64,000 nucleotides of DNA from an uncultured Verrucomicrobiae bacterium (GTDB lineage Bacteria; Verrucomicrobiota; Verrucomicrobiia; Chthoniobacterales; JAFAMB01), in the NCBI GenBank assembly GCA_963813025.1, contig CAWEXO010000011.1, positions 896,001 through 960,000 of the forward strand. Direction: 5' to 3'. The notes beneath the pieces are model-generated. The model was not told the DNA's origin and did no database searches. It saw nothing but the letters and a program-made list of their open reading frames with translations. Each line of letters begins with the position of its first letter. Within the stretch, counting starts at the first letter, position 1. Positions 1 through 64,000 of this stretch are shown here, piece after piece. Position numbers and translations under genes: made by a program.

Positions 1-505
1 AGGACACCAACATCAGAACGCAGATGCCGGCGACCATCGCGAAGGAGAGAAAGCGCGCTCGAAGAAAATTCCAAAACCCGGCATTAGGTTTAAGGCGGAC
101 ACCCCAGATCGTGTTCAACGCGTTCTGCAATTCGCCGAAGACTCCGCTGGCGCCGAAGATCGCGGCGGCGATGGCGATGATTGTCGCGCGCGCGCTGGAC
201 TGCGGCTGGACCGTGCTGGCGGCGATGTCCTGGAAAACCTTCACCACGCTGGGATCGGCTAAATACCTGAGTTGATCAGTAATCCTGGTGCGTGCTTCTT
301 CGCTGCTGCCGTAGATGTATCCGAAGACCGCAACCAACAACAAGGCCATTGGTGCGAGGGAGAAGATCGTATAGTAAGCAATGGCCGCACCCAGATGCGG
401 GCAGTTGTGATTCATCCAGCCCAACGTCGTCTCTTTGCAAAGCGATGGGGTGTCGCTCCAGCGGAAACGGCGCGGGACCGCGCCGGTAGACTCGACGGTT
501 GCCAT
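1..505 (-). CDS. YihY/virulence factor BrkB family membrane protein (runs off the window start)
   Basis: Manual reverse-strand translation from ATG at 505: MATVESTG...GAAIAYYTIFSLAP...FGASGVFGELQNALNTIWGV..., typical YihY motifs; not in the ORF track because it is open at the edge. Confidence 0.9.
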   Translation of the reverse strand, partial: MATVESTGAVPRRFRWSDTPSLCKETTLGWMNHNCPHLGAAIAYYTIFSLAPMALLLVAVFGYIYGSSEEARTRITDQLRYLADPSVVKVFQDIAASTVQPQSSARATIIAIAAAIFGASGVFGELQNALNTIWGVRLKPNAGFWNFLRARFLSFAMVAGICVLMLVS

Positions 506-767
506 GCGAAAAAGAAGGTTAAGGTATTGCGTTACTCACTATTCGGTTCAGAGACCCTGCTTTGGATGCGTACAGACATCGGACGTTTTGAGTGGGGTTT
601 TTGCTTGCGTTTCGGGCTGTTTCGACGATCTTGTCGTTCGTTTGCTCGAGTTCGAAGCGTGGTGAATCGTCAGGTGAGGCAGTAATTTCTCAGTGGTGAT
701 TTGAAACCCGGTGTTTCGGGAACGGCTCTGTGGCTGGCAATCGTTAGTAAAATCACCTTATATCAAC

Positions 768-1079
768 ATGAAACTTTACGTTGGAAATTTATCATTCAAC
801 ACAACGGCGGACGAACTCCAAGAGGCGTTCCAGGCTTTTGGAACGGTCACCGAAGTTGCCTTGATCAGCGATCGCGAAACCGGCAACTCACGAGGGTTCG
901 CCTTTGTCACGATGGGCAGCCGGGCTGAGGCAACGGCAGCTATCGCTGGCATGCAGGGTCGCGAACTTGACGGCCGGACGCTGAGCGTTAACGAGGCGCG
1001 TCCGAAAGAAGAGCGTTCGGGCGGTGGTGGCGGAGGCCGCGGTGGCCGCCCAAACCGTCCTTATTCTTCCCGCCGCTAA
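768..1079 (+). CDS. RRM RNA-binding protein with Gly/Arg-rich tail
   Basis: MKLYVGNLSF (RNP2), SRGFAFV (RNP1), VNEARP, GGGGGRGG tail; ATG 768 chosen over the upstream ORF-track start. Confidence 0.95.
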   Translation: MKLYVGNLSFNTTADELQEAFQAFGTVTEVALISDRETGNSRGFAFVTMGSRAEATAAIAGMQGRELDGRTLSVNEARPKEERSGGGGGGRGGRPNRPYSSRR

Positions 1080-1163
1080 CCGAGCGGCGGTCAGTTAGTC
1101 CTTCCGGGCGCAGCGGCAGCTCTTTTGAGAGGCTGCCCCTGCGTCCGAAGAAGCGGCTTCCGG

Positions 1164-1206
1164 TACGAAAGCGTCCGGCGGGCGTTTTCCGTATTTTTCT
1201 ATTTTT
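1164..1206 (+). terminator. Intrinsic terminator-like hairpin with T-rich tail abutting the infA start
   Basis: TACG-AAAGCGTCC / GGGCGTTTT-C-CGTA stem (some G-U pairs) followed by TTTTTCTATTTTT. Confidence 0.45.
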
Positions 1207-1425
1207 ATGCAAAGCGAAGCCGAAATTCTAACCGAAGGCACCATCATCGCCGTTCTGCCCGGAACCATGTTCCGAGTTGAGCTTGACCAAAAGCACGTCG
1301 TACTTGCCCACATCTCTGGCAAAATGCGCAAGCGCTTTATCCGCCTGAACCGCGGAGATCGCGTGAAGCTGGAAATGTCGCCTTACGATTTGACGAAAGC
1401 GCGCATCGTCTATCGGCTCCAATAG
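1207..1425 (+). CDS. infA: Translation initiation factor IF-1
   Basis: 72 aa; [48 protein letters not shown]. Confidence 0.97.
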
Positions 1426-1589
1426 GCAGCACGGTGCGACTTCTGCCAGGCGTCAGGTGTCCCACGGTACGTAGTGCGGACGGCTTCGTTCTGTACACGA
1501 CAAGCAACGTCGCCTAAGTCGTCCTATCGGTCCCTGTGGGTCTGTGTCGCCGATGGGTCCGGTGTTTAAAACTGTTGCGCGACCCATTT

Positions 1590-1609
1590 CGCGATTTTCG
1601 AAAATCGCG
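1590..1609. promoter_or_regulatory. Perfect 20-bp palindrome, candidate operator
   Basis: CGCGATTTTCGAAAATCGCG, about 30 bp upstream of the ABC transporter ATG. Confidence 0.35.
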
Positions 1610-1638
1610 GTAGCCTCAGCAATTGACCAACGGGTTCA

Positions 1639-3444
1639 ATGGCAAACCGGTTACGCAATCTCTCCGAGCTGGCCGCGAACGCGGCAGCAACAGCGGCGGG
1701 GCCGCATCTCGGGCCGCAGGTAGGGATAATGCTTCGTGCTTTCCTGGCATCGCCGCAACGGACGAAAATCTTTCTGCTTGCTGCCGGGCTGGTCGCTGTG
1801 GTCGGTGCGACAGCCTTTGGTCAGTATAGGCTAAATGCTTGGAACCGGCCCTTCTATGATGCGCTCGCCCGGAAAGATTTTGGGCAGTTTGTCGATCAGC
1901 TCGGGGTTTTTGGCATTATTGCCGGCGGTCTTTTGATCCTGAACGTCGCGCAAGCCTGGCTCAATCTGACGACCAAAGTCAGCCTGCGCGAGGGACTCGT
2001 GCGTGATCTGTTTGACGAATGGCTTAAACCGCGACGCGCCTTCCGTCTGCTCAATGCGGGCGAGATAGGTTCCAATCCGGATCAACGCATTCACGAGGAT
2101 GCGCGTCACCTGACGGAGCTATCGACCGATCTCGGCATCGGACTATTGCAATCTTCGCTGCTCTTGGGCAGCTTCATCGGCGTCCTCTGGATTCTCTCGG
2201 GAAATGTCACCTTCCATTTCAATGGACGTAGCTTCGCGATCCCCGGCTACATGGTCTGGTGCGCTCTTGTGTATGCGCTCACGGCGTCCTGGCTCAGCTG
2301 GGTCGTGGGCCGTCCCTTGATTAACCTCAATACCCGGCGGTACGCTTTGGAAGCAGGGTTACGATTCGCTCTGGTACGCCTTAATGAGCACATCGATAGC
2401 GTGGCGCTCTCCGGTGGTGAACAAGATGAAAAGCAACGACTCATTGCTGAGCTCCAGAAAGTTCTTCTCGTCATGCGACAGATCGTTGTTGCGAGCACCC
2501 GCCTTACCTGGGTTACCGCTGGATACGGCTGGTTCACCATCATTGCTCCAATTGTGCTCGCCGCTCCTGGATTCTTCGGTGGCGATCTTTCCTTTGGTGC
2601 GCTCATGGTCGTCGTCGGCGCTTTTAACCAGGTGCAAGGGTCGCTGCGCTGGTTCATTGACAATTTTAGCGTGATCGCCGATTGGCGGGCGACCTTGCGA
2701 CGTATCGCCAGTTTTCGCGAGGCTCTCGTCACCATGGACCGGCTCGGCGAAACCGAGAACCGGATCGAGTTTGCTCGGGCCACTGACGCCAAGGTAACCT
2801 TCGAAAATCTGGAGATAGCCACGACGGGTGGGTGCACTACGCTGAGTGAGCGACATGTGGAGATCGCCTTAGGGGACCGCGTGCTCGTTGTCGGAGAGCC
2901 CGGCACTGGGAAGACTGCCTTGTTTCTCGCGATTGCAGGCTTATGGCCGTGGGGTGCCGGCCGGATCGCCCTACCTCAGTCCGATGGCGTGATGTTCATG
3001 CCGCGCGAGCCCTATGTTCCTCTGGGGACGCTGCGCGCCGTTCTTTCTTATCCTGCGCCCGAGAATGCCTACAGCGACGAGGAACTCCGCGCGGTGCTCG
3101 ATAGCGCAGGTTTGAGCCGTTTATCTTCTTCGCTAGACCGAGTTGAGCGCTGGGAAAAAGAACTCAGCGATGACGAACAACGATTCCTGGCCTTTATCCG
3201 CATATTATTGCACAAACCTCGCTGGCTGATCATCGATGAGGCTCTTGACGGCTTGGAGGACGAGGCACGCGAACGCGTGATGCGCCTCTTCAATGAGCGC
3301 CTCAAAGGCGCCACTATTCTGAATATCGGCCGACCCGAGCGGAAGCATCACTTCTTTAAGCGCGTCCTACACCTGACCAAAGATCCAGGCGGCCGTTGTT
3401 TCGTACCGCAAAGCAACATCAGCCTGTCTGGCCGGCAGACGTAA
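1639..3444 (+). CDS. Fused ABC transporter permease/ATPase, YddA/BacA-like family
   Basis: NAWNRPFYDAL, NPDQRIHED, Walker A GEPGTGKT, degenerate signature LSDDEQR, Walker B LIIDEA. Confidence 0.9.
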   Translation: MANRLRNLSELAANAAATAAGPHLGPQVGIMLRAFLASPQRTKIFLLAAGLVAVVGATAFGQYRLNAWNRPFYDALARKDFGQFVDQLGVFGIIAGGLLILNVAQAWLNLTTKVSLREGLVRDLFDEWLKPRRAFRLLNAGEIGSNPDQRIHEDARHLTELSTDLGIGLLQSSLLLGSFIGVLWILSGNVTFHFNGRSFAIPGYMVWCALVYALTASWLSWVVGRPLINLNTRRYALEAGLRFALVRLNEHIDSVALSGGEQDEKQRLIAELQKVLLVMRQIVVASTRLTWVTAGYGWFTIIAPIVLAAPGFFGGDLSFGALMVVVGAFNQVQGSLRWFIDNFSVIADWRATLRRIASFREALVTMDRLGETENRIEFARATDAKVTFENLEIATTGGCTTLSERHVEIALGDRVLVVGEPGTGKTALFLAIAGLWPWGAGRIALPQSDGVMFMPREPYVPLGTLRAVLSYPAPENAYSDEELRAVLDSAGLSRLSSSLDRVERWEKELSDDEQRFLAFIRILLHKPRWLIIDEALDGLEDEARERVMRLFNERLKGATILNIGRPERKHHFFKRVLHLTKDPGGRCFVPQSNISLSGRQT

Positions 3445-3539
3445 CAGCATAAAGGCGCATCGGGGTGGCCTCTCGAGGCGCACTCTAAGGCGCCCCTGCA
3501 GCGTCTCCAATCCGGTGCGCACGCTTCACGCCGGCCGCC

Positions 3540-4052
3540 CTATTCCCTGAGATCACGCTTGCTGAGCCGGGCCACATACGTCAGCGACAATCGATAGGGA
3601 GTTTCACTTGGAACCCAAATACTGGAGTGGTCCTGCACCGTCAACGGTTCGGCGAAGATCTCGACGGTGTCCTCCGGCGCCCAGACGTCGCCACCTAACA
3701 GCTCATTCGAGTGCAGGATCGAGTGGTCCTGTAACACGTGGAGGATAACGCCGATGATCTGGTACGCTTCGCGCGCGTTATTCGTCCACGGCGTGATCAG
3801 GAATCGCAACTCAAAGATAAATGGTTTCGCGCGCTCACTTGTCGCCAGCTGCGGTGGCGAATGCCCGGGATTCGGACCGACGGTCGCCTGATAAAGAAAA
3901 ATCGTCACGGCGGATTGAGGCGGCGCAAAGCCTTTGAATTCACCGAGCGTGGATAACAGGACATGTGCGGTGAGCCCAGAGCGGCTCAGCCCGTCCTGCA
4001 GCAGGGCGACGATCGTGTCGCCGAGAAATGCGATCGAGTTAGAAGTTGCCAC
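3540..4052 (-). CDS. DUF4255 / Pvc16 N-terminal-like protein
   Basis: VTIFLY, ELRFLITPW, IIGVILHVLQD, SIW...PYRLSLTYVAR match the recalled DUF4255 pattern; GTG start. Confidence 0.7.
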   Translation of the reverse strand: MATSNSIAFLGDTIVALLQDGLSRSGLTAHVLLSTLGEFKGFAPPQSAVTIFLYQATVGPNPGHSPPQLATSERAKPFIFELRFLITPWTNNAREAYQIIGVILHVLQDHSILHSNELLGGDVWAPEDTVEIFAEPLTVQDHSSIWVPSETPYRLSLTYVARLSKRDLRE

Positions 4053-4371
4053 GGTTTTCTAAAAACAATCCAGGCCCATCTTTTCGCCTTGCCTGCGCGG
4101 ATTGAACACTAACAAAACAGCCACTGAGCAGAAGCGCTAATTTGGGAGGTGATCGGGGGGAGGCCTGTCTGGGAAGCATGCCGCGCCGCACCCATTTGCG
4201 AGCATTGAGCGAGCTGGCCATCTTGGCGAGGCCGCGCCTCCGATCGACGAGACCTGCTGGAAAAAATGACGGATTTGTGTCTCGATGCACGATATGCGCG
4301 ATCCAATAGTCTCTTCTAAGCGGATTGGGCGACCACCGCTAGTCGCTCGTCAGATCCAGGCTTGGTCACTC

Positions 4372-5334
4372 ATGTTGGTCGATAACGAGCCGATTATCCG
4401 GGCTTACCAGCGCGACTTGGACCGGGTCCGCGCGGAATTGGGTAAGATCGAGTCGGAGCTTGAGCGGTTCAAAGGCATCGATTCCAAAAACTTTAAGCAG
4501 TGGTTGTATACTACTTTTCCCGTCCAGTTAAGCCGGCTTCGCGAACTGCAGGAAGAAAGCGCGCGATTGATCAGCCGTTTGAACTTGATGCGACAGTTCC
4601 AGGCGTACGGCGTGAAGGAATTCGGACGCGCCTACGCGCGAGCTCTCCGGGTTGAGACTGGGGAGGACCCAATGCCGGACTTTCCGCCGCCTCCAGTGGC
4701 AGACCGATCCCATCCTTCACCGGGATCGCAGGAATTCTTTAAAGAAGCGATGCGGGTGCTCGCCGAAGATATAGGTCTGGATCCTGGTTGGGTGGAAGAC
4801 GAGTTGGAGAGCATGGTGGACGAGGAATTGTCTGAGGACGGCACTGCTCGCCCGACTGCAAAAGAGGCTCAATCCATTTACCGGCAAATCGCGCTTCGTC
4901 TGCACCCCGATCGAGGTGGTGCGATGACCGAATCCGAAGCGCAAATCTGGTATCGTGCTCAGGAGGCCTATCAATTTGGCGATGTCCTGACTCTGCGTCA
5001 GCTCTGGCTGCAGATCACCGGCAAGGACCAGACCACGAAGCAACTAACGTGTGCCCAAATGATTGCCGCAATCTTTGAGACACAAGCACAAACCAGTGCC
5101 TTGCAGATGTTGCGCAACAACTTAAAACGGGAGCCTGCCTGGAGCTTCTCGCGACTGACGCCGAAACAGCTTCGATCGCGGCGAGCGCGCGTGGAGAAGG
5201 ATATCGCTGCTCAAGAGGAGATTGCCCGGGAAGAACTCGAGGCGTTACGCGCCGAGTGCACTCGGCTCGCCCGCAGGCAATCGCGCTGGGAAGCGAAGCA
5301 CAAGGGGAGTGCTGAGCAGCTCGGTCTCTTATAA
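4372..5334 (+). CDS. Coiled-coil protein with central J-domain (HPD motif)
   Basis: YRQIALRLHPDRGG followed by helix AQEAY; helical repeats on both sides; start 4372 or 4285. Confidence 0.75.
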   Translation: MLVDNEPIIRAYQRDLDRVRAELGKIESELERFKGIDSKNFKQWLYTTFPVQLSRLRELQEESARLISRLNLMRQFQAYGVKEFGRAYARALRVETGEDPMPDFPPPPVADRSHPSPGSQEFFKEAMRVLAEDIGLDPGWVEDELESMVDEELSEDGTARPTAKEAQSIYRQIALRLHPDRGGAMTESEAQIWYRAQEAYQFGDVLTLRQLWLQITGKDQTTKQLTCAQMIAAIFETQAQTSALQMLRNNLKREPAWSFSRLTPKQLRSRRARVEKDIAAQEEIAREELEALRAECTRLARRQSRWEAKHKGSAEQLGLL

Positions 5335-5363
5335 ATCTTGGCGCTCAAGTACGACGCTGCTCC

Positions 5364-6047
5364 CTACCGAGGTTCGGCGAGTTCTTTGAGCGCTTTTTTT
5401 GCCTTTTCCAGGATCTCCACGACGCGTTCTTGGCGCTCCGCTGAATCGCCGGCCCACCGGGCCGCCCGGAAGGTGGCTTTGACCAGTGATCCCAGCGGAC
5501 CCAGCAGCGGAAAGGCTCCGGGACCGGACCAGCGACCCCAATCTTCCCAATGTTCCGCTCGCCGCCAAATGCGTGCTATATTGTCCTTTTCCTGCTCAAC
5601 TTCCTGGAGTCCTTGAGCGGTGAGGGAATAGACCTTTCGTCCGTCAATCTCCTCGGAGTTGAGGAGCTGCTCGTCTTCCAGCTGTTGGAGGGTGGGGTAA
5701 ACCGTTCCGGCGCTGGCTCGATACAGACCGCCCGATCGTTGCTCCAGTTCTTTGATGAGCTGGTAACCGTGCTTTGGGCCTTCCTGCAGGAGGGACAGGA
5801 TCGCCAACCGGGCTTCGCCGAACTCGAAGAAGCGCCCACGAGGACCGCCGGCAAATGAGGCAAACGGACCCCAATCGTCCCAATGACCCCAACCTTCGCG
5901 GCCTCGATGACGCCTCATAAAATCGCGGATCATCAGACCAAACCGGCGACGTCGTTCGCGTCGCTCGCAGTGCCGTTCTGGCCAGTCCGAGCCGAAAGCG
6001 AAAACGGCTGGGCGGTACTCAGAAAATTGAAACCAATCTGCTTTCAT
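5364..6047 (-). CDS. PadR family transcriptional regulator
   Basis: RLAILSLLQEGPKHGYQLIKELE, SAGTVYPTLQQLED, RKVYSLTAQG. Confidence 0.95.
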   Translation of the reverse strand: MKADWFQFSEYRPAVFAFGSDWPERHCERRERRRRFGLMIRDFMRRHRGREGWGHWDDWGPFASFAGGPRGRFFEFGEARLAILSLLQEGPKHGYQLIKELEQRSGGLYRASAGTVYPTLQQLEDEQLLNSEEIDGRKVYSLTAQGLQEVEQEKDNIARIWRRAEHWEDWGRWSGPGAFPLLGPLGSLVKATFRAARWAGDSAERQERVVEILEKAKKALKELAEPR

Positions 6048-6062
6048 AAAGTTAAGTCTATC

Positions 6063-6084
6063 ATCGGACGATATAACGTTCGAT
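6063..6084. promoter_or_regulatory. Imperfect palindrome upstream of padR, candidate autoregulatory operator
   Basis: ATCGgACG-ATATAA-CGTtCGAT, about 16 bp from the padR start. Confidence 0.3.
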
Positions 6085-6209
6085 AGAGCTTTTCAAGCAC
6101 GAAACCCGCGCAATGCTCTTCGGTTCACATATCTAGTAATCCAAAACCTCAAACGTGAAACGAGTGCCTGCGCGCATTTATCGCGAAGCGCGAACCGTGG
6201 GTAAGAGCA

Positions 6210-7406
6210 CTACCGGCGCTGGCGTACCCGTCTGGCGATCGGCGATTTGCGACGATCCAGCTCCTCCACAACAACATTTGCCAGCGCTACCGATTTCACA
6301 TTGATATCAGGGTCGCGGTAAAAGTGGTCGAGACCTGGTTCGATGATGCTGATCCCGTTCGGCAGCAATTCGTCAGCTAAGAGGGTTAACCCATCATTGG
6401 GACCGTACCTTCGAAGCAGCCGATAACGTCCTTTTACATCGTCAGCAATGTCGCCCGAAAGCGGGGCCGCGATAAATTGAACGATCAGCATATGCGGTGG
6501 CAACCTGATGCCATTTTGCCTTTCCCGGCTCACGCTCGTGGTCAGGTCCGGTAAACTTCGCGAGTCGATTCCCTCTGCGGAAAATATGATCTTTATCAGC
6601 CAGGATTGAGGCCATCCCCTCGCGCGATCGGCCAGGAGAGTTCCTCGGATCAATCCACCGACGCTGATCCACGCTTTCACGGACGCTGTTTGAGCTGGGG
6701 ATAATATTTCTCCCAGCGCGAGCGCGGTTTCGGGGCCGCCTTTGCTGGTGCTGATCAAGATCAGTTTAGATTCAGGTTTGCTCTCCGCGCGAATAGTGCG
6801 CGCGATAATTCCAGCGTTCTCCTGGATCGTGCCATCCTCTTTTGTGCGAATTAGCTGAACATCGAGTCCGAGCTGATGCATGAACTGCCGCTGATAAAAG
6901 AAGTCGGCTCCGGAGGTCGGATCGCTCAAGTAGTGGAAGCCCGGCACAAAGAGAAAAGTGTAACGCGCAGCGCCTGGCGGAACGATTCCGTTCCAGCTGC
7001 TTTGACGAGTGATCGCCTTCACCCGTCTTGTTTCTCGCGCATAGCTGGCCTGAAACCGAGCGTTAACTTGGTTAGCCAAGCTTTGCTTAATGAAGAACAG
7101 TGTGGCGAAATCTGGTGAGGTCTGCCTGGAAAGTTCCTGCAATCGTGACGCGATAAGCGGGCGCGCCTCGTAACTACGCTGGATCGCAGCGATCTGTTGC
7201 GCGAACTGAGGGTTCGGGAGATCGCCTTGCGGCGGCCCCGCCAAATAGTATCTGGCGAGCTTCGAATCGACGGTCGTCGCAATGGATTTACCAGCCAAGG
7301 AACCCGAAACCGGAACTCTGGGGTAAGAGCCACAAGCGGTCACCAGCAGAAAGAGCACGGCGGCGGTGATTTGAGGCCTGCCGATTCTACGCAATAGTCG
7401 ATGCAT
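6210..7406 (-). CDS. Probable lipoprotein with alpha/beta-hydrolase (lipase-like) fold
   Basis: Lipobox-like LLVTAC after a hydrophobic stretch; FVPGF oxyanion motif, STSKGG elbow, PNDG, DHF; start 7406 (ORF open to 7457). Confidence 0.65.
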   Translation of the reverse strand: MHRLLRRIGRPQITAAVLFLLVTACGSYPRVPVSGSLAGKSIATTVDSKLARYYLAGPPQGDLPNPQFAQQIAAIQRSYEARPLIASRLQELSRQTSPDFATLFFIKQSLANQVNARFQASYARETRRVKAITRQSSWNGIVPPGAARYTFLFVPGFHYLSDPTSGADFFYQRQFMHQLGLDVQLIRTKEDGTIQENAGIIARTIRAESKPESKLILISTSKGGPETALALGEILSPAQTASVKAWISVGGLIRGTLLADRARGWPQSWLIKIIFSAEGIDSRSLPDLTTSVSRERQNGIRLPPHMLIVQFIAAPLSGDIADDVKGRYRLLRRYGPNDGLTLLADELLPNGISIIEPGLDHFYRDPDINVKSVALANVVVEELDRRKSPIARRVRQRR

Positions 7407-7479
7407 GTGCTCAGGTGATAATCGATCAAGCTTGCTGAACGCTTCCCGCAAGGTCATTTTTGCGATACAACCAGAGAAA

Positions 7480-8058
7480 ATGAAACGAAGAACGGCTTTC
7501 TTGATCTTTAGCCTGATCGCGGCTTGCAGCCCAGCTCTAGGCCGGGGCGGCGGTGGCGAAGGCGGCGGACAAACCTCCTCCCAAGGGAATCAGCACTACC
7601 ATGAGCCCTTTTATCCCGGATACGGCCATGATTATTCTGGCGGCCTCTATGATTTCGTTACGTACGCCTACGCAGCCACACCCGATCAAAGAACGGTGGC
7701 GAAAAAGTAAGCGGACGCTTACGTTGTTGCGGTCGAGAAAAAGAAAAAACGTCCGGCAAAGCATCGATACATCGCGGTGCAAACCCTGAAACCAACGCCC
7801 GCGCAGCGGCTGGACAATGAAAAAAAGCGGGCCGCCGCAAAGAGCCAAGCCGAAGGCCATGGAACCAGTCTGCCACCGACCTGGGTCGATCCCAGCCAGC
7901 TCCGCGGCGTCATGGTGTTCGATACTCAGTCCAAACAAATTGTGGGGAACAATTGCTATCTAATCGGTCCAACGCTTGATCCCGAGCAGACATTGAAGTT
8001 TGATGCAGTCACGGCCGAGTTTGTCGGTTCTCCCAGCGCAACGGCCGCCGCTGACTAG
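7480..8058 (+). pseudogene. Secreted hypothetical protein interrupted by an in-frame TAA (7708-7710)
   Basis: Signal peptide MKRRTAFLIFSLIAAC; frame continues after TAA (ADAYVVAVEKKKKRPAKHRYIAVQTL...VMVFDTQSKQIVGNNCY) into the 7777-8058 ORF. Confidence 0.65.
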
Positions 8059-8077
8059 GTCGAGTACGCTCCCTTCC

Positions 8078-8821
8078 ATGTCCAATCCGATCACGGCACC
8101 CGACCAGCCAAAGTATCGGCGGGTGATTTTAAAAATAAGCGGCGAAGCCCTCCGCGAGGCCGGCAGTCATGAGACGATTTCGCCGGACATCGTGATGAAT
8201 GTTGCTCGACAAGTGCAGGAGGTTCGCGATCTAGGAGTGGAGATTGCCGTGGTCATCGGCGGGGGAAATATCTGGCGTGGATTGGTCGCGAGTCACCGCG
8301 GGATGGATCGGACAACAGCGGATTATATGGGCATGTTGGCGACGGTCATCAATGGCATGGCCCTGCAGAGCGCGCTGGAACAGATCAACGTGCCGACCCG
8401 TCTCCAAACCGCTATTGAGATGGCCAACGTTGCTGAGCCGTTCATCCTGCGGCGAGCGATCCGGCACCTGGAGCTGGGTCGAGTGGTTATTTTTGGAGCG
8501 GGCACAGGCAACCCGTTCTTTTCGACCGACACTGCAGCAGCTCTGCGGGCCAGTGAGATTCGAGCGGAAGTCATTCTGAAAGCGACCAAAGTGGATGGCA
8601 TCTACGATAGTGACCCAAAAGTCAATCCGGCCGCACAACGTTATGAATTGATCTCGTACACGGAGGCCTTGACGAACCGTCTCCGGGTGATGGATGCAAC
8701 GGCCTTCAGCTTGTGCATGGACAACGGCATTCCTATCATTGTTTTCGATATGGCGCAGCCGCATAATATCAAAAGGGCAATTTGCGGGGAAAAAATCGGG
8801 ACCCTGGTAACGAATGATTGA
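8078..8821 (+). CDS. pyrH: Uridylate kinase
   Basis: [49 protein letters not shown]. Confidence 0.98.
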
Positions 8822-8878
8822 CAGATCCGGTGAATAGCGGATGACGGGATGCCCCCCGATCAAACATATCCGCCCTTG

Positions 8879-8888
8879 AAAGGAGGAG
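8879..8888 (+). promoter_or_regulatory. Strong Shine-Dalgarno site for frr
   Basis: AAAGGAGGAG about 7 nt before ATG 8896. Confidence 0.6.
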
Positions 8889-8895
8889 TTGGCTT

Positions 8896-9456
8896 ATGAC
8901 AACCGATGAGATTCTGTTCGAGACCGAAGAAGCGATGGAAAAAAGTATGGAGTATCTTATTCACGAGTTCGCCTCGGTCCGCACCGGGAAAGCGTCTCCG
9001 GCCCTCGTGGAGAATATCGATGTGGCCGCTTATGGCAGCTCGATGAAGCTCAAGCAACTGGCCTTGATCACCACCCCGGAGCCACGACTGCTGCTCGTTC
9101 AACCGTTTGACGCCAGCGTAGTGCGCGATATCGAAAAAGCACTCGTTGAGTCGAAGCTCGGCATCAATCCTGCCGTTGACGGGAAATTGATTCGTTTGCC
9201 GATTCCGGAATTGTCGGAGGAACGAAGAAAGGACTTGGTCAGGACGACTCGTCACATGGCGGAGGAAGCCCGCGTCAGGATGCGGGCGGGACGCCGCGCG
9301 GGGATCGACCAGGTGAAGAAATTGGAAAAAGAAGGCAGTATCACGGAGGATCAGCGCCGCGATATCGAGGATGAAATACAGAAATTGACTGACAGATTTG
9401 TCAAGGATATCGACGTACACCTAACCAGCAAGGAAGCCGATATTATGAGAGTATGA
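8896..9456 (+). CDS. frr: Ribosome recycling factor
   Basis: VRTGKASPAL, PELSEERRKDLV, EIQKLTD; follows pyrH. Confidence 0.98.
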   Translation: MTTDEILFETEEAMEKSMEYLIHEFASVRTGKASPALVENIDVAAYGSSMKLKQLALITTPEPRLLLVQPFDASVVRDIEKALVESKLGINPAVDGKLIRLPIPELSEERRKDLVRTTRHMAEEARVRMRAGRRAGIDQVKKLEKEGSITEDQRRDIEDEIQKLTDRFVKDIDVHLTSKEADIMRV

Positions 9457-9977
9457 AGTGGTTTGGTTTCCTTCTATTCGTTCTTTGTTTTGGTGATTTT
9501 TCTTTGGCCCACGCGGCAGCCAGTCCGCGAAGCACTCGTCATCCTCCGGCGCCGTCGGTGCCGAGGCCCGCGCCCGATTTTGCCTGGAGCAGCATTACTG
9601 GAAAGGTCCGCAGCCTGCGCGATTTGCGGGGCCAACCAGTCGTACTGATTTTTGCGACAAATCCTCAACAGAGGATTTTCATCCGTCAGGTTAAGGAGAT
9701 TAACCGTCGTTATCGTCAGCTCGCTGCCCAGAACACATTGTTCTTCGTCGCGTTTACTAAAGAGTCCGGATTGATCTCGCGATCGGATGTGCCCTTCGTC
9801 ATCCTGCCTGATCCCATGACGACGGCTGACGAGTACCGGGTCGGTGATTTTGGAATTGCGATAATCGCGTCAGACGGGAACCTGGACTATGCCACCGATC
9901 GGCTGATTACCGGGCAACGGATCCTGGATGTAATCGTCAATTCCTATCAGCGGCAGGTCGCGAATCGGCGGCAGTAG
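9453..9977 (+). CDS. Secreted thioredoxin-fold (AhpC/TSA-like) protein lacking redox cysteines
   Basis: Signal peptide; PAPDF...GKVRSLRDLRGQPVVLIF; no CxxC; ATGA overlap with frr. Confidence 0.6.
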   Translation: MKWFGFLLFVLCFGDFSLAHAAASPRSTRHPPAPSVPRPAPDFAWSSITGKVRSLRDLRGQPVVLIFATNPQQRIFIRQVKEINRRYRQLAAQNTLFFVAFTKESGLISRSDVPFVILPDPMTTADEYRVGDFGIAIIASDGNLDYATDRLITGQRILDVIVNSYQRQVANRRQ

Positions 9978-10045
9978 GGTATAGGGTTGATGTCCGCGAT
10001 TCGGGCGTGACCTTGGCCCGAACGATGGCGGGAATCCCGCGACAA

Positions 10046-11002
10046 ATGGCGAAACGCTACCCTCGCATCGCGTTTTTTCAGAATCCGGCGAGCGGAGGAT
10101 GGGACGATCGCGCACGGGACTACCTTCGGCAGCGGCTCGGTGACTTGACTGGCGATCTCGAGGAAATTGTCGTGACGCCAGATGTGCCGGTGACAGCGCG
10201 CGCGCAAGAGCTGGCCGACAGGGGAGTCAGTCTAGTCGCGGTGGCGGGCGGCGACGGCACCGTCCGTGAGGTGGCAACCGCGCTGGTCAGGACGGCTGTA
10301 CCGTTGGCGATAATACCCCTGGGAACCTTCAACAATCTGGCCTTGAGCTTAGGTCTGCCCAGAACGCCCGAGGCCGTCTGTGACTTAATCGAAAAAGGCG
10401 ACACAAAAACGATCGATGTCGGTCTGGCGGACGAACATCACCATTTTTTCGAGGCCGCCGGGGTCGGTGTCGACGCTGAACTGTTCCCGATGGGGGAAGA
10501 AGTAAAACAAGGCAAGCTCCGCGCGTTATTGCGAGCCTTTACGCTCGCCGCAAGACACACCCAGTTGCCGGTTGAGCTCAGTTTCGATCGTCCCGTCGCC
10601 GCCGCTTACCTTCAGTCGTTTCGCGGGCGGACGTCCGTGCGCCGTCGCCGCAAGCGTTTCCGGAAGAGTCGTCGGAATATCAAACTGCGTTGTTCCTTTG
10701 TCGCGGTCGGAAATGGGCCGTATTACGGAAGCAATTTCAACATCTGTCCTGGCGCCAGCCTCGATGACGGCTTGCTCCGAATCGCGGTGTATCGTGACTT
10801 TAGCAAGCGTGAACTGCTCACCCATCTTTGGTCCATCAGCCGAGGTCGATACCAGTACAGTCCGAAATTGGAATTGTTTGAATGCCGTACGCTGGAAGTC
10901 CGGTCTCGCTGGCGACTTTTTGTGCACGTCGACGGAAATCCGATTGGCACGACGCCAGTCCGGTTCGGCACGATCGAAAGAGGGTTGACAGTTTTCGCTT
11001 GA
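10046..11002 (+). CDS. Diacylglycerol/lipid kinase family (YegS/BmrU-like)
   Basis: NPASG, AGGDGT, IPLGTFNNLA, GNGPYYG, DDGLL, HVDG. Confidence 0.9.
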   Translation: MAKRYPRIAFFQNPASGGWDDRARDYLRQRLGDLTGDLEEIVVTPDVPVTARAQELADRGVSLVAVAGGDGTVREVATALVRTAVPLAIIPLGTFNNLALSLGLPRTPEAVCDLIEKGDTKTIDVGLADEHHHFFEAAGVGVDAELFPMGEEVKQGKLRALLRAFTLAARHTQLPVELSFDRPVAAAYLQSFRGRTSVRRRRKRFRKSRRNIKLRCSFVAVGNGPYYGSNFNICPGASLDDGLLRIAVYRDFSKRELLTHLWSISRGRYQYSPKLELFECRTLEVRSRWRLFVHVDGNPIGTTPVRFGTIERGLTVFA

Positions 11003-11064
11003 GTGGTGCTCTCGGCAGACTTTCGCTTGATTTGGACCACAGCTGGGTGAACTCTTCTGGCTCC

Positions 11065-12435
11065 ATGACGCTGACCGAGAAGATCTTAGCACGGGCAAGC
11101 GGAAAGAAGCAGGTTGAGCCAGGCGATAATGTCTGGGTCAATACCGACGTGCTTCTCACCCACGATGTTTGCGGCCCTGGCAGTATCGGGGTCTTCAAAC
11201 GCGAGTTCGGTGCCGACGCCAAGGTCTGGGATCCCACCAAGATAGTTATTATTCCCGACCACTACATCTTTACCGCCGACAAGCTTTCCAATCGGAATGT
11301 CGACATTTTGCGCGACTTCGCCCGGGAACAGGGTTTGCCGTACTTTTATGATGTAATTGATGATCCCTCGGGACACTGGCAATTCGATTCAGCCAGGGGG
11401 CAGGTCAAAAGGCAGTATGGCAGTCGTTATCAGGGGGTTTGCCATGCCGCGCTGCCACAACTCGGCCATGCGCGACCTGGCGAAGTGCTGTTTGGCACCG
11501 ACTCTCACACCTGTATGGCGGGAGCATTCGGCGAGTTCGCCTCAGGAATCGGTAACACCGATGCGGGATTCATTCTTGGTACTGGCAAACTCCTGGTGAA
11601 AGTGCCGGAGACGATGCGCTTTTATCTGGAGGGCGAGATGCCGCCTGGGGTGATGGCGAAAGATGTCATCCTTCACGTTATCGGCGATATCGGTTTCGAC
11701 GGAGCGACGTACCGGGCAATGCAATGGGCAGGTCCCGGCGTTCATTCCCTGACGATTGATGATCGCATGACGATCGCAAACATGGCGATCGAAGCAGGCG
11801 GCAAGAACGGTATTTTTCCGTCCGACGAAAAAACTTTCGAGTTCGTCGATGCACGAACAAAAGCGAATGGCACACAGTCTCACTATGACCCGATCGAGTT
11901 GGATGCCGATCAAAGCTTTATTTTCGATCGGGTGTACGACTTATCGAAATTGGAACCGACGGTCGCGATGCACCCCAATCCTGGTAATCGCGCTCTGGCC
12001 AAGGAACTGACCAAAGTCAGGCTTGATCGCGCGTACATCGGTTCGTGCACTGGGGGGAAAGCCAGTGACTTCGTGGCTTTCGCGTCCGTTGTGCGAGGTA
12101 AGCGGGTGGCGATCGAAACGTACGGTGTGCCAGCCACCTCCGAGGTGGTGAGCGAGCTGAAGAACACGCGTTGGGACAGTGGCTCCGTCTGGGATGTGTT
12201 GGTCGATGCGGGGGTGCTGATGACGGAGAACGCGTCGTGCGCTGCGTGTCTGGGAGGTCCGACGGACACCTTCGGCCGCCTGAACGCTCCGTTCACCTGC
12301 ATCAGTGCAACAAATCGGAACTTTCCGGGGCGAATGGGTAGCAAGGAATCCAAGGTTTTCCTGGCCAGTCCATACACCGTAGCAGCGTCAGCTTTGACCG
12401 GACACGTCACCGATCCTCGCGAATTTTTAAGCTGA
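11065..12435 (+). CDS. leuC: 3-isopropylmalate dehydratase large subunit (plant-like type)
   Basis: MTLTEKILA, DSHT, YIGSCTGG, CAACLGG, TNRNFPGRMG, LASP. Confidence 0.92.
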   Translation: MTLTEKILARASGKKQVEPGDNVWVNTDVLLTHDVCGPGSIGVFKREFGADAKVWDPTKIVIIPDHYIFTADKLSNRNVDILRDFAREQGLPYFYDVIDDPSGHWQFDSARGQVKRQYGSRYQGVCHAALPQLGHARPGEVLFGTDSHTCMAGAFGEFASGIGNTDAGFILGTGKLLVKVPETMRFYLEGEMPPGVMAKDVILHVIGDIGFDGATYRAMQWAGPGVHSLTIDDRMTIANMAIEAGGKNGIFPSDEKTFEFVDARTKANGTQSHYDPIELDADQSFIFDRVYDLSKLEPTVAMHPNPGNRALAKELTKVRLDRAYIGSCTGGKASDFVAFASVVRGKRVAIETYGVPATSEVVSELKNTRWDSGSVWDVLVDAGVLMTENASCAACLGGPTDTFGRLNAPFTCISATNRNFPGRMGSKESKVFLASPYTVAASALTGHVTDPREFLS

Positions 12436-12498
12436 GTGTTTTTTGGCCCTGTGTCGGTAGGGCTAAAATTCATTCGAGCGCCCGGCGAGGCTTTTTAT

Positions 12499-12618
12499 CG
12501 TGTCCGCCGTAGCTTTAGCGTGAAGGAGCCGTTTGGAGCGCGTGGGGCCGGCCCGGCGCCCGGCTCGAACGGGTCTTCGCCGAAGGCTTCCGCTTTCGCT
12601 AAAGCTTCGGCGGACACG
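12499..12618. repeat. REP-like inverted repeat pair between leuC and leuD
   Basis: CGTGTCCGCCGTAGCTTTAGCG (12499-12520) vs CGCTAAAGCTTCGGCGGACACG (12597-12618), 1 mismatch in 22. Confidence 0.8.
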
Positions 12619-12661
12619 CCAGATAAAGAGATTGTCTCGCAACTACTACAAAAAGAATCCC

Positions 12662-13204
12662 ATGCCTCAATTGTTAACCAGCCAAATCTTCGTCGTCGGT
12701 GATAACATCGATACCGATCAGATTATCCCTGCCCATTACCTGACCTTGGTGCCCACCATTCCCGAGGAGTACGAAAAACTTGGCTCCCACGCGATGGTCG
12801 GTCTGCCGGACGATTTGTACCCCGAAAAGTTTATTAAACCGGGTGAAATGAAAACGGATTTCCAGCTCGTTCTCGCCGGTCGCAATTTTGGTTGTGGTAG
12901 TTCTCGGGAGCATGCTCCAATCGCTCTGGGAGCGGCTGGAGTCAAAGCGGTCATCGCGGAATCCTACGCCCGCATCTTTTTCCGAAATAGCGTCGCGACC
13001 GGCGAATTGTATCCCTACGAATCGCGGGAGCGTTTGATCGGGCAGGTTAAGACCGGGAACTTAGGCACTCTGGATTTCGACACTGACACGCTCGAGGTGA
13101 ACGGCAAACGATTCACTTTAAAACCCATGGGCGACGTTCGCCCGGTGATTGAAGCGGGAGGACTCTTCAATTACGCGCGCCAGACCGGAATGATTCCGAG
13201 ATGA
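12662..13204 (+). CDS. leuD: 3-isopropylmalate dehydratase small subunit
   Basis: DNIDTDQIIPA, NFGCGSSREHA, SYARIFFRN. Confidence 0.93.
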   Translation: MPQLLTSQIFVVGDNIDTDQIIPAHYLTLVPTIPEEYEKLGSHAMVGLPDDLYPEKFIKPGEMKTDFQLVLAGRNFGCGSSREHAPIALGAAGVKAVIAESYARIFFRNSVATGELYPYESRERLIGQVKTGNLGTLDFDTDTLEVNGKRFTLKPMGDVRPVIEAGGLFNYARQTGMIPR

Positions 13205-14136
13205 AGATCTCGGTGATTACCCCGTGTCTCAATCGTCGAGATCTTATTGCGGAGACTGTCGAGAGTGTTCTGGCGCAGAACTACCCGGACTTTGAGCACT
13301 GGATCATTGACGGCGGTTCAACCGACGAGACGTTGGCTCTTCTCCGCGACTATGCCCACCTGAAGGTCGTCTCCGAGCCTGATCGAGGGGTTTACGATGC
13401 CTTGAACAAGGGACTACACCTGGCATCCGGAGACATCATCGCCCTTCTCAATAGCGATGATTTGTTCCCTTTAGGGGCCTTCAACCTGTGCACCGAGCTT
13501 TTTCAGAATTCGGTCGACACCATGATTGTCTCGGGAGGTTGTCAGATTTTTCGGCGCGATCAGGACGGACGGGAGACTGAACTTCATCGGTACGAGAATC
13601 CCCGCCGCTATCATCTTTCCGTGCGCAACGTGGCCGTTGGCCTGCCCATCATCAATGCTCGTTTCTTTCGCCGAAAAGTTTTTGAGCGGATCGGAGATTT
13701 CGACCTGAACTACGCCATTGCCGCCGATCGAGACTTTCTGATGCGAGCCGCGCTGCAAGGGATTCCCGATGCACCGGTCCCGCGTATTCTCTACCGGTAT
13801 CGCTGGCATGCTGGCTCGCTGACGATGAATGCAGGGACGGACACCCTGCTCCAAGGCATGAGAGAAGGACTCGCGATCATTGAGCGACTGCGAGCCGATC
13901 AGACATTAGCTCGGGAACAGCACGCGGTGTTAGCCCGCTGGCGGCGCGAGTGCCTGGCAAATATCGTGATGATTCACGCGGTCAACCGGCGTCCGCAAAA
14001 AGCGCTTTCTTCCACGGTAACCGGCACGCGGACTGACCCACTGTTCCCGAGCACCTTGTGTCGCCTGGGGTCCTTCGCCATCGGACGACGGATTCGGAAC
14101 TGGTGCCGGCGGCGGGTCTCTAACCATGGACCGTAG
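13201..14136 (+). CDS. Glycosyltransferase family 2
   Basis: ISVITPCLN, IDGGSTD, DRGVYDALNKG, LNSDD. Confidence 0.93.
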   Translation: MKISVITPCLNRRDLIAETVESVLAQNYPDFEHWIIDGGSTDETLALLRDYAHLKVVSEPDRGVYDALNKGLHLASGDIIALLNSDDLFPLGAFNLCTELFQNSVDTMIVSGGCQIFRRDQDGRETELHRYENPRRYHLSVRNVAVGLPIINARFFRRKVFERIGDFDLNYAIAADRDFLMRAALQGIPDAPVPRILYRYRWHAGSLTMNAGTDTLLQGMREGLAIIERLRADQTLAREQHAVLARWRRECLANIVMIHAVNRRPQKALSSTVTGTRTDPLFPSTLCRLGSFAIGRRIRNWCRRRVSNHGP

Positions 14137-15241
14137 GATTCGAGTCCTTCACGTGATCGACAGCTTGGAACTGGGCGGTGCTCAAACCGTGCTGCTGAAC
14201 TTGTTCGCCTTGGCCCACCCCCGGTTCGAGCTCTCGCTCGCCGCTCTGCACGCGAACAACCAGAGTCTGTTTCTCGGGCGCGCCCGGCGGCAGGGATTGT
14301 CTGTCTGCTTGCTCTCTCCCTACCGGTGGTTACCGTGGTTCCTCATCTCCCTGCCGTGGCTTATTTGGCGGAAGCAATTCGATGTTGTCCATTGTCATCT
14401 CTACGCCTCAAACTGGCTGGGGAAACCTTTGGCGCGTACGCTCGGCGTTCCCGTGATCGTTTCGCACGACCATTGCTACGAGGAGTTTCGCTTCAAAAAC
14501 CCCTTCTTTCGGTGGATCGACGCAGGCGCTAATGCATGTGCGGACGTAGTCCTGACTATATCCGAACAAATCGCCCAACGCCTGATTGAGAAGGAGAAAA
14601 TACCCGCTGCCAAAGTGGAGGTAATCCGCAACGGGGTGCCGGTGCCGGCCGGCGACTTGGCTTCCGTGCCGGAACCAGCGGCGCGCGATTTCCGCGTGAT
14701 TGGCGGTGCCGGCCGCCTGGTAGCCTGGAAAGGGTTTTCGCGATTGCTTCAGATGATGCGTCATCTGCTGGATTTGGATGCGCGTTACCGGCTGATCCTC
14801 GCAGGAGATGGTCCGGAGCTGGATAATCTGCAAGCACAGGCACGCAGCCTGAAAATCGAGGATCAGATAGCGTGGCCGGGGGCAGTGGCTTCGTTGGCTC
14901 CTTTCTTTGTGCAGATCGACTTTTTTGTCCTGACTTCCGACCGGGAAGATCTGCCGATGGTGCTTCTTGAAGCACTAGCGGCCGGCAAGCCAACTGCCGT
15001 TCTGGGGCACAATCGAGAACGGCGCAGCGTGCGGGACGCGGCTCTGGTGCTGGATCCGAGCGGACAAGAGAAGGTCTGGGCCGGCGAGATTCATCGTCTC
15101 TTCTCGGAGCCAGTGCGAATGCGGCAGTTGCGGGAGGCTGGTCCCCGCTTTGTTTCGGAAAAATTCTCGGCGGAGAAGCAGGTGAGACGCATCGAGGAAA
15201 TCTATGATTCTTTGCTGGAAAAGAAGAGCAAGAGACGTTGA
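14126..15241 (+). CDS. Glycosyltransferase family 4
   Basis: VLHVIDSLELGGAQ, GRLVAWKG, EDLPMVLLEALAAG. Confidence 0.92.
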   Translation: MDRRIRVLHVIDSLELGGAQTVLLNLFALAHPRFELSLAALHANNQSLFLGRARRQGLSVCLLSPYRWLPWFLISLPWLIWRKQFDVVHCHLYASNWLGKPLARTLGVPVIVSHDHCYEEFRFKNPFFRWIDAGANACADVVLTISEQIAQRLIEKEKIPAAKVEVIRNGVPVPAGDLASVPEPAARDFRVIGGAGRLVAWKGFSRLLQMMRHLLDLDARYRLILAGDGPELDNLQAQARSLKIEDQIAWPGAVASLAPFFVQIDFFVLTSDREDLPMVLLEALAAGKPTAVLGHNRERRSVRDAALVLDPSGQEKVWAGEIHRLFSEPVRMRQLREAGPRFVSEKFSAEKQVRRIEEIYDSLLEKKSKRR

Positions 15242-15243
15242 TT

Positions 15244-15360
15244 AAGCGGAGGGAGCGGGTTCAGCGGAGGGATGTAGCTGAAAACTGCCCAATGAGCTCA
15301 GCACAGGGGGCGATTATACCTTGGTGGCTACCTTCCTCCGCTGAACCCGCTCCGTCCGCT
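15244..15360. repeat. Dispersed repeat family A, inverted pair (copies 1 and 2)
   Basis: AGCGGAGGGAGCGGGTTCAGCGGAGG..GTAGC (15244-15280) and its reverse complement (15327-15360). Confidence 0.85.
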
Positions 15361-15366
15361 TTCCGC

Positions 15367-16431
15367 CTATTCTCCGCGCCACTCAACGGTGCGGTCGAGC
15401 TCGTCGATCGACGAGCAACCAAGTAAGGCCATCGCGCACCGGAACTCCTGATCGAGGATCTGGATCGCCCGGGAAACCCCTGGTGCCCCGGCCACGGCGA
15501 GCGCGTAGATATAAGGACGCCCCAGCAGCACCGCGTCGGCCCCGCGAGCCAGCGCCTTCACGACGTCCGTCCCGCGCCGAATTCCGCCGTCAACCAGAAC
15601 CGGAGCCTGTTTAGCGACTCGTTCGGCAATGGCCGGCAGAACTTCAACCGTTGCGGGAACAGTGTCGAGATTTCGCGCTCCGTGGTTGGAGACGATGATT
15701 CCATCAGCCCCCGCCTTAAGGCCGTACTCGGCGTCGTCGGGATGAAGCACCCCTTTTAATAAGAGAGGCATCCGGGTGAGGGAACGCAGCCACTCGATGT
15801 CTTTCCACACAATCGCGCTGTGTCGCCCCGGATCGGAAGTTGAGCGAAGGCCTGCGCGGACGTCGACCTGATACGGCACTTCGATTTCCGGCGGGACGGC
15901 GAACCCTGCGCGCAACTGGCGAACTCTAACTCCCAACACTGGCGTATCGACTGTCACGCAAAGCGCTCGGAAGCCGACCTTCTCCACTTGCTCAACCAAG
16001 TCCTTCGTAAACGAGCGATCGCGCTGTACATAGAGCTGGAACCAAAGGGGTGCCGTCGTTATTGGCACGAGGTTCTCGACGCGAACTGTTGTGTTCGTGC
16101 TGATCACGGCAGGAATTCCCTGTTCGCCGGCGGCGCGAACGGTGGCGCTCTCACCATCCGGGTGTACCAGACGCTGATAGGCGGCCGGTGCGAGTACAAT
16201 GGGAGTCGGGAGTTGGTATCCAAAGAGCGAAACGGCGGTGTTTATCACCGAGACGTCCCGCAGCACGCGCGACATCAGCAGGATTTGGTCGAACGCGGTT
16301 TCGTTGCGCCTCAAAGTAATCTCGTCGCCGGCGCCGCCGGCCACGTATTCATAAACCGCATGTGCCATGCGCCGGCGAGCTTCCGGTTCGAAGTCGGTCA
16401 GGGTAAGGAAGCTATCGAGCTCGCTCTTCAC
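15367..16431 (-). CDS. FMN-dependent alpha-hydroxy acid oxidase/dehydrogenase
   Basis: YEYVAGGAGDE, WFQLY, TVD, KG, SNHGAR, DGGIRRGTD, GRP. Confidence 0.95.
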   Translation of the reverse strand: MKSELDSFLTLTDFEPEARRRMAHAVYEYVAGGAGDEITLRRNETAFDQILLMSRVLRDVSVINTAVSLFGYQLPTPIVLAPAAYQRLVHPDGESATVRAAGEQGIPAVISTNTTVRVENLVPITTAPLWFQLYVQRDRSFTKDLVEQVEKVGFRALCVTVDTPVLGVRVRQLRAGFAVPPEIEVPYQVDVRAGLRSTSDPGRHSAIVWKDIEWLRSLTRMPLLLKGVLHPDDAEYGLKAGADGIIVSNHGARNLDTVPATVEVLPAIAERVAKQAPVLVDGGIRRGTDVVKALARGADAVLLGRPYIYALAVAGAPGVSRAIQILDQEFRCAMALLGCSSIDELDRTVEWRGE

Positions 16432-16442
16432 GGGAAGGGGGT

Positions 16443-16516
16443 GTCAGTGTCAGTCGTCATCGTCAGTCGTCATCGGTCATTGGCTTCTCGGTCATTGGCC
16501 ATCAGCCATCGCCATT
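16443..16516. repeat. Degenerate 6-7-mer tandem repeats
   Basis: GTCAGT/GTCATC/GGTCATT/GCCATC-like units. Confidence 0.55.
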
Positions 16517-16525
16517 TCTAGCGCA

Positions 16526-17755
16526 TTAAGCCGTTGCTTGACGACGACCTGGTGCCGCCCGAAAAGAGACGCCGCGCGCCTCCGGTCCAAGTGCCGTGAT
16601 CACGACCAGAGACAGCGCGACAGCGCCAGCCACGATCGCCAGGGCGTTGCTGTAGTTATGGAACTTTGCGACAAGTTGCGCCTGGAAAAATAAATTACCC
16701 GACGCGAAAAGATTCCCTAGCTGGTATGTGAAACCGGGAAAGGTTCCGCGTACTTCGCCGGGGGAGAGCTCGTTCAAGTGCACCGGGACTACTCCCCAGG
16801 CGCCTTGCACGAGGAACTGCATCACAAAAGCTCCAACGGCCAGCACAACCGCCGTCTGCGAGAAGGCCCACAGAGGAATCGCAAGCAACGAAACCAGCGC
16901 GGCGATGATGATTGCGCGGCGCCGGCCGATCCGTTCAGAGATCGACCCAAAAGTCAGGCCGCCAAGAATTGCGCCGATATTGTAAGTGATTGCAATCAGC
17001 GCCACCGTACCGGGGTTGAATTTGTGCTGCAGGAAAGTCGGATAAAGGTCCTGGGTGCCGTGACTGAAAAAATTGAAGGCGGTCATCAGCACGATCATAT
17101 AGAGAAACAAGTTCCATTGACTACTGATCGCACGCCACATACCCGGGCCGGTTGCCGGCCGCTCGAGCCAGGCTGGCGATTCGTCTACCTGAGAACGAAT
17201 ATAGAGCACGAGCAGGGCGGGAAGGGCTCCCACCATAAACATGCCACGCCAGCCAATATGTTGATAAGCTAACGCGTAGAGGATTGAGGCGAGCAAATAA
17301 CCTGACGGATAGCCGGCCTGGAGCAGGCCAGATACAACCCCGCGGGTGCGCTCCGGAATCGTTTCCATCGCCAGAGCCGCTCCCACACCCCATTCACCGC
17401 CCATCGCTATACCGTAGAGACCGCGCAGAATAATCAGAACCGTGAGGGAAGGGGCAAACCCGCAAGCAAACTCGAGCGCCGAGTAAAACAGGATGTTTGC
17501 CATGAGCGTTGGACGCCGCCCTACCCGGTCGGCCACCAACCCAAAAAGCAAGGCGCCAAGCGGACGCATGGCGAGGGTCAGATTAACCGTAAAAGAAACT
17601 GCGCTTAAATCGCTTTTGAACTCCTGGACGATATCTTTCAAAACGAAAATCAGGATGAAAAAGTCAAACGCATCCAGGGTCCAACCAAGGTAACAGGAAA
17701 GAACCGCGCTTTTCTGACGAGGAGTAAGAGAGGCAAGCTGGGCAAAGATACTCAT
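16526..17755 (-). CDS. MFS carboxylate transporter (SHS/Jen1/NanT-like)
   Basis: GWTLDAFDFF, DRVGRR, GIAMGGEW, HGTQDLYPTF, YQLGN. Confidence 0.9.
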   Translation of the reverse strand: MSIFAQLASLTPRQKSAVLSCYLGWTLDAFDFFILIFVLKDIVQEFKSDLSAVSFTVNLTLAMRPLGALLFGLVADRVGRRPTLMANILFYSALEFACGFAPSLTVLIILRGLYGIAMGGEWGVGAALAMETIPERTRGVVSGLLQAGYPSGYLLASILYALAYQHIGWRGMFMVGALPALLVLYIRSQVDESPAWLERPATGPGMWRAISSQWNLFLYMIVLMTAFNFFSHGTQDLYPTFLQHKFNPGTVALIAITYNIGAILGGLTFGSISERIGRRRAIIIAALVSLLAIPLWAFSQTAVVLAVGAFVMQFLVQGAWGVVPVHLNELSPGEVRGTFPGFTYQLGNLFASGNLFFQAQLVAKFHNYSNALAIVAGAVALSLVVITALGPEARGVSFRAAPGRRQATA

Positions 17756-17916
17756 GGCTGGAAGGAAGCTGGGGTTGCGATTTATCTGGGCAGGGAACGG
17801 TCCATCGATTGGAAGAGGGCTGCTTCAGCAAAAGAAACTAACGTAACAAGGACGCAATTCACAACTGGAGAAGCTTGGTGCACGCGAGAATCTCACGTGC
17901 TAGCAATGCAAGCTCT

Positions 17917-18876
17917 TCAGGCTGAACCGATGAGGATGCCGGCGAGAAAAACCAGGAATCCACCCAAAACCACCTGGAAGATGGCCGAGAGTAGCGGTGT
18001 GTCCATGTAATGATGCCGAATCCACGAGATCACGCCCAGTTCGAGAACAACCACCACAACGGCCACCGCGGTTGCCATGCCGAAGTTCGGGATCAGAAAG
18101 GGAATCGTGTGGCCCAGGCCACCCACCGTGGTCATAAGCCCGCAAACCGTTCCCCGGAGGAGTGGATGCCCTCGGCCGCTGAGCGCGCCGTCGTCCGAAA
18201 GCGCTTCGGCGAATCCCATACTGATACCAGCTCCCACTGACGCCGCGATACCAACCACAAAGGCCGTCCACGGACTGCGTGTCGCAAAGGCCGCGGCAAA
18301 GACCGGGGCCAAAGTGGACACCGACCCATCCATCAAGCCGGCCAAACCAGGCTGCACGACCTGAAGGACAAACAGCTTCCGTGCTGCTTCTTCTTCCTTT
18401 TTAAATTCACCGGATTTATCCCGTTCTTTTGACATCCGATCAGCCAGGTCTTCGTGGGATAGTTCGGCCTCGGCCAAATCACCTAACAGTTTCCGCATGT
18501 CTGCCGAGGAAGTCTTCTCGAGAGCGTGCTGATAGAAACGTCTGGTCTCGGACTCCATCGTTTGGACCTCCGAGCGGACCTGCGGCAAGGTCAGCACTTT
18601 GTTCAACCAGATCGGACGACGATGCACAAAGCCCTTGACATCCTGGCGCCGGATCAGGGGTATCTGTTCCCCAAAGCGTGTCTGGAACATCTCGATCAGG
18701 CGCCGGCGATGATCCGACTCCTCTTCTCTCATCGTTTCCAGGACCGACGCGGTTGCCGGGAACTCGCCTTTCATGCGTTCGGCGAAGCTGCCATAAATGC
18801 GGCCATCCTCCTCTTCAAGCGAAATAGCCAGAGCCAGGACCTCTTGCTCACTCAATTGGTGGAATGATTTGACCAT
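17917..18876 (-). CDS. mbfA: Iron exporter MbfA (ferritin-like domain + VIT1/CCC1 domain)
   Basis: [44 protein letters not shown]. Confidence 0.92.
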
Positions 18877-18950
18877 GGGGTATTCGGTGTGCGTTGTTCG
18901 CGCGGAAGCCGATCATAGGCGTGGCCGGAAATGATGTCGAGGCAGGTTCG

Positions 18951-19946
18951 TTACTCCTGCTCGCATGCTCCGACGCCCACCTTTTTCGACTCGGCAATCC
19001 GGAGTGGGGCTGCCGCTGGGCCAGGCCGAATAATGAGCGCGACAGCACTGACAATTAAAACCGCGCTAATAAGAATCCGCGGTGTCAGTGGTTCTCGAAG
19101 GAAAAGCCAGCCAAGCAAGACAGCGACCAGTGGATTGACGAACGCATACGTGCCCACAAGACCCGGAGAGCAGACGCGCACCAGCCAGATGTACGCCGAG
19201 AACCCGATAATTGCGCCGAAAGTAACCAGGTAAACCCAGGCCCAGACCGAGCGAACAGCAAGACGAAGATCTTGCGGACGGTTGAGTTCACCGCTGAGCG
19301 CGCCGGCCAGCAGAAGCGCGGCGGCGCCGGTCAACATTTGCATGGCTACGCCTTGAATCGCGGAACCAGGATGGGTGCAACGCTTGGCGTAGAGCGAGCC
19401 CGCCGCCCAAAGAACCGCAGCCAGGAAGAGTGCGATAATCCCGCGGCTCCAGCCGCTATGGAAAGCTCCTGAAGGACCGCTGCTCAGCCCTTCAAGCGAG
19501 AGCACCAGCACCCCGATCAGACCCAGCAATAGGGCCACGATCGCTCTCGCGCTGGGCCGGCTCGCCATACCACTTAACCAGGCAAAAAGGATCAGAAACA
19601 TGGGCACCGTCGCGACCAGCAACGCAGCGGTCCCGGATGGGACATATTGTTCAGCATACGTGACTCCGCCGTTGCCGGCGAACAAAAGACAGACCCCCAC
19701 GATGGCGGCATCGCGCCATTGACGCAGAGTCGGCGCAGGATAGCCGCGCACACTTGCCCAAATCCACAGAGCAGCGCCCGCGGCAAAAAAACGGAGACCT
19801 GCCATTAAGAACGGCGGACACGACTCGATGGCGACCCGGATCGCGAGATAAGTAGATCCCCAAATGAGGTAGACGGAGAGCAGCGCGAGTCCGATCTGGT
19901 ATCGAGTCGGGGCGCCAATCGATCCAGACGTCTTCAGTTCCTTCAT
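18951..19946 (-). CDS. EamA/DMT family exporter (YedA-like)
   Basis: VYLIWGSTYLAIR, GNGGV, YAFVNPLVAV; start 19946 or 19985. Confidence 0.93.
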   Translation of the reverse strand: MKELKTSGSIGAPTRYQIGLALLSVYLIWGSTYLAIRVAIESCPPFLMAGLRFFAAGAALWIWASVRGYPAPTLRQWRDAAIVGVCLLFAGNGGVTYAEQYVPSGTAALLVATVPMFLILFAWLSGMASRPSARAIVALLLGLIGVLVLSLEGLSSGPSGAFHSGWSRGIIALFLAAVLWAAGSLYAKRCTHPGSAIQGVAMQMLTGAAALLLAGALSGELNRPQDLRLAVRSVWAWVYLVTFGAIIGFSAYIWLVRVCSPGLVGTYAFVNPLVAVLLGWLFLREPLTPRILISAVLIVSAVALIIRPGPAAAPLRIAESKKVGVGACEQE

Positions 19947-20070
19947 CCGAGAAGAAAGACGAGATAAAGCTCCCTGTCGTGCCATTTTCGGCCGTGGAAT
20001 AAAGCTTCCAGCTTGTCAGGATAGGCGCCTTGACGAAAGTCACCCAGCTGGCTTCTTCTTCAGAGAATCG

Positions 20071-20967
20071 ATGAACTCCCACCACACCAATAATCCCACG
20101 ACCGCCGGCAACATCCGTGATTACCGATTGGCTGCAGTCGATCTGGATGACACACTGCTTGGTCCGGATAAGACGATCAGTCCGGAAAACCGTCAAGCAG
20201 TGCGGCGCCTTCAGGAAGCAGGGCTCCTCGTCATCATAGCTTCAGGGAGGCGGCATCAGAACAGTATTCGTTTTCAGCGCGAACTCGATCTGCACGGTCC
20301 GATCATTGCCTGCCAAGGAGGTTTGTTGCGTGATGGCGATAGCGGGAACGTGATTGAAGCGCACTTTCTTCCCCAAGCCGTCGCTCAAAGCATCCTGGCG
20401 GAAACTAGGCATTCTGAGGTGCACGTTATCTATTACCATCTCGATCATCTTTACGTCGCGGAGCGGCACAATCCCTGGATCGATCTTTATGAACAGCGAG
20501 TTGGGGAAAAGACAGAAGTTCTGCCCGATCTGGAAAAGCTCGGTGGGAGACGGGCCTTAAAAATCGTCTGGTATGGAGATCCCGCCGAACTGCAGAACCA
20601 GCGGAAAGCAATGGAGATCAAGTACCACGGAAAATCCGACGTCTTTTCGACCGAACGAGAAAACCTCGAGTTCATGCCGCGCGGAGTGAATAAAGCGACG
20701 GCGCTGGCAAAGGTGGCAGAGGAATTGGGAATCGCGCCGAGCCAGACGATGGCGTTCGGGGACAACGAAAACGATATTCAGATGCTGCGCTGGGCCGGGT
20801 GCGGATTGGCGATGGCGCATGGAAAGCCGGAGGCGAAAGCGGCGGCCAGCCTCGTCAGCCCCGACGGCCCTCGCGAGACGGCGTTTGCCCGGGCGGTCGC
20901 CCTCTTTTTTTGGCAAGGCCGCGCGCAGACTGGTTCCATCGAGTCCCGGCTCCCGAGTAGCGGGTAA
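20071..20967 (+). CDS. Cof-type HAD-IIB phosphatase
   Basis: DLDDTLL, ASGR, NKATAL, FGDNEND. Confidence 0.93.
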   Translation: MNSHHTNNPTTAGNIRDYRLAAVDLDDTLLGPDKTISPENRQAVRRLQEAGLLVIIASGRRHQNSIRFQRELDLHGPIIACQGGLLRDGDSGNVIEAHFLPQAVAQSILAETRHSEVHVIYYHLDHLYVAERHNPWIDLYEQRVGEKTEVLPDLEKLGGRRALKIVWYGDPAELQNQRKAMEIKYHGKSDVFSTERENLEFMPRGVNKATALAKVAEELGIAPSQTMAFGDNENDIQMLRWAGCGLAMAHGKPEAKAAASLVSPDGPRETAFARAVALFFWQGRAQTGSIESRLPSSG

Positions 20968-21005
20968 CGAGTCCCGGGTAGGCCGCGGGACTCGCCACTC
21001 GGGAC

Positions 21006-21746
21006 CTAAAGCAAGATTCCTAAATGCTTTGCCTGGAAACGAATCGCCTCCTGGACGTGGGCGTCCCAATACGCCCAATTGTGTCCCCCGGGGAATTCCT
21101 CGTACTCGTGCCGCAGACCGAGCTTCGTGAGATGTGCGTGAAACTCACGATTATCTTCGATCAACTCATCTTCGATTCCACAGTCGATTCGCAGCGCCGG
21201 CAAAAGCGAGCGATCGATGCTCTCCGCTACAGCGTACAGGCTATGCCGGCTCCAGGTGGACGGGTCGCCCAGGATACGCGAAAACTCCGGGCGCTGGTCA
21301 ACTCTGTCGCTTCGCCCAAAATTCAACGCGCCGGAGTGACTAACCGCCGAACAGAAGAGATCCGGGTATTTCAATCCGAGTTTTAATGCGCCGTACCCGC
21401 CCATTGATAGCCCGCCGATACAGCGACCTGCTCGCTCGGCCCGTGTCCGAAATGTTCGATCGACAAAACTGATCAGATCACGTATCAGCGCCGTTTCATA
21501 AGCGAAGCCTTCCGCGGCGTCGGTGTAAAAGCCTCGACCACCGTCGGGCATCACGATGATGAGCGGCAGCCCTTCAACGTAGCGCTCGATGCTTGTTCGA
21601 CGTGTCCAGATCGTGTGATCGTCGGAAAGTCCGTGCAAAAGATAGAGCACAGGGAACGGGGCGGAGCCGTTCTCCGGCAAGATAAGGTTGGCTGCAGTCT
21701 GTTTCTGCAGGCCGGCACTAAAATAATGTAACTCACAAGTAGCCAT
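21006..21746 (-). CDS. Esterase (tributyrin esterase/FrmB-like alpha/beta hydrolase)
   Basis: LYLLHGLSDD, GLSMGG, DCG, GGHNWAYW. Confidence 0.92.
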   Translation of the reverse strand: MATCELHYFSAGLQKQTAANLILPENGSAPFPVLYLLHGLSDDHTIWTRRTSIERYVEGLPLIIVMPDGGRGFYTDAAEGFAYETALIRDLISFVDRTFRTRAERAGRCIGGLSMGGYGALKLGLKYPDLFCSAVSHSGALNFGRSDRVDQRPEFSRILGDPSTWSRHSLYAVAESIDRSLLPALRIDCGIEDELIEDNREFHAHLTKLGLRHEYEEFPGGHNWAYWDAHVQEAIRFQAKHLGILL

Positions 21747-21810
21747 CGGTTTTGATCTCAGGCCGATAACATGCTGGTGAAAAGCAAATTCGAACGAGAC
21801 TCAGAAGATG

Positions 21811-21852
21811 GATGACCGATGACCAATGACTGATGACCGATGACCAATGATC
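21811..21852. repeat. Heptamer tandem repeat RATGACC x6
   Basis: GATGACC GATGACC AATGACT GATGACC GATGACC AATGATC. Confidence 0.9.
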
Positions 21853-21873
21853 GACGCCCCGGAATCCTGTCAC

Positions 21874-23184
21874 TCACTGGCCGCCAACCTCATCCGCCGG
21901 CAATCTTTTTGGAACAAACGCGACGACTAGTGCCCCGGCAAGGACCATCGCGCCGGCCAGCAGCAGGAGTCCGGACGTCGATTGCCTGGTCAGGTCGTTG
22001 AGCCAGCCAACGAGGAACGGCAGAACGAACCCTCCAAGATTTCCGACCGAGTTTACCAAAGCAATCCCGGCCGCTGCAGAAGTGCCGCTCAGAATGCCGG
22101 CAGGCATCGGCCAGAATAAGGGAAAGGTAGAGAGAATCCCGATTGCCCCGAGAGAAAGGCCGGCCATGGCGAGGACAGTCTCGTGAGCAAATCGCGCGCT
22201 GATCGCCAGTCCAATGGCGCCAATAAGCGCGGCGGACGCAAAGTGCCAGCGCCGTTCTCGGGTGCGGTCTGAGTTCCAGCCAAACCAGATCATGGCCGCC
22301 GCCGCTAGAGCGTAGGGGATCGCGGTTAAGAATCCAATTGCCAACGGATCCTTGACGCCGGTGTTCTTGATCAGTTGCGGCAGCCAGAAGCCAACGCCGT
22401 ACAAACCGCCGGCGCAGCAGAAGTAGATGAGACAAAAAAGGAGCAGCCGCGGGTCGACAAAGACCTGCCGGAGTGGCAACGCTACTTTTCGGCTATCTTC
22501 GAGACGCAGATTTTCCTCCAGACGGCGTTTCTCAGCGTCGTTCAACCACTTCGCTTGTCGAATGCCATTGGGTAAGACGAACGGCACCAGGATACCCACC
22601 ACGATCGACGGGATCCCTTCAATCAGAAAAAGCATCTGCCAGCTGCGCAGCCCTGCTGAGCCAGAAAATACGTGGATAATCCAGCCGGAGACCGGCCCGC
22701 CAATAACTCCCGTCAGAGCGATGGCCGACATGAACAGCGCGGTCACATGCGCCCGACGCTGCGAAGGAAACCAATAAGTCAGGTAAAGAATGATTCCTGG
22801 GAAAAAACCCGCTTCGGCCACGCCGAGCAAGAATCGCAGGAGATAGAAAAGAAACGCGGAATGGGCGAACATCGTCAGCGAGGAAATAATTCCCCAGCTG
22901 ATCATGATCCGGGCAATCCAAAAACGCGCTCCGACCCGTTCGAGGATCAGATTGCTTGGAACCTCGAACAGGAAATACCCAACAAAAAAAATGCCGGCAC
23001 CAAAGAAGAACACAGTATCGCTGAATTTCAGATCCGACTGCATCTGCAACTTGGCGAACCCGACGTTTACCCGGTCAAGATAGGCAACGATATAGCAAAG
23101 GAAGAGGAACGGGACGAGACGGCCGGCGACTTTCGCATAAACCGGTCCTTCGGAGACAGGAGTGGCGGCCAGGGGGGATGGCAT
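21874..23184 (-). CDS. MFS transporter, anion:cation symporter family (TtuB-like)
   Basis: YLDRVNVGFA, FEVPSN, AEAGFFPG, NSVGNLGGF. Confidence 0.92.
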   Translation of the reverse strand: MPSPLAATPVSEGPVYAKVAGRLVPFLFLCYIVAYLDRVNVGFAKLQMQSDLKFSDTVFFFGAGIFFVGYFLFEVPSNLILERVGARFWIARIMISWGIISSLTMFAHSAFLFYLLRFLLGVAEAGFFPGIILYLTYWFPSQRRAHVTALFMSAIALTGVIGGPVSGWIIHVFSGSAGLRSWQMLFLIEGIPSIVVGILVPFVLPNGIRQAKWLNDAEKRRLEENLRLEDSRKVALPLRQVFVDPRLLLFCLIYFCCAGGLYGVGFWLPQLIKNTGVKDPLAIGFLTAIPYALAAAAMIWFGWNSDRTRERRWHFASAALIGAIGLAISARFAHETVLAMAGLSLGAIGILSTFPLFWPMPAGILSGTSAAAGIALVNSVGNLGGFVLPFLVGWLNDLTRQSTSGLLLLAGAMVLAGALVVAFVPKRLPADEVGGQ

Positions 23185-23189
23185 GGTGT

Positions 23190-23281
23190 TCGGGAGTCGG
23201 GAGTCAGGAGTCAGAAGTCAGAAGAGCGACTATTCGGTATTCAGTAATCGGTCATCGGCTATCGGCGATCAGCTATCAGCG
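23190..23281. repeat. Two adjacent heptamer tandem arrays
   Basis: TCRGRAG x5 (23190-23224) then WTCRGNN x7 (23233-23281). Confidence 0.8.
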
Positions 23282-23385
23282 GTCCGAGGCTAGCGTGGCG
23301 AACGGGATGGCTACAAGAACGTTTTCGCTTTCAATCGTTTCAAACCGGGGCTTGGCCCCGAAGGCGCATGGGGTATGGTGCAGCG

Positions 23386-24300
23386 ATGTTTCGACACCGG
23401 AGGTTCCGCGAGAACGGACATGAGCTCAATGAGCTGGAGCGCGGACGGCTGCGAATCGTGGTCGATAACCATGGCGCCGAGCTCGTCAGCGTCGCCCGCC
23501 AAAAGAACGACGGTAGCTGGACGGCTTATCTCTACCGGGATGGCCTTGTCTCACCGGCCACCGAAGGTTGGAAGGGTCATGCCACCATCATGGGCTATTA
23601 TATCCATCGGTTGCTCCATCAGCGGACGCTCTACGAAGGAGACGAAATTCGCGGCGGCAATCACGGTTTTCTGCGGACAAAAGATTTCGCGAACCCGGTG
23701 CTGATCCAGGATGCCGGTTTGACTTACCGGCTGCCGACAACTGAGATTCAGCCTGCCGAATATCCACGCAAAGTGGCATTTCAGCTCGATTATCTCCTGG
23801 AAGATGACGCTTTGATCGTCGCCTTTGACTTCACCAATGAAGAATCCAGCCGCCCGGCTCACGTTAGTTTCGGCCTGCATCCGGGATTTGCGGTAAGTTC
23901 TCTGGAAAACGCCCGCATTGTCCTTCCCCGCGGCACGTATCGGCGATATCTCGCTCCCGGAAATTTCCTGAGTGGCGAGACTCTCGAGTTCGAAGCAGAC
24001 GGTGGTCCGGCGCCATTTCGGCCTTTCGATCTACCGGATTCATTTCTGCTCGAAGCGGTCGATGTGGTGCATCATGTTGTCCGCCTGCAGGACTTTGGTT
24101 GGCAACGGCAAGTTGAAGTTGATCTTTCGGAAGCGCCGTTTTTCACTATCTGGAGCGATCTCCATCCTTTTATGTGCATCGAGCCGTGCTGGGGTTTGCC
24201 GGACCATCAGGAGCAAGAGCCTTTCGAAAAAAAACTCGGAATCCAGGTGATCTCGCCGGGTGAAACCTTGACTCGGCGTTGTACTCTTCGTTTTGCATGA
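23386..24300 (+). CDS. Aldose 1-epimerase / galactose mutarotase-like protein
   Basis: GAELVS, NHGFLR, FGLHPGF, FMCIEP; start 23386 or 23368. Confidence 0.85.
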   Translation: MFRHRRFRENGHELNELERGRLRIVVDNHGAELVSVARQKNDGSWTAYLYRDGLVSPATEGWKGHATIMGYYIHRLLHQRTLYEGDEIRGGNHGFLRTKDFANPVLIQDAGLTYRLPTTEIQPAEYPRKVAFQLDYLLEDDALIVAFDFTNEESSRPAHVSFGLHPGFAVSSLENARIVLPRGTYRRYLAPGNFLSGETLEFEADGGPAPFRPFDLPDSFLLEAVDVVHHVVRLQDFGWQRQVEVDLSEAPFFTIWSDLHPFMCIEPCWGLPDHQEQEPFEKKLGIQVISPGETLTRRCTLRFA

Positions 24301-25535
24301 ACTGGATCCACACACTGCGGGAGCGGGTCGAGTTGCAGCCGGGCGTCCCCGCGTTGATCGATCACACGGTTCTCGGAGATCGAGTTATCAGCTTCGCGGC
24401 CTTGAATCGGTTCGTGGATTTTATCTCGGTCCGGTTGCGCGAGGAAAAGATCGAGCCGGGCGCCCGCGTCCTGGTTCTGATGGAACGAGGCCAGGAGTTC
24501 TATGCTCTTCTTCTGGCGTTGCTGCAGATCGGTGCTCTGCCCATGCTCTATTCCGCGGAACTGACGCCCCGTGAACTCGGCGTCTGGTTACAGCAGATGC
24601 GGCCCGATGCCTGCGTCCTGCCAAAAAACAAATGGCTTGAACTGCAGCTCGATCGCGAGTTGCGCCAGCTCCCCAAAAAAATTCTGGCAAACACGATTCG
24701 GTTCCAAAGCCGCTGGCTCCGACTAGGGAGAATGGGTTCGGTCGAAGAAGTCGATGCGGAAGAGACCGCGCTCATGTTTCTGGTGCGTGGACCGGACAAG
24801 GAACTTGCCGTCTACGCCTGGTCGCAGCAGCAGCTCGCGCAAACCACTCAGCAGCTCGTGGCGAGCTTAAGGCTGAAAGCGGGCGAAATCGATCTTTGTG
24901 ACCGGCCGCTCCAACTCATGGCAAACTTATCCGCCGGTCTCACCAGCGTCATCCCGGTCGGTTTCAAACGTTTACAGCGAAAGACCCTGCGGCGACAGAT
25001 TGAAAAATTTAAGCCCACCCGTTCGGCGGCTCCTTCTTTCGTCTTGCGGAACCTGACGTGGAAAGGAGCGTTGCCACTGCGCCGGGTCTTTATCCTCGAT
25101 GCGCCGCTCGACCAGTCCACCGTCGAGTACTTCGCGGAATGCGCGGATCATGCAGATGTGGAGCTGATTTTCGGAGCGGATGTGCCTCTGGCAACGGCCA
25201 GCCTGTCCCACCACGCGTTGCAAGGGACGTCGACCTGGGTCGGCGAGTTCTTTCCAAATGTTCAATATGCGATTATCGAATGGCTCCCCGAATTAAATCC
25301 AAAGGAGTCTCCTTCGATGAAAAACCTCCTTCTACCGCCAGAAAAAACTGGGGAACTGGTTATCTCTGGCCCTTTCCTCCCGCAACGCCTTGGCTTGGAC
25401 GGTCAGATCGAGGAAAGACAGGTGATCAAGGACGATAGTGATGCCTGGTTGCGGACCGGGGTCAAAAGCCATTTAGACGAGCAACGAAGATGCTGGATTG
25501 ACCAGCCGGTGCCGGTCTGGCCGCGAGGCTCTTGA
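24297..25535 (+). CDS. AMP-binding (OleC/acyl-CoA ligase-like) protein with degenerate motifs
   Basis: N-terminal ANL fold, GEIDL...ANLSAGLTSVIP, TGELVISG, WLRTG; P-loop and C-terminal subdomain missing; ATGA overlap with upstream gene. Confidence 0.65.
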   Translation: MNWIHTLRERVELQPGVPALIDHTVLGDRVISFAALNRFVDFISVRLREEKIEPGARVLVLMERGQEFYALLLALLQIGALPMLYSAELTPRELGVWLQQMRPDACVLPKNKWLELQLDRELRQLPKKILANTIRFQSRWLRLGRMGSVEEVDAEETALMFLVRGPDKELAVYAWSQQQLAQTTQQLVASLRLKAGEIDLCDRPLQLMANLSAGLTSVIPVGFKRLQRKTLRRQIEKFKPTRSAAPSFVLRNLTWKGALPLRRVFILDAPLDQSTVEYFAECADHADVELIFGADVPLATASLSHHALQGTSTWVGEFFPNVQYAIIEWLPELNPKESPSMKNLLLPPEKTGELVISGPFLPQRLGLDGQIEERQVIKDDSDAWLRTGVKSHLDEQRRCWIDQPVPVWPRGS

Positions 25536-25615
25536 TTCGCGTGGGCAACCGTAAGCGGGCATCAAAATCATTCCTGGTCGGCTTCCGGAACGGGATTAGG
25601 TTCACCAATATTATT

Positions 25616-25741
25616 ATGGGGGATTACAAAGGTCGAGTGAACCTGAGGCTAAGGAAAAAACGCGCGGCGAAAGAGCGACGAATGAAAGCCCGTTTCGGTC
25701 CTAAAAGGCCAATCGCCCCGCTGCCAATTGCCGAGGCGTGA
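25616..25741 (+). CDS. Small highly basic protein (41 aa)
   Basis: MGDYKGRVNLRLRKKRAAKERRMKARFGPKRPIAPLPIAEA; AT-rich sequence before ATG. Confidence 0.45.
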   Translation: MGDYKGRVNLRLRKKRAAKERRMKARFGPKRPIAPLPIAEA

Positions 25742-25765
25742 TCTCAAAATCGCGCCATTTTCCCC

Positions 25766-25960
25766 ATGGACGAATTACAATTGAACAAGGCTTACAAGCC
25801 CGAAAGCTACACGTGCGTCGAGACAACATACCGGCGGGCCCTCGAAAACGGGGCTGTCGAGGTGCAAGCGCAAAAAACTCAGGAGGGCGACCCGGACCGA
25901 CGCGGCGGCTTTAAGGATCAGTTCGGGAATGCCTGGTGGATCGGAACTCAGATCGGCTGA
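25766..25960 (+). pseudogene. Internally deleted VOC/PhnB-like remnant
   Basis: N-terminal YKPESY joined directly to C-terminal TYRRALENGA...DRRGGFKDQFGNAWWIGTQ; only 64 aa. Confidence 0.6.
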
Positions 25961-26169
25961 GTCCTCCTTCGTGACACAAAGCGCGGCGTAGCGTTCGATC
26001 GAGCTCACGCCGCGATCCGAAACCAAATCGTGCTCGTGCTCGTCGCTGCCCTCCACGGACAAGGCCCCTGGGGTGGCCTCCCCAATACGGACGAGGCCGT
26101 CCGCGCTACCGAAGCGCTCTCGCCGGAACATTATGGCAGCCCGATACTTGGATCGAGCAACATTAGATC

Positions 26170-26754
26170 ATGTTTACTGGCATTGTTGAACGCACTGGAA
26201 CTGTCGTAGATCTCGGAACTCAGGGAGACGCTTGTCGGCTCATGCTGCGTGCATCGTTTCCCGAGAGGCTTTCAATTGGGGCCAGCCTCGCCTTAAACGG
26301 CGCTTGCCTGACCGTCACGGAGAATTCGGGAGAAGAGCTAGGCTTCGATTTGCTGCAAGAAACTTTGCACCGGACGAACCTGGGCGATCTCCGGCCTGGC
26401 GACCTGGTGAACCTCGAACGGCCGCTGCCGGTCAGCGGGCGATTTGACGGGCACATCGTGCAGGGACATATCGATGCAACCGGCACCGTGGCGTCTCTCG
26501 AAGCCTTGGGAGCCGACCGTCGGCTGGCGATCGGATACCCGGCGGCGTTCGCGCGTTACCTGATCCCAAAAGGTTCGATCGCGATCAATGGAATCAGCCT
26601 CACGATTGCTGAAGTGACCGGTAGCGAGTTCGCGGTCTGGATTATTCCGCAGACTTGGAAGGTGACGAATCTGGCAGCTTGTCGAACCGGGATCCGGGTG
26701 AACCTGGAGTTCGATCTGATCGCCAAGTACATCGAGAGGCTCATTGCTCCGTAA
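26170..26754 (+). CDS. ribE: Riboflavin synthase (alpha chain)
   Basis: MFTGIV, GACLTV, VNLER, GHIVQGHID, KGSIAINGISLT. Confidence 0.97.
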   Translation: MFTGIVERTGTVVDLGTQGDACRLMLRASFPERLSIGASLALNGACLTVTENSGEELGFDLLQETLHRTNLGDLRPGDLVNLERPLPVSGRFDGHIVQGHIDATGTVASLEALGADRRLAIGYPAAFARYLIPKGSIAINGISLTIAEVTGSEFAVWIIPQTWKVTNLAACRTGIRVNLEFDLIAKYIERLIAP

Positions 26755-26797
26755 GAACTAAGAATGAAACGCACGGCTGACCCGGGACTTCCCACGT

Positions 26798-27202
26798 CTA
26801 TTCTGGCTCGACGGTTCGACGTTGGCGTTTGCGTTCGGCCCGGCCTTCCTTGGTTCGGCGAATTTCACGCTTCAACGCAGGTGGGCGCGGAGAGCATCTC
26901 CGCCGATCCTTTTCTCGAGCGGCTTTTTGCTGAGCCCGCACTGCCGCGGCGCACTCCTCCAGCAGCGAGACCAGCCGGCGAGCGGCTGCTTGGCGGTTGC
27001 GATACTGCGAACGCGAGTCCTGTACGGTGACCTCCGCGCCGGATCGGGTGTGTCGAAGCGTCACCGCGGTCGAAACCTTGTTGACGTTCTGGCCGCCCGG
27101 ACCGCCTGCGCGGGCGAACATCTCAATAAAATCGCGCTCGTCGAGGCCGAGCCGGTGGATCCGTCGCAGAAGCCTTGGATCAAATCGAATCATTGTCTTC
27201 AT
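26798..27202 (-). CDS. arfB: ArfB-like peptidyl-tRNA hydrolase (RF-1 GGQ domain with basic tail)
   Basis: ARAGGPGGQNVNKVSTAV, RSQYRNR, Arg/Lys-rich C-terminus; start 27202 or 27193. Confidence 0.8.
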   Translation of the reverse strand: MKTMIRFDPRLLRRIHRLGLDERDFIEMFARAGGPGGQNVNKVSTAVTLRHTRSGAEVTVQDSRSQYRNRQAAARRLVSLLEECAAAVRAQQKAAREKDRRRCSPRPPALKREIRRTKEGRAERKRQRRTVEPE

Positions 27203-27308
27203 TGATGGCGTGGGGCGGCCAGAAAACAAATGGCGGTTGACGCTTTTCCGCGACCGCCCTATGTAGCATCGGCGTCCGTCCTGCCGGGGCGCTGCTCCCC
27301 AGCCAGCC

Positions 27309-28502
27309 ATGAACATTCACGAATACCAGGCAAAACAGCTGTTTAATCGGTTCGCGATTGCTACTCCGAAAGGCGAACCGGCGAGCACACCCGAAGAGGC
27401 TGAGAAGGCCGCGGAAGCACTCGGCACGACGCATTTAGTCGTCAAGGCGCAGATTCACGCGGGCGGGCGGGGCAAGGGAGCTTTTAAGAACGGCTTCAAA
27501 GGTGGCGTTCACCTCTGTTCCACCCCGGCCGAAGCCGGTGCGCTCGCCAAAAAGATGCTCGGCCAGGTATTGGTGACTCATCAGACCGGGCCGGAGGGCA
27601 AAGTCGTTCACCGAGTGTTGGTGGCCGAATCAGTCGAAATCGAACGGGAGAATTACCTGGCGATGCTGCTGGATCGCGGGACGGCTGCTCCGGTGGTCGT
27701 CGCGAGCACGGAAGGCGGGGTCGAGATCGAAAAGGTCGCGGAAGAACACCCGGACCAGATCTATCGCGAACCGGTTCACCCGCTCCTTGGTTTCCAGCCT
27801 TACCAGGGATTGAAGATTGGACGCGAGCTAGGGTTCTCGGGCGCTCAGTTGCGGAGCGCCGCCAAGCTTGTCGGCAATCTTTCTCGTCTGTTTTCGGCGC
27901 TCGATTGCTCTCTGGTTGAGATCAATCCATTGGTCATAACGAAGGCCGGAGATGTTATGGCCTTGGATGCCAAATTTAACTTTGATGACAACGCTCTCTA
28001 CCGGCATCCGGAGATTGTCGAGCTCCGCGACCCCTCGGAGGAAGATCCGCGAGAGATCGCCGCTTCGCAGTTTGGTCTGAACTACATCGGGCTAGATGGC
28101 AATATTGCTTGTATGGTCAATGGGGCGGGGCTGGCCATGGCCACGATGGACATTATTAAACATGCCGGGGGTAAGCCGGCGAATTTTCTCGATGTCGGCG
28201 GAGGGGCGACCGAAGAGCAGGTCACGGAAGCATTCAAGATCCTTATCTCGGACAAGAATGTCCGGGCTATTCTGGTCAACATTTTTGGCGGAATCATGAG
28301 GTGCGACGTCATTGCCCAGGGAATCATTAACGCCGTAAAGGCCACCAGTTTGCCAGTTCCTCTGGTGGTTCGCTTGGAAGGAACAAATGTTGATCTCGGG
28401 AAAAAACTTCTGGGAGAATCCAAGCTGCCGATCCAGGCCGCTCCTAATTTAGCGGAAGCGGCTCGCCGAGTGGTAACGGCGGCAAAAGGCTCACGCCCAT
28501 GA
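27309..28502 (+). CDS. sucC: Succinyl-CoA synthetase beta subunit
   Basis: [37 protein letters not shown]. Confidence 0.98.
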
Positions 28503-28894
28503 AAATCACGGAGATAGCATTCATCGGCTACCCAGTAACGGATATTCGGCGCGCCCGAAGCTTTTATGAAGACGTGCTTGGCCTGGAGCCGAGCAGAACA
28601 TTTGGGTCAGGCGATTCACTTTGGGTAGAGTATGATATCGGACCCACCACCTTCGCGATAAGCAACATGGCGGGAGATCAGTGGAAGCCGTCGCGAGATG
28701 GGCCTTCGGTTGCTTTTGAGGTGGACGCGTTTGAGGAAACTCTCGCTCGATTGCGGGAGAGAAATACCCGCTTCCAGCTTGAGTCCTATGAAAGTCCCAT
28801 TTGCCGGATGGCGATCATTTCCGATCCGGACGGTAACTCGATTGCGATCCACAAGCGCCACGAAACGGTGGAATCCTCGCCGAGACCGCACTAG
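28499..28894 (+). CDS. VOC/glyoxalase family protein
   Basis: [28 protein letters not shown]. Confidence 0.88.
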
Positions 28895-28898
28895 CCAG

Positions 28899-29774
28899 AT
28901 GCCTATTCTCGTTAACAAAAACACTCGATTGCTGGTACAAGGCATCACCGGCAGCTCCGGTGCTTTCCATGCGCGCGCCTGCAAGGAGTATGGCACAAAG
29001 GTTGTCGCCGGAGTCACCCCAGGGAAGGGTGGCCAGAAATTCGATGGCTCCATTCAGATCTTCGATACGGTATTCGAAGCAAGGGCTGCTACGGATTGTA
29101 ACGCGACGATGATTTTCGTGCCGGCGCCCTTCGCGGCGGACGCTATCCTGGAGGCGGCCGACGCGGGAATCGAGCTGATCGTCTGTATCACGGAAGGAAT
29201 TCCCGTAATGGATATGATGAAGGTTAAAGCTGCGCTGCGCGACAGGCCCAACCGATTAATCGGGCCGAATTGTCCGGGTATCATCACTCCAGGCGAATGC
29301 AAGATTGGTATCATGCCAGGTTACATTCATCGTCCGGGGAAGATTGGGGTTATCTCGCGCTCTGGAACCCTCACTTATGAAGCTGTTTGGCAATTGACCC
29401 AAAGGGGCTATGGGCAGTCGACCTGTATCGGGATCGGCGGCGATCCGATCAATGGGACCACGCACCTTGATGCAGTGAAGCTTTTCAGCGAAGATAAAGA
29501 TACCGAGGCGCTTATTCTGATCGGTGAGATCGGCGGAACCGCGGAAGAGGAAGCTGCGGTCTGGATTAAAGAGCATCTGCGAAAACCGGTTTGCGCGTTT
29601 ATCGCGGGAGTTACTGCCCCCCCGGGCCGGCGGATGGGCCATGCCGGGGCCATCGTCGCGGGTGGGCAAGGAACTGCCGAGAGCAAGATTGCGGCGCTCC
29701 GGAAAGCGGGAATTACGGTTGCGGAGACGCCTGCCGCGATCGGTGAAACGATGGTCAAGGTGTTGAAAGCTTAG
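28899..29774 (+). CDS. sucD: Succinyl-CoA synthetase alpha subunit
   Basis: [28 protein letters not shown]. Confidence 0.98.
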
Positions 29775-29776
29775 CT

Positions 29777-30907
29777 ATGTCAATCCAAACGAAAGGCTTG
29801 GAAGGGGTTGTTGCTAACGAAACGCATTTGGGAAACGTGCGCGGCCAGGCAGGTCAGCTGATCTATTGCGGCTATGATATCAACGAGCTGGTTGGCAAGG
29901 TCTCTTTCGAAGAGATAATTTTTCTCCTGTACAACAATCGGCTTCCTCAACGGAGAGAGTTAGACGCACTCAAAAAAGAGCTGAGCTCTGCGCGCGAACT
30001 GCCTGAGGGTGTCCTGGAGTTTATCCGAAAAGCGCCCAGCACCGCCGCCCCGATCGATGTTCTCCGAACTGGGGTTTCGATGCTTGGTTTGTACGGTCCT
30101 TCCGTTTCGCTCGATGACTCGATTGATGCCAACCGCCGTCGCGCGTTGAGCATTCAGGCGAAGACCCCGGTTATTGTCGCTTATTTTCACCGAGCGCGAT
30201 TGGGAAAAGATCTTCCGCCCATTCGCCCCGACCTCGGCGAAGCAGCCCATTTTCTCTACCTGCTTGATGGAGCCGATCCGTCGGAAAAAAAGGTTAATAC
30301 CTTGGACGTTGCTTTTGTGCTGCATGCCGAACACGGAATGAACGCGTCGACATTTAGCGCCCGAGTCACGATTTCAACCCTGACCGACATCTATTCCGCG
30401 GTCACCGCCGCGATTGCCACACTCAAAGGGCCGCTTCACGGAGGCGCAAACGAAGGGGTTATCCACATGCTGCAGGAAATTGGGTCCCCGGATCAAGTCG
30501 ACGCCTATATCGAACGAGCGCTGAATGAAAAGCGAAAGATCATGGGGATTGGACACCGCGTTTACAAGGTGCTCGATCCCCGAGCACCGCATTTGCGCCG
30601 CATGGCAGTGGAGCTTAGCCGGGAAATCGGAGAGCCGAAGTGGATCGAGATGTCCGAGCGGATTGCCGCGCTGATGAAAGAGAAGAAAGGGCTGAACGCG
30701 AACGTCGACTTCTATTCGGCGACGGTCTACTATTCGCTCGGAATTCCAACCGATCTCTTTACGCCGATCTTCGCGATCTCGCGGACGGCCGGCTGGACGG
30801 CGCATATTCTCGAACAGCTTTCCGACAACCGTCTTTACCGGCCTTTGAGCGAGTACGTTGGCGAACCGGTTGGTCGAAAGTTTGTGCCAATCGAGGAACG
30901 TAGCTGA
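29777..30907 (+). CDS. Citrate synthase / 2-methylcitrate synthase (short type)
   Basis: GLEGVV, HAEHGMNASTF, GPLHGGANE, MGIGHRVYK, NVDFYS. Confidence 0.95.
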   Translation: MSIQTKGLEGVVANETHLGNVRGQAGQLIYCGYDINELVGKVSFEEIIFLLYNNRLPQRRELDALKKELSSARELPEGVLEFIRKAPSTAAPIDVLRTGVSMLGLYGPSVSLDDSIDANRRRALSIQAKTPVIVAYFHRARLGKDLPPIRPDLGEAAHFLYLLDGADPSEKKVNTLDVAFVLHAEHGMNASTFSARVTISTLTDIYSAVTAAIATLKGPLHGGANEGVIHMLQEIGSPDQVDAYIERALNEKRKIMGIGHRVYKVLDPRAPHLRRMAVELSREIGEPKWIEMSERIAALMKEKKGLNANVDFYSATVYYSLGIPTDLFTPIFAISRTAGWTAHILEQLSDNRLYRPLSEYVGEPVGRKFVPIEERS

Positions 30908-31026
30908 CCCCGTTTCGCCTTTCACGTTTCACGTTTCGCGCCAGAAGACCACGTCTGCCGCGAAGCCGGGGGCGTGTCCGAAATTCCTTGCCAACCGAGG
31001 ATTTATGACGGTATTAGGACAAATAT

Positions 31027-31476
31027 ATGAAGGCTTGGGTCGGCAGCACTATCATTTTCCTCGGTTTCCATCTCTCGATTTTTGGCGCCGACCAGAACGT
31101 TCGCGTTTTCCGTCCAGTTGATCCGGTGGCTCTGGAAGAAAAAGTCCCGGCTGGCTCTGGGCACGTTTTCGTAGACGCCGCGCGAACTTATAAGCTCGAT
31201 CCAGTTTTGCTCGCCGCCATATCGGCCCATGAAACGGGTAGATGGAGAAGTGTGGCTGCGCGGAAGAAGAACAATTGGATGGGACTAAGGACGTCCAGGG
31301 GTGCGAAGCGCTTTTCTAAACCGGAAGATTCGATTTATTACGCGGCCCGGCTCCTGAACCAAAGACCATTTCGCGGTCGGAACATGTTGAGCCAGATCGC
31401 CGCACTGTATTGCGCGACCAACCCCTCCTACTGGAGAGCGAGCGTTCTTCGGTGGGAGCGCGTTCTGAGCCGCTAG
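31027..31476 (+). CDS. Small secreted glucosaminidase (GH73-like) domain protein
   Basis: Signal peptide; LLAAISAHETG, NNWMG, FSKPEDSI. Confidence 0.7.
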   Translation: MKAWVGSTIIFLGFHLSIFGADQNVRVFRPVDPVALEEKVPAGSGHVFVDAARTYKLDPVLLAAISAHETGRWRSVAARKKNNWMGLRTSRGAKRFSKPEDSIYYAARLLNQRPFRGRNMLSQIAALYCATNPSYWRASVLRWERVLSR

Positions 31477-31672
31477 TGCACCGTCTCTCATATAATGGTG
31501 CCATCGCCGCGGCCCAAAGGGTTGCGTTGAAAATGGGCCGGCGGCGGCGTTGCTCCTCGGTTACGTATCGATTCAGATATGCGCCCTTCTCGCGCCTTGC
31601 CGGCGGCCCATTTTGAACGCAACCCTTTGGGCCGCGGCGATGGCACCAGTATATGAGAGACGGTGCACTAGC
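31472..31672. mobile_element. MITE-like palindromic element with about 69-bp terminal inverted repeats bounded by CTAG
   Basis: GCTAGTGCACCGTCTCTCATATA... / ...TATATGAGAGACGGTGCACTAGC, 2 mismatches over 69 bp; no transposase. Confidence 0.75.
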
Positions 31673-31739
31673 ACCAGCCTGCCTCACTCACAAACCCTGA
31701 GGGATCTTCGAGCGATGCAGCCTGCGACCCAGCAACTGA

Positions 31740-32903
31740 TCAGAGTGTCCGGCAGAACTCTTCGAACCGGTCCAAACCTTTCTTGATCACGTCCAGGCTG
31801 GTCGCGTAGCTGAATCGGATCGTGCGATCGTCCCCAAACGCAGCGCCGGGAACAACCACCACATTGAACTTGCTCAGAAGCCGATCGGCGAAATTCTGAG
31901 AAGTCAATCCCAGCTTGCCCACATTGACGAGAAAATAGAAGGCGCCCGCCGGACGGACAAAGCTCACCTTGGCAATTTTAGAAAATCGATCCGCCATGTA
32001 TTCGCGGCGCAAATTGAATTCTTCACGCATATCGGCGAGCGGTTGCTGATCTCCCTTCAACGCAGCCAAAGCGCCCTTTTGCGCGAAAGAACACGGATTG
32101 GAGGTGACATGGCTCTGAATGGAGTCGATCGCCTTTGCGACAAGATCCGGCGCTCCCAAGTATCCCAAGCGCCATCCGGTCATCGCGTACGATTTGCTAA
32201 ATCCGTTTACCGTCATCGTGAGCTGGTAGAAATCCGGGTTGAGCGACGCGATGCTGACATGCTCCACCCCTTCATAGACCAGCTTTTCGTAGATCTCGTC
32301 CGACAGGATAAGGATTTCCTCTTCGGCGGCGACCGCGCCAATGCCTTCCAGCTCTTCCCGGGTGTAAACCGCTCCGGTTGGGTTGTTCGGCGAGTTTAGA
32401 ATGATCATTTTTGTCCGAGGCGTCATCGCGTTCTCAAACTCGTCCGGAGTAATTTTCCAGCCGTTCTCCTCTTTGGTTTGCACGAAGATCGGCTCTGCGC
32501 CGGCCAAACGCACCATCTCGGGATAACTGAGCCAGTACGGTGCGGGAATGATGATTTCGTCCCCCGGCTGACAGGTCGCGAGGATCGCATTGTAGCAGGA
32601 GTGCTTCGCGCCGCAGCTTACGATGATCTGCGAGGGCTTATACTCTAACCCATTGTCCTGAAGGAATTTATCAGCAATCGCCTGGCGTAGCTCGGGTATG
32701 CCGGAACTCGGTGTGTACTTGGTAAAGCCTGCTTCCAGGGACGCCATTGCCGCAGCTTTAATATGATCGGGTGTGTCAAAATCAGGTTCACCTGCGCCGA
32801 AGCTGCAAACATCAATCCCTTCCGATTTCATCGCCTTGGCCTTGCTGTCGACCGAGAGGGAAAGGGAGGGAGTTAGGCTATTGGCTCGTGAGGAAAGTTG
32901 CAT
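31740..32903 (-). CDS. PLP-dependent aminotransferase class I/II (aspartate aminotransferase-like)
   Basis: GEPDF, NSPNNPTG, DEIY, FSKSYAMTGWRLG. Confidence 0.95.
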   Translation of the reverse strand: MQLSSRANSLTPSLSLSVDSKAKAMKSEGIDVCSFGAGEPDFDTPDHIKAAAMASLEAGFTKYTPSSGIPELRQAIADKFLQDNGLEYKPSQIIVSCGAKHSCYNAILATCQPGDEIIIPAPYWLSYPEMVRLAGAEPIFVQTKEENGWKITPDEFENAMTPRTKMIILNSPNNPTGAVYTREELEGIGAVAAEEEILILSDEIYEKLVYEGVEHVSIASLNPDFYQLTMTVNGFSKSYAMTGWRLGYLGAPDLVAKAIDSIQSHVTSNPCSFAQKGALAALKGDQQPLADMREEFNLRREYMADRFSKIAKVSFVRPAGAFYFLVNVGKLGLTSQNFADRLLSKFNVVVVPGAAFGDDRTIRFSYATSLDVIKKGLDRFEEFCRTL

Positions 32904-33004
32904 AAAAACCTCTCACTATATGTGAGCAAACCTGTTTTCAACCAAGGAATGTGAAGCGACTAGAATGCCAATCTGTTCAGAGTTCTTCAGCTGCCCACTT
33001 ACAT

Positions 33005-33064
33005 TCCGCCGCTGAAGCCGCTCCCGCCGCTTCCTCCGCTCGATTGACTCGTACCTGATCAGCC
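33005..33064 (-). repeat. Dispersed repeat family A, copy 3
   Basis: CCGCCGCTGAAGCCGCTCCCGCCGCTTCCTCCGCTCGATTGAC...CCTGATCAG. Confidence 0.8.
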
Positions 33065-33123
33065 GCTGAGCTGTGACGATCGATGAACCGATGAGCCGGC
33101 GAGTCGGTCTAACGCAAAACTGT

Positions 33124-33158
33124 GAAACGCGAAACGCGAAACGTGAAACGCGAAACCC
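33124..33158. repeat. Heptamer tandem repeat GAAACGY x5
   Basis: GAAACGC GAAACGC GAAACGT GAAACGC GAAACCC directly before the prmA ATG; reverse-complement relatives at about 30912-30940. Confidence 0.85.
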
Positions 33159-33159
33159 T

Positions 33160-34005
33160 ATGCTGGTCTGGCGAAAAATAACGACCACGAAATGGGTTGA
33201 CGCCTGGGAAGAGCGGCTTTCGTTTCTTGGGCCGGAGAGACTTGTGATAACGCGTTTTTCCGGGTCGAAGCGCGCTCGCCTCGAAATGTTTGATCTCACC
33301 CCGAAGGAAAGCGAGATCCTGCTTCACTGTTTCGCTGGGCAGACCAGGAATCTGTCCAGGTCCAGCGCCGATTGGGTGAAAAGCGTGATCCGCAAAGTGC
33401 CGATCTCGATCAGAGGCCGGCTCCAGATTATCACCGACGGCAGTAAGTCCGACCGCCAAACGGGCTTGGCGGAAATTCACATTCCCGCCGGTTTGGCCTT
33501 CGGTACCGGGGAACATGCGACGACGGCTACTTGTCTGCGGATGCTTTGCGACCTGGCGCCATCTGGTGGTTCGTGGGATTTTCTGGACGTCGGCACTGGC
33601 ACGGGAATTCTGGCAATCGCCGCCGCCAAGCTCGGTGCCCGGCGGGTTATCGGGATCGATCTTGACTCGACCGCTGTGTCCGTCGCGAAACAGAACGCCA
33701 AAGCAAACGCGGTCGATCAAATACGTTTCCGCCGGATCGCCATCCAGAGCTGGTCCGAGCCGCAACGCTTCGAAATAGTGTGTGCAAACTTATATGGCGA
33801 CACCCTGGTTAGCGCGATGTCTCCGATCTGGAGCACGGTTGCCGAAGGCGGAAATCTCATCGCATCCGGGATTCTTCGTGATCAGACAGAGGCGGTCAGG
33901 CAAAGCATCGGACGCCAGCAGGGGGAGATCAGGCGAGAGGTGGTCCGGGGTAAATGGGTCACCATGCTGGTCAGAAAACCAGTAGGGGAAGTAGCAGTCA
34001 ATTGA
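33160..34005 (+). CDS. prmA: Ribosomal protein L11 methyltransferase
   Basis: AFGTGEHATT, LDVGTGTGILAI, ANL, SGIL. Confidence 0.9.
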   Translation: MLVWRKITTTKWVDAWEERLSFLGPERLVITRFSGSKRARLEMFDLTPKESEILLHCFAGQTRNLSRSSADWVKSVIRKVPISIRGRLQIITDGSKSDRQTGLAEIHIPAGLAFGTGEHATTATCLRMLCDLAPSGGSWDFLDVGTGTGILAIAAAKLGARRVIGIDLDSTAVSVAKQNAKANAVDQIRFRRIAIQSWSEPQRFEIVCANLYGDTLVSAMSPIWSTVAEGGNLIASGILRDQTEAVRQSIGRQQGEIRREVVRGKWVTMLVRKPVGEVAVN

Positions 34006-34212
34006 GCGGGGGGAGCGGCGGGAGCGGGTTCAGCGGGAGGAGGTAGTGCCAGAGGTGGAGAGTTGAGCAGTGACATCCGCCCGCCACACGCAAACCGTTT
34101 TTGTCGATGTAACCATCGAACTTGAGCACTAAGCAGCTAGCTTCCTCCGCTGAACCCGCTCCCGCCGCTCCCTCGGCTCGGTTGACTGATACCTGGCCAG
34201 TTGGTCAGCTGT
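33996..34212. repeat. Dispersed repeat family A, inverted pair (copies 4 and 5)
   Basis: TTGAGCGGGGGGAGCGGCGGGAGCGGGTTCAGCGG (from about 34002) and reverse complement at about 34133-34212. Confidence 0.85.
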
Positions 34213-34272
34213 ATTAGCTTGCGTCGATGACGCGGACTTATCTAGAAGAGGACGCTCCATCGTTCCGCGTGT

Positions 34273-34593
34273 ATGATTCATCGTATTGTTCTCTATAAAC
34301 TCAGACCAGCAGTCACCCCGGAAGGCCTGGAGGAGATTATGATGCAAACGCGCATGCAGCTCCTGAAAATTGGAGTCGCGATGAACGTGCGCTGCGGACG
34401 GCGAATCGACGAAAATAATGTCTGGCCCTTTTTCCTGGCAGTCGAGTTCGACTCCAAAGAGCGTCTGGCGATCTTCCAGGACGATCCGATCTATATCAAG
34501 TTTCTCGAAGAGACAATCAAGCCGAATACCTCCGAGTCGCTCGTGCTCGATTACGAAACGGATCCCAAACGCAAGCACCCTTCGAACCACTGA
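34273..34593 (+). CDS. Dabb family (stress-responsive A/B barrel) protein
   Basis: MIHRIVLYKLR, VEFDSKE, LVLDYE; 106 aa. Confidence 0.75.
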   Translation: MIHRIVLYKLRPAVTPEGLEEIMMQTRMQLLKIGVAMNVRCGRRIDENNVWPFFLAVEFDSKERLAIFQDDPIYIKFLEETIKPNTSESLVLDYETDPKRKHPSNH

Positions 34594-35930
34594 CAGACAA
34601 AGTCGATTTCGGCGGGTTCGATGCAGAACGGCGGGGTGAAGGAGAGCACATTTCCTCCAGGACCGCTCCTCAACAAGAGCAGCCCGTCCGATAGCCCCTG
34701 GTCCACGACAGCAGAGGCCAGAGCAGAAGCAGGGCCGCCGTTTTCGTCCACTAATTCGACCCCAACGAACAGTCCAAGCCCGCGCACATCGCCGATGGCG
34801 GAAGAGCGGATACCGCGCAGCCCATTTACGAAGCGTTTGCCCAGTGATCGAACTCCGGCGGCCAGAGCCGCATCCGAATGAAGCTCAATCGAGGCAAGCG
34901 CCATTGCGCAGCCAATCGGGTTGCCGAGGAAAGTGGATGTATGTAAAGCTTCTCCGGCTGACTCCGGCCACGCGTCCATGATCTCCCCACGCCCAACGCA
35001 AGCGGACAACGGAAAACCGTTAGTGAGACCCTTTCCGAGACAGAGTAAATCCGGATAGGTACCGAACAGATCCGCAGCGAAAAGCGCACCGGTGCGATTG
35101 AAGCCGGTGTAGATTTCGTCGAAAATCAGGACGATTTTATAGATGTCGCTGATCTGCCGGAGCAGTCGCAGAAAATCGAGCGGCGGAACGATTTCTCCAC
35201 CACGGCCGAGGCATGGTTCGACCAGAATGCAGCCGACCGGCCGTTGCCGAATGGTTGCCACGATCTGTTCCTCGATACGCTCGAGGCAAGACGTGGCGCA
35301 ATTTGGGAATCTAGCGCCTTCGAGCCGGTGACCTTCTTTTCGGCCGAAAGGACAACGGTAACAATAGGGAAAAGGAATCCAGGTCGTCAGGTCGCGCAGT
35401 TGTGCGCGGAAGGGGTCTCGAAACCAAGGAATACCGATGACGTTCAGTGCGCCGTATCCCAGGCCGTGATAGCTGCCGGCAAAAGCGACAATGCCGGCTT
35501 TTCCGGTGTGGAGCAGCGATGTCTTGATCGCCACTTCCACCGCTTCGAAACCGGAATTGCCCAAGGTGACTTTGCCTGGCCCAAGCTGCCATCGTTCGAA
35601 GGTGATCTCACTCAGGCGCCGGCACAGCGCACCTTTGTTGGCGGCCGGATGGACGTCGCCGAGAGCATGAAAGAGCTTCCCGGATTGCTCGATCGCGGCG
35701 TCTCGGATAACCGGGTGGGAATGGCCAAGAGAAGCCACCGCAAAACCCGCCGTCAGGTCCAGAAATCGATTTTGATCAACGTCCCAGACGTTTGCTCCGA
35801 CCGCTCTCTCCCAGAACACCGGAAAACCTTTACCGGTATAAGTGACGTTGCGATTCTCGTAGCGACGCAACTCGCTGGCCAGCAGGCTCGAGCGGGGGCC
35901 CGGAAGCGGAGGTCGGACGTCAGGCAACAT
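34551..35930 (-). CDS. PLP-dependent aminotransferase class III (GabT-like)
   Basis: SGFEAVE, SYHG, EP, DEIYTGFNRTG, LGKG, STFLGNP. Confidence 0.92.
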   Translation of the reverse strand: MLPDVRPPLPGPRSSLLASELRRYENRNVTYTGKGFPVFWERAVGANVWDVDQNRFLDLTAGFAVASLGHSHPVIRDAAIEQSGKLFHALGDVHPAANKGALCRRLSEITFERWQLGPGKVTLGNSGFEAVEVAIKTSLLHTGKAGIVAFAGSYHGLGYGALNVIGIPWFRDPFRAQLRDLTTWIPFPYCYRCPFGRKEGHRLEGARFPNCATSCLERIEEQIVATIRQRPVGCILVEPCLGRGGEIVPPLDFLRLLRQISDIYKIVLIFDEIYTGFNRTGALFAADLFGTYPDLLCLGKGLTNGFPLSACVGRGEIMDAWPESAGEALHTSTFLGNPIGCAMALASIELHSDAALAAGVRSLGKRFVNGLRGIRSSAIGDVRGLGLFVGVELVDENGGPASALASAVVDQGLSDGLLLLRSGPGGNVLSFTPPFCIEPAEIDFVCQWFEGCLRLGSVS

Positions 35931-35989
35931 GTTTATTTCCCCAGTTCCGTGCGGTAAGAACGGACGCTCGAAGGATCGACCGGTTCTTT

Positions 35990-37429
35990 TCAGGCGGGCT
36001 GGCGGTGCCGTAGAAGATTGGAATAGAGTCGGACGTACGATTTGGCGGACTCAGTCCAGGAGAAATCAACGGCGCGCGCCCGCTCGATAAGAGCGTTCCA
36101 CTGCTCGCGGCGCCGGTGCGTCTCTTGTGCCCGGCGGACGGCGTCGCGGAGCGCACTGGGCGAGGGACGGTAATAGACGAAGGCAAAGCCTCCGTTCGTC
36201 GACGGGTCAAAGTCTTGTACCAACTGGGACAGACCTCTGCGAAAACTGGTGATCGGGATGGTGCCATAGCGCAGCGCGGTGACCAGATCGAGGTACTCCC
36301 GCTCAGTCAGCTGCGGTACAAGCAGCACGTCGGCACCGGCCAGAACAAGATGGCGCGCTTTGCGATCGTCACCGGCGATACGCGCCAGCCGTCCGGGATA
36401 CTTGCGTTCGGCAACTAACACGTCAGGCAAAAACTCCGCCGGTATGTCCCCAGCGATAAGCAGTCTCTGGTCACTGGAAAGAACGAGATCGAGAAGAGAG
36501 GAAATCTCACCGAGAGCGACCCGTGAATCGCTTCGGGCCGAATAGGCAAGGACCAGACCCTCGGTCGGGCTGAGGCCGAATTGTTTGAGAGCGGCATCTC
36601 GCACCGCCACCTTGCCGGTGTTATTGCCGTTGCGCGGACGCTTGGTTAACAGCTTCTCGGGAGGCAGATTCGTAGCGGTATAGTCGACTCCGGGCAAAAT
36701 GCCGAACGTTCGGGAGACATTCTCCTGCAGAACGAGCTGCAAACCGTAACCGCCTTCCGCGCTTAATGCCGAATCCACGCCTAGCTCGCCCGGGAGCACG
36801 ATCGCGTCGCCGTGGAGAATACCGGCTTTAAGAAAGTTTAAACGACCATAGAATTCCACGCCGCGCGGGCCGAAATAACTGCCGGGCAGGTTCGTTAAGG
36901 CGAAATCGAAGCTCCAGAACGAGCCTTGATATTCCAGGCTATAAATACTAAGCACCGAGAGGAATGGCAGCTGCCGCTCTTTGATAAACACCGGGATCAA
37001 AGCGGTCGGCCACTCGTGGCTATGCAGGATGTCGGGAGTCGGGCTGAGATGTCGGGAGAGCTCAAGCGCCGCTTTTGCGAAAAAGATGAATCGCTCCGCA
37101 TTGTCTTCGTAAGCACGGCCCTCGCTCCCATAAATCCCGCTGCGATCGAAATATTCGTCACGCCGGACAAGAAAAATCTGGATCTCGTCGGGGCCGGCGG
37201 TCTCGAGAATTTCCGCGGTAGCTTTTTTCCCCCCCAGGTTGACCTGGAAATCGATACCGGTCGATCGGATCGTTTGTTTGCTCTCTCGAGCGGCTCGATA
37301 GCAGGGCAAGGCGACGCTGACGTCGTGGCCCAAATTTTTCAACTCCGCTGCCAATGTCTTGACCTGGATCCCCAGTCCGCCGGCATTTGTCAGCGGCGCA
37401 AATTCGCTCGTTGCCATTAAAATCTTCAT
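35990..37429 (-). CDS. Glycogen synthase (GT5)-like protein with degenerate donor-binding motifs
   Basis: MKILMATSE, DNAERFIFF, HSHEW, NFLKAG, DFSW..SA..Y; KTGGL replaced by NAGGL. Confidence 0.8.
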   Translation of the reverse strand: MKILMATSEFAPLTNAGGLGIQVKTLAAELKNLGHDVSVALPCYRAARESKQTIRSTGIDFQVNLGGKKATAEILETAGPDEIQIFLVRRDEYFDRSGIYGSEGRAYEDNAERFIFFAKAALELSRHLSPTPDILHSHEWPTALIPVFIKERQLPFLSVLSIYSLEYQGSFWSFDFALTNLPGSYFGPRGVEFYGRLNFLKAGILHGDAIVLPGELGVDSALSAEGGYGLQLVLQENVSRTFGILPGVDYTATNLPPEKLLTKRPRNGNNTGKVAVRDAALKQFGLSPTEGLVLAYSARSDSRVALGEISSLLDLVLSSDQRLLIAGDIPAEFLPDVLVAERKYPGRLARIAGDDRKARHLVLAGADVLLVPQLTEREYLDLVTALRYGTIPITSFRRGLSQLVQDFDPSTNGGFAFVYYRPSPSALRDAVRRAQETHRRREQWNALIERARAVDFSWTESAKSYVRLYSNLLRHRQPA

Positions 37430-37611
37430 GCAATAGGTTCCTCGTGATTTCCGTGCTCCATTCAGGTGTTTATAAATATTGCCAGTAATTCAACAACCCC
37501 GGTTTTCAAAACGTATTCCCCCTGGCAGCAGTGCTGATCCAAGCTTTGCGGTGAATGGTCCTTGTCAAAGAGGTGGGTCTTGATAAGGTGCGGAATTTCC
37601 GTTCGTGAGCT

Positions 37612-38088
37612 ATGACTTTGGGCTCTCTGCTATCCGTCAATCAGATCATTCCAGAAATGAAGGCCTCCGAGCGGTGGGCCGCAATTGTCGAATTGATCGA
37701 TTTGCTGGTCGATAAGGGGCGGGTCAAGGTGGCTGACCGTGAATCTATCCTGAGCGCTCTGCGGCAGCGGGAGGAGACGATGAGCACCGGTATTGGCTTT
37801 GGCATTGCGATTCCGCACGCGTCCTCGAGCTGTGTTTCCGAGGTTATTGCCGCCTTTGGCCGGTCGACCACGGGAATAGAGTTCGATTCGCTCGATAATT
37901 CGTTAGTCAAATTCATCGTGCTGTTTGTCGTGCCAAAGGACCAGTTCCAGGTGCATCTACGGACTTTGGCGGCGATCGCAAAGTTCCTGAACGACAAAAA
38001 TGTTCGGGAGCAGCTGGGGAAAGCCGACAATGCCGATGAAATTCTCGCTATCTTCGACAATAAAGCGTCCCGTCCGCAGACGCCTTGA
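37612..38088 (+). CDS. PTS IIA component (PtsN/fructose-type)
   Basis: RE..MSTGIGFGIAIPH, FDSLD, HLRTLA. Confidence 0.93.
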   Translation: MTLGSLLSVNQIIPEMKASERWAAIVELIDLLVDKGRVKVADRESILSALRQREETMSTGIGFGIAIPHASSSCVSEVIAAFGRSTTGIEFDSLDNSLVKFIVLFVVPKDQFQVHLRTLAAIAKFLNDKNVREQLGKADNADEILAIFDNKASRPQTP

Positions 38089-38186
38089 AAGCTTGCGTCT
38101 TGAAGCCTCGCTCCGCGCGGTCATAAAGCGCTGCAGGAGAGGCGCAACTCCAAGGCGCCCTTCGCTACCGGCGGCCGTTTTCTTAA

Positions 38187-39887
38187 ATGACAACGTTGGC
38201 TCAAAATCTGGAAGCTCGTTTGCGCGCTGCATTGCGCGCGGCTGATCTGCCCGACGAACCGATCGAGGTGGCGCCCACGGCGGACCCTCGGCACGGAGAT
38301 TATCAAACCAATCTCGCGCTGATTTTGGGCAAGTCCCAGCGAACGAATCCGCGAGCGCTGGCCAACCGAATCGTCGAGCACCTCGTGGTAGGCGACCTGG
38401 GTGCTCCCGCGGAAGTCGCTGGTCCCGGTTTCATCAATTTTCGTTTCGGGGCCGAGTTTCTGAACGGGGAACTCGCGAAAATGGCGCGCGACCCGCGTTT
38501 GGGTGCCGCGGAGAGCACCCATCCGAAAACCATCGTCATTGATTTCAGTTCGCCCAACATCGCCAAACCAATGCACGTTGGACATATTCGTTCGACCGTA
38601 CTGGGGGACGCGCTCGCGCGGATCAGCCGATTTTTGGGGCACCGGGTGATCAGCGACAATCACCTCGGCGACTGGGGTACCCAGTTCGGAAAACTGATCT
38701 ATGGATGGCAACACTTTCTTGAGCGGTCGGCGCTGGCTCCCGATCCGATGGCGGAACTTGTCCGCGTGTATCGCGAGGTCGAAGTCCTCTCGAAAAAGGA
38801 TCCGGCAATTCTCGAACTCTGTCGCCAGAACCTGGTCAGACTCCAGCAAGGAGATCCCGAGATGGTCGCTATCTGGCGGGAGTGCGTTGAACATTCAAAA
38901 CGGGAGTTTACCCAAGTCTACCAACGTCTGGACGTCCATTTTGACGAGCAGCTTGGCGAAAGTTTTTATCATTTCTTGCTCCCCGGAATCGTCGACGAGT
39001 TGCTGAAACGCGGATTGGCCGAAGAAAGCCAAGGCGCAGTTGTGTACTGGGATCGCTCACTCTCCGCGGACCCGTTTATAATTCGGAAGTCCGACGGCGG
39101 GTTTGGCTATGCAGCGACCGATTTGGCCACGCTGAAGTACCGGGTGGACCGCTGGCAGCCTGGAAGTATCTGGTATGTCGTGGGCGTTCCGCAACGCCTT
39201 CATTTTCAACTGCTCTTCGGTCTTGCTCGCCAGATCGGTTACACCATCGATCTGGCGCATATTGATTTCGGAAATATCCTCGGTGCCGATCGCAAGTTGA
39301 TGCGGACCCGCTCTGGCGATCCGGTGCCTCTGAAAGATTTGCTGGACGAGGCGATCGATCGGGCGAGGACCTTGGTGCGAGAGAAAAACCCGCAACTCTC
39401 TGCAGAGGAGCGCGAAGCGGTCGCCAAGACGGTAGGAATCGGCGCCCTGAAATACGCCGAATTGTCACAACATCGGATGACAGACTACGTCTTTTCGTGG
39501 GACAAGCTCCTGGCTTTGCAGGGCAACACTGCTCCCTATCTCCAGAATGCGTTTGTCCGCAGCAGATCGATCTTTCGCCGGCTGAGCAAACCATTCGTTT
39601 GGGCGGGCACGATTGCGTTGCGCGAACCAGCGGAACTGGCGTTGGCGAAAAAGCTCCTCATTTTTCCGGAGACGGTTCCGGTGGTTTTGGACGGTTTTAA
39701 GCCGAACGTGCTGGCCAATTATTTATACGAGCTGGCCTCGGAGTACCACGGGTTTTACGAGCGTTGTCCGGTGTTGACGGCCGCCGAGCCGTCGCGTTCC
39801 ACCCGCTTATTGCTCTGCGACATTTTCGCGCGGGTGCTGGAGCTTGGGCTCAGTCTTTTGGGGATCGGGGTACCCGAGAAAATGTAG
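38187..39887 (+). CDS. argS: Arginine--tRNA ligase
   Basis: GDYQTN, AGPGFINF, SSPNIAKPMHVGH, GDWGTQFG, GNTAPYLQ, PEKM. Confidence 0.98.
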   Translation: MTTLAQNLEARLRAALRAADLPDEPIEVAPTADPRHGDYQTNLALILGKSQRTNPRALANRIVEHLVVGDLGAPAEVAGPGFINFRFGAEFLNGELAKMARDPRLGAAESTHPKTIVIDFSSPNIAKPMHVGHIRSTVLGDALARISRFLGHRVISDNHLGDWGTQFGKLIYGWQHFLERSALAPDPMAELVRVYREVEVLSKKDPAILELCRQNLVRLQQGDPEMVAIWRECVEHSKREFTQVYQRLDVHFDEQLGESFYHFLLPGIVDELLKRGLAEESQGAVVYWDRSLSADPFIIRKSDGGFGYAATDLATLKYRVDRWQPGSIWYVVGVPQRLHFQLLFGLARQIGYTIDLAHIDFGNILGADRKLMRTRSGDPVPLKDLLDEAIDRARTLVREKNPQLSAEEREAVAKTVGIGALKYAELSQHRMTDYVFSWDKLLALQGNTAPYLQNAFVRSRSIFRRLSKPFVWAGTIALREPAELALAKKLLIFPETVPVVLDGFKPNVLANYLYELASEYHGFYERCPVLTAAEPSRSTRLLLCDIFARVLELGLSLLGIGVPEKM

Positions 39888-39967
39888 GCAGCTGATCAAC
39901 TGGACAGGTAACAGTCATTTGAGCGGAGGGAGCGGCAGGAGCGGGTTCAGCGGAGGGAGGTAGCTGA
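39888..39967 (+). repeat. Dispersed repeat family A, copy 6
   Basis: GCAGCTGATCAACTGG...TTGAGCGGAGGGAGCGGCAGGAGCGGGTTCAGCGGAGGGAGGTAGCTG, starts right after the argS stop. Confidence 0.85.
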
Positions 39968-39983
39968 CAACTGGAAAGCAACC

Positions 39984-40055
39984 AACTCCTTGAACTCCTT
40001 GAATTCCTTGAACTCCTTGAACTCCTTGAACTCCTTGAACTCCTTGAACTCCTTG
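39984..40055. repeat. 9-bp tandem repeat AACTCCTTG x8
   Basis: Seven exact units plus one AATTCCTTG. Confidence 0.95.
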
Positions 40056-40116
40056 GATGCTTTACCCCTGAACTTCATTGTCAACACCCGGTTCATCATC
40101 TTAATTGCCCCCATCT

Positions 40117-40809
40117 ATGGCGGAACATGGCAAGCATATCTACAGCGGATTTGATGCTGCGCTGAACTCTCTGAAGAACGACGTTCTGATGATGTCCAGT
40201 CTGACCGAGCGACTTCTGGAGAACGCCATTCAAGGAGTGCTGCAGCGGGACAACGGATTGTGCAATCTGGCGATCGCGGATGATCAGGAGGTCGACGTGT
40301 TGGAAAAGCAAGTCGATCAAAACGGTGTCGATCTTCTCTTGCGTTATCAGCCTGTCTCGGTAGATATGCGCGAGGTCATCTCCGCCATGAAGGTAGGTGC
40401 AAACCTCGAGCGGATCGCGGACCAGGGAGTGACCATCGGTCGTCGAGGCAAGAAGCTGAATCAGGAGGCGTTGGTCCCCGAGATTTCGTTAATCGAACCT
40501 CTCTATCGAGAGGCGATCAGCATTTTCCGCGATAGCATGCGGGCTTACACGGACGGCAATCCCGACCTGGCCTTGCAACTAAAGCCGCGCGATCGCCAAC
40601 TTGATCTGTTGAACGCGGATGTCAACGAGACCTTGATTACGCGGATGGCCGCCCAGCCAGACCGAATTAGGACTTTCATGAACCTCATCTTCGTCGCGCG
40701 TTCTCTCGAGCGAATTGGTGATCACGCCACGAATATCGCGGAGGACGCTTTCTGGGTCGAGCAAGCGGAGGATATCCGGCACACCTACGGCGCGAAGCAG
40801 GAAGACTGA
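40117..40809 (+). CDS. phoU: Phosphate signalling protein PhoU
   Basis: DDQEVD..E, YQPV..DMR, LERIAD, LERIGDHATNIAE. Confidence 0.95.
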   Translation: MAEHGKHIYSGFDAALNSLKNDVLMMSSLTERLLENAIQGVLQRDNGLCNLAIADDQEVDVLEKQVDQNGVDLLLRYQPVSVDMREVISAMKVGANLERIADQGVTIGRRGKKLNQEALVPEISLIEPLYREAISIFRDSMRAYTDGNPDLALQLKPRDRQLDLLNADVNETLITRMAAQPDRIRTFMNLIFVARSLERIGDHATNIAEDAFWVEQAEDIRHTYGAKQED

Positions 40810-40876
40810 GGAGGTTGCGAGACAATTTCCTCGACAAGCCCGGGAGGTACTTTAGTTGTGACGGAGTCGTATTAAC

Positions 40877-41836
40877 ATGTCCCAGTCAGACTCATTCAAA
40901 AAGACGGCAGTTGTCACCGGTGGCGTAGGGTTCTTGGGCTCTCATCTCTGCGATCGTCTCCTCGCCGAAGGATTCCGGGTGATCGCGATCGACAACTTCA
41001 TTACCGGCTCGCCCGATAATATCAGCCACCTGGCGGCGAACCAGCATTTCCATTTTTTTCGCCAGAACGTCTCGGACTACATATTTATTCCGGGACCGGT
41101 CGATTATGTTTTTCATTTTGCTTCGCCGGCCAGTCCGATTGACTACTTGGAACATCCGATACCGACATTGAAAGTCGGTGCGCTGGGTACCCATAACTCT
41201 CTCGGACTAGCGAAAGACAAAGGAGCGACTTTTTTGTTGGCCTCAACCTCGGAATCGTACGGCGATCCGCTGGTTCATCCCCAAAACGAAGACTACTGGG
41301 GGAACGTGAATCCGATTGGTCCAAGAGGGGTGTACGATGAGGCAAAACGATTTGCCGAAGCGATGACAATGGCCTACCACCGCTATCATCGGATGGACAC
41401 CAAGATCGTCCGGATTTTCAATACTTATGGGCCCCGGATGAGGCTGCGCGATGGCCGGGTCGTCCCCGCTTTTATCAGTCAAGCGCTCAATTGCGAACCA
41501 TTGACCGTTTTTGGGGACGGAAACCAGACCCGCAGCTTTTGTTACGTTTCCGATCTCATCGACGGGATTTTTCGCCTGGCTTTGAGCGATTATCACGGCC
41601 CGGTGAATCTCGGGAATCCGCAGGAAATGACGATCAGGCAATTTGCCGAGCGGATCCGGGAAATTGTGGGCGTTAATGTCGAGATTGTTTACCGGCCGCT
41701 CCCCGAGGACGATCCCAAGGTCCGGCAGCCGGACATCACCCGCGCCCGCCAACTGCTCGGATGGGAACCAAAAGTGAGCTTCGTGGATGGTATCCGGGAG
41801 ACAATCCAGTATTTCAAAGAAAAATTAAAAGCCTAG
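40877..41836 (+). CDS. UDP-glucuronate decarboxylase (UXS)-like NAD-dependent SDR
   Basis: [45 protein letters not shown]. Confidence 0.93.
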
Positions 41837-41922
41837 CGAGAGGCGCGCCTCGGACCAACGAGATTTAGTGGAAAAAGGCGGCGCGGTGATGCTGAAAGTC
41901 ATTTCAGCTTTTTCCAGCTTCC

Positions 41923-42525
41923 ATGCCTGCAATCGGAATAACCGGCGGCGTGGCAACGGGTAAATCGTCGGTCGCCCAAGAGCTCGCCGCGAATCTGGCT
42001 CCCCGAATCCCCGTTCTCATGTTTAGCGCAGATTTTGAGGCTCGGAGATTGACGGATTCAGATTTCGCGGTACAAGAGGAAATTAGGTCGGCATTCGGAG
42101 GTCAGGTTTTCCATCCGGATGGTGCTCTTGCCCGGGATCGGCTGCGAGAGTTGGTATTCCAGGACGCCTCAGCGCGAAAGCGACTGGAAGAAATCCTGCA
42201 CCCACGGATTCGACAGGCTTGGATCGCGCATTTGCGAGAAGAGCGGTTGCTCCTAGCGGAGATCCCGCTGTTGTATGAAACAGCCGCTGACCAAAATTTT
42301 GATTTAATAATCGTTACTGCTTGTAGTTTGAACTCCCAAAAGTATCGCCTCGTGACTGGACGAGGGCTGCCAATGACGCTGGCCGAACAGGTGATTGGCT
42401 CGCAACTCTCCCTGGACGACAAGATCCGCAGAGCCGATCGCCTTGTTTGGACTGACTGCCCAACGCACATAACGAAACTGCAGCTGAATTATCTGGCTCA
42501 AGAACTCATCGACCGTTATGGATGA
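41923..42525 (+). CDS. coaE: Dephospho-CoA kinase
   Basis: IGITGGVATGKS, LEEILHP, EIPLLYE. Confidence 0.95.
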   Translation: MPAIGITGGVATGKSSVAQELAANLAPRIPVLMFSADFEARRLTDSDFAVQEEIRSAFGGQVFHPDGALARDRLRELVFQDASARKRLEEILHPRIRQAWIAHLREERLLLAEIPLLYETAADQNFDLIIVTACSLNSQKYRLVTGRGLPMTLAEQVIGSQLSLDDKIRRADRLVWTDCPTHITKLQLNYLAQELIDRYG

Positions 42526-43831
42526 CCGAACGCCGGGAGCTGTTCCCGGCTCAATGTATTTAACCGAGGGGGGCGCCACGCTGGAGTTAGGGACCCTTCA
42601 CGAGCTTAGCCATCCGACGCTGCTCGAGCTGGCCGCCGAGTTCCCTCTCCGGACTTCGCACGAACGCACGCGTCACCAGATTATTTTTGACCTCCTCAAA
42701 GCTTACGCCGGCCGTGAGATTGCCGTGGTGGCCGAAGGCATGCTGGAAGTTACCAACGAGAGTTACGGGTTTCTTCGTTGGGAAAAATACAACTTTACCC
42801 CTTGCCCCGAGGACGTCTATGTACCCGCCGTATTTCTCAAAAAATACGGTTTACGGGCGGGGCACAAGGTGAAGGGGGTGATCCGCCCGCCGCGGGACAA
42901 GGAGAAGTTCATGGCCTTGGAGCAGGTCATCTCGATCGAGCGCATCCCCCTCGAGAACTGGGAGGAACCGAAGCACTTCGATCAGCTCACCGCCCTCTTC
43001 CCCGATCGTCGAATTCTTCTGGAAAATCTCCGGACAAAGAGCGTCAGCGCCCGAGCAGTCGATTTGATTGCCCCGCTCGGCCGCGGCCAGCGTGGCTTGA
43101 TTGTCGCGGCGCCACGCACCGGAAAGACCATTCTCCTGAAGGAGATCGCGCTCGCTATTCGGGCAAATTGTCCCGATGTGCATTTGATCCTGCTGCTCGT
43201 AAACGAACGACCGGAGGAAGTCACGGACCTCAAGAGCGTGCTCGACTGCGAGATTTTCAGCTCCACTTTCGACGAATCGCCCGCCCGGCACGTGCAGGTG
43301 GCGGAGTTGGTCAGCGAGCGGGCCAAACGGCTGGTTGAACTGCGCAAAGATGTCGTAATTCTCCTGGATAGCATTACCCGGCTGGCCCGCGGTTACAATG
43401 CCCTGCAACCGGGCAAGGGGCGGATTATGTCCGGCGGAGTCGAAGCCAAAGCTCTCCTGAAGCCGAAGAAATTCTTCGGAGCAGCCCGCAATGTGGAGGA
43501 AGGTGGCAGCCTGACCATTTTGGCGACTGCCTTGATCGATACCGAAAGCCGGATGGACGAAGTGATCTTTGAGGAATTCAAGGGAACCGGTAACATGGAG
43601 CTGCACCTCGATCGCACGCTCGTCGAAAAAAGAATCTACCCAGCAATCCATATCCTGAAATCCGCGACGCGGCGGGACGATCTCCTCTATCATCCGGAAG
43701 AGTTTGAGCGGGTGACGCTTCTTCGGAAGAAGCTCGCTCAGCTGCCGGCCATTGAAGCGATGGAAGTGCTGCTCCAGACCCTGAAGGCGACTAAGAGCAA
43801 TGCCGAGCTGTTGCTCACCGCCTTGCGTTAG
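42518..43831 (+). CDS. rho: Transcription termination factor Rho
   Basis: [45 protein letters not shown]. Confidence 0.98.
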
Positions 43832-43833
43832 TT

Positions 43834-44904
43834 ATGATTGAGGAAGCGAAGCTCATTGACTCAAGCAACGCACTCGTGGACTGGTGCGCCGCCATCGCCC
43901 GAGCGAATGTGATCGCCCTCGATACGGAGGGTGACAGTCTCCATTGCTATTTTGAAAAGCTCTGTCTGATCCAGATCGGCTTGCCTGACCGGAACATCCT
44001 CGTAGACCCCCTCGCGGCAATCGATCTTTCTCCGCTTAACGCCACATTGGAGGGAAAGCCGCTGGTCTTCCACGGCTGCGATTATGATCTTCGGATGCTT
44101 CGGCGAGGAATTGGGTTTTCTCCGAACAACGTCTTTGATACTTACCACGCCGCACGGCTCGCCGGAATCAAAGAAGTAGGGTACGCGTCGCTCGTGAAAT
44201 TTTTCTTTGGAATTGATCTCCCGAAATCCTCGCAAAAAGCCAATTGGGCCAGGCGCCCGCTCACTCTTCCCATGATGAAATATGCGCTCAATGACACCCG
44301 TTATCTCCTGGACTTGAGCGATCGCTTGGCCGCTTTGCTCCAGGCTAAGCAGCGCTGGTCGTGGTTGGAGGAAACATGCGGCCGGGCGGTCGCAGCGGCA
44401 GCCACGGATCGAGATCGTGATCTGGACAAGGTCTGGAAAGTCGCCGGAAGCGCTGCTCTGCGGGGTCAAGCCTCCGCGGTGCTGCGCGAGCTCTGGTTTT
44501 GGCGGGACGCCGAAGCGCGCGAAGTCGACCGGCCCGCTTTTCAGATCCTGCGCAACGAGGATCTGATCGCCATCGCGCGGCGGGCAGCAGAAACTGATTT
44601 TGTGGAACTGCCGGGGCATTTACCTTCCGGCCGGCGGAGAAGATTGCGGGAATCGATCGAGAGAGCGCTGCGTCTTCCCGAATCGGCTTGGCCCCAGGCG
44701 CAATCAGCTCCACGAGTGCGTTCCACCGCTGAACAGGATCAGCTTTTTGAAGTTCTAAAGAGCAAGCGCGATAAAGTAGCCGCCGAGCTGGAGCTGGATC
44801 CGGGCGTCGTCGCGCCGCGACAAGCGTTGGAACGTGTCGCGCGAGAGCCGGAATCCAGTTCGGAGGTTTTGATGGCTTGGCAATGCGAGTTGCTTGGGTT
44901 GTAG
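43834..44904 (+). CDS. rnd: Ribonuclease D (DEDDy exonuclease + HRDC)
   Basis: ALDTE, LCLIQI, YD, FDT, W..RPL...M..YALND, WRD..AR..DRP. Confidence 0.9.
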   Translation: MIEEAKLIDSSNALVDWCAAIARANVIALDTEGDSLHCYFEKLCLIQIGLPDRNILVDPLAAIDLSPLNATLEGKPLVFHGCDYDLRMLRRGIGFSPNNVFDTYHAARLAGIKEVGYASLVKFFFGIDLPKSSQKANWARRPLTLPMMKYALNDTRYLLDLSDRLAALLQAKQRWSWLEETCGRAVAAAATDRDRDLDKVWKVAGSAALRGQASAVLRELWFWRDAEAREVDRPAFQILRNEDLIAIARRAAETDFVELPGHLPSGRRRRLRESIERALRLPESAWPQAQSAPRVRSTAEQDQLFEVLKSKRDKVAAELELDPGVVAPRQALERVAREPESSSEVLMAWQCELLGL

Positions 44905-44911
44905 GGGAAAG

Positions 44912-45170
44912 GGAGTTCAAGGAAGTTCAAGGAAGTTCAGGGAAGTACCCTTCGGACTCTACTCAGATTCACTGTGTGTCCTCGAAAGCGGGCGACCCAC
45001 CTTCGCCTTCGCTGCGCTCACCCACGGCGCGGCAGGCCTTGTCGCCGCTTTGAGACTGCGGGTCTACCCGCCGTCGGCGAGTCCGCGGGAATGAAGGAGG
45101 GAGCGCGACCCCAACCAAGCGGGTCTTTTTCGCCAGGCAACTTGGCCTGAATTTCCCTGAACTTCCCCTC
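44912..45170. repeat. Composite intergenic repeat: GGAAGTTCAA-type arrays flanking a REP-like unit (family C)
   Basis: 10-mer units at 44912-44946, inverted relatives at about 45147-45170; unit 44994-45051 matches the reverse complement of 56545-56603. Confidence 0.7.
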
Positions 45171-45230
45171 CGCCCGCCAACTTTCCCGTTGGCAAGAAGA
45201 ACCAGGTGAGCTAAGAATCTTTCAACAATC

Positions 45231-45317
45231 ATGAAACCGAACCGGATTTCGCTGACCAGCTATGCTGTCAAAAGCGAGTTCTTCGGCTACCGGTTTTTCT
45301 TTTGGCGCGTTATCTAG
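45231..45317 (+). CDS. Putative aromatic amino acid attenuator leader peptide (28 aa)
   Basis: [28 protein letters not shown]: 5 Phe, 2 Tyr, 1 Trp; 173 nt upstream of the aroF ATG. Confidence 0.75.
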
Positions 45318-45490
45318 GCGCCGACCTCTCGCTCCCGTCCCCTGCGAGTGTTCTTCAGTCGACGCTTGTTCTAATCATGCAGACGCTTACCCCTCCATCT
45401 CCTGTCTCGAGTTCGAGGAAATTGTCATCGAAACAGCCGGATATTAATAAAAGTTGCGATAGATCAACCCTCACCCCGAACTTCCTTGCC

Positions 45491-46504
45491 ATGATCATCA
45501 TTACTCGTCCTGATGCGACTGAGGAGCAGATCGAACACGTCGTGTCCCGAATCCGTGCCTGGGGCCTGAAAGCCGAGGTCAGCCGCGGCAAGATGCGCGT
45601 CGTGATCGGCGTGATCGGGCCCGAAGATAAAATCCGCGAAAAGCCGCTCGGCGCTTTCCCCGGAGTCGAATCAGTGACGCCGGTTCTGAAGCCGTACAAA
45701 CTGGTCGCGTACGAATTTCGCGGGACGCCCTCAGTAATCCGCGTCGGGCAAGTGCCGATCGGGACAAAGCAGATCGTCGTGATGGCCGGACCTTGCTCGG
45801 TCGAGAGCGAGGAACAGATCACCGAGATTGCCCACAGCGTTAAGGCGTCCGGGGCAAAGATTCTCCGCGGCGGCGCCTTCAAACCGCGCACTTCGCCGTA
45901 CAGTTTTCAAGGATTGGGGAAGGTCGGTCTGCAACTCCTGGCCGAAGCACGCAAACAAACCGGGATGCCGATCATTACCGAGGTCATGGATACCAAAGAT
46001 CTCGATCTCGTCGTCGAGTATGCTGATTGCCTCCAAATCGGCGCGCGTAACATGCAGAATTTTTCTCTGTTGCGCGAAGTTGGCCGAACCCGATTGCCGG
46101 TGATGTTAAAACGCGGCATGTCCGCCACGATCAAGGACCTGCTTATGAGTGCGGAATACATTTTGAGCGAAGGCAACTTCAATGTACTCCTTTGCGAGCG
46201 GGGCATTCGGACATTTGAGACAATGACGCGAAACACACTCGATCTGAACGCGGTTCCAGTACTGAAGTCGGAAACCCATTTGCCCGTGGTGGTCGATCCA
46301 ACACACGGGGTGGGCGTCCGCGATTACATACCCGCCATGGCTTTAGCGGCGGTTGCCGCGGGCGCCGATTCGATTATGCTGGAGGTCCATAACGCTCCCG
46401 AACAGGCGAAAAGCGACGGAGAACAATCCCTTTTACCGGAATCCTTCAGCCGATTGGTTGAACGGATCCGGGACGTCGCTTTGGCGGTTGGGCGCAGCCT
46501 TTGA
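45491..46504 (+). CDS. aroF: DAHP synthase, type I-beta with N-terminal ACT/ferredoxin-like regulatory domain
   Basis: [53 protein letters not shown]. Confidence 0.96.
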
Positions 46505-46729
46505 AATGATGTTTGCCGATCGATCGTCAAGATCTCGCCCGGAGCGCACTGCGTGCCGAAGTCGTAACTACTCTTCCGCCTTTTCGCTGGCTTTGACGCA
46601 GCCCTTTGGCGGGTGCCAGGATCCGCGTACCGGCACCGCATGAGTCCAAGCGAACAATTCGGTCTGCTTGCCTTCGAAGATCGAGGAAGAGGACGAGCAC
46701 GAGGAGGAATATCCTCGAGGCATAATGGC

Positions 46730-47401
46730 ATGTTCAGAGCGATTCTAGCCGCGCTGGCGTTTGGATGTTTGATGGTGCAATCCGTGCTGGGAGCCGAATC
46801 GAAAGCGCTGAATTCCACGCTTGAGCGAGCAAGCGACGCTTTGTCGCGCGGCAAGCTGGCCGAAGCCGAGAAGCTGGTGGACAGCGCTAACCGAATTGCT
46901 CCGGACAAACCGGACGTTGCCAACCTGCGAGGAGCGCTTTTTTCCAGGCAAGGCAAGTACCAGGAAGCAGCTCAGCAATTCAATAGAGCTCTCCAACTCG
47001 ACCCAAACTTTCAATTGGCGAAATTCAACCTCGCCGAATTGGCTCTTCTCCAAGGCAACTTTGACGAAGCCCGCAACCGTTTTACCCAACTGCAAAAACT
47101 CGATCCCGACTCCGAGCTGCTTCAATTCAAGCTCGTGTTGTGCGACGTCTTGCAAAATCGCGAAGCGGACGCGATCAGCGGCACCGAGCAGATCAACTTT
47201 CCCGGTCATACTCCGGCTTACTACTTCGCGCGGGCCGCGATCCTTTTTCGAAAGAACCAGACTGGGGAGGCGAATCAATATCTGGTAAACGCACGAAAGT
47301 ATTACACGCAGGCGCAATGTGCCTACTTTGAGCAGGCGCTGCGCGAACTAAAACTGATCCCGCCGTCCGGCACCGGCACTGCGGCAAAAGAAAAGCAATG
47401 A
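46730..47401 (+). CDS. Secreted tetratricopeptide repeat protein
   Basis: Signal peptide MFRAILAALAFG; TPR motifs NLRGA...YQEAAQQFNRALQLDP, FNLAE. Confidence 0.85.
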   Translation: MFRAILAALAFGCLMVQSVLGAESKALNSTLERASDALSRGKLAEAEKLVDSANRIAPDKPDVANLRGALFSRQGKYQEAAQQFNRALQLDPNFQLAKFNLAELALLQGNFDEARNRFTQLQKLDPDSELLQFKLVLCDVLQNREADAISGTEQINFPGHTPAYYFARAAILFRKNQTGEANQYLVNARKYYTQAQCAYFEQALRELKLIPPSGTGTAAKEKQ

Positions 47402-48075
47402 TCGTAGGTCCAGCCAAACAGAGGATAGGAGCAATTATCGAAAGGCTGCAGGCCACTTATCCCCACGCTCATTGTGCGCTGCAATTTAGCAACCCGTTCG
47501 AACTGCTGGTCGCCACGATTCTTTCCGCCCAGACGACCGATGCCCGCGTCAACCTGGTGACTCGCCAGCTTTTTTCGAAGTATCCGCACCCGATCAACCT
47601 CGCCGAGGCTGATCCGGCTGAGCTGGAGGAGGATATCAAGAGCACTGGATTTTTTCGCAACAAAGCAAAGAGCTTGCGTCTGATGGCGAGGGACTTGGTT
47701 GACAAGTTCGGTGGCGAAGTTCCCCGGACTATCAAGGACCTGACCAGTTTAGCCGGGGTGGGCCGCAAGACGGCCAATGTCGTTTTAGGGAATGCCTTTC
47801 AAATCGAGGAAGGCGTGGTCGTCGACACGCATGTTGCCCGGCTCTCGCAGCGCCTGAAGCTCAGCCGGCAGATCGCTCCGGAGAAAATTGAAGCTGACCT
47901 GATGCGTCTGGTGCCGCGGCGCCATTGGACCAACTTCAGCCACTGGCTGATTTGGCATGGAAGACGACGGTGTTTCGCGCGCAAACCGGACTGTCCGCGC
48001 TGCGAACTGGCCGATCTTTGTCCGAGCTGCGGCCGCTTCGAAAAGAAAAAGTCGGCCGCCAAGCCTGCTCGGTAG
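47398..48075 (+). CDS. nth: Endonuclease III
   Basis: LVATILSAQTTD, LAGVGRKTANVV, VDTHV, C-X6-C-X2-C-X5-C. Confidence 0.97.
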   Translation: MIVGPAKQRIGAIIERLQATYPHAHCALQFSNPFELLVATILSAQTTDARVNLVTRQLFSKYPHPINLAEADPAELEEDIKSTGFFRNKAKSLRLMARDLVDKFGGEVPRTIKDLTSLAGVGRKTANVVLGNAFQIEEGVVVDTHVARLSQRLKLSRQIAPEKIEADLMRLVPRRHWTNFSHWLIWHGRRRCFARKPDCPRCELADLCPSCGRFEKKKSAAKPAR

Positions 48076-48120
48076 GAGGTAGCGTTGGCCCGGTGCGGCC
48101 AGTTCGGCCCGGCGTATTGC

Positions 48121-48277
48121 GGAGCGCGCGACTTGTCGCCACTTGCTGACCCGAGCGGAGCGAGGCTGCCGATAAGGCAGGTCTTTTCGCCATGGAATTC
48201 TGCACTTCATGGTTCGGCAGTGGGCCGGGGCCGCGCTCCACGCGGATCCTAAAGCGGCGACAAGTCGCACGCACTCC
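48121..48277. repeat. REP-like inverted pair (family B, GCGACAAGTCGC core)
   Basis: GGAGCGCGCGACTTGTCGCCACTT (48121-48144) vs AAGCGGCGACAAGTCGCACGCACTCC (48252-48277); third copy at 60441-60482. Confidence 0.8.
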
Positions 48278-48428
48278 AAGACGCGCCGCGAATAGGCAGC
48301 GCTTCCGAGCAGATCCGGATGTTGAATGATGGCGCTAGACAAGCTCAAAAACCTTCCCCTCTCGCTCGGAATATTTCGCTTTGCGCCTAGCGTTTTTCGC
48401 ACTACCTGCTGAGAACTCACTTATCGCA

Positions 48429-49205
48429 ATGATCGCTCAAGTTCTTTCTGGCAAAATCGGAGTCGTTTTTGGTGTCGCCAACAAGCGCAGCATCGCGTGG
48501 GCGATCGCGCAAGCCTGGGCCGCGGCCGGCGCCAAGCTCATTTTCAACTATCAGGGAGAACGCTTGAAGGAAAACGTGGAAGAATTGGCCGGGACTTTCG
48601 GCTCTGCGGTCCCGATTTACCCCTGCGACGTCTCTCGAGAAAGCGATATCGCTGAATTTTTCCGGAATGTTCGGAATCATACCGACCGGGTGGATTGTCT
48701 GCTACACGCCGTCGCTTTTGCTCCGAGAGAAGCCTTGGAAGGCGAATTTATCAATACATCGCGATCAGCCTTTCTGACCGCGCATGAAATAAGCGCTTAT
48801 TCGCTGGTAGCGCTTACCAGAGAGGCGGTACCGCTGATGGCCAACGGCGGCAGTGTAGTGGCAATGACCTACTATGGTTCCCAAAAAGTCGTGCCGCATT
48901 ACAACGTGATGGGTGTAGCCAAAGCCAGTTTGGAAGCCAGCTGCCGCTATCTCGCTTACGATCTGGGACCCAAAAAAATTCGGATCAACTGTATCAGCGC
49001 CGGACCGGTGCAAACGCTGGCTGCGCGCGGTATCAGCGGCTTTACGACGATGTTGAAACAGTACCAGGAAAAGGCGCCATTGCGTCGGAGCTGTGATCCG
49101 GCGGAGCTCGGGCAGACTGGTGTTTTTCTGGCCAGCGACGGCGCAGCGGCAATCACCGGACAAGTGATCTACGTCGATGGCGGCTACGAGATCATGGGAA
49201 TGTGA
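48429..49205 (+). CDS. fabI: Enoyl-ACP reductase (NADH)
   Basis: GVANKRSIAW, HAVAFAP, ISAYS, YNVMGVAKASLE, SAGP. Confidence 0.97.
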   Translation: MIAQVLSGKIGVVFGVANKRSIAWAIAQAWAAAGAKLIFNYQGERLKENVEELAGTFGSAVPIYPCDVSRESDIAEFFRNVRNHTDRVDCLLHAVAFAPREALEGEFINTSRSAFLTAHEISAYSLVALTREAVPLMANGGSVVAMTYYGSQKVVPHYNVMGVAKASLEASCRYLAYDLGPKKIRINCISAGPVQTLAARGISGFTTMLKQYQEKAPLRRSCDPAELGQTGVFLASDGAAAITGQVIYVDGGYEIMGM

Positions 49206-49206
49206 A

Positions 49207-49344
49207 GCAGCTGATCAGGCTGGCATGTGGCAGTTATTTGAGCGGAGGAAGCGGCGGGAGCGGGTTCAGCGGCGGGAAGTAGCGGAACAGCTGAAGCAGT
49301 TCCCCGAACTTCCCCCGAACTTCCCCGAACTTCCCCAAACTTCC
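49207..49344 (+). repeat. Repeat family A copy 7 followed by a TTCCCCGAAC-type tandem array
   Basis: GCAGCTGATCAG...TTGAGCGGAGGAAGCGGCGGGAGCGGGTTCAGCGG, then about four 10-11-mer units. Confidence 0.85.
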
Positions 49345-49346
49345 TC

Positions 49347-50720
49347 TTGAACCCTATCGACCTCCAGAAACTGATTGACCTTCTCGGGCCGGATATTGTG
49401 TCGGTCGATCCACAGGTCCTGGAGAGCAACAGCGGAGATAAGTGGTTCGCCCGGCACCGCCCGGACGTTGTGGTCAATCCAAGCTCCACTGCTCAGGTCG
49501 CTCGGCTCTTGGAGTTTGCCAGCAAACATCAGGTACCGATCACGGCGCGAGGTTCCGGCTACGGTTACGTGGGCGGGTGTGTGCCTGAGCGAGGCGGGAT
49601 CGTGCTTTCCCTGGCGCGGATGACCCGCATCAAGGAGATCTCTGTGCCGGACGGGGTTGCCGTGGTGGAGCCCGGTGTGATTACCGGGGATTTGCAAAAG
49701 GTCGCGCGTCAACAGGGTTTGTTTTACCCGCCCGATCCGGCCAGCCTTAAGAACAGTTCAATCGGCGGAAACATCGCCACGAATGCCGGCGGACCCCGGT
49801 GCTTGAAATATGGCGTAACGCGAAACTATGTGCTCGGTGTCGAGGTGGTATTGATCGGCGGCTCGGTCGTGCGTCTCGGGGCGCGAACTTTGAAGAACAA
49901 AACCGGATTTGATCTGGTTGGCTTGTTTGTCGGCTCTGAGGGCATGCTCGGCGTGGTGACAGAAGCAACCCTGCGGCTCCTGCCTTTGCCTCCCGCCCGA
50001 GGATCTCTGTCGGCCAGCTTTGGCACGATCGAGGTGGCGGCCGCTGCCGTGCAGTTAATTCTCGCCGAGGGATTTCTGCCGTCTGCCTTGGAGATTGCAG
50101 ACCGGTTCACCCTGGAAGCGGCCCGGGAACATCTGTCCCAGCAGATTGTACCGGCAGGAGCGGCTCACTTGCTCGTCGACCTGGACGGACAGATCGAATC
50201 GGTAAAGTTGGAATTGGCCGCCCTTGCGACTCTGATCCAATCGGCGGGCGCTCTGAGCCTTGAATCGGCTTTTGGCGAAGCCGCCTGTGAGCGATTGTGG
50301 GACTTGCGCCGCGGCTTTTCGGAGTCCCTCAAGGCGACCGGATTGATTAAGCTTAACGAAGACGTGACGGTGCCGCGCGGTCGATTGGTGGATCTCGTCG
50401 AGTTTGCCTCTGAGCTACAGAAAAAATACCGGTTTCCGGTTGCGTGCTTCGGCCACGCCGGAGACGGAAACATCCATGTGAATATCATGGTTGCTGACCC
50501 CAACAGTCCGGGCGTCGCCGAAAAAATGGAACAGGCGCTCGACGCCCTCTTTGCCCAGGTCCTTGCTTGGGGTGGAGCGATTACCGGTGAACACGGTATC
50601 GGATTAGCCAAAAAAAGGTGGTGGCCGGACGCTGTATCGGCGGAGAACCAGGCATTGCATCGGAAGATTAAAGACGTGCTTGACCCGGAAAATCTGCTCA
50701 ACCCTGGAAAATTCCTCTAA
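49347..50720 (+). CDS. FAD-linked oxidase, GlcD/D-lactate dehydrogenase family
   Basis: RGSG, YPPDPAS, IGGNIATNAGG, GSEGMLG, HAGDGNIH, GEHGIG, NPGK; TTG start. Confidence 0.92.
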   Translation: MNPIDLQKLIDLLGPDIVSVDPQVLESNSGDKWFARHRPDVVVNPSSTAQVARLLEFASKHQVPITARGSGYGYVGGCVPERGGIVLSLARMTRIKEISVPDGVAVVEPGVITGDLQKVARQQGLFYPPDPASLKNSSIGGNIATNAGGPRCLKYGVTRNYVLGVEVVLIGGSVVRLGARTLKNKTGFDLVGLFVGSEGMLGVVTEATLRLLPLPPARGSLSASFGTIEVAAAAVQLILAEGFLPSALEIADRFTLEAAREHLSQQIVPAGAAHLLVDLDGQIESVKLELAALATLIQSAGALSLESAFGEAACERLWDLRRGFSESLKATGLIKLNEDVTVPRGRLVDLVEFASELQKKYRFPVACFGHAGDGNIHVNIMVADPNSPGVAEKMEQALDALFAQVLAWGGAITGEHGIGLAKKRWWPDAVSAENQALHRKIKDVLDPENLLNPGKFL

Positions 50721-50800
50721 CCTGCATCGCTCACAAATCTCGAAGGATTTGTGGACGATGCAGGCTAATTTATTGATCTTCACCCCCAACTCTCTTCCTC

Positions 50801-51649
50801 ATGCCAAAATACGGAATACATGCTTTTACCTTGAACGGCTTCTGGGACAACCAGATTGCCTCTAAAGTCATTGCCGAAGCTGCTGAGCTTGGGCTCGATC
50901 TCATTGAGATTCCCGTCCTCAAGCCGGACGAGTTCGATTCGACGGTGGTCAGCAAAGCTTTGGAGCAGAATAAGATCGAAGCGACTGGTTCACTCTGTCT
51001 GCCGCGGGAGGCCCATTTACCCTTCAATCCACCGGGTGCGCTTGAGTTCCTGAAAAATGCGGTGGATCGGGTGGCGGACTTCGGTGGAAAACAGCTCCTC
51101 GGCTGTCTTTATTGCAATCTCGGTACGCTCACTAAACAACCGCCCACCGATGACGAACTCCGAAAATGCGCCGATGTGCTGGGCCAGCTTCGGGAATATG
51201 CCGGACCGAGAGGAGTGACGCTGGGCCTGGAACCCGTCAATCGTTACGAAACCTACCTGCTCAATGCCGGAAGCCAGGTAGCGGATCTCATCCGCAAGAT
51301 TGGGGCCCATGATATGGTGATCCACTTCGATACCTATCACATGAACATCGAAGAAGAGAGTTTCAGCACGGCATTGAAAGAGGCAGGCAAACTGGCCGGC
51401 TATATTCACATGTCCGAGAGTCACCGGGGAGCGCCGGGCGAGGGGACGGTGGAGTGGGACGACGTTTTTACCGGATTGAAGGCGATTAACTACGCCGGTC
51501 CGCTTGTCCTGGAAGCGTTTGCCGCCATTAATCCTGACCTGATCGGCGCGACCTGCCTCTGGCGAAAGAGCAAGTACGCTCCGCGCGATCTGGCGACGAA
51601 GGGACTCGAGTTTTTAAAGCGCAAAGCCGCAGAACATCAATTGGCCTGA
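50801..51649 (+). CDS. D-tagatose/D-psicose 3-epimerase family sugar epimerase
   Basis: LEPVNRYE, DTYHMNIEE, HMSESHRG, LEAF. Confidence 0.88.
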   Translation: MPKYGIHAFTLNGFWDNQIASKVIAEAAELGLDLIEIPVLKPDEFDSTVVSKALEQNKIEATGSLCLPREAHLPFNPPGALEFLKNAVDRVADFGGKQLLGCLYCNLGTLTKQPPTDDELRKCADVLGQLREYAGPRGVTLGLEPVNRYETYLLNAGSQVADLIRKIGAHDMVIHFDTYHMNIEEESFSTALKEAGKLAGYIHMSESHRGAPGEGTVEWDDVFTGLKAINYAGPLVLEAFAAINPDLIGATCLWRKSKYAPRDLATKGLEFLKRKAAEHQLA

Positions 51650-51761
51650 AAACCCTAGGCCCTTGAGGGCGCCGAAAAGCCGGCGTTTCTGGATTTTATT
51701 ATTTACACAGTAGGCGGGGTCCGTTGTACCCTGAAAGACTCAAAAAAACCGTCTCGCTGTC

Positions 51762-53738
51762 ATGCGCTTTTTTCGCCTCTTGCCCAGGCTCAGTTTGTTC
51801 GCTCTGACCGCCTTCGGAGGGATTACATCCGGTCGCAGCGCTGACTCGCTCTTCGCGTTTGGCGACAGCCTGGTCGATAACGGGAATACCCCTCGAATCC
51901 TCGGGATACCCTATCCGCCATCCCCGCTCTATGTCGGCTTCCGCTATAGTAACGGTCCGACCTTCGCGGAATACTTGCCCGGTTTGCTCGGGTTGAATAG
52001 TAGTGTTGGTACTACGTACGGCACCGGTACGAACTTTGGCGTCGGTGGCGCTCTATCAGGCAGCGGAAATATTACCGTTATACCCGGAATAGGACCTGTG
52101 CCCTTGCCCGGACTAGCCGACCAGATCACCTTATTCCAGGATAAGGGGCTGCGTTTTCGGAGCCGGGATCTCGTCGCGGTATGGGCTGGAGGCAACGATT
52201 ATTTACAGCTTTTGGCGAGCCCGCTCGGTTCCATTACCCCTGAGCTAGCCACCGCCACGGTTGTTCAGGACACCTCAAATCTGGAATCGGCTGCGCGGCG
52301 TTTGATCAATCTCGGGGCCAGACGCCTGCTTTTTGTCAATCTACCGGATCTCGGCAAGCTGCCGCTGGTAAACAGCATTGCCAATCCAGTTCAGCGGGAG
52401 CTCTTCTCGGCGGCGGCCACCCAGCTTTCCGAAAGCCACGACCAGATCCTTGCTCTGAATCTGGCCCGGGTGCATGCCGGTACTGGCGCCAACATTTTTC
52501 TCTTTCCGGCCGACCTCGCTTTCCGCCAGATTCTGGCGAATCCGAGCCGGTACGGATTGACGAATGTGACCGATGCGGCGAACGCGAACCCTGCACTGTT
52601 ATTCGCGCCGACATCCGTGCAGAACGAGTACCTTTTCTGGGACAGCGTTCATCCCACGACAGCCGGTCATTTCCTCCTGGCTCGCTATATGGCCAACATG
52701 GTTGGGGCGCCGGCCACCCTGGCCAGCCAAACCCAGCTGATGACCTATGGAGTCCGGGGATTTGGCGATCTGCTTTACAATCAGCTTGGACCATCGCCCT
52801 TGCCGCCGGCGCCGCCGCCCGCATCCGTGCCGGTAAGCGAAGGAAAAGGCGCTCTATCGAGCGGAAAAGAACCGGTTGCTCCTCCGTCCGTTATTTCGGC
52901 TGGACCGGAAAAGCGTTGGTCAATCTTTGTATTGGGCGATTATCGGCAAGGCTCGCGTGAAGACCGTTTTAATTCGACGGGCTTTGATTACTCCTTGGGC
53001 AACGTCGCCCTTGGGGCAAGCTATACGTTCAACCCCCTCATCAGTGGGGGACTCCTTTTTGGCTACGGCTATAATTGGGCCGATCTGAACGACGGCCAGG
53101 GGCGTGTCCGGGTCGACGCTTACCAGGTCGGCGGCTTTGTCGATTTTCATGGGCCTCACTGGTTTGCCGGCGGAATAGCGTCCTATGGTTACGATGAGTT
53201 TGACCAGAGACGTCCGGGAATTCTCGGCGACACAATCACGGGCCAGCCAAATGGCCATACGGTGCTGGTTGGTGCGCAGGGCGCCTATTTCTGGAATTTA
53301 GGTGATTTCTCGGTGGGGCCGATCGGCAGTCTCACTTTCACCACCGTCAACGTGAACAGCTACTCAGAGTCGGGCGATCCGGTCCTTACCCAGGAAGTCA
53401 GGAGCAGGGAGGTCAACGATTTTTTTGGGACGATCGGGCTGCGAGCAAACTACGATTTTCATCTGGGGAGCACGTTAGTGCAACCCTACATCAAAGCGGA
53501 GTACGAGCATGAATTCCTGGGCGATGGCACGACCATTAAGTCGCGATTCACCGCTGAGCCGGCTCTGGAGTTGGACACCGCAGTAGAAGATAGCTCGCAG
53601 GATTACGGCCGCCTCGGGTTCGGGCTGCGCATTCGATTCACGGAACGATTTTGCGGCCAGCTCGGATTTGACGCTCTCGTCGGACGTTCGGACGGTGAGG
53701 AGTATACCGGTAACGCCGGTTTTTCGATCTCTTTTTAG
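51762..53738 (+). CDS. GDSL/SGNH esterase autotransporter (EstA-like)
   Basis: Signal peptide, FGDSL, GGND, FWDSVHPT, Pro-rich linker, beta-barrel ending in Phe. Confidence 0.92.
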   Translation: MRFFRLLPRLSLFALTAFGGITSGRSADSLFAFGDSLVDNGNTPRILGIPYPPSPLYVGFRYSNGPTFAEYLPGLLGLNSSVGTTYGTGTNFGVGGALSGSGNITVIPGIGPVPLPGLADQITLFQDKGLRFRSRDLVAVWAGGNDYLQLLASPLGSITPELATATVVQDTSNLESAARRLINLGARRLLFVNLPDLGKLPLVNSIANPVQRELFSAAATQLSESHDQILALNLARVHAGTGANIFLFPADLAFRQILANPSRYGLTNVTDAANANPALLFAPTSVQNEYLFWDSVHPTTAGHFLLARYMANMVGAPATLASQTQLMTYGVRGFGDLLYNQLGPSPLPPAPPPASVPVSEGKGALSSGKEPVAPPSVISAGPEKRWSIFVLGDYRQGSREDRFNSTGFDYSLGNVALGASYTFNPLISGGLLFGYGYNWADLNDGQGRVRVDAYQVGGFVDFHGPHWFAGGIASYGYDEFDQRRPGILGDTITGQPNGHTVLVGAQGAYFWNLGDFSVGPIGSLTFTTVNVNSYSESGDPVLTQEVRSREVNDFFGTIGLRANYDFHLGSTLVQPYIKAEYEHEFLGDGTTIKSRFTAEPALELDTAVEDSSQDYGRLGFGLRIRFTERFCGQLGFDALVGRSDGEEYTGNAGFSISF

Positions 53739-53759
53739 TAGCCTGATGCCGGGCAAAAA

Positions 53760-54254
53760 ATGTGGATCCCCTTGGTGATCGCCGGGATTGGGTTGCTTGT
53801 CCTGATCATCGGCTTCGGCACTCAGCGGCTCTATCTGTGCCGCGTAAGTTTCCTCGCGCTCGCTCTTCTTTTATTCTTTCCTTTCTTCGCTCGATCTGCT
53901 ACCGGCAGCCGGCTTTTGCTCGGCGCGTTCGATCTTGCCGGTTTTTGGGAAGCGGCCGCGATCGGCTTTCTGCTTTTTCTGGCCCTCTGGGCGATTCGCC
54001 TGACTTCCGACTCGGTTCTGAGCCTAGGCGCTGTGCGGATTGGCCACGCCCTGCCTGGTCGCTCCGCGATTGGCGAGATCGTTAGGGATATTGTTAGCGC
54101 CCTGATCGTCGTCGCTCACTTGGTTTGCCTGATCTTGGTGAGTGGGACGCCTTGGCTCAAGACTGCTGGCGGATTCTTCGTGGCGGTAAGCTTTCCCCAA
54201 ATGCCGGCCGGCTATCAAGCGCCGCTGTCCTGGCATCTGCGGGAGTCCGATTAA
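53760..54254 (+). CDS. Hypothetical membrane protein (possibly truncated)
   Basis: Four to five hydrophobic segments; no recognised motif. Confidence 0.5.
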   Translation: MWIPLVIAGIGLLVLIIGFGTQRLYLCRVSFLALALLLFFPFFARSATGSRLLLGAFDLAGFWEAAAIGFLLFLALWAIRLTSDSVLSLGAVRIGHALPGRSAIGEIVRDIVSALIVVAHLVCLILVSGTPWLKTAGGFFVAVSFPQMPAGYQAPLSWHLRESD

Positions 54255-54368
54255 AAGGAAATCAAGGCTGCCTGGGAAGATCTCGTGCGAAATGACGGGT
54301 TCGCTGAGATCAGGAAATTCTTCATGCGCAATGCCGTAAAGCCGTGATTTGAAATTGGACTTTTTTCT

Positions 54369-55616
54369 ATGCTGATGCTCGTCCTCAACATCGGGAGTGG
54401 GAGCCAGAAACTCACGCTCTTCGAGTTTGCGGCAAGCGACTCGGCGGAAAAGCCGACTCCGCCGATCTGGCAAGCTAAGCTTGATTCGACCGCACCCGAT
54501 CAGCCACCTGACGAGCTCCTCATCAAGATCAAGAGCCGCGGCCGGGTTTTCGAGCGCAGCATCTCGAGAACCACGCCGATTCGCGAAAAGCTAGCCCGGT
54601 TAATGGAATTGATCTGGACCGGCGAAACGCGAGCTGTCGAGCGACCGAAACAAATCGGAGGAATCGCGCATCGGGTTGTCCATGGTGGACCCGATATCCG
54701 GCGAGCGACCCGGCTCGAGCCATCCGTGATCGAGGTGATCGAGCGTTACGGTGAGTTTTCGCCCTTGCACAACCCGGTTCAGCTTGAAGGGATCAAAGTC
54801 GCGAAAGAGGTTTTTGGGGAGAACAAGGCGCAATTTGCGGTTTTTGATACGGCTTTCCATCGTGACATTCCGAAAGCCGCGGCTACCTATGCTGGCCCCT
54901 ATGATTGGGTCGAGCAGGGGATTGTTCGGTATGGCTTCCATGGTTCGAGCTTTCGTTATGCCAGTCGGAAGGCAGCGGAGATCGTGGGCAGATTGGACGA
55001 TCCAGAGTTTAAAGTAGTCGTCTGCCACCTTGGAGGAGGCTGTTCTCTGGCCGCCGTGCAAGGCGGGCGCTGCGTCGACACTACCATGGGATTTACGCCG
55101 CTCGACGGTGTGGCGATGTGCACTCGATCCGGTTCGGTCGATCCCGGCATTCTGATTTATCTCTTAAAAGGAGGGGCCTCTCCGGAGCAGCTCGAAAGAG
55201 TTTTGAATAAGGAATCCGGTCTTGCCGGGTTGTCTGGTCTGCCGGGTGATACCCGGGTGATTCTTCCAGAGTCAAAGAAAGGAAACGACCGGGCCGCGCT
55301 AGCCATCGACGTGTTCGTCCATCGTCTCCAGTCGGGAATCGGTGCCATGATCGCCAGTCTGGCCGGCCTGCACGCAATTGTGTTCACTGATGTCATTGGG
55401 GAATCAGAACCGGAGATTCGAGCGCGTGCCTGCGAACCCTTCGCCTTTTTTGGGATGAAGCTCCAGTCCCAGCTAAACAAGAGCGGCGCCCGCGATATCG
55501 ATATCGCCGAAGCCGATTCCAAGGTCCGAGTGATGGTTGTCCAATCTCAGGAGGATTGGCAGGTTGCCGCTGAGAGTTACTCGTGTTGGCGCGCGACCGC
55601 AGGTAAAACACCTTGA
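54369..55616 (+). CDS. ackA: Acetate/propionate kinase
   Basis: LNIGSGSQK, HRVVHGG, PLHN, FDTAFH, YGFHG, CHLG, MGFTPLDG, TRSG. Confidence 0.95.
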   Translation: MLMLVLNIGSGSQKLTLFEFAASDSAEKPTPPIWQAKLDSTAPDQPPDELLIKIKSRGRVFERSISRTTPIREKLARLMELIWTGETRAVERPKQIGGIAHRVVHGGPDIRRATRLEPSVIEVIERYGEFSPLHNPVQLEGIKVAKEVFGENKAQFAVFDTAFHRDIPKAAATYAGPYDWVEQGIVRYGFHGSSFRYASRKAAEIVGRLDDPEFKVVVCHLGGGCSLAAVQGGRCVDTTMGFTPLDGVAMCTRSGSVDPGILIYLLKGGASPEQLERVLNKESGLAGLSGLPGDTRVILPESKKGNDRAALAIDVFVHRLQSGIGAMIASLAGLHAIVFTDVIGESEPEIRARACEPFAFFGMKLQSQLNKSGARDIDIAEADSKVRVMVVQSQEDWQVAAESYSCWRATAGKTP

Positions 55617-56335
55617 GGGATCTCAGTCTGATCTTCTGCCGCTCGCTCCATCTGGCCTCCGCGTTGGAGCCACCGCGCCGTTTGGGTGCAAACGGTGGAC
55701 CAGAGCGAACCCGCCGCCCATCCCGCAAGCACATCGCTGGGGTAGTGGACTCCCAGATAGATGCGGCTGAGACCAACCAGCAAGCTCACCAGGACCGCGC
55801 TGGCCAGAAAGTAAGCCTTTGCGATGGGTCCACGGGTTTGGCGTGACACAATTCCACCCAGAGTCAGATAGACCAATGCGGAAAGCATGGAATGACCGCT
55901 CGGGAAGCTTCCTGGATCGAAATGGGTGAGTTTTGGAACAATCGTCGGTCGTTCACGAACGAAAAAATCTTTCAAGAAACGACTCAAAGCGGTTCCGCTA
56001 CCCAAAGAAAAGAGGAGAAAAGCCGCGGCTCGAAACCGACGCGCCAAGCTGAGCGCCCCGACCACGAGGAAGGTTACCAAGGTGAGCGTGCTTCCACTAC
56101 CCAGAGAGGTCAGGTCTTGTGCCACCTCGGAGAGCCAGTGCGGTCCTCTAGGAACCGCTGGATTTTCGGGCCGACGCAATGCCTTCAGAACCCGTTGATC
56201 GATTTCGTCCGTTCGGCCCCGCTGGATCTTGCCAGCCAATCGGAAGAACGTGAATGCGCTGACCGCCAGAATAAAAAAATTCAAGAACGTCGCTGTCTCG
56301 GTTGTCAGAGCTCGCCGCGGATGAGTGGTTTGCAC
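55577..56335 (-). CDS. PAP2 family membrane phosphatase
   Basis: K-X6-RP, SFPSGHS, SRIYLGVHYPSDV. Confidence 0.93.
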   Translation of the reverse strand: MQTTHPRRALTTETATFLNFFILAVSAFTFFRLAGKIQRGRTDEIDQRVLKALRRPENPAVPRGPHWLSEVAQDLTSLGSGSTLTLVTFLVVGALSLARRFRAAAFLLFSLGSGTALSRFLKDFFVRERPTIVPKLTHFDPGSFPSGHSMLSALVYLTLGGIVSRQTRGPIAKAYFLASAVLVSLLVGLSRIYLGVHYPSDVLAGWAAGSLWSTVCTQTARWLQRGGQMERAAEDQTEIPQGVLPAVARQHE

Positions 56336-56427
56336 ATTTCTGGTCGCGTCTGGTCAAGCAAAAGGACGGTTCATTGGGTTTTCGGACGGCGCGGGGCGCG
56401 ATCCTGGACCGGCAGGAGCCGATCCAG

Positions 56428-56502
56428 AGCCGATCACTACCGGTCCATCGCGATCAGAGTGGGGTAGCCGATCCTTACCGGTCCATCGCGATCAGAGGGG
56501 GT
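56428..56502. repeat. Direct tandem duplication of a 37-38 bp unit
   Basis: AGCCGATCACTACCGGTCCATCGCGATCAGAGTGGGGT then AGCCGATCCTTACCGGTCCATCGCGATCAGAGGGGGT. Confidence 0.85.
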
Positions 56503-56544
56503 ACGGACGAGCTCCGCTTGTCCGTCTGCTGCCCTCCGTATCCG

Positions 56545-56603
56545 AAAGCGGCGGACAAGACCTGCCGCGTCGTAGCCGAGCGCAGCGAAGGCGAAGGAGG
56601 GTC
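56545..56603. repeat. REP-like family C copy
   Basis: Reverse complement aligns to 44994-45051 (CCTTCGCCTTCGCTGCGCTC...CGCGGCAGG.CTTGTC.GCCGCTTT). Confidence 0.75.
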
Positions 56604-56620
56604 ACACGCACTCCTCTGGC

Positions 56621-57097
56621 CTATTGGAGAGGGCTGCCGCTTACCGTTTCGGCCAATCGAGTGAGAAAAGGGCGTTCTGCCGCGAGGATTTTCTGTTTAG
56701 CTCTGTCCAAACCGAAAAACTGGGCGCGATCGATCTCGGGAAAAAACTGATATTTGCCCGAGCACGGCGGCCATTCTAGCTCGAAGGTGTTGCTTCGTAT
56801 TCTCCCCGGGTCGCACGATCCCGCAAATGCCCACGCGTAGACCAGCTTCCCGGATTTCTGACGAACGCAACCGAGCTCACAGTAGGGTCCTTCTGGAACA
56901 AGGCCGGTTTCCTCGAAAAATTCCCGAACGGCAGCCTGAAAGAGCTCTTCCCCTTCTGCTACTTCCCCGCGAGGAAACGTCCAGGCACCCTCATCCTTCT
57001 TTTTCCAGAAGGGTCCGCCGAGATGCACCAGCAACACCTCGAGCTGTCCATCAGTGACCCGGTACATCAGGAGACCAGCGCTGGAGGCCTTCGGCAT
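56621..57097 (-). CDS. NUDIX hydrolase
   Basis: SAGLLMYR, GGPFW, GE...AAVREFFEETG, FPEIDR. Confidence 0.92.
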   Translation of the reverse strand: MPKASSAGLLMYRVTDGQLEVLLVHLGGPFWKKKDEGAWTFPRGEVAEGEELFQAAVREFFEETGLVPEGPYCELGCVRQKSGKLVYAWAFAGSCDPGRIRSNTFELEWPPCSGKYQFFPEIDRAQFFGLDRAKQKILAAERPFLTRLAETVSGSPLQ

Positions 57098-57174
57098 AAG
57101 CATAGCCTATTTATTTACTGCTCAGTGCCTACCGATACTCTCTTCCGTTACCACCCCGAAGGCACGAGGACGTT

Positions 57175-58485
57175 ATGCGCCCCCTGCATAGGCCCGTCCG
57201 AACCAGCGACCCTCAATTGACTGTTCCCTCTTCCCCTGCTCAGCTGCCTGCAGTGAATCTCTGGCGGGATCCCAAAGCGCGCCTCGTGTTGCTGGCGAAT
57301 TTTTTTCTGGTGGTCGGGGCGGGAATCACATTCATGGCGATTCCCTGGCTGCTGATTCAAAGACCAAACGGAGCGTCGCTTTTCGGTTATTCGAATGTCG
57401 TTGTCACCCTTTTCATTTTTGTATTGTTGCCGTACTTGGGCAAGCTGGTCGATCGCTCGTCGCGAAAAGCGATCATGCTCGTCTTCTTTCTCTTTAATGT
57501 CGTGATGAATGTGCTGGTCGTCACGAGTTTGTTGATCCAACGACAGGTCGAGCTCTGGCATTTGCTGACCGTCTACACGCTCGGATCCCTCGGCCACAGT
57601 CTGTACTATCCGGCTCAATTTGCTTTTAACCAGGAGGTCCTTTCGCCAAGCCAATACTCCGCGCTCAGCGGCGCGATCGAAGTCCAGTGGCAGGCCGGAG
57701 CGATGATCGCGGGAGCATTGGGTGCCGTGCTCATCAACCGGGTGCCACTCTGGGGTATCCTGGTGATCGACAGCCTCGCCTATCTGAGCGGTTTTGTGTT
57801 GATCAGAATGATTCCTTACCAGCGGCGATTACCGTCCTCCACCGTTCGCGGCTCTGCCTGGAAAATGATGGTGGACGGAATCGATTATCTTCGGCTGCGG
57901 CCGCGTCTGGCGGTTATTATCTTTGCGAGTTTCCTTCCTTTCCTTGGTCTGATGATTTCAAACTATCTGGCCCCGATCTTTGTCCAGCAGACCCTTTGGC
58001 GCGGACCCGAGATCTATGGGGCTGGCGAAGCCTGTTACGCTGCCGGTGCAATTTCGGCGGGTCTCACTGTGCCCGCCATCAACGCGCGACTAGGTCTGGT
58101 GATGACGCTCCTTCTGACAGTCGGTATCTTTGCGGGAGCGAGTGCAATAACGCCTTCCTTTCCCGTCGTCCCGGTTTTTCTATTGGCCTACTTGTGGCAG
58201 GGATGGGGAAACGCTGGTTCTCGCGTCGTTCGCAGTATCCTCATTCTGGAGACGGTGCCAAACAGTCTGGTGGGGCGTTTAGGCCTTTCCTACAGTGCGC
58301 TTGAACGGCTGCTTCGGGCGGGCTTTCTGGCGTTGGCCACTCGGCAAGTGGCCGAACAGGGCCCACGTTCGGCTTATTGGATGATCGTGGCGATCGCTGT
58401 GGCCGGTTGGATTGCGATCCTCGCTTGCCGCCACGTCCGCACATGTCCAGTACCAGCCCAAACCCGTTCCGGCGAAGCATTGTGA
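57175..58485 (+). CDS. MFS transporter
   Basis: About 12 hydrophobic segments; GKLVDRSSRK motif A; start uncertain. Confidence 0.88.
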   Translation: MRPLHRPVRTSDPQLTVPSSPAQLPAVNLWRDPKARLVLLANFFLVVGAGITFMAIPWLLIQRPNGASLFGYSNVVVTLFIFVLLPYLGKLVDRSSRKAIMLVFFLFNVVMNVLVVTSLLIQRQVELWHLLTVYTLGSLGHSLYYPAQFAFNQEVLSPSQYSALSGAIEVQWQAGAMIAGALGAVLINRVPLWGILVIDSLAYLSGFVLIRMIPYQRRLPSSTVRGSAWKMMVDGIDYLRLRPRLAVIIFASFLPFLGLMISNYLAPIFVQQTLWRGPEIYGAGEACYAAGAISAGLTVPAINARLGLVMTLLLTVGIFAGASAITPSFPVVPVFLLAYLWQGWGNAGSRVVRSILILETVPNSLVGRLGLSYSALERLLRAGFLALATRQVAEQGPRSAYWMIVAIAVAGWIAILACRHVRTCPVPAQTRSGEAL

Positions 58486-59153
58486 AGCGAATCTCGCTTT
58501 TTCCCGACTTCGCATTTCGCGATGGACCGATGAACATGGCCCTCGACGAAGCAATAGTCCATTCGGTCAAACGAACCGGAGCGGTCCTTCGACTGTATCG
58601 CTGGGCCGAGCCCTGGACGACCTACGGTTACTTTGTACACTGGAAAAAAGTTGCTGAACTGCATCCTCAAACAAGCGCTGTCCGGCGATGGACGGGCGGC
58701 GGCGTCGTCGAGCATGGGAAAGACCTGACTTACTCCTTGATCTTACCCCCGAGCGAGCCACTTCTACCGAGCACAATGCTCTATGAACAGGTTCATCAAG
58801 CCCTGGCCTTAGCTCTGCAGAGCGTCCATGGCTCGATTGCACTGGCTGACGGCAGAACGCCGGCACGCCGACAGACCCTTTTTACCGACGCCTGTTTTGC
58901 GAACCCAGTCCGGTCCGATCTGCTGATTGCCGGGAAAAAGGTCGCGGGTGCGGCGCTGCGCAGGCATCGTTCTGGAGTACTGTTGCAGGGGTCAATCCAA
59001 GGCCTCGCCGTCCCGCCGCAAATCGGAGCTGGTTTTGCGGGCGGTTTGGCGGATCAAGTCAATTCATTCGATCTTTTGCCGGAAACGTTGGCGCTCGCGG
59101 AGCGGCTAGCGATCGAAAAATACGGTTCGCTGGACTGGAACCGAAAGTTCTGA
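58482..59153 (+). CDS. Lipoate-protein ligase A / octanoyltransferase family
   Basis: NMALDE, LRLYRW, RRWTGGGVVEH, CF, KVAGAA, LQGSI; GTG start overlaps the MFS stop. Confidence 0.88.
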   Translation: MKRISLFPDFAFRDGPMNMALDEAIVHSVKRTGAVLRLYRWAEPWTTYGYFVHWKKVAELHPQTSAVRRWTGGGVVEHGKDLTYSLILPPSEPLLPSTMLYEQVHQALALALQSVHGSIALADGRTPARRQTLFTDACFANPVRSDLLIAGKKVAGAALRRHRSGVLLQGSIQGLAVPPQIGAGFAGGLADQVNSFDLLPETLALAERLAIEKYGSLDWNRKF

Positions 59154-59248
59154 CACTCTAGCGAAGCCGTGCTTCGGACCGGCGCGTTTTTACCGGGAAA
59201 AGGCGGCGTGAAGATGTGCCCTTGTTGGGCGGCCTCGCTGGTGAGTCA

Positions 59249-60340
59249 ATGAACCCCGTCTTCTTTTCGAACCGTCTTTTCGCTGGCCTCTCACCTGAGG
59301 TCCTGAGTTCGGTCCCGATCCGGGAGGTCGAGTACCCGGCCGGCACCGAGATTTTTCAGGAAGGTTCAGCCGGTTCCACCGTTCTGTTGGTCGGGAGAGG
59401 CAGAGTGCAAATTTCCAAGATTGGCCGAAAAGGGCAGCCAGAAATTCTGACGATTCTCGAATCGAATGATTTTTTTGGCGAACTGGCGGTCCTCGACTTT
59501 GGTCCTCGGTCGGCAACGGCGACGGCCGTGGAAAAAACCTTTCTGGGTGAACTCGATCGAACAACGCTCGACGAGCTCATGGAAAGGGCGCCCCGGGTTC
59601 TGCCGCTCAACTTTACGAAAGTTGTCATGGAACGATTGCGGTACACGAACGCCCGTTTTGTGGAGGAACTGCTGCAGGCCGAACGCTTGACCTTTTTGGG
59701 CACGATGGTGAGTTCGATTGTCCATGACCTAAAGAACCCGATGGCCGCGATCCTGTCCTCGGTCGATTACCTCGAGCGGCGAACAACCGATGATTTTACT
59801 CGGACACTCTCGGGTATTATCCGTTCAGCCGCTGATCGCATGATGCTTCTGACCGAAGAGTTGCTCGATTTTGCGCGGGGCACCGCACATCTGAAAAAAC
59901 GCGCGACCAACGCGGATAGCCTTCTCAAATCTTTAGAAGCGGAAATCCTTCGTTCGGTGCGCAGCACGCCGATTCAGGTTGTCGTCGAACAAACTTCGGG
60001 CAGTGAACTGTGGATCGACGAAGGTCGCATGACTAGATGTCTGGCCAACCTCGTCAAGAATTCAGTCGACGCTCTCAAAGACCGCGGCCGGATCGCGCTG
60101 TCGTTTGCTGAGCATGGAGAGCAGTTATTGATCTCGGTCGCGGACAACGGTCCTGGAATTCCCGAAGAAATCCGGCCCCGTATTTTCGAACCGTTCGTCA
60201 CGTTCGATAAAAAGGGAGGCACCGGTCTTGGCCTTTCGATTGCCCGCTCCTGCGTAGAGGCACATCGCGGAAAGATTTGGCTGGGGAGTGAGTTGGGGAA
60301 AGGGACCACCTTTTACGTGCTGATACCGCAGCGGGCGTGA
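59249..60340 (+). CDS. Cytoplasmic histidine kinase with N-terminal cyclic-nucleotide-binding domain
   Basis: FFGELA...RSATA cassette; H-box VHDLKNP; NLVKNS, DNGPGI, FEPF, GTGLGL. Confidence 0.93.
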   Translation: MNPVFFSNRLFAGLSPEVLSSVPIREVEYPAGTEIFQEGSAGSTVLLVGRGRVQISKIGRKGQPEILTILESNDFFGELAVLDFGPRSATATAVEKTFLGELDRTTLDELMERAPRVLPLNFTKVVMERLRYTNARFVEELLQAERLTFLGTMVSSIVHDLKNPMAAILSSVDYLERRTTDDFTRTLSGIIRSAADRMMLLTEELLDFARGTAHLKKRATNADSLLKSLEAEILRSVRSTPIQVVVEQTSGSELWIDEGRMTRCLANLVKNSVDALKDRGRIALSFAEHGEQLLISVADNGPGIPEEIRPRIFEPFVTFDKKGGTGLGLSIARSCVEAHRGKIWLGSELGKGTTFYVLIPQRA

Positions 60341-60440
60341 AGCGGATCGGCGTACTGCGTGTCGGCGTACTGCGTAGCGCGGACGGCGTCGTCCGTATCC
60401 GGGAGGTGGGGCGCGCGCCTCACCCGAAGGCGGAATAACA

Positions 60441-60482
60441 CTCCGCGCGGATCCTTAAGCGGCGACAAGTCGCGCGAACTCC
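60441..60482. repeat. REP-like family B copy
   Basis: CGCGGATCCTTAAGCGGCGACAAGTCGCGCGAACTCC matches 48241-48277. Confidence 0.75.
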
Positions 60483-60517
60483 GCGAAAAGCGGTAAGCCG
60501 ACACTCCACGACTCACC

Positions 60518-60535
60518 TTGTGAAATATTTCACAA
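60518..60535. promoter_or_regulatory. Rex-type operator (also fits the CRP core)
   Basis: Perfect palindrome TTGTGAAATATTTCACAA = TTGTGAA-N4-TTCACAA, 61 bp upstream of nuoD. Confidence 0.8.
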
Positions 60536-60596
60536 TATTACCTTGCGAGCGGAATTGAGAGGAACCTATCTTGCCAAGGACTCTCTGCTTTCTGCC

Positions 60597-61850
60597 ATGC
60601 CTACCTCTACGCACGAGATCGAGACGCCCGACACGCTTGGACAAACGGCGAAGTCGCTCGAAGCGATCGAGGACGCGGAGTTTCTTGGCGAAAAGCTCAC
60701 AATCAACATGGGTCCGTCCCATCCTGCGACCCACGGCGTATTGCGCATAGTGCTTGAGCTCGACGGTGAAATCATTACCAAGGCGACGCCGGATGTGGGC
60801 TATCTCCATCGAGGCGATGAAAAGATCGCGGAAAACATGCAGTACAACCAATTCGTGCCCTATACCGATCGGCTCGATTATCTTGCGCCGCTGGCAAATA
60901 ACGTGGCCTACACTCTGGCCGTCGAGAAGTTGATGGGTTGGGAGCTGCCGCCACGAGGCAAAGCGATCCGGGTGATTTGTTGCGAGATCGCGCGCATCTC
61001 CGCGCATCTGCTTGGTTTGGGCGCCTTTGCGATGGACGTAGGCGCCACGACAGTCTTCCTTTATACCTTTACCGAGCGCGAAAAGCTCTACAATCTCATC
61101 GAGTTGCTCACCGGAGCACGGTTCACGACATCCTATACGCGAGTAGGCGGTCAAATCAGGGACCTGCCGGAAACTTTCGTCCCCAGCCTGACCAAGTTTT
61201 TAAACGACTTTATCCCGCAACTCGATGAGATTGACCGGCTTTTGACGCGGAATCGGATCTGGGTCGACCGGACGCGGAATCTCGGCATTATCTCCAAGGA
61301 GGACGCCATCGCCTACGGCTTAACCGGTCCCAATCTGCGGGCCAGCGGCGTCGATTACGATGTGCGAAAAGCTCATCCTTACCTCGATTACCAGAACTAT
61401 GACTTCGATCTGCCGGTGGGAACGGTGGGCGACGCCTATGATCGTTATCTGGTCCGAATCGAAGAGATGCGCCAAAGCGTAAAGATTCTCCGGCAGGTGG
61501 TCGAAAAGTTACCGAGCGGCCCAATAGCGGTGGCGGATCCCAAGAATCTGCCTCCGCGCAAGCCTGACGTGTTAATGAAAATGGAGGAGTTGATCCATCA
61601 TTTCATTATCCACACCGAAGGTGTGGACGCTCCGCCGGGCGAAATCTATTTCGGTGCGGAAAACCCAAAAGGTGAGCTGGGATTTTATATCAATAGCAAA
61701 GGGGGCGGGGTGCCTCACCGGCTGAAGATTCGTGGCCCGTCCTTTGTGAATTTGAGTATCCTGCCGAAAATCCTGCCGGGTCATATGATGAGTGACGTGG
61801 TTGCTATCCTGGGAAGCTTGGATTTTGTGATGGGCGAGTCGGACCGTTAG
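60597..61850 (+). CDS. nuoD: NADH-quinone oxidoreductase subunit D
   Basis: NMGPSHPATHGVLR, GYLHRG, DRLDY, ENPKGELG, GSLDFVMGESDR. Confidence 0.98.
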   Translation: MPTSTHEIETPDTLGQTAKSLEAIEDAEFLGEKLTINMGPSHPATHGVLRIVLELDGEIITKATPDVGYLHRGDEKIAENMQYNQFVPYTDRLDYLAPLANNVAYTLAVEKLMGWELPPRGKAIRVICCEIARISAHLLGLGAFAMDVGATTVFLYTFTEREKLYNLIELLTGARFTTSYTRVGGQIRDLPETFVPSLTKFLNDFIPQLDEIDRLLTRNRIWVDRTRNLGIISKEDAIAYGLTGPNLRASGVDYDVRKAHPYLDYQNYDFDLPVGTVGDAYDRYLVRIEEMRQSVKILRQVVEKLPSGPIAVADPKNLPPRKPDVLMKMEELIHHFIIHTEGVDAPPGEIYFGAENPKGELGFYINSKGGGVPHRLKIRGPSFVNLSILPKILPGHMMSDVVAILGSLDFVMGESDR

Positions 61851-62144
61851 ATGCGCCTTCATCTGTTGATGACGGGATTTTGCGTTTGCCTGGCCGTGGC
61901 CGGGTGCCAGAGGGAGATCGCAAACCGAAATCTTAAGCAGGTGCGGTTAAACATGTCACCAAAGGAAGTGGAATCCATTCTGGGACAGCCCAATCGAACC
62001 GACAAAATTGAGCTGGATCTCGAGACGGAAAAGAAAAACATCACCATCACCCGTTACTATTATGAGCAGGATGGGCAGCAAATCGTTCTGCACTTCCAAG
62101 CTGGAAAGCTCCTGAACACGCCGGATCCACTGCATCGCAACTGA
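61851..62144 (+). CDS. Small lipoprotein, SmpA/OmlA (BamE-like) domain
   Basis: Lipobox VAGC; VRLNMSPKEVESILGQP, YYY, LHFQAGKL. Confidence 0.7.
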   Translation: MRLHLLMTGFCVCLAVAGCQREIANRNLKQVRLNMSPKEVESILGQPNRTDKIELDLETEKKNITITRYYYEQDGQQIVLHFQAGKLLNTPDPLHRN

Positions 62145-62147
62145 ACC

Positions 62148-62642
62148 ATGGAAATTCCCGCCGAGCTTACCGCGAAAATTGATGAGGCCATCAGCCATTA
62201 TCCGGTTTCCAAACGCAGCGCCACGTTGCCCTTGCTGCATTTGCTTCAGGAGCATTTCGGATTTCTCAGCCATGAAGCGATAAATTGGGTCGCCGCCAAG
62301 CTGGAGATCGAGCCGATAAACGTGCTCGAGCTGGTCACCTTTTACCCCATGTTTCGGCAGGAGATGCCGGGGAAGCACCATATCCGCGTCTGCCGAACGC
62401 TATCTTGCGCGATGGCCGGCAGCTACGATTTAATGGGCGCTTTCTGCCGGCACGCCCAGATCAAACCGGCCGGCTCGAATCATGGTTCGCAGTTGCAGAA
62501 GAGTGAGGACGGACGGTACAGCATTGAGTTTGTCGAATGTCTCGCCAGTTGCGGATTCGGCCCGGTCTGCATGATCAATGACGATTTTTACGAGGCCGTC
62601 GCGAACGAACAGGTGCCTGAACTTCTCCAGAAATATCAGTAG
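62148..62642 (+). CDS. nuoE: NADH-quinone oxidoreductase subunit E
   Basis: RSATLPLLH, VTFYPMF, CRTLSC, ECLASC. Confidence 0.96.
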   Translation: MEIPAELTAKIDEAISHYPVSKRSATLPLLHLLQEHFGFLSHEAINWVAAKLEIEPINVLELVTFYPMFRQEMPGKHHIRVCRTLSCAMAGSYDLMGAFCRHAQIKPAGSNHGSQLQKSEDGRYSIEFVECLASCGFGPVCMINDDFYEAVANEQVPELLQKYQ

Positions 62643-62644
62643 CC

Positions 62645-64000
62645 ATGGCCCCAGTATTGCGCACACCGCATCCCCGGGAACACCGGATTATTTTCAAGAA
62701 CATCGATCGGCCCGGATGGATCACCGATATCGAATGCTATCTCAAGGAGGGCGGTTACGAAGATCTCAAAAAAGCCCTCGGGATGGCTCCAGCGCAAATC
62801 GTTGCCGAAGTAAAAGCTTCCGGCTTGCGCGGACGAGGCGGCGCCGGTTTTCCCTGCGGCGTGAAATGGGGATTCATTCGTCCGGGCGAGACCAAGCCGG
62901 TCTATCTGATTTGCAATGCGGACGAGTCCGAGCCAGGCACGTTCAAGGACCGCTACATCATTCACCAGGATCCGCACCAGCTCCTCGAGGGGATGATCAT
63001 CTCCTGTTACGCGGTCAACGCGAAACTGGCCTACATCTATATCCGCGGCGAGTTCCCGGAGGGCGCGAAGATCCTGGAGCGAGCCATTCAGGAGGCACGT
63101 GCGCACGGCTTTATCGGCCGAAGATCCTCGGCTCCGGATTCGATCTGGAGATTTACGTGCACCGCGGCGCGGGCGCTTACATTTGCGGGGAAGAGACCGG
63201 GCTGATCGAATCGCTGGAAGGCAAGCGTGCTTATCCGCGGATCAAGCCGCCCTATTTTCCGGCCGTGCTCGGCCTCTACATGTCGCCCACGATCGTCAAC
63301 AACGTGGAGACGCTCTGCCACGTGAAGCACATCGTCCGGATGGGCGGTGCCGAATACGCGAAGATCGGGCGCCCGAACAACACCGGCACCCGCATATTGT
63401 GCGTGAGCGGCGATGTCCAACGCCAGGCTATTACGAGGTGGACATCGGGGGCGTGACCATGGGCGAGCTGATCTACGATATCTGCGGCGGTCTGCGTCCC
63501 GGGCGCAAGCTAAAAGCGGTGATTCCCGGCGGCAGTTCGGCCAAAGTTCTGCGAGCGGACGAACGTTTCAAACTGAAGTCCAAAGGGCCGGATGGCGCGG
63601 TCATCGAGCGCGAGATTGGCCTTGAGGATATCCCGATGGATTTCGATTCGCTGGCCGCGGCCGGTTCAATGGCCGGCTCAGGCGGCGTCATCGTGATGGA
63701 TGATTCGCGCGACATGGTCTGGGTCTTGAACAACATCAACGAATTCTACGCGCACGAGAGTTGCGGCCAATGCACGCCTTGCCGCGAGGGCTCGCTCTGG
63801 ATGAAGAAAATCACCGATCGAATGCGCGATCGCAAGGGGGTAACGCAAGATCCCGCGGTACTGAAAAGCGTCGCTGACAACATTGCGGGCCGCACCATTT
63901 GCGCTTTCGGCGAGGCTTGCGCGTGGCCGACGCAAAGTTTCGTCGAGAAGTTTCAGGAGGAGTTTGCCGAACATACGATTCCGCAGGGGAATGGAAAGGA
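62645..64000 (+). CDS. nuoF: NADH-quinone oxidoreductase subunit F, frameshifted twice (near 63119 and 63424), runs off the window end
   Basis: GLRGRGGAGF and NADESEPG in one frame; GAGAYICGEETG and NNVET in a second; PGGSS and ESCGQCTPCREG in a third. Confidence 0.93.

What the first reader, a model, noticed from the sequence alone, without database searches (positions are those of the whole stretch)
45231..45317. Unannotated Phe/Tyr/Trp leader peptide upstream of DAHP synthase: candidate attenuator sensing all three aromatic amino acids
Seen: ATG 45231 to TAG 45317 encodes [28 protein letters not shown]; 7 of 9 consecutive codons (FFGYRFFFW) are aromatic and all three end products are represented; it lies 173 nt upstream of aroF, the first step of the common aromatic pathway. 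Known: ribosome-stalling leaders control trp, pheA and pheST operons through runs of cognate codons, usually for one amino acid. Inference: one leader integrating Phe-, Tyr- and Trp-tRNA charging at the pathway entry. I do not know of a described case in this lineage; that needs a literature check.
Basis: partly seen in the sequence, partly recalled or inferred. Interest (0 to 1): 0.9.

Follow-up and report, generated by a model that had tools for sequence, protein, structure and literature searches.

The report
Aromatic leader peptide before DAHP synthase
A tiny upstream gene packed with Phe, Tyr and Trp codons sits in front of the first enzyme of aromatic amino-acid synthesis in a soil Verrucomicrobia family, and probably lets ribosome speed set that enzyme's expression, though it lacks the usual transcription stop signal.

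Summary
ATG 45231 to TAG 45317 encodes a 28-residue peptide with 7 aromatic residues in 9. It is the most aromatic-dense of 70,658 short ORFs in this genome.

It is conserved. 27 of 40 usable DAHP synthase loci in this Chthoniobacterales family carry a homologous ORF, and all 27 hold Phe, Tyr and Trp codons. A conserved TTGGCA promoter lies 39-49 nt upstream of the ORF start.

A hairpin with compensatory changes starts at or next to the leader's stop codon. An invariant ATG at 45377 is in frame with aroF in 25 of 27 loci, so the real gap is about 59 nt, not 173.

No hairpin-plus-U terminator is present in the leader, nor enriched at gene ends genome-wide. The downstream RNA is C-rich and G-poor in 27 of 27 loci.

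I read it as a ribosome-sensing attenuator whose output is probably Rho-dependent. That output is inferred, not shown.

The closest known case is Corynebacterium glutamicum aroR-aroF. This scan has noted aromatic leaders before DAHP synthase on other DNA, in cyanobacteria and archaea. I also found terminator-bearing ones in Gemmatimonadota and Terriglobia.

The parts
45189..45218 (+). Promoter-like site: -35 TTGGCA (45189-45194), 18 nt spacer by the scan tool (17 nt if the -10 is read as TAAGAAT, 45212-45218), -10 AAGAAT (45213-45218). It predicts a transcript start only a few bases before the leader ATG.
   Evidence: It is the only sigma-70-like match in 30001-50000, where shuffles give 7.4 on average. 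TTGGCA followed by 17 nt and a TAnnnT-like box recurs in 25 of 27 leader-bearing loci, with the -35 start 39-49 nt before the leader start. The transcript start itself is inferred.
45231..45317 (+). Leader ORF of 28 codons, [28 protein letters not shown].
   Evidence: It is the unique top score among 70,658 short ORFs. Homologous ORFs occur in 27 of 40 usable family loci.
45279..45305 (+). Aromatic codon cluster, codons 17-25 (F F G Y R F F F W). This is the proposed ribosome stalling zone. The Trp codon is 45303-45305.
   Evidence: all 27 leaders have 3-7 F, 1-4 Y and 1-2 W in the C-terminal part. The UGG is invariant, F and Y swap places, and TTT/TTC and TAT/TAC alternate.
45303..45323 (+). 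Local hairpin UGGCGC / GCGCCG with the stop codon in its loop. Its 5' arm is the Trp-Arg codons. It is a candidate '1:2' pairing that competes with the conserved hairpin.
   Evidence: An equivalent pairing is visible in genera g1, g6, g10 and g11. It is not better than shuffled controls across all loci, so it remains tentative.
45315..45368 (+). Conserved hairpin. The outer helix pairs 45315-45320 and 45322-45325 with 45358-45361 and 45363-45368, and its 5' strand includes the leader stop codon. The inner stem pairs 45328-45332 with 45344-45348. An unpaired pyrimidine-rich stretch lies at 45349-45356.
   Evidence: On 27 loci, 84.6% of cells pair against 74.4 +/- 1.7 in shuffles (0 of 500 reach the observed value). 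Seven of 9 pairs change on both sides, and slid controls give 22-42%. In this window the core helix is weaker, with 4 of 6 core pairs.
45318..45490 (+). C-rich, G-poor RNA (C 0.34, G 0.19). It is a candidate Rho loading region.
   Evidence: C exceeds G in 27 of 27 loci (means 0.34 and 0.20), whereas the aroF coding sequence has C 0.28 and G 0.30. The skew of this stretch is in the top 1.8% of genome windows of equal length. Its function as a Rho loading site is inferred.
45377..45490 (+). Invariant ATG (45377-45379) followed by 38 codons that are in frame with aroF and contain no stop. This is probably the true start, giving a Pro/Ser/Thr-rich N-terminal extension.
   Evidence: the ATG is invariant in the alignment. 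It is in frame and open in 25 of 27 leader loci, and in those 25 loci its distance to the MII.. start is 114-138 nt, always a multiple of 3. Family loci that lost the leader also lost this ATG or its frame.
45491..46504 (+). DAHP synthase of the type that carries an N-terminal ferredoxin-like regulatory domain, counted from the Met-Ile-Ile start shared with leaderless orthologs.
   Evidence: Pfam. Orthologs are 82-98% identical across the family. A 50% identical paralog lies elsewhere in the genome, and the genome-wide scan flagged no aromatic short ORF there.

Best explanation
This is a leader-peptide (ribosome-mediated) attenuator of the DAHP synthase gene. Transcription starts a few bases before the 28-codon leader. 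When Phe-, Tyr- or Trp-tRNA is scarce, the leading ribosome stalls in the aromatic run (45279-45305). That position leaves the RNA just downstream free to fold into the conserved hairpin (45315-45368). When supply is good, the ribosome runs on to the stop codon. The stop codon lies inside or next to the 5' strand of that hairpin, so the hairpin cannot form while the polymerase moves on. I propose that the unfolded, pyrimidine- and C-rich RNA then lets Rho load and end transcription before or early in aroF. The folded hairpin would hide that RNA until ribosomes starting at the conserved ATG at 45377 cover the rest. What is shown: the conserved ORF and its codon content, the promoter, the hairpin and its position relative to the stop codon, the in-frame ATG, the C-over-G skew, and the absence of canonical terminators. 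What is inferred: stalling, the direction of the switch and the role of Rho. I put about 0.75 on 'a leader that senses aromatic tRNA charging' and about 0.35 on 'the output is Rho-dependent'.
For: - Codon content: the ORF is the single most aromatic-dense of 70,658 short ORFs in the genome. It sits before the pathway's first enzyme.
- Conservation: 27 of 40 usable family loci, in 7 of 10 assessable genera, carry a homologous ORF. All 27 contain F, Y and W, with 25 distinct 3' parts, F/Y swaps and synonymous changes.
- Promoter: TTGGCA, 17 nt, then a TAnnnT-like box occurs in 25 of 27 loci, placed 39-49 nt before the leader start.
- Hairpin: covariation is supported. Its 5' strand begins from 1 nt before the stop codon to 8 nt after it in the 25 loci the script placed correctly; L013 and L121 were mis-placed there and I re-placed them by hand at -4 and +3.
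- No intrinsic terminator: none in the leader. Hairpin-plus-U sites occur at 17 of 1,649 gene ends against 15 of 1,649 inside genes. There is no extra RNA structure after stop codons.
- Candidate Rho loading RNA: C exceeds G in 27 of 27 loci between the leader stop and the Met-Ile-Ile start. A Rho gene is present at 42518-43831.
- Linked ATG: the ATG at 45377 and its frame are kept in 25 of 27 leader loci and lost where the leader is lost.
- Same logic elsewhere: aromatic leader ORFs followed by strong canonical terminators precede homologous DAHP synthases in 7 of 79 usable loci from other phyla.
- Precedent: C. glutamicum aroR-aroF (passages of PMC11802643 and PMC4046766).
Against: - There are no expression data.
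- No terminator or other unambiguous 'off' element was found, so the output is a guess.
- The pairing of the Trp-Arg codons with downstream RNA is no better than shuffled controls, and its partner differs between genera.
- Modelled access to the ATG at 45377 does not change consistently with ribosome position.
- In this window the core of the conserved helix has only 4 of 6 pairs.
- I chose the helix boundaries by maximising pairing, which inflates the figures, and the sequences are related to each other.
- 13 of 40 family loci lack the leader, so it is dispensable. In some g4 genomes Leu or Ser codons replace aromatic ones.
- The leader has no Shine-Dalgarno sequence here, and its predicted 5' untranslated region is very short.
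- C-rich composition could simply reflect the Pro/Ser/Thr-rich extension it encodes.
Confidence: 0.55

Rival explanations
1. Same leader and same sensing, but the output is translational. Ribosome position in the leader changes RNA folding around the ATG at 45377, so that initiation of aroF translation goes up on starvation (the erm/cat type of translational attenuation). Any change in transcription would then be a secondary effect of lost coupling.
For: The lineage shows no canonical terminators. No Shine-Dalgarno motif was noticed before the leader, the ATG at 45377 or the Met-Ile-Ile start when reading the sequence (not scanned for), so folding could dominate initiation. In genus g8 the Trp-Trp codons pair with the bases just before and into that ATG. 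In g4, g6, g7 and g11 the 3' strand of the hairpin can form weak helices around the ATG, at -6 to -11 kcal/mol.
Against: With the ribosome footprint masked at each aromatic codon or at the stop, the predicted unpaired fraction of the start region changes little and in no consistent direction across 16 loci. The pairings differ between genera and are weak. The start region is already 45-85% unpaired in the free RNA.
Confidence: 0.15
2. Same leader, with a non-canonical intrinsic terminator. The small inner stem (45328-45348) plus the following pyrimidine stretch (45349-45356) would stop the polymerase, and alternative pairing with the leader's Trp-Arg codons would act as antiterminator.
For: An inner stem of 4-6 pairs followed by 6-11 unpaired U/C bases is present in most of the 27 loci, and some have true U runs, for example 6-7 U in genus g7. 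In g4 and g7 the Trp-Arg codons are complementary to the 3' strand of the inner stem.
Against: The stems are short and weak, and the tract is C-rich rather than U-rich in many loci. The consensus scan finds nothing in the leader, and the genome shows no use of such terminators at gene ends. A ribosome stalled on the Tyr or Trp codons would cover the proposed antiterminator strand, which gives the wrong logic. This model does not explain the covarying outer helix.
Confidence: 0.12
3. The ORF encodes a nascent arrest peptide that senses free aromatic amino acid inside the ribosome tunnel, as TnaC does, rather than sensing tRNA charging.
For: There is an invariant Trp, followed by Arg or Trp, at a fixed short distance (3-7 codons) from the stop, and the C-terminal motif is conserved.
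Against: The residues around the Trp swap freely between F and Y, and the N-terminal half is not conserved. Arrest induced by abundant amino acid would need the opposite wiring for a biosynthetic gene. The conserved UGGCGC could equally be conserved as RNA.
Confidence: 0.05
4. There is no sensing. The frame is either a small hydrophobic protein in its own right or an incidental frame across a structured, T-rich 5' region of the aroF mRNA.
For: No expression data exist. 13 of 40 family loci do without it.
Against: Start, frame and stop are kept in 27 loci in spite of length changes. Aromatic identity is kept through F/Y swaps, while the rest of the peptide drifts. The cognate gene lies downstream, and independent aromatic leaders stand before the same gene in other phyla.
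Confidence: 0.08

Closest known systems
Corynebacterium glutamicum aroR leader upstream of aroF (DAHP synthase). Neshat et al. 2014 was not seen by me; I read passages of the review PMC11802643 and of PMC4046766.
   Same: A short leader ORF with aromatic codons stands directly before a DAHP synthase gene. Expression is reported to rise when ribosomes stall at those codons.
   Different: The phylum differs (Actinobacteria against Verrucomicrobiota). aroR has a Phe-Tyr-Phe motif without Trp, is described as a transcription attenuator, and responded to Phe but not to Tyr. Here 7-10 aromatic codons include an invariant Trp, no terminator is detectable, and a conserved in-frame ATG extends the enzyme. 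I did not compare the sequences, because no aroR sequence was on hand.
Classical leader-peptide attenuators of E. coli: trpL-trpEDCBA, pheL-pheA and the pheST leader (as summarised in PMC11802643).
   Same: A leader ORF with a run of cognate codons lies at the 5' end of the transcript, and an RNA hairpin forms or not depending on where the ribosome stops.
   Different: Those leaders sense one amino acid each and end in a GC hairpin plus U run. Here three amino acids are represented, no such terminator exists, and there is no Rfam leader match.
Leader-peptide switches with Rho-dependent output: E. coli tnaC and Salmonella mgtL-mgtA
   Same: A short leader ORF is followed by C-rich RNA, with no intrinsic terminator. 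Ribosome position decides whether Rho can use that RNA.
   Different: tnaC senses free Trp at its stop codon and controls a catabolic operon. mgtL senses Pro codons. Rho dependence here is only inferred from composition and from the lack of terminators.
Aromatic leader ORFs with canonical terminators before homologous DAHP synthases, found here in Gemmatimonadota (L046, L061, L068, L090, L100), Terriglobia (L105) and an unclassified bacterium (L064).
   Same: The same gene family lies downstream, and the leaders mix F, Y and W codons.
   Different: The peptides are unrelated. Each is followed by a strong 8-14 bp GC hairpin plus U run, which the Chthoniobacterales leaders lack.

Membership tests
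Classical leader-peptide transcription attenuator (trpL/pheL type) | Short ORF near the 5' end of the transcript with a run of codons for the pathway's end product(s) | tested here: met
   7 aromatic codons in 9, the unique top score among 70,658 short ORFs. A conserved promoter lies 39-49 nt upstream.
Classical leader-peptide transcription attenuator (trpL/pheL type) | Lies upstream of a biosynthetic gene for the same amino acid(s), and is conserved with it | tested here: met
   DAHP synthase by Pfam. The leader is present in 27 of 40 usable orthologous loci.
Classical leader-peptide transcription attenuator (trpL/pheL type) | Intrinsic terminator (GC-rich hairpin followed by a U run) between the leader and the structural gene | tested here: not met
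   None in 45318-45490. Such sites are not enriched at gene ends in the genome: 17 of 1,649 against 15 of 1,649 inside genes. A similar script does find terminators in the Gemmatimonadota and Terriglobia leaders.
Classical leader-peptide transcription attenuator (trpL/pheL type) | Mutually exclusive hairpins (1:2, 2:3, 3:4) whose choice depends on ribosome position | tested here: inconclusive
   A covarying hairpin sits where 2:3 would be, with its 5' strand at the stop codon. A 1:2 pairing is seen in some genera only and is not above shuffles. No conserved 3:4 pairing was found.
Classical leader-peptide transcription attenuator (trpL/pheL type) | Expression responds to charging of the cognate tRNAs | not testable with these tools
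   No RNA run holds the locus.
Rfam leader families (Trp_leader, Phe_leader and others) | Match to a curated covariance model | tested here: not met
   No match at E up to 10 in 43500-47000. None in the whole window at gathering score. None in 4 related leader loci.
Rho-dependent leader-peptide switches (tnaC, mgtL type) | C-rich, G-poor unstructured RNA after the leader, and a Rho gene in the genome | tested here: met
   C 0.34 and G 0.19 over 45318-45490. C exceeds G in 27 of 27 loci. Rho is at 42518-43831. Composition alone does not prove a Rho loading site.
Rho-dependent leader-peptide switches (tnaC, mgtL type) | Termination depends on Rho | not testable with these tools
   This needs bicyclomycin or Rho depletion together with 3'-end mapping.
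Translational attenuation (erm/cat type) | A hairpin hides the start region of the regulated gene and is opened by a ribosome stalled in the leader | tested here: inconclusive
   There is no consistent change in predicted access to the ATG at 45377 across 16 loci. Only genus-specific weak pairings were seen.
C. glutamicum aroR-aroF attenuator | Sequence or structure homology of the leader | not tested
The resemblance is functional only.

The most novel reading that the evidence does not exclude
In a lineage that does not use intrinsic terminators, the classical leader-peptide attenuator has been rebuilt around Rho. A ribosome stalled on Phe, Tyr or Trp codons lets a covarying hairpin fold over a pyrimidine-rich Rho loading site. 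A dedicated in-frame start codon 13-29 nt past the hairpin then loads ribosomes that shield the rest of the C-rich RNA, at the price of a 38-46 residue extension on the enzyme. This would be a tRNA-charging sensor for all three aromatic amino acids with a Rho-dependent output. As far as I recall, that combination is not described.
Probability: 0.3. Interest if true: 0.7.

Novelty: new variant of a known kind. Interest (0 to 1): 0.55.

Why it matters
Leader-peptide attenuation is a textbook mechanism, known mainly from Proteobacteria and a few Actinobacteria, where it always ends in a hairpin-plus-U terminator. Here the sensing half (a leader with all three aromatic codon types at the entry of the common pathway) is conserved across seven genera of soil Verrucomicrobia. 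The textbook output half is missing, in a genome that shows no such terminators at all.

That makes this locus a compact, testable case of how ribosome-sensing control is wired to Rho or to translation in the many phyla that lack canonical terminators.

Two practical points follow. The annotated start of this DAHP synthase is probably 38 codons too short. The leader has also been lost repeatedly by deletions that fuse aroF to the upstream RNase D-like gene, which gives natural controls.

The kind of element itself is not rare. I found terminator-bearing versions in Gemmatimonadota and Terriglobia, and this scan has noted many others elsewhere.

Tried and rejected
- Rfam: no family matched the leader. 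Searches were at E up to 10 over 43500-47000, at gathering score over the whole window and over 9 related loci.
- Whole-leader fold: not unusually stable, z -1.08.
- Translational model: I masked a ribosome footprint at each aromatic codon or at the stop. There was no consistent change in access to the ATG at 45377 in 16 loci.
- Alternative pairing of the Trp-Arg codons with downstream RNA: energies were no better than 200 shuffles in most loci, and the partners differ between genera. The test cut off the partner immediately after the stop in some loci, so it is imperfect.
- A conserved 3:4 hairpin using the 3' strand of the conserved helix: only weak, genus-specific structures were found.
- Other leaders in this genome:
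  - pheA overlaps the preceding gene and has no leader.
  - The four other aromatic-rich short ORFs that were checked overlap long ORFs in another frame.
  - A His/Trp-rich short ORF on contig C4 is a tandem hexanucleotide repeat at the end of a permease gene, not a leader.
  - Chorismate_bind (trpE) was not found in this genome, which is about 80% complete.
- TPP and cobalamin riboswitches, sought in order to see how other RNA switches end in this lineage: none found.
- Expression: no RNA holder was listed for 45100-46100, so no reads were laid.
- Literature: searches gave C. glutamicum aroR as the only leader peptide described before a DAHP synthase. I judged the listings by titles and abstracts, and read passages of four papers. 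The library lacks most subscription journals, and I did not see Neshat et al. 2014 itself.
- Earlier notes of this scan: none for this genome near the locus or for look-alike DNA.

Full report
**What is there**

ATG 45231 to TAG 45317 on the + strand encodes [28 protein letters not shown]. Codons 17-25 hold 7 aromatic residues in 9, with Phe, Tyr and Trp all present.

The gene that follows (Met-Ile-Ile start at 45491, stop at 46504) matches Pfam DAHP_synth_1 (E 5.8e-82). Its first 67 residues match the ferredoxin-like regulatory domain DAHP_snth_FXD (E 2.2e-22). Upstream lie Rho (42518-43831) and an RNase D-like gene (43834-44904).

**More than chance**

I listed every ORF of 10-60 codons in all six frames of the 4.42 Mb assembly, 70,658 in all. 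This is the only one with 7 aromatic residues in any 9-residue stretch. Sixteen others reach 6; the four of them I checked all overlap long ORFs in another frame. Aromatic codons are 8.4% of codons in long ORFs.

**Lineage**

The nearest named records for the enzyme are Chthoniobacteraceae, Chthoniobacter and Chthoniobacterales metagenome bins at 64-79% identity. So the window belongs to Chthoniobacterales, in Verrucomicrobiota.

**Conservation**

Across the family I examined 41 orthologous loci from 40 genomes. One of them (L020) has only 63 nt upstream and is unusable.
- 27 of the 40 usable loci have a homologous short ORF that ends 165-209 nt before the Met-Ile-Ile start.
- By genus, as loci with the leader over loci examined: g1 2/2, g10 1/1, g7 5/5, g8 6/7, g6 2/2, g11 1/2, g4 10/17, g5 0/2, g2 0/1, g9 0/1.
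- Of the 13 without a leader, eight have only 10-50 nt between the RNase D-like stop and the aroF ATG (L005, L015, L016, L017, L021, L111, L116 and, with some remnant left, L115). Two keep a longer remnant (L122, L124). One keeps only the 3' part of the leader region (L007). Two have unrelated upstream DNA (L025, L127).
- Five Chthoniobacterales loci outside the family (L031-L035) and two order-level loci (L024, L026) have no leader.

All 27 peptides carry 3-7 Phe, 1-4 Tyr and 1-2 Trp in their C-terminal part, and 25 of the 27 3' parts are distinct sequences. The UGG is invariant. Phe and Tyr trade places (endings such as FFFYW, FFYYW, FYFYW, FYYFW, YFFYFWW), TTT/TTC and TAT/TAC alternate, and the N-terminal half drifts. 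That pattern points to selection on aromatic codon identity, not on a particular peptide or merely on a T-rich RNA. In some g4 genomes one or two positions have become Leu or Ser.

**Promoter**

The only sigma-70-like match in 30001-50000 is TTGGCA-N18-AAGAAT at 45189-45218; shuffles of that stretch give 7.4 matches on average. A T-rich run, then TTGGCA, 17 nt and a TAnnnT-like box recurs in 25 of 27 leader loci. The -35 box starts 39-49 nt before the leader's start codon. This predicts a transcript that begins only about 4-12 nt before the leader. It argues against an aroF transcript start downstream of the leader, but it is not a measurement.

**A second conserved start codon**

An ATG 48-70 nt after the leader stop (45377 in the window) is invariant in the alignment. 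It is in frame with aroF, with no stop between, in 25 of 27 loci. In those 25 loci its distance to the Met-Ile-Ile start is 114, 117, 120, 123, 129, 132, 135 or 138 nt, always a multiple of three. The two exceptions are L023 and L118.

Family loci that lost the leader but kept remnants of this stretch have lost the ATG or the frame (L122, L124, L115). Leaderless orthologs start at Met-Ile-Ile. I conclude that in leader-bearing genomes translation of the enzyme most likely starts at this ATG. That gives a poorly conserved Pro/Ser/Thr-rich extension of 38-46 residues, and this start belongs to the regulatory module. The leader stop is therefore 59 nt from the start that matters, not 173 nt.

**Conserved hairpin**

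Between the leader stop and the second ATG every locus can form a hairpin. It has an outer helix, a short inner stem and a 6-11 nt unpaired U/C stretch on the 3' side.

The outer helix differs between genera in a compensatory way:
- CUGACC/GGUCAG in g4, g7, g10 and g11.
- An 11 bp helix with UCAACC/GGUUGA at its core in g6.
- An 11 bp helix with CUGAG/CUCAG at its core in g8.
- CGACC/GGUCG plus UAAGCG/CGCUUG in the sister genome of the window.

On an alignment of the 27 hairpins, 84.6% of cells pair against 74.4 +/- 1.7 in column shuffles (0 of 500 shuffles reach the observed value). Seven of 9 pairs show changes on both sides (1 of 500), and sliding the partner by 1-3 columns gives 22-42% paired. 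Three caveats apply. I set the helix boundaries by maximising pairing. The g8 3' strand was partly misaligned and counted as gaps. The sequences are related to each other.

The 5' strand begins from 1 nt before the leader's stop codon to 8 nt after it in the 25 loci that one search placed correctly. The script mis-placed L013 and L121, and I re-placed them by hand at -4 and +3. A terminating ribosome would therefore cover the 5' strand. A ribosome held at or before the Trp codon, which is 18 nt or more upstream of the 5' strand (worked out by hand for the window and g7), would not.

In the window itself the helix is 45315-45326 with 45357-45368. The stop codon lies in the 5' strand, but the core has only 4 of 6 pairs. 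A competing local hairpin, UGGCGC/GCGCCG (45303-45323), is predicted instead.

**No terminator**

The consensus scan finds no hairpin-plus-U site between the leader and aroF. The two 20 kb stretches of the window that I scanned have no more such sites than shuffles (29 against 25.8 +/- 4.7, and 23 against 24.5 +/- 5.8).

Genome-wide, a hairpin of at least 6 pairs followed by at least 5 U in 8 occurs within -10..+90 of the stop in 17 of 1,649 long ORFs, against 15 of 1,649 control stretches inside ORFs. RNA after stop codons is no more structured than RNA inside genes: mean z is -0.23 against -0.18 on 500 stretches each. So this lineage does not seem to use canonical intrinsic terminators at all. 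A similar script does detect terminators in other phyla.

**Composition downstream**

From the leader stop to the Met-Ile-Ile start, C exceeds G in 27 of 27 loci (means 0.34 and 0.20). The aroF coding sequence has C 0.28 and G 0.30. The window's value of (C-G)/length is in the top 1.8% of equal-length genome windows. This is what a Rho loading site looks like. It is also what a Pro/Ser/Thr-rich coding stretch looks like.

**Mechanism**

I commit to a ribosome-mediated attenuator, at about 0.75. Starvation for an aromatic amino acid stalls the ribosome in 45279-45305, and the conserved hairpin forms. With plentiful supply the ribosome reaches the stop codon in or next to the 5' strand, and the hairpin cannot form while the polymerase moves on.

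For the output I favour Rho, at about 0.35: unfolded pyrimidine-rich RNA lets Rho load, and the hairpin hides it until ribosomes starting at 45377 take over.

The rivals are a translational output, a weak non-canonical terminator at the inner stem, a TnaC-like arrest peptide, and no sensing at all. The tests I could run did not decide between the outputs.
- Predicted access to the second ATG does not change consistently with ribosome position.
- Pairing of the Trp-Arg codons with downstream RNA is not above shuffles.
- No conserved helix uses the freed 3' strand.

No RNA data exist for the locus.

**Comparison with what is known**

The closest described system is the aroR leader before aroF in Corynebacterium glutamicum. 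It has a Phe-Tyr-Phe motif, and transcription of the aroF operon rose on Phe limitation while Tyr availability had no effect. I read this in passages of the review PMC11802643 and of PMC4046766. I did not see the original paper, Neshat et al. 2014.

A 2005 comparative study of Actinobacteria reported no RNA elements for Phe or Tyr genes (PMC1262725, passages). A Shewanella screen lists E. coli aroF as 'attenuator sensing tyr-tRNA', citing a 1980 paper (PMC2659441, passages). A search for Verrucomicrobia together with 'leader peptide' and 'attenuation' matched five papers (four listed), none relevant by title or abstract.

The present element fails one defining test of the classical family, the intrinsic terminator. 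I therefore file it as a variant that works like that family and not as a member of it.

**The kind is widespread**

Among 79 usable loci of homologous DAHP synthases from other phyla, seven have unrelated aromatic leader ORFs followed by strong GC hairpins and U runs. They are L046, L061, L068, L090 and L100 (Gemmatimonadota), L105 (Terriglobia) and L064 (unclassified).

This scan's earlier notes hold 232 findings that match the words for aromatic leaders before DAHP synthase, among them cyanobacteria and archaea. None concerns this genome's locus or look-alike DNA. Those notes are unchecked leads; I did not test them.

**Verdict**

Sensing of all three amino acids and the mechanism of output remain unproven. 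It is a new variant of a known kind: a new lineage, no terminator, and a linked in-frame start.

Noticed in passing
window 44905-45175: A dispersed repeat lies between the RNase D-like stop and the aroF leader promoter. It has three and a half tandem 10-nt units (AAGGAAGTTC-like, 44909-44944) facing two inverted units (45146-45166) about 200 nt away. The sister genome lacks the whole insert, and its promoter follows the stop directly. Similar paired arrays and pieces of the core occur on most contigs of the genome. It looks like a small non-autonomous mobile or REP-like element.
   Followed up: partly
L046, L061, L064, L068, L090, L100, L105 (about 90-260 nt before the DAHP synthase start at locus position 1001): Unrelated aromatic-rich leader ORFs, with endings such as ..LAYFTSFWGYSPGSR and ..SSFWYFTYRYWGFAPSR, are each followed by a strong GC hairpin plus U run. 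They stand before homologous DAHP synthases in Gemmatimonadota, Terriglobia and an unclassified bacterium. They look like textbook attenuators. No Rfam match was found for the five I scanned.
   Followed up: partly
whole genome of the window (G000): Canonical intrinsic terminators are not enriched at gene ends (17 of 1,649 against 15 of 1,649 inside genes). RNA after stop codons is no more structured than RNA inside genes. The lineage may rely on Rho or on unknown signals for termination.
   Followed up: partly
window 45377-45490 and orthologs: Inside the poorly conserved extension a short motif, GTTGCGA (read as Ser/Gly-Cys-Glu/Asp), is kept in genera g1, g7, g8, g10 and g11. The last eight codons before Met-Ile-Ile are also conserved. 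I did not resolve whether this is a protein feature or a nucleic-acid site.
   Followed up: no
L008 852-898 (-) and 1031-1077 (+): Two inverted near-threshold matches to the Rfam Acido-Lenti-1 RNA (32.7 and 30.0 bits; gathering score 37) lie 400-650 nt upstream of the aroF start in a genus g7 genome.
   Followed up: no
L005, L015-L017, L021, L111, L115, L116, L122, L124 (family loci): There is a natural deletion series. The promoter, leader and hairpin have been lost to different extents, which leaves aroF directly behind the RNase D-like gene. Presence and absence both occur within one genus (g4, 10 of 17 loci with the leader).
   Followed up: partly
window 30001-50000: Sigma-70-like promoter matches are depleted (1 found against 7.4 +/- 2.6 in shuffles). 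The one match is the aroF leader promoter.
   Followed up: no
G000 contig C4 91846-91902: A short ORF, MNEQLHWHQHWHRHRHWH, is made by a tandem CACTGG/CACAGG repeat between two FtsX-type permease genes. It is not a His leader.
   Followed up: yes
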